From Hemiscyllium ocellatum (lineage: Eukaryota), in assembly GCF_020745735.1 (NCBI RefSeq), contig NC_083448.1:6942006-7006005 (forward strand): 64,000 bases of DNA, written 5' to 3'. The translations under genes and the position numbers were made by a program. Shown here one piece after another: positions 1 to 64,000 of this stretch (the first letter of the stretch is position 1; every line of letters begins with the position of its first letter). The notes beneath the pieces were generated by a model. It saw nothing but the letters and a program-made list of their open reading frames with translations. It ran no database searches and was not told the origin of the DNA.

Positions 1-278
1 GGATCGGAAAACGAAAAGACTTCATCTGCTCAAAAAACATTTCACAAAGTCCAAAAAGATATCCGGATTCCCTCACGGGACAGGAAGCAGACAAGAAAAG
101 CAACACTACAACACACAAAATACCCAAAAGGAGAAATCCCTGACTTCAGCCACACAGCTCAGTCTCAGGTCCCACAGATCAAACAAGCAGGCAAGATAAA
201 GCACTGCTTGATCCCAGCTCCCCCAATCACCAGCTTATCCCTGGGCGAGCGACAGCGGAGCTGGGCTGGCAAGCTTAC

Positions 279-3200
279 CGTTATCCTTGTTATCTGACAG
301 GAAGTTTTGGACAGCTTGTTTAAATGTCAAGATGGTTTTTGCAGTTGGCACTTCATGACCAGCAGTGAAAATTTTCTCGTAGACCAAACCTTCTGGCAGC
401 TCCTACAACCAGAGAATATTAGACTGAAAATGAGTTAGCACAGTACCAAGAAAACATAGATTCACATCTGTTAACCCTTCAGGATAATCACTCGTGTCTT
501 TGCAATTTCACCCACTGTGCAACCCTGTCCTGACCTTTATTAACACGGAGCTCAGAGCTCCCTGTGGGCACCACTCATGTTTAGAAGGACCAAACTGTGA
601 TATTTCAAAATTCTTAGAGCCTCCAATACACATTCTGCTCAGTGCACTTGGCACACCCTGCATTCTGAGGTTCACCAATCTCTGATCCTCTTGCACATCA
701 GTAGCACAGTAAGCATTGCCCACTGCAGGTTTACCCACCGTGCTGAAAATGGGAATTTCATTTCCCAAAGTGTTCCCATGAGTAAGATGCCTTTGAGCAG
801 AATCCCTCAACGGTCGTGCTTACTGGCAATTGCCATGAACTTCAACAGTTTGCAGAAACCCTGGATACAAAATCCTAACGGTGTCCACTGAGCTCCCCAG
901 GCCTGCCCAGCGAATGGTTAATAGTCGAGGCACTGTCATCGTTACCTGAGGATCATAGTAGCGCTTTGTAAAGGTAAGGTCAATGATTTTTCCCAATTCC
1001 TCCCTCTGCTCTTGGATCTGTCTGAAGAGGTCAGTCGGTGAGAAAAATTCACAAGGTTGCAGGTGCCTTTCGAATATCTGAAACAGAAGTATGTTAAGGT
1101 GGGAGAGATTCATGAGCAGTACAAAGCCATTTCCATTTTGTGTCTTTCATAAAAGGCAGGCATCACTGTCCAGACCAGTATTAATGCCGAATTGACTTGA
1201 AGGTGGTGATGGTGAGCTGCTGCAGTTATAGGTACACATATAATGAACAAATAGGAGAAGTGAGCCACTCAGCTTTTACTCTTCACTGTGGCTGGTCTAA
1301 CTGTGGCCTCCACTTCACTGTCTTAGCCCCACAATCCTTGACTCCCTTACTGATCTGTCAAACTCAACCCTGAATATATCTAATTACTCCTGGACAGCAG
1401 TGGAGCTGAGGTTAAGAATTCCAAGGATGAACAACACTCAGAAAATACTCTTCATCACATCAGTTTTAAAAGGAGGCCCCCAGCTTTTAGGCTGGTTATA
1501 GGCTAGTAAGCCTGATTTCTGTAGTTGTGAAGACTTCAGAGTCCATTACTGAGGTTGAATTAGAGTACTTGGAAGAGTGTGGTAAAATAGGGTCGAGTCA
1601 GTGTAGCTTTACCAGAAGACACAGGAGCAGAAACTAGACCATTCAGCCCGTCAGGTCTAATCCGCCATTCAAGGGCAGAATGGCCTACTCCTGCACCAAT
1701 TGTCAATCATGGCTGATAAGTTTCTCAACCCCCATTCTTCCAGTTTCTCCCCGTAACCCTTGATCCACTGGATACTCTCAAACCTGTCTATCCCAGTCTC
1801 AAATATACTCAATGACCTGGCCTCCACAGCTTTCAGCGGCAATGAATTCCATAGATAGTCTACTCTCTGGCTGAAGAAGTTTCTCCTTATCCCCGCTCTG
1901 AAAGGTCGTCGCTTTGCTCGAGATCTGTCCAGGCCATTCAGTATTGTGTGCGTTTCAATCAGATCCATCCCATCCCCCTGCATTCTTCTGCAGTCTATCA
2001 TGTATAAATCCAGAGTCCTCAAATGTTTCGCGTATGTTAAGCTTTTCATTCCTGGGACCATTCTTGTGAACCTCCTCTGAACATGCTGCAGAGCCAGGAC
2101 ATCCCTCCTGACCAGAGCCTGAGAAGTACACCCCTGCTTTTATATTCAAGTCCTCTCAAAGTAAGTGCAATCAATGGATTTGCCTCCCTAACTACTCACT
2201 CAACCTGCAAGTTTACCTTGAGAATATCCTGGACTTGAACTCCCAAGTCACTTTGCACTTCAGACTTCCGAATTTCATCCCCATTTAAAAAAGTCAATGC
2301 CTCCATTCTTCCCAAAGTGCAGCATCCTCACGTCCTCAAGGCAATCTGTCCCTCTCCCTATCTTTATATTGTCTTCAAACTTAGCCAGAATGCCTTCAGT
2401 TCCCTCAACTAGACTGTTAATGTACAAAGTGAAAAATCATGGTCCCAACACTGAGCCTTGCAGAACACCACTTGTCACCAGCTGCCATCCCTTTTATCCC
2501 CACTTTCTGCCAGACAGCCAAGCTTCTATTTATGCTGGCACCTTACCTCCAGCACCATGAACCCTCATCTTACTCAGTAGCTTCCTTGTCAAGTTCATGT
2601 GCAAGCTCAGTTGTTCATTAGAAAGGCAAGTGCATTGTTCACATTCATTTTAAGAAGGCTGAAATACAAGGATGGACTGCTTTGCTCACATTATCTTCCA
2701 GTCGCAAAATTTTCCTCAAACTGTTGAAATTCCTTTGCAAACAATATGTTCCTCACAACTTGCTTTCCTCCCTAGCTCTGTGTAATTAGCAAATGAGGTT
2801 ACAAGATATTAAGACAGCTTATAATTAGTTGATGCCTGGCAATGTTCACTGTGTTCACATGCTGAATATCTCATGTTAGCTGGCCAATTGTCTATACATG
2901 CTAAAATGTCTACCAGAACACGACGAGCACTTATCTTCAATAGTAATCTTTATGTGGCACAGTACTGTGTGTCCAAATTAACATGAAATATGTACAGGTT
3001 CGACTTTCTCCATCTTGCTTGTTTGATCCTCAACAAACTCTGAAACTTGTTAAATACAATTTCCCTTTCATAAGGCTCTGCTTGAATGAATTATGATTTT
3101 CTAACATAGTGCTAACATTTCTTTTAAACACAATAATATTCCCAAATTCCTTGTCCTGTTTGACTTTGACACGTTAGAAACTTGGAGAAATCATTGAGCC

Positions 3201-4919
3201 CCTCAGCCTGTTCTGCCATTCAATGGCTGAGTTATGATCTAACTCCACATTTTGCACATATTAATTGCTATGGGGACAAAGATATCGTTCAAGCTCAGGT
3301 TTAACGTGAACAACCGATCTGGTATCAAGTGTTATTCGTGGAAGAGAGTACCAAACCTCCATTATCTTCAGTGAGGACTAAACTTTAATGATTTCATCAC
3401 AGGCAGGTATGCCTCACATTTGTAAGACTGCACTCCTTCAGTGTGCAGCACCCCGAACTTAATGCCCATTGACCGACTCTATCTGCAACTTTGGGAAATC
3501 TCAATCAAATCACCCACCCGCTAACTTTTTAAGTTCCAAGAAATGCAACTTCGGTTTGTGCAATCTTTGGCAGCATGGTGGCTCAGTGACCCTCCAAATG
3601 GAGTTTGCACATCCTCCCCCGTGTCTGTGTGCAAACACGGTTTTCTCTGGGTGCTCCAGTTTCCTCCCATAATCCAAAGATGTGCAGTTCGGGTGGGTTG
3701 GCCATGGAAAATATTGGGTCATAGCTTTAGGGTCTGGGGTTGGTCTGGGTGAGATGCTCCTCACAAAGTCAGTATGGACTCGATGGGGCCAATGACCAGC
3801 TGGAGGGATCGTATGATTCTGTGATTCTCTTCCTCTGGATGAATGAAAACAGTGTGCCTTCCGGAGGTGTGTTGTTGTCAGGTGTAGTCTAATCAGTTTT
3901 GCTTAACCAGACGAAAGAGAGTCACACAGAGAAACCTGAGTTGAAAAGCGTGGTGCTGGAAAAGCACAGCAGCATCCGAGGAGCAGGAGAATCGACGTTT
4001 CGGGCCTAAGCCCTTCTTCAGGAATGAGGCTGGTGTGCCAAGCGGGCTGAGATAAAAGTTGGTGGTGGGGAATTTAATAAGTGGATGGAGGTGAGGGTGA
4101 GGGTGACAGGCCAGAGACGGGGTGGAGAGGTCAGGAAGAAGATTGCAGGTCAAGAAAGGTGGTGCTGAATCTGGGGGTTTGGACTGAGATGATGTGGGGG
4201 GAGGGGAAATGGGGAAGCTGGAGAAATCTACATGCACCCCTTGTGGTTGGAGGGTTCCTAGGCAGAGAAACCTGTCAGGCTTTGTGATTATCTTCTGTAC
4301 CTTCTTCAGAGGGACTTTAAAGGCGATGAATCTGGTCCCCGGGAGCCTGCGTCCCACAGCAGAGTATTTCTGCCATCTGCGGGGAGAGAGAAAAGAGGAG
4401 GCATCAGGCAGAGGGAGGCATCAGGCAGAGGGAGGCATCAGGCAGAGGGAGGCACCAGGCAGAGGGAGGCACCAGGCAGAGGGAGGCACCAGGCAGAGGG
4501 AGGCACCAGGCAGAGGGAGGCACCAGGCAGAGGGAGGCATCAGGCAGAGGGAGGCACCAGGCAGAGGGAGGCACCAGGCAGAGGGAGGCACCAGGCAGAG
4601 GGAGGCACCAGGCAGAGGGAGGCACCAGGCAGAGGGAGGCATCAGGCAGAGGGAGGCATCAGGCAGAGGGAGGCATCAGGCAGAGGGAGGCACCAGGCAG
4701 AGGGAGGCACCAGGCAGAGGGAGGCATCAGGCAGAGGGAGACATCAGACAGAGGGAGACATCAGGCAGAGGGAGGCAGCAACAGGAAAGGAAATGGAACA
4801 GACTGACAGCCGTGCATCACCACCAGGAGGGAGAGGGGGAGAGAGGCCCAATCCCGCAGGAGACCACGGCCACGGGTTTGTGAAAGGCCTCACCTGTCCG
4901 GGATCTTGTTTTTGCTCAT
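279..4919 (-). CDS. DUSP11: RNA 5'-triphosphatase DUSP11 (PIR1), exons 1-4; gene continues beyond the left edge
   Basis: Exons: 4894-4919 (MSKNKIPDR), 4301-4376 (WQKYSAVGRRLPGTRFIAFKVPLKK), 946-1077 (IFERHLQPCEFFSPTDLF...IIDLTFTKRYYDPQ), 279-402 (ELPEGLVYEKIFTAGHEVPTAKTILTFKQAVQNFLSDNKDN). All introns are GT-AG with consistent phases. The motifs match DUSP11 IPxRW/GTRFIAFKVPL/IIDLT/KIFTxGH as recalled. The catalytic HC(X)5R exon lies outside the window. Confidence 0.93.
1610..2580 (-). mobile_element. CR1-like LINE 3' fragment
   Basis: Degenerate RT C-terminal peptide (RRNFFSQRVDYLWNSLPLKAVEARSLSIF) and CR1-type 3' UTR. Confidence 0.75.
3570..3830 (+). mobile_element. tRNA-derived SINE (HE1-like), partial
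   Basis: ggtggctcagtg head; ggagtttgcacat...ccagtttcctccca..ccaaagatgtgcag core shared with other copies in the window. Confidence 0.75.
3939..4262 (-). mobile_element. Penelope-like element 3' end (pseudo-LTR) with hammerhead motif; 12-bp TSD
   Basis: Homologous to the 3' end of the Penelope copy at 62570-62950. Flanked by cagagaaacctg at 3927-3938 and 4263-4274. Confidence 0.75.
4398..4778. repeat. 17-bp minisatellite GGCA(C/T)CAGGCAGAGGGA, ~22 copies, DUSP11 intron 1
   Basis: Directly visible tandem array. Confidence 0.95.
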
Positions 4920-5060
4920 AGCTCGACTCGGGCCGAGCCAAATGGCCCTCTCCACCGCAACACACAGGCCGGGAAGCCGGCGCCAGCACAGGCCCATTGC
5001 GCAGGCGCGCATTGCAGCGGTGGTCGACGGGAGAGGGGGAGGGGGAAGAATGTGCGGAAA
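4920..5060 (-). promoter_or_regulatory. CpG-rich DUSP11 promoter/5' UTR with NRF1-like site
   Basis: CpG-dense stretch directly upstream of the ATG; TGCGCAGGCGC at 4998-5008; YY1-like AAATGGC near 4940. Confidence 0.55.
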
Positions 5061-8000
5061 AGGGAGGAGCTGGGGGGAGGGGGAGGAGCTGGGGGGAGGG
5101 GGAGGAGCATGGGTGAAGGGGGAGGAGCTGGGGGGAATGGGGAGGAGCTGGGGGGAATGGGGAGGAGCTGGGGGGAGGGGGAGGAGCTGGGGGGAATGGG
5201 GAAGAGCTGGGGGGAGGGGGAAGAGCTGGGGGGAGGGGGAGGAGCTGGGGGAAATGGGGAGGAGCTGGGGGGAGGGGGAGGAGCTGGGGGGAGGGGGAGG
5301 AGCTGGGGGGAGGGAGGAGCTGGGGGGAATGGGGAGGAGCTGGGGGGAAGGGGGAGGAGCTGGGGGAAGGGGGAGGAGCTGGGGGGAAGGGGGAGGAGCT
5401 GGGGGAGGGGAGGAGCTGGGGGGAGGGGAGGAGCTCGAGGGGAGGGGGAGGAGCTGGGGGGAGGGGGAGGAGCTGGGGGGGAGGGGGAGGAGCTGGGGGG
5501 AGGAGCTGGGGGGAGGGGGAGGAGCTGGGGGGAGGGGGAGGAGCTGGGGGGAGGGGGAGGAGCTGGGGGGAGGGGGAGGAGCTGGGGGGAGGGGGAGGAG
5601 CTGGGGGAGGGGAGGAGTGGGGGGAGGGGGAGGAGTGGGGGGAGGGGGAGGAGTGGGGGGAGGGGGAGGAGCTGGGGAGGGGGAGGAGCTGGGGAGGGGG
5701 AGGAGCTGGGGGGAAGGGGAGGAGCTGGGGGAAGGGGAGGAGCTGGGGAAGAGGGGAGGGGGAGGAGCTGGGGGCAGGGGGAGGAGCTGGGGGCAGGGGG
5801 AGGAGCTGGGGGGACACGAGGCTGGTCGAGGGGGAAGCATACGAGCTGGGGTGGGGGGAAGCACGAGGGGCAGGACATGAGGCTGGGGAGGGGGGAGAAA
5901 CAAGGCCGGGGGGAGGACACGAGCCTGGCGGGGGGCAGAACACGAGCCTGGGGGGGGGGATGAACACGAGCCTGGGGGGGGGGGGGGGGGGATGAACACG
6001 AGCCGGGGGGGGGGATGAACACGAGCCTGGGGGGGGGGGATGAACACGAGCCTGGGGGGGGGGGGAAGAGCCTGGGGGGGGGGAAGAACACGAGCCGGTG
6101 GGGGCGGAAGAACACGAGCTGGGGGGGGAGAACATGAGGTGGGGGGGGAGAACATGAGGTGGGGGGGAGAACATGAAGCTGGGGGGAGGGACACGAGGCG
6201 GTAGCGGGGGAGAACACGAGGCTGGGGCGGAGAACACGAGGTTGTGGGGGAGTGACACGAGGCTGGGGGGGAGGGACACGAGGCGGGACGTGGGGGACAC
6301 GAGTCTGAGGGGGAGGGACACAAGGCTGAGGGGGGACACGAGGCTGGGGGGGATCACGAGGCTGGTGGGGGTCCTCGTATTCCCCTCCTTGCCTTGTGTT
6401 TCTCCTGGCCTTGTTTCCCATCCCCTGGCCTTGTTTCCCCCCTCCCCCTCCCCCTCCCTTGTGTTCCCACTTCACCCCTCCCCGCTTGTGTTCCCCCTCC
6501 CCCTGCCTTGTGTTCCCCCTCCCCCTACCTTGTGTTCCCCCCAAGCCTTGTGTCCCCTCTCTCTTCCAGTCATGTTCCCCCCCAGTCTTGTTCCCCCTGC
6601 CTTGTGTTTCCCCCCAGCCTTGTGTTTCCCTGCAGTGTTTGCCCCCCGAGTCGTGTCCCCCCACCCCAGCCTTGTGTTCCCCCCCAGCCTTGTGCTTCCC
6701 CCCCACCTTGTGCTTCCCCCCAGCCTTGTGTTCCCCCGCCTGGTGTTTCCCCCCAGCCTTGTGCTTCCCCCCGAGCCTTGTGTTCTCCCGCACGGTTCCC
6801 CCCAACCTTGTGTCCCCCCAGCCTTGTGTCTCCCCCTCCAGCCTTGTGTCTCCCCCTCCACCACCCTTGTGTCCCACCCCCCAGCTTTGTCCCTTCCTCC
6901 AGCCTCATGTCCTCCCACCCTGGCCTTGTGTCTACCCACCTCCGGCCTTGTTTCCCTCCTCCCAGTGATCCCCCCACAGTCTTGTGTTCCCCCCCCCCCC
7001 CAATCCTTGTGGTCCCTCCAAGTATTGTGCTCCCCCTCCACCGTGTCCCCCTCCCCGCCTTGTGTCCCCCGCCAGCCTTGTGTTTACCCCCAAGCCGGTT
7101 TTCCCCCTTTATTCCCCCACCCCCAGCCTTGTTTCCCCCCCTCCCGGCCTTGTGTCTTCACCCCCCCCCCCACAGCCTTGTTTCCCACCTCCGTTCCCCC
7201 ACCCCTGGCCTTGTGCTCTCCCAGCCTTGTGTTCCCCCCCGCCCGGGGGTGGGGGGGTACGGAGGGGGGGCACAATGCCGGGGAGTGATGGAGGGGGGAC
7301 ACAAGGCCGGGGAGTGGAGGGAACACAAGCCCGGGTGTGGAGGGACGTAGGGGTGGAACAAAGATGGGGGGGGGGCACAAACAAGGCCAGGGGTGGGGGC
7401 ATGGGGAGGAAAAACAAGGCCGGGGGGGTGGGACAAGGACGGGGGGGGTACAAGAACGGGGGGTACAAGGCTGGTGGGGGGGGAATGGTGGGGAAACAAG
7501 GCCAGGGGTGGAGGGATAGATGGGGAAAACAAGGCCGGAGGGCAGGAAACAAGGCCACGGGTGGGGGCACGGAGAGTGGAAACAAGGGCGGGGGGGCGGG
7601 AAACAATGCCGGGGGTGGGGGTGGAATAAGGCCAGGGGTGGGGAAACAAGGCTGGGGGGGGTAATTGCAAGGCCGGCGGGGGGAGGGGGCGGGGAGAGGC
7701 AAGGCAGAGGGGAGATGCAAGGCCGAGGGGGGACACAAGGCCGGAGGTGAGGGGACGGAGGGGGGAAACAAGGCTGTGGGTAGGGGGTAATAAGGCCAGT
7801 GGTGGGGAAACGAGGCCGGGGTGTGGGGAAACGAGGCCGGGTGGGGGGAACACAAGGGTGGAGGGAGAGGGACACAAGCTTGGAGAGGGAGGGACACAAG
7901 GCTGGAGGGGGGGACACAAGGGCTGGAGGGAGGGACATGGCTGGGGGGAGGACACAAGGCTGGAGGGGGGAGCAAGGCTCGTGGGGGGCACAATGCTGGA

Positions 8001-8610
8001 GGAGGAGGGACAAGGCTTGGGGGGACAAAGCAGAAGGGGGGACAAGGTGGGGGACAGGGAGAGGGGGGACAAAGCGGGAGGGAGGCGGACAGGGAGGGGA
8101 ACAAGGTGGGGGTGGAGTGGATAGGGAGGGGTACAAGGTGGGGGGGGGAGACAAGGAGAGGGGGGACAAGGCAGGAGTGAGGCAGACAGGGAGGGAAACA
8201 AGGTGGGGGTGGAGTGGATAGGGAGGGGGACAGGGTGGGGGGAGGGAGACAGGGAGGGGGACAAGGCGGGGTGAGGGAGACAGGGAGGGGGACAAGGCGG
8301 GGTGAGGGAGACAGGGAGGGGGACAGGGCAGGAAATAGGGGGACAGGGAGAGGGGGACAAGGTGGGAGGGAGGCGGACAGGGAGAGAGATAAGGTGGGGG
8401 TGGAGTGGACAGGGAGGGGGACAAGGCGGGGGGAGGGAGACAGTGAGGGGGACAGGGAGGGGGACAAGGCGGGGGGAGGGGGACAGGGAGGGGGTAAGGA
8501 AGGGGGAGAGGGAGGGATGGAGGGGGACAAGGTGGGGGGAGGGGGACAGGGAGGGAAGGGGGCAAGGCAGGGGGAGGGGGACAGGGAGGGATGGAGGAGG
8601 ACAAGGCGGG
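5060..8610. repeat. Compound G-rich minisatellite with an internal inverted C-rich block (~6372-7243)
   Basis: Unit of about 20 bp (GGAGGAGCTGGGGGGAGGGG) drifting to ACACGAGGCTGGGG, ACAAGGCCGGGG and GACAGGGAGGGG; strand switches near 6372 and 7243. Confidence 0.9.
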
Positions 8611-9850
8611 GGGGAGGTGTGAAGAGTGGAGTGGGGTAACAGAGTGAGGTACTAAGGGGAGGGGGGAATGGGGGAAGAGGAAGAAGGGTGGCGGGGGTAG
8701 AAGGCAAGTGGATGTCCATGGTGGTGTACGTGGTGTTGGGGAGTGTGGGTATACGTCAGGGATGTGGATGTTGGATGGAGAAGAAGTCATGGGTGCCTGG
8801 AGATCTTGGGGCAAAGTGGAAGTTGGAGGGCGGGGACTGGAGGTCCAGGGATGAGGAAGCAAATGGATGTTGGTGCAGGACGTGCAAGGGGAGATCCAGG
8901 GGATGAGGCATTGGGGATTTGGGATCTAGGTTGAAGAGGGATTGGACTGGAGGTCAGTGAGGAAAAGTGGAGATATGGAGGGTGGGGTGAGGGACACTTG
9001 GGTCCCGGGCATATGAATGGAGGTCTGGGTAGGGTTGCAGGTCTGAGGGGGAGGAAATGGAGGTTTTAGGGGTGACATGGAATTCAGGGTGAGTGGCAGT
9101 CAGGAGGAGAAGTGGAAAGCTTGCAGGGAGAATGGAAGTTGGGGGAAGGAGAGAGGTGGTTAGGAAGTGGAAGGCCTGGGATGGGCAGAGTGGAAGTTGT
9201 GGGGGGAAGAGGAAGTCGGGGGGCTAAGTGGAAGTTGGGGGGCAGAGAGGAAATTGGGGAGGGGATGGGGTGTGGTAGAGGTGTGAATGGAGGTCCTGGG
9301 AGCAATAGAGGTCTTGAGTGGAGTGGAGGGATGTGAGGAATGGAGGTCTGGTGGGGAAATCAGAGGGCTGGGGGAAAAATGGAAGTCTGGGGGTGTGGTG
9401 GCAGTTGGGCAATTGGAAGTCAAGTGAGGCTAGTGGAACGAGAGGGAAAGTGGAAGTGGACTTAGTGGAGGTCAGGGGAATTGGAGGTCGGGATGTGGAG
9501 GGGGATGTGCAGGTCTGGGTGGGGAAAATGGAGCTGGAGGGGAAGTGAAAGTCAAGGCTGGAGGAAATTTAAGTTGGGATGTGGAATTGATAAGATGGGG
9601 TCATGTGGATGTCGGGGTGTGGGGAGATGGCGAGGTCAGAGAGGTTGGCAAGGGTAGGGGAAGTGGAAGTGGGCAGGACGTGGAACAAGGGTGGGATGTG
9701 GAAGTGTGGGATGTGCAAGTTGTGGAGAAGTGGGGGAGAGGTGGCAGAGTGGAAGTCCAGGGCGGGAGGGGAGGAGTGGAGGTGGGAGAATGGAGGTCCA
9801 CAATGGGCAATGGAGGTCCGTGACAGGGAATGGAGTACTGGAGAAGGGGG
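8610..9850. repeat. Degenerate G-rich low-complexity repeat (GGAAGT/GGAGGTC-rich)
   Basis: Strong purine/G skew with recurring tggaagt and ggaggtc motifs. Confidence 0.7.
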
Positions 9851-9924
9851 TGCACGGTAAAGATGAGGTTGTGTGTTTTTGCCACTTGTTGGTTCCCTCA
9901 CCACCTGCTAGGTCCTTTAGGATC

Positions 9925-10390
9925 TGACCAACTCAATCAGCAGTACTGCTACCAAGCCACTCTTGGTGATGGACATCGAAGTCCCCTGCCCAGAGTTCAC
10001 ACTGCACCCTTGTCACTCTGAGTACTTCCTCCAAGTTTTGTTCAACATGGAGGAGTATCGATTCATCCGCTGAGGAAGGATGGTATGTGTTAATCAACAG
10101 GAGGTTTCCTTGCCCACGTTTAAGCTGAAGCCATGAGACATCAAGAGGTCCGGAGTCACTGTTGAGGATTCCCAGGGCAACTCCCTCCCTGCTGTGTGCC
10201 GCCATCTTTGCTGGGTCTGTCCTGCCTGTGGGACAGGACATATCCAGGAATGGTTATGGTGGTATCTGTAAGGTATGGTTTCGAGTATGACGAGGTCAGG
10301 CTGTTGCTTGATGAGTCTGAGAGACAGCTCTCTCAAGTCAGGCAGATTTTACAGGGCTGCCATCGTCTTTTCTGGTGCCTTGGTTGATGA
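9925..10390 (-). mobile_element. Non-LTR retrotransposon APE-endonuclease fragment
   Basis: PDLVILE and LLLINTYHPSS...WAGDFDVHHQEWLGS (GDFN-type motif), frameshifted. Confidence 0.7.
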
Positions 10391-10699
10391 CGGGTGATCC
10401 AAGTTGATTTCATTGAATCTGGAATTAAGATTCTACTGCTGACCATGAAACCATTGTCGGGAAATCCCATCTGGTTCACTAAGTCTCCCATCCTCACCCA
10501 TTGTTGCCCAGATGTGACCCCAGACCCACAGTCGACTCTGAAATGGCCTGATTTTTTCCAAAAATTTAGTTTGAATTCCACGATCCGCTGAATTGGGATT
10601 TGGAACCCAGAATGTGAGCCGAGTTTCCGCATTAATATTTGAGCGATCGTTCTACTTGAAGGACGGGGGAGGGGTCTGGAGGGTTCATTCCTCTGTGTG

Positions 10700-11800
10700 G
10701 GTGATCATCTGTTTGGGGAGGTGGGGAAGGGTGATCTGAAGAAGAGGGAAAGTGGTGAGGAGAGAGGAGGGATTGGGGGTGGTGCTGCGGAGGGGGGGGA
10801 AGGAAGTGGGGGAAGCAGAAGTCCTGGGGGTGTGGAGAAGAGGGGTGGGAGTTGAGGGTTTAGGATGAAGGGGGAGTAGGAGGGTTTAGTAAGGAGGGGA
10901 TCCAGGGCAGGAAGTGGACTCATTGGCTGGTGGAGGAGAGGGTCATGGTTAGAGGGATGGGTGGTAGAGGTCCACGGGGTGGGGATGAGAAGGGTGAGTG
11001 GGTGGGAGGACAAGGTGAGTGGGTGGGTGGGAGGATTTGGGGAGGGTTTAGGGAGGAGGAGATCTAGAGTAGGTAGTGGATTCACTGGTTGGTGGAGGAG
11101 AGGGTCAGAGTCACGGATGGGTGGTAGAGGTCCTTGGGGGGGGGGGGGGGGGGGAGAAGGGTGAGGGGATGCGGGAGAAGGGTGAGTGGATAGGGAGGAA
11201 GGGGTGAGGGGGTGGGTTGAGGAAGCAGGGGATCGAGGGCAGGAGTGGACTCTGGCTGGTGGAGGAGAGGGTCATGGTGAGGGACGGGTGGTAGAGGTCC
11301 TCAGGGTGGGTTGGTGGGAGGAAGGGTGAGTGGGAGGGTTTGGGGACAAGAGGGCCTCGGGCAGGAGGTGGTCTCGCAGGTGGAGGAGAGGGTCATGGGT
11401 GGGTGGTAGAGGTCCTGGGGAGGGGAAGGGTGGGTTTGGGGATGAAGGGAGAGTGGGAGGGATTGGGGATGAGGGGGTCTCGGGCAGGAGGTGGATTCAC
11501 TGGCAGGTGGAGGAGAGGGTCAGGGATGAGTGGTAGGAGAGGTCCTCAGGGTGGGGAGGGAAAGGGTAGGTGGGAGGGTTGGGGTGAGGAGGAGAGGGTC
11601 AGGGATGAGTGGTAGGAGAGGTCCTCAGGGTGGGGAGGGAAAGGGTAGGTGGGAGGGTTGGGGTGAGGAGGAGAGGGTCAGGGATGAGTGGTAGGAGAGG
11701 TCCTCAGGGTGGGGAGGGAAAGGGTAGGTGGGAGGGTTGGGGGGGGAGGAGGAGGAGAGGGTCAGGGATGAGTGGTAGGAGAGGTCCTCAGGGGGAGGGG
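10700..11800. repeat. G-rich repeats including a 79-bp tandem unit (~3.5 copies, 11511-11790)
   Basis: aggagagggtcagggatgagtggtaggagaggtcctcagg recurs at 11511, 11590, 11669 and 11753. Confidence 0.85.
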
Positions 11801-12280
11801 GAGGGTGAGAGGGAGAGGGTCAGGGTCAGGGTCAGGGTCAGGGTGAGGATGAGTGGGGGGGGAGGGTGAGAGGGAGAGGGTCAGGGTCAGGGTCAGGGTG
11901 AGGATGGGTGGGGGGAGGGTGAGAGGGAGAGGGTCAGGGTCAGGGTGAGGATGGGTGGGGGGGGAGGGTGAGAGGGAGAGGGTCAGGGTGAGGGTGAGAG
12001 GGAGAGGGTCAGGGTGAGGATGGGTGGGGGGGAGGGTGAGAGGGTCAGGGTGAGGGTGAGAGGGAGAGGGTCAGGGTGAGGATGGGTGGGGGGGAGGGTG
12101 AGAGGGAGAGGGTCAGGGTCAGGGTGAGGGTGAGAGGGAGAGGGTCAGGGTGAGGATGGGTGGGGGGGAGGGTGAGAGGGTCAGGGTGAGGATGGATGGG
12201 GGGGAGGGTGAGAGGGAGAGGGTCAGGGTGAGGATGGGTGGGGGGGGAGGGTGAGAGGGAGAGGGTCAGGGTGAGGATGG
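11800..12280. repeat. Minisatellite built from variant-telomere hexamers TCAGGG/TGAGGG
   Basis: Repeated gagggtcagggtcagggtgaggatgggtggggggga units. Confidence 0.9.
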
Positions 12281-12620
12281 GTGGGGCGGGGGGGTGGAGG
12301 AGGAACGGTTTGGAATCCGGGGGCGATTGTGACGTCTCGTACCAATGCGGTACCGCGCTTGCGCAGGAGTTCGAGCCGCCTCAACGGGTCAGAGTTTGAA
12401 TGTTTGAATTGGTGTGACGGTTTTTCTCCCCCTGTCCCCGCGAGCGGGGGGGGCGGGGTCTGGGTCTGGGTCTGGGTCTGGGTCGGACCTTCTGTCGGTG
12501 CTGCACGAGAGCCCTGTCCCCTGTCCAAGCAGCAGCTCCCGCTCCTCGAGCTGGGAGTGCCACACAATATTCCATCCCCCGTCCGTCCCTGACAGGGCCG
12601 GGGTGAGTGAGTGGGAGGGA
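12280..12620 (+). promoter_or_regulatory. CpG-rich BRF2 promoter and probable non-coding first exon
   Basis: GC box at 12283-12290, CRE-like TGACGTC at 12330-12336, CCAAT at 12342-12346, NRF1-like GCGCTTGCGCA at 12355-12365. A polypyrimidine tract plus AG ends at 12878, 4 nt before the ATG, which implies an upstream 5' UTR exon. Confidence 0.6.
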
Positions 12621-12882
12621 GAGAAACCCAGTCAAACCTCACAGCTTCCAGGAGGGCTGCCCACCTACCAGATCAGGAGGACTCTGCTTCCTTTCCCAGC
12701 CTTTCAAATCCAACCCCCCGAGCCAAGGAGGTGGCAGCACAGGCCTTGAATCTTCTCAACCTCGAGGTGAGACGGATTCTCCATCAACAAGGGACTAGCC
12801 TCTCCTGCTCTGTGTATTGCATGTCTGTCTGTTGGCACTTTCTCAGTGACTCAACTTGTTCTCTTTTTCGGTCTCCAGAAAG

Positions 12883-15800
12883 ATGCCTGGCCGTTGCCCG
12901 GAGTGTGGCTCCTCTGAGGTGGTCGAGGATTCCCACTACAGCCAGAGCCACCTGGTGTGCACCGAGTGTGGCTTCCTGCTGACCGAGGGGCTGCTCACCA
13001 CCACACGCTCCGAGGAGACTTTCTCCCAAGGTACCAGCCCCATCCTTCACAAGAGTCCCAACGGTGCAGCAAGATAGTCTGCACCGACCAGCCGACGAAC
13101 CGTCCTCCGAGGCGAAACTGAGGACTGCAGATGCTGCAGATCAGAGTCTAGGTTAAAGAGTGGTGCTGGAAAAGCACAGCAGGTCAGGCAGCACCCGAGG
13201 AGCAGGAACGTCGACGTTTCGGGCAAAAGCCCTTCATCAGGAATGAGGCTGGGAGCCTCCGGGGTGGAGAGATAAATGGGAGTGGGGTGGGTCTGGGGAG
13301 AAGGTATCTAAGAGTCAAGTCTGATTCAGGACACAGTTGAAGTGCTTCAGGGCAGAGGAGATGACCTGGGGGTTGCAGTGAGAGAGAGAGAGACTCACTG
13401 AGATCTTTGTAGAGAGAAGAGAATTTCTTCAAGGTTGGCATCCTGGCAAGTGGATTTGCAGTAAGGTTATAATCAACTAGGCGCAAGTGAGGACTGCAAA
13501 TGCTGGAGATCAGACCCAGTTCCCCCACCTGTAATTAGCTTGGGAAGTCCACCTGCACATATTTGGACTTTGGCAGCGGGAAACACATGCAGACATGGGG
13601 AGAATGTGCAGACTCCACGCAGACAGTCACCTGGATCCTGGTGGCACCTATGGTCGCGTGGTGATCCAGTGGTTAGCATTGCTGCCTCACAGCGCCAGGG
13701 ACCTGGGTTCGATTCCCTCCTCGGGCGACTGTCTGTGTGGAGTTTGCACATTTCTTCCCTGTGCCGATGTGGGTTTTCTCTGGACGCTCCAGTTTCCTCC
13801 CACAGCCCACTGTGCCTCGGTACACATGACAATAAATTTCAGTTCAATTCAATTCACAGTCCAAAGATGTGCAGGTTAGGTGAATTGGCCATACTAAATT
13901 GCCCATCGTGCTAGTCACGGGTAAATGTTGGGAAATGGGTCTGGGTGGGTTACTCTTTGGAGGGTCGATGTGAGCCAAATGGTCTGAGGGAATCTCATCT
14001 AAAAAAGTGCCTGAGACCGGAATCAAACACGGGTGATGATAGCCACTGTGCCACCCCACTTCTGAATGATTCATGCAGTAGTTCCCTGATCTTGAGCAAT
14101 ACACACGAAATAAGGGGATCCCATTGGACCAGCAGAGCTTATATTCATCCCTCTTAAATATCTGGGGGAAGGGAAGATTTGCTATGCCTACTGCTCATGA
14201 TTGCCACGATGGTTGAGAAACTTGAATTGTCTCCAAAATATAGACTAGCTCGTAACGCTTATTCAGTAGCCTGCCTATGCAATTTTTAAATGCCCCTCTC
14301 TGCTTCTTGTGATAAACATTTTTCTTTTTCTAACCTGCATTCTCTTGCTGCAGGCTCTGAATCACTGGAAACATTCTTTCTCAATTTCTTTATGCTTTTT
14401 TTTAACTCTAACTCTTCAATCTTGATAATAATGATGAAAGAAAAGTCAAAACTCTTCATTCATAAATAAAACCATACACTGGATATCTAAATGAAAAATA
14501 GAAAACATCGGAGAATCTCAGCAGGCCTGGCTGAATTTGTGGAGAAAGAAACAGAATTAATGTTTTGACATTGATTATGACTCTTTTTCATCTGAAGATG
14601 TTGCCAGACGTCTGTAGCATTTTCTGCTTTGGTGGAGTCAGAAATATATAGCATGGAAACAGACACTTCGGTCAAACTCGCCCCATGCCATCCAGATATC
14701 CTTAATTAATCCTGTCCCATTTGCCAGCATTTGACCCATATCTTTCTAAACACTTCCTGTTCATGTACCCATCCAGGTACCTTTTAAATGTTGTATTTGT
14801 AACAGCCTCCACCATCTCCTCTGGCAGCTTATTCTATACATGCAGCACCTGCTGCATGAAAAAAATTGCCCTTGGATCCCTTTTGAATCATTCAAATTAT
14901 AATTCCTTTTTTGTTTGTGGTTTATTTCAGAACTGTCTGTCTCTGTGTGTTAGAGTGGTGATTATGATCAAAGGAGATTTTTATTCAGTCATATACTGAT
15001 GAGAATTACCTTGCTTAGTTTTGTCCTGCCCAAGTTATGGGATTAATCATAAATTGTTTATTTTTGTTTAAGTTATAAACTTGGTGTCCAAGATGTGTTA
15101 TCTCTCTAGTCTGCTTGGGAACAATTGGGCAATTTTGAGGGTCATTAAATAGTTTAATTTCACTTTGTTGTAAATCCAGTGATAATTAAGGCTGATTTTA
15201 ATTTGGCTTACTATCGCTGGTTGTAACATAATTTCATTACACAAGACAGTGCCCTAGGTGAACTGCACATAGTGCAGTCTGAGGGAAATTTTCTGCAAAA
15301 CTTGAATAATACCTTAATTGTCCTATGTTATTCCTCTTACCAGAACATATATTAAGCTTTTGAACAGTCTTCCGAAGTTGAGGCATCACTTTTAACGTTT
15401 TGGGAAATTAAGCTTCAAACTCCATCTTCTCTTCCACCCAAAGTATCATTAATATCTTGACATTTTGGGGAGGAGAAATGACACGCACATTGGGTACCAG
15501 TGAGAACGTGCACATGGAGGAAGAAGATCTGTGCTGGGGAAAGGTGTATACATGTCTCAATGTTAAATGGCATTGTTGAACGTTGTTTGTTTCTATCTTT
15601 TTTCACAGCAGTGAGATATAGTGAGAGCACGGCAGAGGTGAAAAAGCCTTGTCGCAACCAGATACAAGGTAAGATATGAACAGTGAAAGGAGAGGTCACA
15701 AGCCCTCACCAGAAATTAATGTTTTGGTTTGATCATCCTTTGTCTACAACTGATGTTTTTTAGGAACCGTTCTTATGCTTTGGTCACTAACATTGTACTA

Positions 15801-18800
15801 AGTGTTTCAAAGCGAGAAATGCGAAGTGATGCATTTTGGAAGGTCGAGCTTGAATGCTGAATACAGGATTAAAGATAGGATTCTTGGCAGTGTGGAGGAA
15901 CAGAGGGATCTTGGTGTTCATGTACATAGATCCCTCAAAGTTGCCACCCAAGTGGATAGGGTTGTTAAGAAAGCACATATGCTGTTTTGGCTTTCATTGA
16001 CAGGGGAATCGAGTTTTAGAGCTGTGAGGTTTTGCTACAGCTTTACAAGTCCCTGGTGAGACCACACTTGGAATATTGTGTCCAGGCTTGGTCGCCCTAC
16101 TATAGGAAAGACACAGAGGCTTTGGAGAGGGTGCAAAGAAGGTTTACCAGGATGCTGGAGTGTTTGTCTAATGAAGAGAGGTTGACTAAGCTCAGAATTT
16201 TCTCGCTGGAGAGAAGGAGGAAGAGAGGTGACCTGACCGAGGTATACAGCGTAATGAGCGGCATGGATAGAGTCAATAGTCAGAGACTTTCCCCCAGGGC
16301 AGGATTGACTGGCATGAGGGGTCATCGTTTTAAGATATTAGGGGAAAAGGATAGAGGAAACGTCAGAGATAGGTTCTTCATGCAGAGAGTTGTGAATGCA
16401 TGGAATGCGTTGCCAGCGATGGTGGTAGAAGCAAAGTCATTCGGGACATTTAAGCGACTGCTGGACATGCACATGGACAGCAGTGAATTGAGTGGTGCGT
16501 CAGTTAGGTTATTTTATTTTACATTAAGATTAATCTTCGGCACAACGTTGTGGGCCGAAGGGCCTGTTCTGTGCTGTATTTTTCTATGTTCTAAAGCCAT
16601 GGTTTGAGGTTGGGACACTCGGAAGGTAATGTTATCTGTCTGAAAACAACATGCACCATACATTGAGGCTAGACATGAAATCATGTTGATTCAGTGTCAG
16701 TGTTTGGTCCCTGAGGGGAGATGAACTGATGGCTGAGAGCTGAAGTGTTCATTGGCAGCACTATCTCAACTGTTCACTTGGAGGAAGGTAAGTAGGGATT
16801 TTGTGTGTGTGCAAGAGGGAGATGACCTACCCAGCCTTGACAAATATTTGGAATTAATCAAAACAAAGGAAATTGGAGACCTCCTTAGTTTTACATATGT
16901 GATCTTGCCTTTTTAAAGTGAAGGTCTTACTGTAATTTAGAAACAGTTGTGAACAGCAATCTCTCTCAAATACAAAACTGACCAGCTTTCATTGCTGTTG
17001 ATTTCGAGGGTTCACTCACATTGGAGAACTTCTGAGCTGTTCCAAATAATGTTGTGGGATTTTTTACAACCCATCTCCGAGGGTATCAATGTCTCAGGCA
17101 GAAATAGTCACTTTCAACAGTGTAGCTGCCACAGTGCAGAACTGGCCCTGACTTTAAATAGTGCGCCAGTCCCTCATTGTTTCTGAGTACAAGGTGTTGC
17201 CAGTTATATTATTACTACTTGTTTCCTGGCGCTACTGCTCTAACCTGGTCGTTCTCCAAATCTGCACCTCTCTCTCTTCTCTCACTCTTTGTCCAGGTCA
17301 GAAGAGGGTACACGACCTGTGTCGGATTTTGCGAGTACGTCCACTTGTCGAAGACACAGCCAGCGAGCTTTATCTGAAAGCGTATGAACATCAAAGCTTC
17401 CTGCATGTCACTCTGGAGAAGAAAGAAGCCTTGGTGGGCTGCTGTGTTCACATCTCCTGTCGCCAGCACAATTGGCCTCTGACCCTGAGTACCATCTGCT
17501 CACTGCTTCACGTGGAGCCCACCCTGTTCTCCACTGTCTACCAGCACCTGCTGAAAGAGTTAAGATTGGATATTCCAACTCTCAGCCTTCTGGATCTTGT
17601 GAAAACTCACTGTGATGGGTGAGTATATCCACCTTTTATCCTCGAACTTGCACCTAGCATCCACTGTGTTTAAGTAGCTTCACTGCTGCAAATGAGACTC
17701 ATTAAAGCTGCTTTGCTATAAGTAAGGATTGTAAGAAACAGGCAGTCAGGTACAATGTCTGTGTAAGTTTGGCATTCTGCCTCTGTAGGCCACAGATGTT
17801 GTTCTCTTTCCCACCCACTCTAACCGGATATCTGATTTCACTGGCTTGTGGGTCATTTATCCTGTTTTTTGGGTGTACTCTATCCTTGTGTGGGTGGGGG
17901 TCACAAATATGCAGAACACTTGGGTTCAAGCTGCCCGATGCAACGGTGTCATTTGCAATGAGTTAAGTCTCATTTGAAAGAAATCCCATCAGCAAGCTCA
18001 GGATGCAATATCCAAACATAAAATGGGTTCAAGTGATCAGTTTAATCCTGAGTTAATGAACAAATGACCTCCTCTTTTCTTCCTCCTCCTTTCCTGATAA
18101 TGTCCTGATCCCCCTGCCCTCGCTACAGCCCAGGTTTGTCCTCAGACTCTGCATCGTGCCTGTTTCCACCCACATCCCTGATTGAATGTGTTCACTGCAT
18201 TCTCTGAGCCTGTGATGGGGTTTCCTGTCAGTTTTGAGGCTAATGCGATTTATGGGCACCCAGGTGCTATTGATCACAGCTAGTGGTTTCTACTACCCCA
18301 CCATCGCTCCATGAGGTGTTGCTTAGCTCACATGTTCTGATTGAGGGGCACTGGAGGTACAATAACAAACAAAGACCCTCTATTTCAAACAACCTGACCA
18401 CCATAAATGACATGCTGTGTCTCACGAAAGTTCAATTTCCCCCACCACAGGTAAAACCATGCTGGCATCTTTATTACAAAACAGACAGGCAGAGACTGGA
18501 AGAACATAGCAAGCCAGGCAACGTTGGGAGGTGGAGAAGTTGATGTTTCGAACGTAACCCTTCTTCAGGACACTTTGAACATGCTTGCTATGTTCTTCCA
18601 GTCTCTGCCTGTCTGTTTAGGATTCCCACATCTGCAGGTTTTTTGTCATCTGTGTTATCACATGGAGATAGGTAGCCAAACCAAATCAGACTTTCAACTC
18701 TTCTTCACAACACAGGGACATTAAATCGTCAAGCACCCCAGTCAGTCAGTCCAGTGGTTCAGAGCTATAAATAACCAATTCCAAACTTTGTGAATAGAGC

Positions 18801-21800
18801 CATATACAGTCTGGAAACAGACCCTTTGGACCAATTAGTCCATGCCAATCATATTCCCAAACTTGCCCCACTTGCCTGCGTTTGGTCCATATCTGACAGA
18901 TTGGTGTGAAACTTGAAAGCGTTCAAAAAAAATTGACAAGGATGTTGCCAGAGTTGGAGGGTTTGAACTATGGGGAAAGGCTGAATAGGCTGGGGCTATT
19001 TTCACTGGAGTGTTGGAGGCTTGGGGGTGGCCTTATAGAGATTTATGAAATCATGTGGGGCATGGATAGGGTGAATAGACAAGATCTATTCCCTGGGGCA
19101 GGGGAGTTCCAAACCAGAGGGCATCGGTTTATGGTGAGAGGGGAAAATTTTAAAGGGATCTAAGGGGCAACCTTTTCTTGCAGAGACTGGTGAGTGTATG
19201 GAATGAGCTGCCAGATGAAGTGGTGGAGGTTGGTACAATTACGACATTTAAAAGACATCTGGATGGGTATATGAGTAGGAAGGCTTTAGAGGGAAATGGG
19301 ACGAGATTACTTCAGCATATCTGGTCAGCATGGACAAGTTGGATGAAAGCGTCTGTTTCTGTGCTGTTCATCTCCATGACTCTATATCCCTCCAAACCTT
19401 TACTATTCAGCTACTTAGCCAAATGTATGTGAAACGTTTTAGCTGAATTTGCATCAATCACTTCCTCTGATTGTTCATCTCACACGCTAAGCACTCCTGG
19501 TGAAAAACGGTTTCCCATCACATCCTTTTTAAATCTTTGCTCTCTCGCCTTAAAAATATGCTCCCTGGTTTTCAGCTCCCCCATCCAAGGGACAAGACCT
19601 TTGCTATCCACCTTACCAATGTCCTTGATGATGATGTAAACCTCTATAAGGTCTCCCCTTCAATCTCCTACACTGTAGTCAAGAAATTTCCAGCCGATGC
19701 AGCCAACTTTTATAAGTCAAGCCCTCCAATCCTGGCAACATCCTGGTAAATCTTTTCTGAGCCCTCTCCAGTTTAATAATATCCTTCCTGTAACAGGGTG
19801 ATTAGAACTGCACGAAGCGTGATGTGATGGAAATTTCCCCGCTTGCCCGATAGCAGCAGCTCCAACAACACTCAACAAACTCGACAGCATCGACAAGGAG
19901 GCAGCCTGCTTGGTTGGCACAACATCCACAACTATTCACTCACTCCGTGGGAACACCATAACCTGTAAGTTATCCTCGAAGCCACTCACCATCCTGTCTT
20001 GGAAATATATCGCCATTCCTTCAATGTCAGTGGATCAAGGTCCTTGAATTCAAGAAGCAGCTCATCACCACCTTCTCAAGGGCAATTAGGGATGGGCAAT
20101 AAAATGTTGGTCAGCCAGCAACATTGACTGAAAAAAATTTAATTTCCAGACCCTAGTTTTGTACGAAAAACAAAAGGCTTAATTATTCATGAAATACACA
20201 ATAACTTTAGCAGCATGTTGTTTAATGTCTGTGCCTTAAAGTGCAAACTTTTTTTTAATCCCATTTACAGTGAAGACAGACAAATGAACAGTGAAGGGAT
20301 ACATTATAAAACAAACAAAACTGATCAGATCATTTCAATGGCATTGTTTCACTGGCATAAATGTGCACCCAGTAGTTGATTTTTCTGAAATGTTGATCAG
20401 GATCACTTTATCAGTTCAGCAAGGCACAGGAAGCGATACTTCTTAGTCAACTCTCCACTCTTTGGGCTTCCTGAAGCTGGTTCAATAGGTTAGACAGGAA
20501 GCATGTAAAATCTTCATGCTGTTTCAGAAAACATAGATTAAAAGAAAACTTTATTTCTAGCTCCATCCTGACAGACTGAATGACACTTCCTGAGGCCTCA
20601 ATTACTATTGAACAACTGCCCAGCTGTTTGTACACAGGATCTCCTCCAGACTTGCCAGAACCAATTCTCAGGTACTGACCTCACTTAATAGCCAACCTCT
20701 TTCTTTTCAAACACAAAACTCTTCCCTGGGATCGATGCGTAAGTTCAAACCTTGTAAAGAAACAAACTTGTTCGTTCTTTTAACTCTAAGCTGTTTCAAA
20801 GTCATTTCCATTTCTCAATTCAAAATTAATGAAATAAATAAAAATCACCTGCGGGATCTTGATAAATTTGGATTTAATTATCCCTTCGTCTATAACTTGT
20901 GTGAAGTGTCGACAATCAACTCTTAATAACTAGAATGTTTTAAACTAGGAAACTGGTGAATTGACCTCCAAAGTCTCCAAATGACTTCGAATGTGAGGAG
21001 GCCAAAACAACAATAGGTATTTGCAGGATTCCAAACAAGATCTTAGAGGTCTTGCCGATGGGTAAAATACTTTTGTCTTTGAGACCTGATGAATGCACCT
21101 TAAACTCAGGTTCCCTAGCTATTATTTATATCTACCTTTAGAGATGTCCACAATGTGAACCCAGATTTCCTTTCTTCATACATTGTCTTTGATGCTGTTC
21201 TCTTGAATGATGTGTGTGATGTGTATCAAGCATAACTCTATACATTTCAAATACACATTGCCGAATGGCTGGGTAATGGTCTGGGGACCCAGGTCCAAAT
21301 CCCGCCATGGGAGATGGTGAATTATAAATTCAATGAAGATCTGGAATTAAGAGTATGATAATCATAAATCTGTTATCAATATCAGGAAAACACCCCACTT
21401 GGTCCACCAATGTCCTTCCTACAAGTGACTTCAAAACTCAGAGCAACGTGGTTGATTCTTATCCTCCCTCTGGGTAATAAATGCTGAACCAACCAGTGAA
21501 GCTCTCCTCCCATCAATGAATACGCAAAGATTTTCATTTGTCAGCAAATTTACACTTCGTTAATAAAAACTGGAGAGAGCAATCGTTTCAGGGCTGATCC
21601 TGGTGACCAGTCTCCCAACCAATTGAGATCTGTCTTGCTTTTTCTGGCAAGTCAGTTCCCAGCCCACGTCAATGTATTATCAGTAACCATGTACAGTCCT
21701 TTCATCAAAGTACTAGTCTCATCCCTTGTTGCCCTTGAGAAGTGGTGGTGAGTTGCCTTCTTGAACCACAATGCGGCAAGAGAGGAAAATCAAGGGTTTT

Positions 21801-23536
21801 GACCACGCTACAATGAAGAAGCGGCAATATATTTCCAAGTCAGGATGGTGAGTGGCTTGGAAGGGAACTTGCAGGTGGTGGTGTTCTGTGTATCTGTTGT
21901 TTTTGTCCTTCTACATGGAAGTGGTTGGTAGTTTGAAAGGCACTGTCAGGATCTTTGCTGAATTTCTTTAGTGCATCTTGTGGATGGTGTCCACTGCTGC
22001 TCCTGAGTGTCAGTGCTGGAGTGGGTGAATGTTTGTGGATGTGGTACCAATCAAGTGGGCTGCTTCCTTGTTGATCCTGTTAAGTTTATTGAATATTGTT
22101 GGAGCTTCGCCCAACCAGACCAAGTGTGGACTTTTCCATCTCATTTAGGATTCTCACTGCAGAATGCCTAACCTCTGCAGCCCCAGTATTTATTAAGCAA
22201 GTCCAATGTGTATATCAACATCCTGGGTATTCTGTTGACCAGTGTGGGATTTAGTGATGGTGATATAATTGAATGCTAATGGGTGCTGGTTCGATTTTCA
22301 CTTGTTTGACATGATCATTACCCATCAATGCTAATATTACCTGCCACATATTAGCCTGAACCTGGATTTTGTCCAGGACTTGCTGCATCTGGAGATGGAC
22401 TGCTTCAGTATCTGAGGAGTTTGGAATGTTACTAAGTCATCAACAGTGAACATTCCACTCCTAACCTTATGATGGAATCAAAATTGTGGATGAAGCATTT
22501 TAAGGTGGTTGAGTTTTTGACACTACCCTGTGGTTGGTGGGCCTGAAATGGTGGGCCTGCAATTAGCCAGAGCTAATCTTGTTTTGTGCAAGCTCAAACT
22601 CCAACCAGCTCCTTATGATAATGTTCTGGTGAGTTTTGTTAGGGCTTCTTGATGTTGGGGACAGTCATTCTCCCCTCTGAAATTCAGCTGTAACGAAATC
22701 TGGAAAACAGAGTATGTTATTGCTGTACGTAAGTGTATCCAGTCTATTTTTCTTCTGAATGTCACTCTAATTGTAGGTTTTTTGTTTTTGTCCCTCTCTG
22801 CAGTTTTAATTTGTTCCAGAATTCTGCATCAATCCCATCTCAGTTTCTGGAGAATAAAGACAAGGTGGTGGAACGTGCCATGCAGCTTGTGGAGTTGGCC
22901 AGTGAGACATGGCTAGTGACTGGGAGACACCCAGTGCCTATTATCACGGCAGCTGCTTACCTGGCCTGGCAGTCACTGCTACCTGGACACCGTCTGAAGT
23001 GCAGCCTGGGAAAGTTCTGCAAGTTGGCCGGAGTCAGGCAGCCCCCACCTGCCTCTCAGCGGGTGAAGGAAATGCTTGACATTCTAGTCACGTTGGCATC
23101 ACAACTGGCCTGGCTGGTCCCACAGCAGCTTGATGCCAAGACTGTGGTGAAATATACCGATGATATTCTCCGCCACCGTACCCTGTTACTCAGGCAAACG
23201 CTAAGTCTCGCGAGTACAAAGAACACAGATGGGCAGACAGACCCAAGTGAAGGAATAGAAACGAGTGGGGAGGCTGAGGCTGGGAACGGTAGTGGGGAGA
23301 TGGTACCCTCCCTTGTGGAGCACCCAGATACGTCAAGGCGGAAGCGCACAATGCCAATCTTCCTCCCGCCATGTCTCAAACAAAGGAAATGGAAGAAGGC
23401 ATGCCCAGAAGCAGAGACCACCCTCCACACTGAGCCAACCACGGGAGAGGAGGAGATATCTGACAGTGAAATTGAGCAGTACTTGAGGACGCCCGAGGAG
23501 ATGGCAGCCTTCAAGTCAGCACGTGCCATCCTGTAA
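12883..23536 (+). CDS. BRF2: Transcription factor IIIB 50 kDa subunit BRF2, complete CDS (~420 aa)
   Basis: Exons: 12883-13030 ([30 protein letters not shown], zinc ribbon), 15609-15668, 17297-17618 ([22 protein letters not shown]), 22804-23536 ([17 protein letters not shown]...LPPC...[12 protein letters not shown]). Total 1263 nt, GT-AG, in frame. Confidence 0.96.
13111..13513 (-). mobile_element. Penelope-like element remnant with partly tandem pseudo-LTR and hammerhead motif
   Basis: tgaggactgca(g/a)atgctg occurs at ~13119 and ~13488; minus-strand CTGATGAAGGGCTTTTGCCCGAAACGTC at 13213-13240. Confidence 0.7.
13550..14000 (+). mobile_element. HE1-like SINE(s): a minus-strand fragment followed by a plus-strand copy
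   Basis: tRNA-like A/B boxes (gtggttagcattgctgcctcacagcgccagggacctgggttcgattcc). Confidence 0.8.
15810..16593 (+). mobile_element. CR1 LINE 3' fragment (BRF2 intron 2)
   Basis: [32 protein letters not shown]; ctatgttcta tail. Confidence 0.9.
18480..18618. mobile_element. Penelope-derived palindromic element
   Basis: Inverted arms aacagacaggcagagactggaagaacatagcaagc / gcttgctatgttcttccagtctctgcctgtctgtt around a degenerate minus-strand CTGAAGA..GAAACATC motif. Confidence 0.6.
18900..19385 (+). mobile_element. CR1 LINE 3' fragment
   Basis: [33 protein letters not shown]. Confidence 0.85.
19390..20110. mobile_element. Mixed LINE remnants (CR1 minus; other LINE 3' end plus)
   Basis: Shares gccactcaccatcctg and caccaccttctcaagggcaa motifs with 21720-21860 and 34120-34270. 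Confidence 0.55.
21715..22700 (-). mobile_element. Degenerate LINE remnant
   Basis: gttgcccttgagaag..ggtggtgag 3' end plus decayed RT-like sequence. Confidence 0.55.
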
Positions 23537-24677
23537 ATGGTACTCCCTAATCACTCACTCAATGATGCTGGCAGTGCTTGTTGCAGAGAAGCAGTGCCTC
23601 TTTGTGCTATGTCCAGAGTGTCTGAGGTGAATGAGGACTGAAAGCTACCACACTCCTGCTAGCTGGTAAATTAGTATGTTGTTGCTGTGCAGAAGGTGTA
23701 TCGAGTCTATTTGTTTTCAGAATGTCACTCTCACTGGAGTTATTTTTGTCCCTCTCTACAGTTTTAATTTGTTAGTTGTAAATTGGACTGATTAGAGTTA
23801 CGTGCATTGTGAAATCTGGTGCCAGGAGATATTACATTTCCAGTGGGACTGCCGGTCACTGGATTCGAGAGCCAGAAAATCTGTTTCAGTGAAGTTATAA
23901 AATTTGACTAGGTCACTCCATCTATTTGGTACCATCGAGCAGCACCACCTCCGAAATATTTAATTCAGGAGCATAAGATTAAATCTTTTACATTTTAATG
24001 TCAAAATAACATTTTCATCGTCCTTTTCCCAGACAGACTGGACAAGCTTACACCAATCCCCATATCTTTGCTCTGACGAAGGAATCATTCTCAATAAAAC
24101 AAGCACCTCATTTTTAAATATGTCCACTTTTACCTCCTGGTTTGAATCTATCGACAAACAACAAGACAACAAAACCCCAGGTGTATTCATGTGATTCACT
24201 CGTCATCAGCCATACATACAACTGAAAAGTGTACACCTATGTTAACCTTAGAAAAGTCAAAGTCTTTCACCCCATTAAATATTTGGAAGCAATGACAACA
24301 GAACCTTGTACCTGACATGCCCTGAGTCATGGTCAAGTGGAAAGCAGAAATAGTGCATGGCTGAAGGTGACAAGAATGAGAAGGGAAGTGCAAGTCAGAC
24401 ATAACACTCAGGTTCCAGCGGTGATTTATCCTGTTAACAGGACTCCATCTCGGAATTGTGTCCTGCTGACAGGAGGAACAGGTAATTCCATAGTTCAAAT
24501 TTAAGGTCGGATTCTGAAGAGGATGAGAAGAAACGTGTTGTAAACTCACGAGCAGGTGATCAAACTCAGCTGAACATAAAAAGGGGAACTAGAAGAGAGA
24601 TGAGTTGTCAATGTGTTTGCTGGAAACATTCCAGTTCCACTTCACCGGTCTCTTCAGAAAGAGCTACGCAGTCAGTC

Positions 24678-48555
<23,878 letters not shown>

Positions 48556-49139
48556 GGCTCTCCCGGCGGGGGAAGCCCGTCTCCCGGTCTCTCTCTCTCT
48601 CTCTCCCTCCCTGCTTTCTTCCTGCAGCCACCCCCTGAGTCCAGAGCCAGGAGAAGGAGGAAGGAGCCCGGGGACAAGGGAAGGGAGGGCCACAGTCTGA
48701 CAGTGTGTGTGTAGGAGGAGTGAAGGAGGAGGTAGGTACAGGAGGGCAGGCTGTAGGAGGAGTCGGGTGTGTGTTTGTGTGGTTTGCAAGGTTCAGGATG
48801 GGGATTTTGAGGAGGGGTCAGTTAGGTGTTTGGTACTGGGGGGGGGGGGGGGGGGGGGGGTGTTGGAGTTTGTAGGTCACCAAAGTGCTGCAGGTGGGGG
48901 AGGAGGAGAGGTCAAGGTCTTGGCTCCGAAGATTGAGATGTTTGTTGCAAGAGTGAGGTGACAGGTTGGGGGGTTCGGTCTTTGGAAGAAAGTTGGGGGT
49001 CTTGGGTTCGGGTCATTCGGTCAGGGAGGTGGGGGGGGGGAAGGTCAAGGCGAGGGAAGGCCTCAGGTCTCAGGGTGGGGGAGAGGAGAGGTTTCTGGAG
49101 CGGAAAGGTAAGGTCGCGGGGAGTGGGATTGAGATCACT

Positions 49140-50750
49140 GGGTGAGGGTGCGGTCTCCGGGTGTGTTCTGGGTGAGGGTGCAGTCTCCGGGTGTGTTCTG
49201 GGTGAGGGTGTGGTCTCGGTGTGGTCTGGGTGAGGGTATGGTCTCGGTGTGGTCTGAATGAGGGTGTGGTCTCCGGGTGTGTTCTGGGTGAGGGTGGGGT
49301 CTCTGGGTGTGTTCTGGGTGAGGTTGCGGTCTCCAGGTGTGTTCCGGGTGAGGGTATGGTCTTGGTGTGTTCCTGGTGAGGGTATGGTCTCAGTGTGTTC
49401 TGGGTGAGGGGACGATCTCCGGGTGTGTTCCCGGTGAGGGTATGGTCTCAGTGTGGTCTGGATGAGGGTGTGGTCTCTGGGTGAGGGTACGGTCCTGGTG
49501 TGTTTCGGGTGAGGGTGGGGTCTCCGGGTGTGTTCCGGGTGAGGGTGGGGTGTCCGGGTGTGTTCCGGGTGAGGGTGGGGTCTCCGGGTGCCGTCTGGGT
49601 GAGAGTGGGGTCTCCGGGTGTGTTCTGGGTGAGGGTGGAGTCTCCGGGTGTGTCCCGGGTGCGGGTGGGGTCTCCGAGTGTGTTCCGGGTGAGTGAGGGG
49701 TCTCCGGGTGAGGGTGCGGTCTCCGGGTGTGTTCTGGGGAGGGCGCGGTCTCTGGGTGTGTTCTGGGTGAGAGTGCGGTCTCTGGGTGTGTTCCGGGTGA
49801 GGGTGGGGTCTCCGGGTGTGTTCCGGGTGAGGGTGGGGTCTCCGGGTGTGTTCTGGGTGAGGGTGCGGTCTCTGGGTGTGTTCTGGGTGAGGGTGCGGTC
49901 TCCGGGTGTGTTCCGGGTGAGGGTGGGGTCTCCGGGTGTGTTCCGGGTGAGGGTGGGGTCTCCGGGTGTGGTCCGGGTGAGGGTGGGGTCTCTGGGTGTG
50001 TTCCGGGTGGGTGTGTTCCGGGTGAGGATGGGGTCTCTGGGTGTGTTCCGGGTGAGGGTGCGGTCTCCGGGTGTGTTCCGGGTGAGTGAGGGGTCTCCGG
50101 GTGTGGTCCGGGTGAGGGTGGGGTCTCCGGGTGTGTTCCCGGTGAGGGTATGGTCTCTGGGTGTGGTCTGGGTGAGGGTGGGGTCTCCAGGTGTGTTCTG
50201 GGGAGGGGTGCGGTCTCTGGGTGAGGGTGCGGTCTCCGGGTGTGTTCCGGGTGAGGGTGGGTTCTCCGGGTGTGTTCTGGGGAGGGTGGGGTCTCCAGGT
50301 GAGGGTGGGGTCTCCGGGTGTGTTCTGGGGCGGGTGGGGTTTCCGGGTGTGTTCTGGGGAGGGTGGGGTGTCCGGGTGTGTTCTGGGTGAGGTGGGGTGT
50401 CCGGGTGTGTTGCGGGTGAGGGTGGGGTCTTCGGGTGTGTTCTGGGGAGGGTGGGGTCTCCGGGTGTGGACTGGGTGTGGGTGGGGTCTCCGGGTGTGTT
50501 CCGGGTGAGGGTGCGGTCTCCGGGTGTGTTCCGGGTGAGGGTGCGGTCTCCGGGTGTGTTCCGGGTGAGGGTGCGGTCTCCGGGTGTGGACTGGATGAGG
50601 GTGGGGTCTTCGCGTGTGTTCTGGGTGAGGGTGCGGTCTCCGGGTGTGTTCAGGTGAGGGTGGGGTCTCCGGGTGTGTTCTGGGTGAGGGTGCAGTCTCC
50701 GCGTGGGCACAGGGTGAGGGTGGGGTCTCCGGTTGGGCACTTGGTGAGTG
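49140..50750. repeat. 30-bp minisatellite GGTGAGGGTG(G/C)GGTCTCCGGGTGTGTTC(C/T)G, ~50 copies, upstream of FHIP2B
   Basis: Directly visible tandem array that decays gradually towards ~50980. Confidence 0.95.
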
Positions 50751-51809
50751 TCTCTGGGGGAGTACTGAGTGAGGGTGTTGTCTCTGGCTGTGTTTTAGAT
50801 GAGAGTGCAATCTTCGGATGGGTTCTCAATGAGGGTGCACCGTCTGGGTGCATTCCAGGTGGGAGTTGAATCTCTGAGTGGGTTCCAGATGTGAGTGCAG
50901 TCCCAGGGTGGGTTCAAGGTGAGTGTGCTGTCTGTGTGAGTTTCGGCTCGGTTCCAGGAGGGTGTGAGGTTTGGGGGTAGTCCTCTTCTCTGAGCCAATT
51001 GGCCAGAACCGAATTCTGTGATTTGCCATTTGCCGGCAGTTTATCATTGCCTGGCTCAGTTATTCTCTGTTCATTGAGAAGTGAAAATTCACCAAGAAAT
51101 GGTCTCCATAAAATCAGGATTCCCTTACATTCCCTTCTCATCTTCAGAGAATCACATAATCCCTTCAACATTTCTGAGCTTTCATAACAACACTCTCTAT
51201 TACCCCTGAACAATTCATTACTCGACCTTAATTCAGAGCTTTGCAATAAATCCATAATGTTAATTTTTAGTCATTTGTGCAGCACGAGAGATCCAGTCTG
51301 CTGCTGCTGCTGTCATTGGCGATGAATTGACAATCACTGCTGTTTCAGTAGTTCCAGGGGTTGTGGCTGTTTCTGAGGCGACTCTCCAGAACCACAGCTC
51401 CATCTACAACAATGAGGTGGGGCAACCACTCTGTTTGGACTTTGTACTTTGACAGGGAAGAGTCATGTTTTACACTCACACCATCCCCTGGGAGTGTATA
51501 GCCTCCCTCAGTTCTGCTTTCTTGCACTTCGAAGTTGTCAATGCTGCGATTAATCTTTCTTGTCCAGCCACAGCTACATGGTCCTGACCCTTCACGTCTG
51601 TGGAGAGACCACGAAACGTTTCAACTTCTTCCTCTGAACCCATCAAAGTTTGAAGCCTGAGCGAACCGACCACCAACAACGTGAAAGCCATTTTTCGACG
51701 TGTTTTTCTTTTGCAAAGTTCTTCATTTCATGGAACAGTCAAGGTGCAGACTTTAGTTGGTGCAAGCTCTTGGGATGTGAGGGAAAGTGCGCGAGTGAAT
51801 TAGGTTCCC

Positions 51810-52100
51810 CAGTGGATCAGTGGTGAGCCCCTGCTGCCTCACAGCACCAAGGTCCTCGTTTCGATTACAAACTATCTGTGTGGAGTTTGCACATTCTCCC
51901 TGTGTCTGTATGGGTTTCCCTCTGGGTGCTCCGGTTTCCGCAGATGTGCAGGTCAGGTGAATTGGCCATGCTGCATTGCCCACAGTACTAGGGGTGCATT
52001 AGTCAGGGGTAAATGGATCTGGGTGGGTTACTCTTCGGAGGGTCAGTGTGGACTTGTTGGGCCGAAGAGCTTGCTTCCACACTGTAGGGAATCTAATCTC
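51810..52100 (+). mobile_element. HE1-like SINE
   Basis: ctgctgcctcacagc..tgtgtggagtttgcacattctccc..gaatctaatct tail. Confidence 0.8.
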
Positions 52101-52552
52101 ATTTCTGGTCACATGTGTTCTAGCAGGTTTGATAAGATGATAAAATTCCCTTCGTTTTCTTTCTTTCCAGAGATGTTACCAAACCCGCTGAGTTTCTCCC
52201 CCCAGTGTTATCTATATTTATTTCACATTTCTAGCATCCGCAGTAGTTTGGCTTTCTGATTGGTAATTTGCCAATGACCTTGGAACAAGGCAGTGCATGA
52301 TCTCTGTTCTGTCCCCTCTCTTCCCCCACCACGCCAGAAGCAGACAAACTTCTGCACTCGCACATGCTGCAGATGTGAATCAACAGTTGACAGTGGAACT
52401 CTGCAATGCTCTTGCATTTGCTGGAGTACACACATATTCTCGGGTACACTCAATCCCCTCTCCTTCGCATGCTAGGAGGACGATATTCTGTTAAACCGGT
52501 GCAAAGTAATCCCCTTCTGTATCTATCTACTTTTTATTGGACTCGATCATAA

Positions 52553-55500
52553 ATAGAACATAGAACAGTACAGCACAGAACAGGCCCTTCAGCCCATGAT
52601 GTTGTGCCAACCACTGATCCTCATGTACGCACCCTCAAACTTCTGTGACCATATGCATATCCACGAGTCTCTTAAATGTCTCCAATGACCTTGCTTCCAT
52701 AACTGCTGCTGGCAACGCATTCCATGCTCTCACAACTCTGTGTAAAGAACCTGCCTCTGACATCCCCTCTGTACTTTCCTCCAACCAGCTTAAAACTATG
52801 ACCCCTCGTGTTAGCCATTTCTGCCCTGGAAAATAGTCTCTGGCTATCGACTCTATCTGTGCCTCTCATTATCTTGTATACCTCAGTTAGGTCCCCTCTC
52901 CTCCTCCTTTTCTCCAATGAGAAAAGTCCGAGCTCAGTCAACCTCTCTTCATAAGATAAGCCCTCCAGTCCAGGCAGCATCCTGCTAAACCTCCTCTGAA
53001 CCCTCTCCAAAGCATCCACGTCTTTCCTATAATAGGGTGACCAGAATTGGACGCAGTATTCCAAGTGCGGTCTAACCAAAGTTTAATAGAGCTGTAACAA
53101 GATCTCACGACTCTTAAACTCAATCCCCCTGTTAATGAAAGCCAAAACAACATATGCTTTCTTAACAACCCTGTCCACTTGGGTGGCCATTTTAAGGGAT
53201 CTATGTACCTGCACACCAAGATCCCTCTGTTCCTCCACACTGCCAAGAATCCTATCCTTAATCCTGAACTCAGCTTTCAAATTCAACCTTCCAAAATACA
53301 TCACCTCACATTTATCCAGGTTGAACTCCCATCTGCCACCTCTCAGCCCATCTCTGCATCCTGTCAATGTCCCGCTGCAGCCTACAACAGCCCTCTATAC
53401 TGTCAATGACACCTCCAACCTTTGTGTTGTCTGCAAACCTGCTGACCCATCCTTCAATCCCCTCATCCAAGTCATTAATAAAAATTACAAAGAGTAGAGG
53501 CCCAAGGACAGAGTCCTGTGGAACACCACTCACCACTGACAACCAGGCAGAATATTTTCCTTCTACTACTACTCGCTGTCTTCTGTTGGTCAGCCAATTC
53601 TGTATCCAGACAGCTAAGTTCTCCTGGATCCCATTCCTCCTGACCTTCTGATTGATCTACCATGGGGAACCTTATCAAATGCCTGACTGAAGTCCACATA
53701 CACCACATCCACAGCTCGACCCTCATCAACTTTTCTCGTCACATCCTCAAAGAACTCGATAAGGTTTGTGAGGCATGACCTGCCACTCACAAAGCCGTGT
53801 TGACCGCATTTAATCAAGCCATGCTCTTCCAGATGGTCATAAATCCTATCCCTCAGAATCCTTTCCAACACCTTGCAGACGACAGACGTGAGACTTATTG
53901 GTCTGTAATTGCCCTATTTCCTTTCTTGAAGAGAAGAATTACATTTGCCTCTCTCCAGTCCTTAGGTACGACTCCAGTGGAGAGCAAGGATGCAAAGATC
54001 TTCGCAAGTGGCGAAGCAATCGCATTTCTCGTTTCCCAAAGCAGCCGAGGACAAATCTCGTTCAGGCCTGGCGACTTGTCAATCTTAATGTTTGACAAAA
54101 TTTTCAGCACATCAGCTTCCTCTAGTTCTATCCATTCCAGCATGCACACCTGCTCTTCAAATGTTTCATTCACTACAAAGTTTGTTTCTTTCGTAAAGAC
54201 AGAAGCAAAATACTCATTTAGGGCTTCCCCTACCTCCTCAGACTCCACACACAAGTTCCCTATGCTATCCCTGATCGGCCCTACTGTTTCTTTGACCATT
54301 CTCTTATTCCTCACATAACTGTAAAATGCCTTTGTGTTCTCCCTAATCCGTTCTGCCAAGCCTTTCTCGTGCCACCTCCTGGCTCTTCTCAGACCATTTT
54401 TGAGCTCCTTCCTTGCCTGCCTGTAACCCTGTAAAGCTGAGCTTGACCCTAGCTTCCTCCACCTTACGTAAGCAACCTTTTTCCTTTTGACGAGAAGTTC
54501 CACCGCTCTCGACATCCAAGGTTCCTTTATCTTACCACTTCTTGCCTGTCTCAGAGGGACATATTTATTCATCACTTGCAACAACTGTTCCTTAAACAGT
54601 CTCCACATGTCTATAATGCCTTTCCCATGGAACAATTGCTCCCAGTCCATGCTTCCTAACTCATGTCTAATCGCATCATCGTTTCTTCTTCCCCAATTAA
54701 ATATCCTCCCATTTTGCCTAATCCTTTCCTTCTCCATAGCTATGTAGAATGTGAGGCAGTTGTGGTCACTATCACCAAAATGCTCTCCCACCACAAGATC
54801 TGATACCTGCCCCGGCTCGTTTCCGAGCACCAAGTCTAGGATGGCCTCTCCCCTCGTCGGCCTGTCAACGTACTGAGTTAGGAAACCCTCCTGAACACAC
54901 CTTACAAAAACAGCTCCATTCAAATCTTCTGCTCGAAGGAGGTTCCAATCAATATTGGGAAAGTTAAAGTCACCCATTGCAACAACCCAACTATGTCCAC
55001 ACTTTTCCAAAATCTGCCGACCTATGCTTTCTTCCATCTCCCTGCTGCTATTGGGGGGCCTGTAGTAAACCCCTACCGAGGTCACTGCTCCCTTGTTGTT
55101 CCTAATTTCCACCCATACTGACTCGGTAGGCAGATCTTCCTCGACAATGGAACCTTCTTTAGCTGCGATACCCTCTCTGATTAGTAGTGCTACACCCCCT
55201 CCTCTTTTTTCCCCCCTCCCCATTCTTTTTAAATGCTCTAAACCCTGGAACATCCAGCAACCATTCCTGCCCCTGAGAAACCCATGTCTCTGTTATGGCC
55301 ACAACATCACAACACTAGGTACTGATCCATGCTCTAAGTTTGTCACTTTTATTTCTGATACTCCTTGCGTTAAAGCAACCACACTTTAACTGATCCCTTG
55401 GTTCCTTCCCAGGAAAATCCTTCCTACCAGCTGGTCTACCTCTTGCTATTGCCTCATCTGCATCAACTCTCACCTCCAGTATACAACTCAGGTTCCCACC

Positions 55501-56126
55501 CCCCTGTCATAGTAGTTTAAACCCTCTCGAACTACTCCAGCAATCCTTCCACCCAGGACATTGGTCCCCTTCCAGTTCAGATGCAACCTGTCCTTCTTGT
55601 ACAGGTCCCACCTTCCCCAGAAGGCATCCCAATTATCTACATATCTGAAGCCCTCCCTCCTACACCAGCTGCGTAAAGCTGTGCCCGCTCCCTGTTCCTT
55701 GCCTCGCTGTCTCGTGGCACCGGTAGTAAACTAGAGAACACTACTCTGTTCGTCCTGCTTTGCAGCTTCCATCCTAACTCCCTGAAATCACTTTTTATAT
55801 CATCGATCCTTTTCCTGACTATATCATTAGTGCCAATATGTAACACGATTTCTGGCTGTTCGCCCTCCCCTTTTAGAACCTTATACACCCGATTGGAGAC
55901 GTCCCGGACCCTGGCACCAGGGAGGCAATAAACCTTCCAGGAATCCCGATCCTGACCACAAACTCTCCTGTTGATTCCCCATAACTATCGAGTCCCCTAC
56001 CACGAGTACTTTTCTATTCTGCCCCCTTCCCTTCTTTGCCACAGTGTCAGGCTCAGTGCCAGAGAACTGATTGCTATAGCTTTCCACTGGTAGGTCATCC
56101 CCCCTCCCCCCAGCAATATCCAAAGT
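52553..56126 (-). mobile_element. Long 5'-truncated CR1 LINE (ORF1 SGNH esterase part, ORF2 APE + RT), frameshifted
   Basis: KVLVVGDSIV and IVLHIGTNDI (esterase); GVYYRPP, MGDFNFP, SDH (APE); DFSQAFDKV, SGVPQDSVLGPLLF, FADNTK (RT); ttctatg-type 3' tail. Confidence 0.95.
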
Positions 56127-56989
56127 GAGGTTTATTGACTGAGGAAAAATGAAAATATTGCATTGACGGAGAACCCTTCCTGACCTCAGACTGCCTGAAT
56201 GTATTTTAGGCCAGTTTAGTACATTTTGGAACCTGGATCCTGTGAGATGTGGCAGCCAATTTGTTGTGATTTCCCACGCACTGTAATGCAATTGTGACCA
56301 GGCAACTGGTTTCAGTGATGTTGGTTGTGGACAGTGAAGTTGATCAGTCAGGACTGACCCTCTGACAGGGCAGTGTTCCCTCAGGACTGACCATCAGTCT
56401 GACCCTCTGGTTGTCCTGTACTCCCTCCGTGCTGAGGACTGAGGGATGGGCTGTCAACTCAGGCTCCCTGAAATCACGTATGCTTTCTCCGATGAAGGCA
56501 TAATTATCTCCAGTCACCACAAAGTTAAAAAATCGTTGCACAATGAAATCATACCATGTTCAATTTATAAACAAATGTAATACAGAGACAAGATGTACAA
56601 TTCTGATAATTTTATGAGTGTGTTGGTATTGTTCCGTGACATTCAAATTGTTCTTTTGCTCCAATATGTGAAATACATGTTTTAATTATTGGTGAAACCT
56701 GTTTCTTTCCTCCTTCTGCAATGTCCCTTGGACAATGAAACGGGCTAAGCTGTCTTTCCAGTCTCCTTGATCCATGTGGTCGTGAAAGCAGGCAGGAACA
56801 ATCAGTTATTCAGACTGCAGTATCACCAACCCTGAGGGCTGCATCTATCTTCTGTTTTGGTCACACATTGGCATTCAGCAGTGATAAATCTGGCTTGAAT
56901 CTGCCACCCCAAGTGCCCAGTCCACAAGGCTGACAGTGAACATCTCTACTGCTGATGTGGCTAGAATGAGCTTCCTCAACACCCGAGAG

Positions 56990-57260
56990 CCATAGAGATC
57001 TCCAGCACGGAAACAGACCTTTCGGTCCAACTTGCCTGTACCAACCAGGTATCCTAACTTAATCTCGTCCCACTTACCAGCAATATTCCACTTAAACCCT
57101 TCCTATTCATATACCCATCCAGATGCCTTTTAAATTGTACCAGCCTCCACCACTTCCTCTGGCAGCTCATTCCATTCACGCACCACCCTCTGTATGAAAC
57201 AGTTGCCTCTTAATTCTTTCTAATTCTTTCCCCTCTCACCATTAACCTCTGCCCTCTACT
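56990..57260 (-). mobile_element. CR1 3' end fragment
   Basis: cagcctccaccacttcctctggcagctcattcca motif, shared with ~14800 and ~58800. Confidence 0.7.
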
Positions 57261-58037
57261 TCTGCACTCTGCCTGTTTGTTAAGTGAGTTACCACATAGA
57301 ATCCTAGGAAGTGTTTGCCATCGCCAACTTACCCTTCATGGGGCATCTCAGCCTTGTTTCTGTTAACTCCAGACAGGCTAGGACATAGCGAGGAAGCCCT
57401 TTGAAAGGGCGATCGGGCCTGGAGAGCATGTTTATGCTCACTGCGGTCAGCATCACCACTTTGCATCAGGACCTTTCAAAGTTTTTACGCTGTGCTTTGA
57501 ATAAAGGATCAATTGGTCACTTCCTGTTAGGTTAAGTTGACCAGAGGGTTGGTGACATCTGTGGTCCTGTTGCTGCTGTGGCCTGGGTTGGCAGATGGCG
57601 GGGGATGGAGGTGGGGCCAAAATATAATTTGGAAACTTGGGAGGGGGGGGGAACACACATTTGGTTTAGAAAGTCCGCATTTCCAAAATAAACATGTCGT
57701 CATTTTGCGTTTACAACATTAGCTTGCATTAAAAGTAAACAGAGTGATGCTATTGTAGGCTTTTGGAATCCAACTGTCCAGTCAGGTCATAGTCCAATTC
57801 TTTTTCATCTTATTACAGAGTCACCCTTGATACAGCTCACAGACTGTCATGAAAACCAGACCTCTTCGTGGTGTTACGTTTCTTTAAGTGTCAGAGATGA
57901 CAAGTGAATCCAGTATTGTGTTTTCCTTCGCATGATCCACATGCTGACGCCAATATTTACATTGCTGAGATTCCGCAAACTGGGCATATTCACATGACAG
58001 TTCTTTGCAAAATAATTGCATTTTTGCACACGTTTGC

Positions 58038-58825
58038 TTAGACTGAAGACTTCATCTCCCATTCCTGTAAAGAGAGGAGGACCACGTAAGTTGGGATAGC
58101 GCAGTGGCGCAGTGAGATGTGTCCCTGATCAATGTGATTGAGATTAAATGTCAATGAAATAAGCACCCTGGGTCGGAATTCACAGTTTGTGTTTCTCCCG
58201 AACTAAGCACCTGAGCTGAAGGACTGTGGTTTCCAATGCAACAGACCTGCAGAGTTGAAAGAAGATAGGAAATAGGAGCGGAGGTGGGCTATTTGGACCA
58301 TCGAGCATGCTCCACTATTCAATAAGATCATGGCTGATCTCTAATGGACTCAGCTCCACTTACTGGCCCACTCATCATAGCCCTTAAATCCCTTACTGTT
58401 CAAAAGTCTGTCTTTTCCTCAAAAACATTCCACAAGGTCGCTTAACTATTGCATTCGGCATGAAATTCCACAGATTCGCAACTCAGTCTGAAATCTGCTC
58501 CCCCTTATTTTGAGGCTGTGCCCCTTTTTTTTTTGTTCTGTGAGAGTTGCAAAGTTGCCACAAATAGCAAGGGGAAAGTGACCATTTTGTGAAGTTTGCT
58601 GGACATTGGTCAAGAGACCAGGGAAAGGTTCTATTCTTCATAGTCACTGAGCTGTACAGCATGAAAACAGACCCTTCAGTCCATGCTGACCAGATATCTG
58701 AAATTAATCTAGTCCCGTTTGCCAGCATTTGGTCCATAACTCTCTCAACCTTTCCTATTTTTATACCTATCCAGATGCCTTTTAAATCTTGTCCCAGCCT
58801 CAACCACTTCCTCTGGCAGTTCATT

Positions 58826-58861
<36 letters not shown>

Positions 58862-61039
58862 CCCTCAGTGTGAAAACATTGCTCCTTCGGTCTCTTTCAA
58901 ATCTTTTCCCCTCCCACCTTAAATCTCTGCTTGCTAGCTTTGGACGTCACCCCAAGGAAAATACTGTGTCTATTTATCCTATCCGTGCCCCCTCATGATT
59001 TTGTAAACCTCTATCACGTCACCCCTCAGCCTCCGATGCTCCAGGGAAAATAGCCCCAGCCTGTTTAGCCTCTCCCTGCAGCTCAAACCCTGACACCCTC
59101 CTTGTAAATCTTTTCTGAACCCTTTCAAGTTTCACAACCTTGTTCCTGCAGCGGGGAGACCAGAATTGCACGCAAAGTCCCAAACGTGACCGAACCAATG
59201 TCTTGTACAGCCGCACTTTCTTTAACACTTCCGTGTGGTTTCTCACACACCCAAAAGGCGGGGGGGGGGGGGGGGGGGTGGAAATCAGTCTCAGTTTAAT
59301 GCCTCCCTTGAAAGACAGCACATCCAACATGACAGCACCCCTTCAGTCTTGTGTGAATAGATTTTGCACTCAAGTCATGACGGGGGAACCTTAAACCATG
59401 ACTTCAAAAGCAAGATTGCTAACTGCTGAGTCATGGCTGACCCTGCTGTGGGGATGCATGAGCCACTTTTGTGAACCAAATGGTTCACGGGCTCTGAAGT
59501 TTGATTTTCTTTTCTGTCATAAAATCAGCAGAAAGGTGATGGAATGGAGTGTGCAGGCCAAAATTGATGGAGGGGCAGATCGTATTGAGGAGGTAGGGAG
59601 AGAGTGGGCAAGGAATTTGCAGATGAAATACACTGTGGGAAAAGTGTAAGGTCGTGCATTTTGGTTCGGAGAATTGACTATTTTTAAAACAGGGAGAAAG
59701 ATTCCGAAATCTGAAGTGTGAAGGGACTTGAGAGTCCTCATTCAGGTTTCCTTTAATGGAAACATGCAGGTTGGGTCAGTTAATAAGGCAAATACAATGT
59801 TTACATAGACCTCTGTCAGATTAGATTAGATTCCCTACGGTGTGGAAACAGGCCCTTCGGCCCAACCAGTCCACACCGACCCTCCGAAGAGTAACCCATC
59901 CAGACCCATTTCCCTCTGACTGAAGCACCTGACACTATGGGCAATTTAGCATGGCCAATTCACCTAAACCTGCACATCTTTGGACTGTGGGAGGAAACCA
60001 GAGCACCCGGAGGAAACCCACGCAGACACGGGGAGAATGTGCAAACTCCACACAGTCAGTCGCCTGAGGCTGGAATCAAACTTGGGACCCTGGTGCTATG
60101 AGCCACTGTGCCGCCTGCTGTTGTCATTCATCTGGAGAGGACTAGAATATTAAAGTAGAGATGCACTTCTGAGGCTTTATAAGGATCTGGTCAGACTGTA
60201 TTTAGAGTACTGTGAGCAATTTTTAGCCCCATACCTCAGGAAACAAGTATTGGCCCTGGAGCGGGTCCAGAGGACAGTGATACCAGGAATAAAAGGCTTA
60301 ACATATGGGGATCATTTGAGGACTCTTGAACTCTACTCAATGGAGTTGGGAAGGATGAGGGGAGATCTGACTGAAACTTAGAGAATCCTGAACGGCCTGG
60401 AGAGAGTGGACGTTGGGGTGATGCTTCCATTGGCAGGAGAGACGAGGACCCAAGGGCACAGCCTTCGAGTCAAGGGAAGACCATTTCGACCAGGGAGAAG
60501 GAGACACTTCTGAAGCCAGAGAGTGGCGAATCTGTGGAATTCATGACCACAGAAGGCTGTGGAGGCCTGGTCACCGAGTATATCTAAAACAGAGAGAGAT
60601 AAGCTCTTGATTGCTAAGGGGATCAAAGGTTACAGGGAGAAAGCAGGAAAATGGGATTGAGAAGCCTATCATCCATGATTGAATGATGGACCAGACTCGC
60701 TGGGCTGAATGGCCTAATTTCTGCTCCTCTGGTGTTGTGGTCTTAAAATCTCTGACATGTGACAGTTCTGGCTAAAAGTGCCACTGACTAAAAGGCAAAT
60801 TCTCTTTCTCTCTCCACAGATGCTCCCCGACCTGCGGCTATCCAGCGTTCTTCTGTTCTTCCCAAGAGGGATCTCTGAATCGCAGACCAACTCGCAAAGA
60901 GATCGTCAAAGAGGTGAGGGATACATACCTTTGTTTTCTGAAGGACTCTGCCCTTTTCGACCACCGTGATGGACGGTGTCCTTCTCAGAGTGCTTTTGGC
61001 TGACGCTGTGCGTCTTAAGATTGGGCTGATAATCGGGCC
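58038..61039 (-). CDS. AFAP1-family (actin filament-associated protein) gene, last two coding exons; rest lies beyond the right edge
   Basis: Exon 60929-61039 (acceptor tttctcgttcaattgacag, donor AAAG|gtatgt, 111 nt, phase 0) encodes GPIISPILRRTASAKSTLRRTPSITVVEKGRVLQKTK. Exon 58038-58064 (acceptor ctcctctctttacag) encodes EWEMKSSV*. The joined GRVLQKTKEWEMK matches the family C-terminus as recalled (AFAP1L1 GRVLQKAKEWEMKKT, AFAP1 GHVLRKAKEWELK, AFAP1L2 GTVLQKAKEWEKK). The paralog is not assigned. Confidence 0.8.
58260..59215 (-). mobile_element. CR1 3' fragments containing a (CA)n microsatellite (58827-58860)
   Basis: LYKTLVRSRLGLCVQFWSP..LERVQKRFTR. Confidence 0.75.
59520..60745 (+). mobile_element. 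CR1 fragment interrupted by a minus-strand HE1-like SINE (59818-60115)
   Basis: Decayed CR1 RT C-terminus on both sides of the SINE. Confidence 0.75.
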
Positions 61040-61857
61040 CTGTCAATTGAACGAGAAATGAGCAGTGACATTGATATCAAGTCGCAGCAGATTGGCAGCA
61101 GCTCTGCGAGACTGAGCAGAGCCCAAATGATGGCATTCCATCAAATCTGATTGAGTCCGGCCCAGGTCAAATCAAAAGGCCAGTTATAAATGAATATCAA
61201 GAAAGAAATGCAAAAGCTACATTTGTTGCTGGCGAAAAATTGCTCAAAAAACTTGCTCTTTCAGACTCCGACTCCTGTTTAAACTGGTGGAGTTTGGATC
61301 TGAACTAAGAGAGCCAAGTGGGTGATGAGAGTCCACATCTGAACAGATGGGAAAAGATTGAAACGTTTTCGATGTTCAAATTGAGGTTGGGGATTTGGTG
61401 GATGTTTAGTCCGAGGAGCAGGTCAGGGATGAGTAGAATGTTATGAGATTTGTCAAACAGCTCTGCTTCAAACTCCAAAAGATATCTGCTTCTGTTTAAA
61501 AATGACGGAGCATTGTGTACGTGTGAAGTTAATGTCTTGACTGAATGAACAGCGCAAGGCAAAGTCAGGTCACACATTCCTGAGACGAGTGGAGAAATGC
61601 TTCAGACTTCCAACTGTCCCACTCGAGGGACTCAGCTTGACAACTCGAGGCCTCAGGTGGTTTACAGCTGTGAGTCCATCTCAGACTGACCTGACTGTCT
61701 AACTGTGCTTTCCACAATCCCAGCCCTAACCCTGCAGGGGCCATGAAAATATGGGTCCCGGTTCGTGAGTTCAAGTCCCACTTGAAGATCTGAGTCCTTT
61801 ATTCAGGCTGATACTCTGAGTGCTCTGTTGAGGAAATGCTGTGAGAGGTGTTGTGAT

Positions 61858-62510
61858 GAGATTAGATTCCCTACAGTGTGGAAACAGGCCCTTCAGCCCA
61901 ACAAGTCCATCCCTCCTCTCCGAAGAGTAACCCGCCCAGTCCCATTTCCCTCTGACTATTGCATCTAACATTATGGGTTAATTTAGCGCAGCCAATCCAC
62001 CCTAACCTGCACATCCCTTGGCACTATGGGTAATGTGGTACTGTTCGCCGAGCTGGGAATTTGTGTTGCAGACGTTTTGTCCCCTGTCTAGGTGACATCC
62101 TCAGTGCTTGGGAGCCTCCTGTAAAGCGCTTCTGTGATGTTTCCTCCGGCATTTATAGTGACACATGCTATATCACTATAAATGCCGGAGGAAACATCAC
62201 AGAAGTGCTTCTCAGGAGGTTCCCAAGCACTGAGGATGTCACCTAGACAGGGGACAAAACGTCTGCAACACAAATTCCCAGCTCGGCGAACAGAACCACA
62301 ACAACGAGCACCCAAGCTACAAATCTTCTCACAAACTTTGAACTATGGGCAATTTAGCACAGCCAATCCACCCTAACCTGCACATCCCTGGACACTATGG
62401 GTAATTTCCCATCGCCAGTCCACCTAACCTGCACATCTTCTGACTGTGGAAGGAAACCGGAGCATCCGGAGCAGATTCTCCCAGAGACGGGAGAATTTGA
62501 TCCGATTGTA
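61858..62510 (-). mobile_element. HE1-like SINE carrying a nested palindromic Penelope-derived element (62034-62341)
   Basis: SINE consensus; inserted near-perfect hairpin at 62034-62300. Confidence 0.8.
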
Positions 62511-62569
62511 ACCTCAAATCCATGCTCCCATTCACCCCTCACTTGCTTGGCATAAAATCCATCTATGTG

Positions 62570-64000
62570 GAGAGTGTGGTGCTGGAAAAGCACAGCAGGT
62601 CAGACAGCATTCGAGGAGCAGGGGAATCGACGTATCTGGCATAAGCCCTTCATCAGGAATGAGGCTTGTGGGCCGAGGGGGCGCTGAGGGGTAAACGGGA
62701 GGGGGGTGGGGCTGGGGGGAGTTAGCTGAGAATGTGCTAGGTAGATGAAGGTGGGGGAGAAGGTGCTAGGTCGGAGTGGAGGGTGGAGGGGATAGATGGG
62801 AAAGACGATGGACAGGTCAAAAGGGCGGTGTCGAGTCGGAGGCTTGGGACTGGGATCAGGTGGAGGGAAGGGAAATGAGGAAACTGGTGAAATCCGCATT
62901 AATCCCGTGGGGTTGCAGGGTCCCAAAGCGGGATATGAGGCGTTCCTTCTCCAGGCGTCAAGTGGTTAGGGTTTGGTGATGGAGGAGGCCCAGGACCTGC
63001 ATGTTCTTGACAGAGTGGGATGGGGAGTTGAAGTGTTCAGCCACGGGGCGGTGGGATTGGTGGCTGCGGGTGTCCCAGAGATGTTCTCTGAAACAACCCG
63101 CAAGAAGGCGTCCTGTCTCCCCACTGTAGAGGAGACCACACCGGGTGCAGCGGATGCAGTAGGTGACATGTGTGGAATTACAGGTGAATTTCGGTGGTTT
63201 GTGGAAGGATCCTTTGGGGCCTTGGACAGAGAGACGGAGGAGGTGTGGGCACACGTCCTTGCGGTGGCAAGGGAAGGTGCCAGGAGTTGGGGTGGGGGAG
63301 GGATGGATCTAACAAGGGAGTCGCAGAGGGAATGGTCTCTCTGAAACGCTGATAGGGGAGGGGAGGGAAATGTATCCCTGATGGTCTGGTCTGTTTGTAA
63401 GTGGCAGGAGTGGTGGAGGATAATGCAATGTCTACGGAGGTTGGTGGGGTGGAAGGTGAGGACCGGGGGGTTCTGTCCTTGTTGCGTTGGGAGGGGTGGG
63501 GGTTGAAGGGTAGAGGTGTAGGAAATGGTGCAGATGCACTGGAGGGCACCATCGGCCAGGTGGGAGGGGAAATTGCGGATAGGATTTTCTGTGGTGGAAT
63601 TGGTCATCCTGGGAGCAGATGCAACAGAGGCATTAGGGATGGCATTTTCACAGGAGGTAGGGTGGGAGGTGCTGAAGTCCAGGAAGCTGTGGGAGTTGGT
63701 TGGTTTGTAGTAGGTGTCGCTGGTTAGTCGGTTGCTGGAGGTAGAGGTGGAGAGCTTCTGGAAGGGGAGGGAGGCGTCCACGATGGTCCGGGTGAACTTG
63801 AAGTTGGGGTGAAAGGTGTTGTGAATTTGCTGAACTGTTCAACCTCCTCATGGGAGCACGAGGTGGTGCTGATACCGTCATTGATATGGCGGAGGAAAAG
63901 GTGGGGAATGGTGCTAGTGTAGCTGCGGAAGATGGACTGTTCCACATACCCAACGATGAGGCAGGTATAGCTGGGGCCCATGCGGGTCCCATGGCTACCC
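62570..64000 (-). mobile_element. Penelope-like retroelement (RT C-terminus, GIY-YIG endonuclease, pseudo-LTR), frameshifted; continues past the right edge
   Basis: MGPSYTCLIVGYVE...FLRHIND (decayed RYIDD), TYYKPTNSHSFLDF, VTYCIRCTRCGLLYSGETGR...FREH...PVAEHFN. Confidence 0.9.

Follow-up and report, generated by a model that had tools for sequence, protein, structure and literature searches.

Two short exons lie on the minus strand towards the right-hand end of the window (the whole 64,000-nucleotide stretch of Hemiscyllium ocellatum DNA that was analysed), upstream of a gene of the FHIP2B type, and they raise the question of whether they terminate a working gene and, if so, of which lineage. 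The first-pass annotation had read them as the end of an AFAP-family gene and had proposed that this gene is a fourth member of the family that has been lost in mammals. We use AFAP-x as a working name for this candidate fourth paralogue. The features that bear on the question are as follows, where positions beyond base 64000 are in an extended numbering in which the window coordinate equals the coordinate on the contig (C191) minus 6,942,005.

130956-130941, minus strand: AFAP-x exon 1, 16 coding bases (extended numbering)
65380-65193, minus strand: AFAP-x exon 15, which codes for KSGSELNLL and a short helix (extended numbering)
61040 to 64000, minus strand: AFAP-x intron 15, the part within the window
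60929 to 61039, minus strand: AFAP-x exon 16 (of 17), coding, 111 bases long, with phase-0 boundaries on both sides
58065 to 60928, minus strand: AFAP-x intron 16, 2,864 bases with GT...AG ends
58038 to 58064, minus strand: AFAP-x exon 17, the last coding piece, EWEMKSSV followed by a TAA stop
leftwards below 58038, minus strand: AFAP-x 3' UTR
24687 to 48555, minus strand: FHIP2B-type gene downstream of AFAP-x, the exons of which map with the FHIP part of the Narcine protein P0027
48511 to 48555, minus strand: first coding exon of the FHIP2B-type gene, with the start codon at 48555, followed by a GTGAGA donor

Together, the two window exons make up the 3' end of an intact gene with 17 exons. 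Exon 16 (61039-60929, minus strand; translation GPIISPILRRTASAKSTLRRTPSITVVEKGRVLQKTK) is directly preceded by ttcaattgacAG, which provides the AG acceptor, and is followed by the donor GTatgt. Exon 17 follows the acceptor ctctttacAG, the junction between the two exons is in phase 0 and the frame closes at TAA, as expected from the original description of two phase-0 exons with strong splice sites. The 37-residue peptide of exon 16 matches the C-terminus of a 683-amino-acid protein from Pristis pectinata with 86% identity, and the exon pair is therefore not a chance occurrence. The identity of this exon is 86-95% when the orthologues from Pristis and Chiloscyllium are considered together. It encodes a conserved C-terminal motif, PILRRTASAKS.LRR.PS...EKGRVLQKTK, that is almost invariant in the 24 orthologues compared, and the EWEMK of exon 17 is likewise common to the AFAP-x orthologues. 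Human AFAP1 ends in ...VLRKAKEWELKNGT, from which the first-pass annotation could recognise the exons as belonging to the AFAP family. When the 37-residue peptide was searched against the shark's own genome, only the self-match was returned and no C-terminal exon of a paralogue was found. The intervening intron 16 is rich in the debris of interspersed repeats and also contains runs of (GT)n and of poly-C, and no reading frame is open throughout its length (58065..60928).

The gene's other 15 exons are located past base 64000, beyond the right-hand end of the window. Exon 15 was mapped by tblastn of the proteins P0003 and P0019 against the window plus 200 kb upstream, with a search for the junctions, and exon 1 was assigned from a single fuzzy match (about 0.006 expected by chance). 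The assembled frame comprises 2,067 bases and 688 codons with its sole stop at the end, all 16 introns have GT-AG boundaries, and the gene spans approximately 73 kb of contig C191 (about 7,000,043-7,072,961, minus strand).

A gene can be conserved in sequence and yet be silent or decaying in one species, and two results would fit such a copy in this shark: no run recorded as RNA contains AFAP-x, and no CpG island was detected in a scan of the 47 kb that precede exon 2. Against this, all 17 exons are open, every splice site is canonical, the protein aligns without gaps and with 96.5% identity to P0019 from a different genus (Chiloscyllium punctatum), and its motifs are invariant in about 24 species. 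The open exons, the canonical splice sites and the conserved protein led us to reject a pseudogene. In addition, two very small runs (150 and 253 million letters, for which a 4-Gb genome would be far too large were they DNA) that we guess to be RNA contain exon-only fractions of both of the stretches tested. The fraction of sampled words of 60880-61100 present in these runs was 0.42, which is the expectation for exon-only content (81/191 words), while the fraction for 57865-58264 was 0.45, where 0.46 had been predicted beforehand if 57865-58064 alone were present. Small runs from two related organisms also contain parts of the terminal exon. We regard the exon-sized fractions in the two small runs as a hint of expression; AFAP-x is probably expressed, and a conserved but non-working copy has very little probability in our assessment.

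Membership of AFAP-x in the AFAP family of actin/signalling adaptors is supported by its predicted domains. Pfam recognises two PH stretches (E = 3.9e-19), the AlphaFold model contains PH folds at residues 193-288 and 338-427 (pLDDT 74-91), and the closest PDB match is 2COF, the second PH domain (PH2) of human KIAA1914 (AFAP1L2; E = 2e-12). AFAP-x shares 40-51% identity with the first PH domain (PH1) exons of three other AFAP loci in the shark genome. At all four loci an acidic tyrosine motif (SSxYESY(D/G)E) stands just ahead of PH1, and PH1 is interrupted by an intron (..LL|CYK..) at an identical exon boundary. The N-terminus is predicted to form a helical hairpin. Y63-M-x-M66, Y135-E, DSDSS-YESY and the C-terminal motif are invariant across 24 species; further motifs are YEEAEP, which is also invariant, and DSDSSHYESYGEE, and a proline-rich stretch is present but poorly conserved. 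Of the two PH domains and the coiled coil that the first-pass annotation had expected of a full model, the former were found, whereas the C-terminus contains only a single 21-residue helix of low confidence (587-607, pLDDT of about 50-63). Neither an extended coiled coil or leucine zipper nor an actin-binding region of the AFAP1/AFAP1L1 type was found in AFAP-x. The remainder of the C-terminus is predicted to be disordered, although its sequence is conserved.

AFAP-type exons occur on only four contigs of the genome: C191, which carries AFAP-x, C57, C1 and C49. Matches to AbLIM_anchor were likewise confined to four places. Each of these AbLIM_anchor genes is upstream of an AFAP locus, with which it shares its strand, and has a villin headpiece as its terminal exon. 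At C57, C49 and C1 there are LIM exons upstream, identifying genes of the ABLIM type, while no LIM exon was found in the AbLIM_anchor gene on C191, which is therefore of the dematin type. The order on C57 is AFAP(-), ABLIM(-), FHIP2(+), which we take to be the order in human 10q25 (AFAP1L2, ABLIM1, FHIP2A). The PH2 exon at C57 also scores far above the others against the PH2 domain of human AFAP1L2 (2COF; 110.2 bits for C57, 65.5 for C49, 60.1 for C1 and 38.8 for AFAP-x). On the basis of this score and of the gene order, the C57 locus is identified as the AFAP1L2 orthologue; ABLIM1 has been named as a neighbour of AFAP1L2 (PMC4068053). The PH1 signature FLWRKKWLGQW is common to AFAP-x and C57, whereas C1 and C49 have FLLRKKRFGQW. 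From the human sequences, and from their pairing in the tree described below, we provisionally take C1 to be AFAP1 and C49 to be AFAP1L1, with ABLIM2 and ABLIM3, respectively, as their presumed partners. Searching the PDB for relatives of the AFAP1-type locus by means of its PH1 exon gave no match. The genome has two FHIP2 genes, one beside AFAP-x on C191 and the other beside the ABLIM1/AFAP1L2-type locus on C57.

The relationship between the four loci was examined using an unrooted tree of 199 PH-domain columns with 25 AFAP-x rows and three shark paralogues, in which AFAP1, AFAP1L1 and AFAP1L2 are represented by the PH-domain exons of this shark only. The 25 AFAP-x proteins, which range from sharks to birds, are split from the three paralogues with support of 100/100, and the branching within this clade agrees with the species tree. 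The loci of the AFAP1 and AFAP1L1 types group as sisters (100/99), which leaves AFAP1L2 as most likely the nearest paralogue of AFAP-x, as far as can be read from an unrooted tree.

These data bear on the reading that AFAP-x is an AFAP1L2 or AFAP1L1 orthologue that has moved beside dematin. Its orthologues carry the names AFAP1L2, AFAP1L1 and AFAP1-like at NCBI, and it has FLWRKKWLGQW in common with the AFAP1L2-type locus, both of which would be compatible with relocation. However, AFAP1L2-, AFAP1L1- and AFAP1-type loci are all present separately, each downstream of a separate ABLIM gene with LIM exons, and AFAP-x is therefore not a displaced AFAP1, AFAP1L1 or AFAP1L2. The bit scores contradict relocation as well, since AFAP-x is the lowest of the four against human AFAP1L2 PH2 (39 versus 110 bits), as does the tree, in which its clade is set apart. 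An assignment as AFAP1L2 by position was rejected, as the arrangement of AFAP1L2, ABLIM1 and FHIP2A sits on C57, and an assignment as AFAP1 or AFAP1L1 was rejected because C1 and C49 form a pair apart from the AFAP-x clade. We consider a relocated orthologue to be highly improbable. The proposal of a fourth paralogue, with no translocation from one of the usual ABLIM loci, is upheld by these results.

AFAP-x occupies the slot dematin-type > AFAP-x > FHIP2B-type on one strand, as had been predicted for it. The upstream gene combines AbLIM_anchor with a villin headpiece, without LIM domains. The downstream gene has RAI16-like Pfam matches inside the window, and its best matches outside cartilaginous fish are named FHIP2B (gar, bowfin and coelacanth). 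Its start codon lies 9,483 bases downstream of the AFAP-x stop on the same strand, close to the earlier estimate of 9.5 kb. The order dematin-type > AFAP-x > FHIP2B-type (> NUDIX) recurs in ostrich and turtle; gar has dematin-type > AFAP-x, and in Anabas AFAP-x adjoins the dematin-type gene.

The idea that the gene was retained in cartilaginous fish is correct for sharks and rays but too narrow. AFAP-x is also found in coelacanth, salamanders, turtles, crocodilians and birds, and among the ray-finned fishes in bichir, sturgeon, gar, bowfin and teleosts. Neither mammals nor squamates nor frogs appear among the best 120 protein matches to either the shark or the turtle query, a comparison made on protein lists limited to 8,000 candidates; teleosts at 40% identity do occur among these 120. 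On these protein lists no mammalian copy turned up, in agreement with the proposed loss in mammals, and AFAP-x has apparently also been lost in squamates and frogs.

The membership of the clade and the conserved synteny place the duplication that gave rise to AFAP-x before the split between cartilaginous and bony vertebrates. The four paralogous loci lie on separate contigs with parallel neighbours, and an origin in the two rounds of vertebrate genome duplication (2R) is likely, with the reservation that the tree is unrooted. Alternatively, an ABLIM-AFAP(-FHIP2) block might have been duplicated on a small, segmental scale ahead of the gnathostome radiation, which would fit a date that the data fix only as older than the shark/bony-vertebrate split, and the unrooted tree leaves room for it. 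What speaks against it is the presence of exactly four ABLIM/dematin > AFAP tandems on four contigs, with FHIP2 on two, and the 100/99 split between {AFAP1, AFAP1L1} and {AFAP1L2, AFAP-x}, which together form the pattern expected of two rounds. The human counterparts 4p16, 5q32, 10q25 and 8p21 presumably belong to the classical chromosome 4/5/8/10 paralogy group. We judge a segmental origin to be unlikely.

The AFAP family has been described as having three members (PMC4068053, PMC9835296, PMC5772338). The literature that we searched contains no description of a fourth member and no use of the name AFAP1L3. The gene is not hidden, as had been supposed, because NCBI already annotates AFAP-x orthologues in more than 100 species. 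They are named AFAP1L1(-like), AFAP1L2(-like) or 'AFAP1-like', among which is the AFAP1L1-like label anticipated by the first-pass annotation, and isoforms of a single orthologous gene sometimes carry different names. Judging from names and clade, zebrafish si:dkey-220o5.5 and the AFAP1L1-like and AFAP1L2-like LOC genes of non-mammals would be AFAP-x orthologues; the former is linked by the name that UniRef gives to the coelacanth protein P0009, and by the presence of cyprinid proteins in the clade. These genes are themselves uncharacterised, and in the literature searched si:dkey-220o5.5 appears in gene lists only.

Of the characterised proteins, AFAP1L2/XB130 (human 10q25.3) is the closest in likeness. 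It shares with AFAP-x the two PH domains, FLWRKKWLGQW, the intron position in PH1, an N-terminal YxxM motif at a comparable position (Y54 in XB130, Y63 in AFAP-x), the acidic SSxYESY before PH1 and a location downstream of an ABLIM-family gene with an FHIP2 paralogue nearby. The differences are that AFAP1L2 has a separate locus in the same genome, that the PH2 domain of AFAP-x is only weakly similar to that of AFAP1L2, and that AFAP-x is shorter, at about 600-740 residues compared with 818 for human XB130. AFAP-x also has a short predicted helix in place of the coiled coil of XB130, a conserved C-terminal motif of its own (...RRTASAKS.L.R.PS...EKGKVLQKRKEWEMK), dematin rather than ABLIM1 as its upstream neighbour and FHIP2 downstream on the same strand. 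AFAP1 (AFAP-110) and AFAP1L1 have the same family architecture and also lie downstream of ABLIM genes, but differ in the PH1 signature and are grouped in the tree away from AFAP1L2 and AFAP-x.

Taken together, the structure of the gene, its place in the AFAP family, the four-fold synteny, the clade of orthologues and the conserved motifs make it very probable that AFAP-x is an intact, probably expressed gene and a fourth ancient AFAP paralogue, with properties that would resemble those of XB130. AFAP-x would have arisen beside dematin, mirroring the ABLIM > AFAP tandem of the other three loci, through a duplication before the cartilaginous/bony split and most likely in 2R, and would later have been lost in mammals. 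The YxxM motif of XB130 binds p85 (PMC4068053). By analogy, AFAP-x may serve as an adaptor through its PH domains and its invariant YMxM motif. It would be a scaffold without enzymatic activity that the PH domains anchor at membranes; Src-type kinases would phosphorylate its N-terminal tyrosines, which would then dock SH2 proteins such as PI3K p85 as binding partners. We lean, by a narrow balance, towards the fuller reading of AFAP-x as a working fourth adaptor, the 2R sister of XB130/AFAP1L2, with a PI3K-type YMxM and its own C-terminal motif, and with independent losses in mammals, squamates and frogs. In that case the AFAP family of three is only the part found in mammals, and in most other vertebrates two genes may share the signalling roles assigned to XB130.

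On the preferred reading of a fourth ancient paralogue, jawed vertebrates would have begun with four AFAP genes, of which mammals lost one, and the set of AFAP genes in zebrafish and chicken would not be that of mouse, which is relevant to the phenotypes of XB130 and AFAP1 knock-outs. The labels AFAP1L1 and AFAP1L2 that the gene carries in over 100 genomes outside mammals would then denote the wrong orthology and mislead comparison across species. The ABLIM/dematin > AFAP tandem would provide a clean four-fold marker of the 4p16/5q32/10q25/8p21 paralogy group. The finding itself is modest, as ohnologues missing in mammals are a common class and no new biochemistry is shown.

In Narcine, read-through gene models join AFAP-x exon 16 to exon 2 of FHIP2B; transcription of AFAP-x and FHIP2B together is a weaker possibility.

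The window (C191:6942006-7006005 within the 3.98-Gb genome) contains just coding exons 16 and 17 of the 17 exons of AFAP-x. The two spliced exons proposed in the first-pass annotation were borne out by their AG acceptors and GTatgt donor. Exon 16 (61039-60929, minus strand) follows ...caattgacAG, begins GGCCCGATT, ends ...ACAAAG before the donor and encodes GPIISPILRRTASAKSTLRRTPSITVVEKGRVLQKTK; exon 17 (58064-58038, minus strand) follows ...ctctttacAG, reads GAATGGGAGATGAAGTCTTCAGTCTAA and encodes EWEMKSSV and the stop. When 1.8 billion representative proteins were queried with the 37-aa exon, without a profile, the first full-length relative obtained was P0003 (683 aa, Pristis pectinata), the C-terminus of which matches at 86% identity. 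P0003 and then the closer P0019 (from Chiloscyllium punctatum) were mapped onto the 200 kb adjoining the window on its right, and in the junction search that followed every intron had canonical GT-AG ends. The first coding exon, of 16 bases (ATGAACAATCAAAAAG followed by GT; MNNQK), was placed by fuzzy matching, with about 0.006 chance matches expected in the 47 kb searched. The joined exons comprise 2,067 bases, or 688 codons with a single, terminal stop, and the product is 96.5% identical to P0019 over 688 columns without gaps, a value that probably places the genome among hemiscylliid carpet sharks.

Coding exons of AFAP-x in extended window numbering (C191 coordinate minus 6,942,005)
130956-130941, minus, exon 1 (fuzzy match)
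102767-102618, minus, exon 2
99239-99156, minus, exon 3
97861-97770, minus, exon 4
91746-91641, minus, exon 5
90027-89819, minus, exon 6
87441-87262, minus, exon 7
85497-85405, minus, exon 8
84996-84912, minus, exon 9
79784-79573, minus, exon 10
77326-77184, minus, exon 11
75359-75245, minus, exon 12
73679-73562, minus, exon 13
70146-70009, minus, exon 14
65380-65193, minus, exon 15
61039-60929, minus, exon 16 (inside window)
58064-58038, minus, exon 17 (inside window, ends in stop)

Two sturgeon entries labelled 'hypothetical proteins' carry, in tandem, stretches that resemble the C-terminal exon of 37 aa (identity about 40%): 26 in P0001 (1514 aa, Acipenser sinensis, UNVERIFIED_CONTAM) and six in P0002 (602 aa, A. 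ruthenus). These may reflect a tandemly amplified exon or mis-assembly.

Genome searches with P0003, whole or as its PH1 or PH2 part, found AFAP-type exons at four places only. Pfam AbLIM_anchor matches likewise occur at four places only, each upstream of a different AFAP locus and on its strand, and a villin-headpiece exon closes all four AbLIM_anchor genes.

AFAP loci and their AbLIM_anchor partners
C191, minus, AFAP-x; AbLIM_anchor at 7.112-7.121 Mb, minus; villin-headpiece exon at 7,090,896
C57:39.926-39.943 Mb, minus, AFAP locus; AbLIM_anchor at 40.185-40.205 Mb, minus; villin-headpiece exon at 40,151,596
C1:148.628-148.661 Mb, plus, AFAP locus; AbLIM_anchor at 148.205-148.219 Mb, plus; villin-headpiece exon at 148,363,779
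C49:29.736-29.762 Mb, minus, AFAP locus; AbLIM_anchor at 29.964-30.007 Mb, minus; villin-headpiece exon at 29,938,056

Three LIM exons lie further upstream at each of C57, C49 and C1, whereas none was found near the C191 AbLIM_anchor gene, the sole C191 LIM match being 15 Mb away. The partners at C57, C49 and C1 are therefore ABLIM genes and the C191 partner, with AbLIM_anchor and headpiece and without LIM domains, is dematin-like, which is the same-strand upstream neighbour that had been anticipated. RAI16-like (FHIP) matches identify two FHIP2-type genes in the genome: that of the window and another at C57:40.60 Mb (plus). The C57 order, AFAP (minus), ABLIM (minus), FHIP2 (plus), is thus that of human 10q25, where FHIP2A lies beside AFAP1L2 and ABLIM1. 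AFAP1L2 and ABLIM1 are neighbours in human (PMC4068053).

Against the structure of the human AFAP1L2 PH2 domain, the PH2 exon scored 110 bits at C57, 65 at C49, 60 at C1 and 39 in AFAP-x, which marks C57 as the AFAP1L2 orthologue and AFAP-x as the least AFAP1L2-like of the four. These scores speak against AFAP-x as the AFAP1L2 orthologue. The PH1 exons of C1 and C49 read FLLRKKRFGQW and those of C57 and AFAP-x FLWRKKWLGQW; an intron between ..LL and CYK.. is common to all four. C1 is provisionally called AFAP1 and C49 AFAP1L1, after the human proteins. An unrooted maximum-likelihood tree was built from 199 PH-domain columns, with the three named paralogues represented solely by the Hemiscyllium ocellatum loci. 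Support of 100/100 sets the 25 AFAP-x rows, including the window gene, apart from the three shark paralogues; C1 and C49 are paired at 100/99. Branching within the AFAP-x clade follows the species tree (cartilaginous fishes, then coelacanth and tetrapods, then ray-finned fishes). Taken together, the four loci and the separate clade argue that AFAP-x is a fourth AFAP paralogue, as the first-pass annotation had proposed; its origin would date to 2R.

The FHIP2-type first exon starts at 48555 (minus) and encodes 15 residues (not shown) before a GTGAGA donor. Its start lies 9,483 bases downstream of the AFAP-x stop on the same strand, close to the 9.5 kb first estimated. NCBI names this gene 'FHIP2A-like', and it is the second FHIP2 gene of sharks, which also carry a separate 778-aa FHIP2A; its best listed matches beyond cartilaginous fish, those of gar, bowfin and coelacanth, bear the name FHIP2B. 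The predicted slot, as a dematin-type gene, then AFAP-x, then an FHIP2B-type gene, was found in shark, in ostrich (428-aa AbLIM_anchor gene, 671-aa PH gene, 733-aa RAI16-like gene, NUDIX gene) and in Kemp's ridley turtle (501-aa AbLIM_anchor+VHP gene, 679-aa PH gene, 741-aa RAI16-like gene). The human order is DMTN-FHIP2B-NUDT18. An AbLIM_anchor+VHP gene lies immediately upstream of AFAP-x in gar (424 aa) and adjoins it, inverted, in Anabas (410 aa). By size and by their having no LIM matches, the AbLIM_anchor neighbours in these four species fit dematin. At the gar locus, AFAP-x is followed by a 221-aa acetyltransferase and then a NUDIX gene, not FHIP2B, yet gar FHIP2B (P0180) is on the same contig, a 78-Mb chromosome record, and has therefore moved within the chromosome. 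Two Narcine bancroftii models, P0026 and P0027 (NCBI 'FHIP2A-like'), are read-through chimeras: their residues 1-316 equal AFAP-x residues 363-678 (to ...EKGKVLQKTK), spliced directly to FHIP2B exon 2, omitting the last AFAP-x exon and the first FHIP2B exon. They represent either an annotation artefact or real co-transcription.

The best 120 proteins with P0003 as query include no mammal: identity is 61-82% in sharks and rays, 42% in coelacanth and 33-38% in turtles, crocodilians, birds, salamanders, bichir, sturgeons, gar and teleosts. A turtle query listed, among its best 120, turtles (75-100%), ostrich and crocodilians (66-69%), then birds, coelacanth (50%), salamanders (46-47%) and teleosts (down to 40%), with no mammal, squamate or frog. 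In such a list, orthologues from these groups should rank above teleosts. AFAP-x appears to be lost in mammals, as suspected, and likewise absent from squamates and frogs. Retention in cartilaginous fish was confirmed, but the gene is not restricted to them, being widespread in non-mammalian jawed vertebrates. No Callorhinchus milii AFAP-x was among the matches listed for P0003, the turtle query or FHIP2B; the FHIP2B-type protein of this chimaera (P0228) is listed, on a contig of just 25 kb, and in holocephalans the gene may be either lost or not yet assembled.

Nor is the gene hidden, as was first thought: it is already annotated, under wrong names. Orthologues are inconsistently called AFAP1L2, AFAP1L1 or 'AFAP1-like', much as the predicted AFAP1L1-like label implied; isoforms of one swan gene bear differing names, and one coelacanth entry takes its name from zebrafish si:dkey-220o5.5. 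The family is described as having three members (PMC4068053, PMC9835296, PMC5772338), and in the literature searched the name 'AFAP1L3' was not found and 'dkey-220o5.5' was found solely in two gene lists. AFAP-x is thus present in databases and unrecognised as a fourth member in that literature. Ohnologues lost in mammals are a common class.

Pfam matched the PH domain twice in AFAP-x. In an AlphaFold model based on 24 orthologues, residues 3-45 form a confident N-terminal helical hairpin, residues 193-288 and 338-427 fold as PH domains (pLDDT 74-91) and residues 587-607 form a single short, weakly supported helix, the rest being disordered chain. The two expected PH domains are therefore present, and of the expected coiled coil the model shows only that helix. 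The best solved relative is 2COF, PH2 of human KIAA1914 (AFAP1L2/XB130; E 2e-12). Across sharks, coelacanth, salamanders, turtle, alligator, birds, bichir, sturgeon, gar, bowfin and teleosts, the invariant or near-invariant elements are EDA(D/E)-Y-M-x-M (Y63), (S/C)YEEAEP (Y135), DSDSSHYESYGEE, both PH cores, N-x-YMDDPFGQ, KAGSE(M/L)NLL and the C-terminal PLL(R/K)RTASAKS.L(K/R)R.PS...EKGKVLQKRKEWE(M/T)K. According to a review of XB130, two PH domains and N-terminal SH2/SH3-binding motifs are common to all AFAP proteins, and the YxxM of XB130 (residues 54-57), phosphorylated by Src, is where the p85 subunit of PI3K docks (PMC4068053). Since the invariant YMxM of AFAP-x sits at the matching place, we infer by analogy that its function might include PI3K-type docking, in which the motif would be phosphorylated by Src and bind p85.

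Expression was assessed indirectly, in two runs of a single sample (150 and 253 million letters), classed as RNA only by an automatic guess; they are far too small to represent a 4-Gb genome as DNA. They contained 0.42 of the sampled words of 60880-61100 (exon-only expectation 81/191 = 0.42) and 0.45 of those of 57865-58264 (170/370 = 0.46, predicted before the search). Large runs contained 1.00 of the words, and in small runs of two related organisms the fraction for the terminal-exon stretch was 0.10-0.24. These exon-sized word fractions, which are not junction reads, fit a spliced AFAP-x transcript.

Other features of the window
4397-13000, about 9 kb of short tandem repeats (17-, 19/39-, 79- and 191-base units), GC-rich (58-67%) and strongly G-skewed; their pseudo-ORFs, proline-rich and glycine-rich, reach 653 codons
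17161-23536, plus, BRF2-type gene: two long open exons, TFIIB repeat and BRF2-like C-terminal cyclin repeat (194 bits)
49138-50732, G-rich minisatellite: 30-base unit, about 53 repeats, 77% matches
53895-55253, minus, LINE-type frame: 452 open codons, endonuclease/reverse-transcriptase domain

The BRF2-type gene is tail-to-tail with the FHIP2B-type gene; human BRF2, at 8p11, shares a chromosome arm with FHIP2B. The minisatellite starts upstream of the FHIP2B start codon, at a distance of about 580 bases, and gives long spurious open frames on both strands. The LINE-type frame occupies part of the 9.5 kb that separate the AFAP-x stop from the FHIP2B start.
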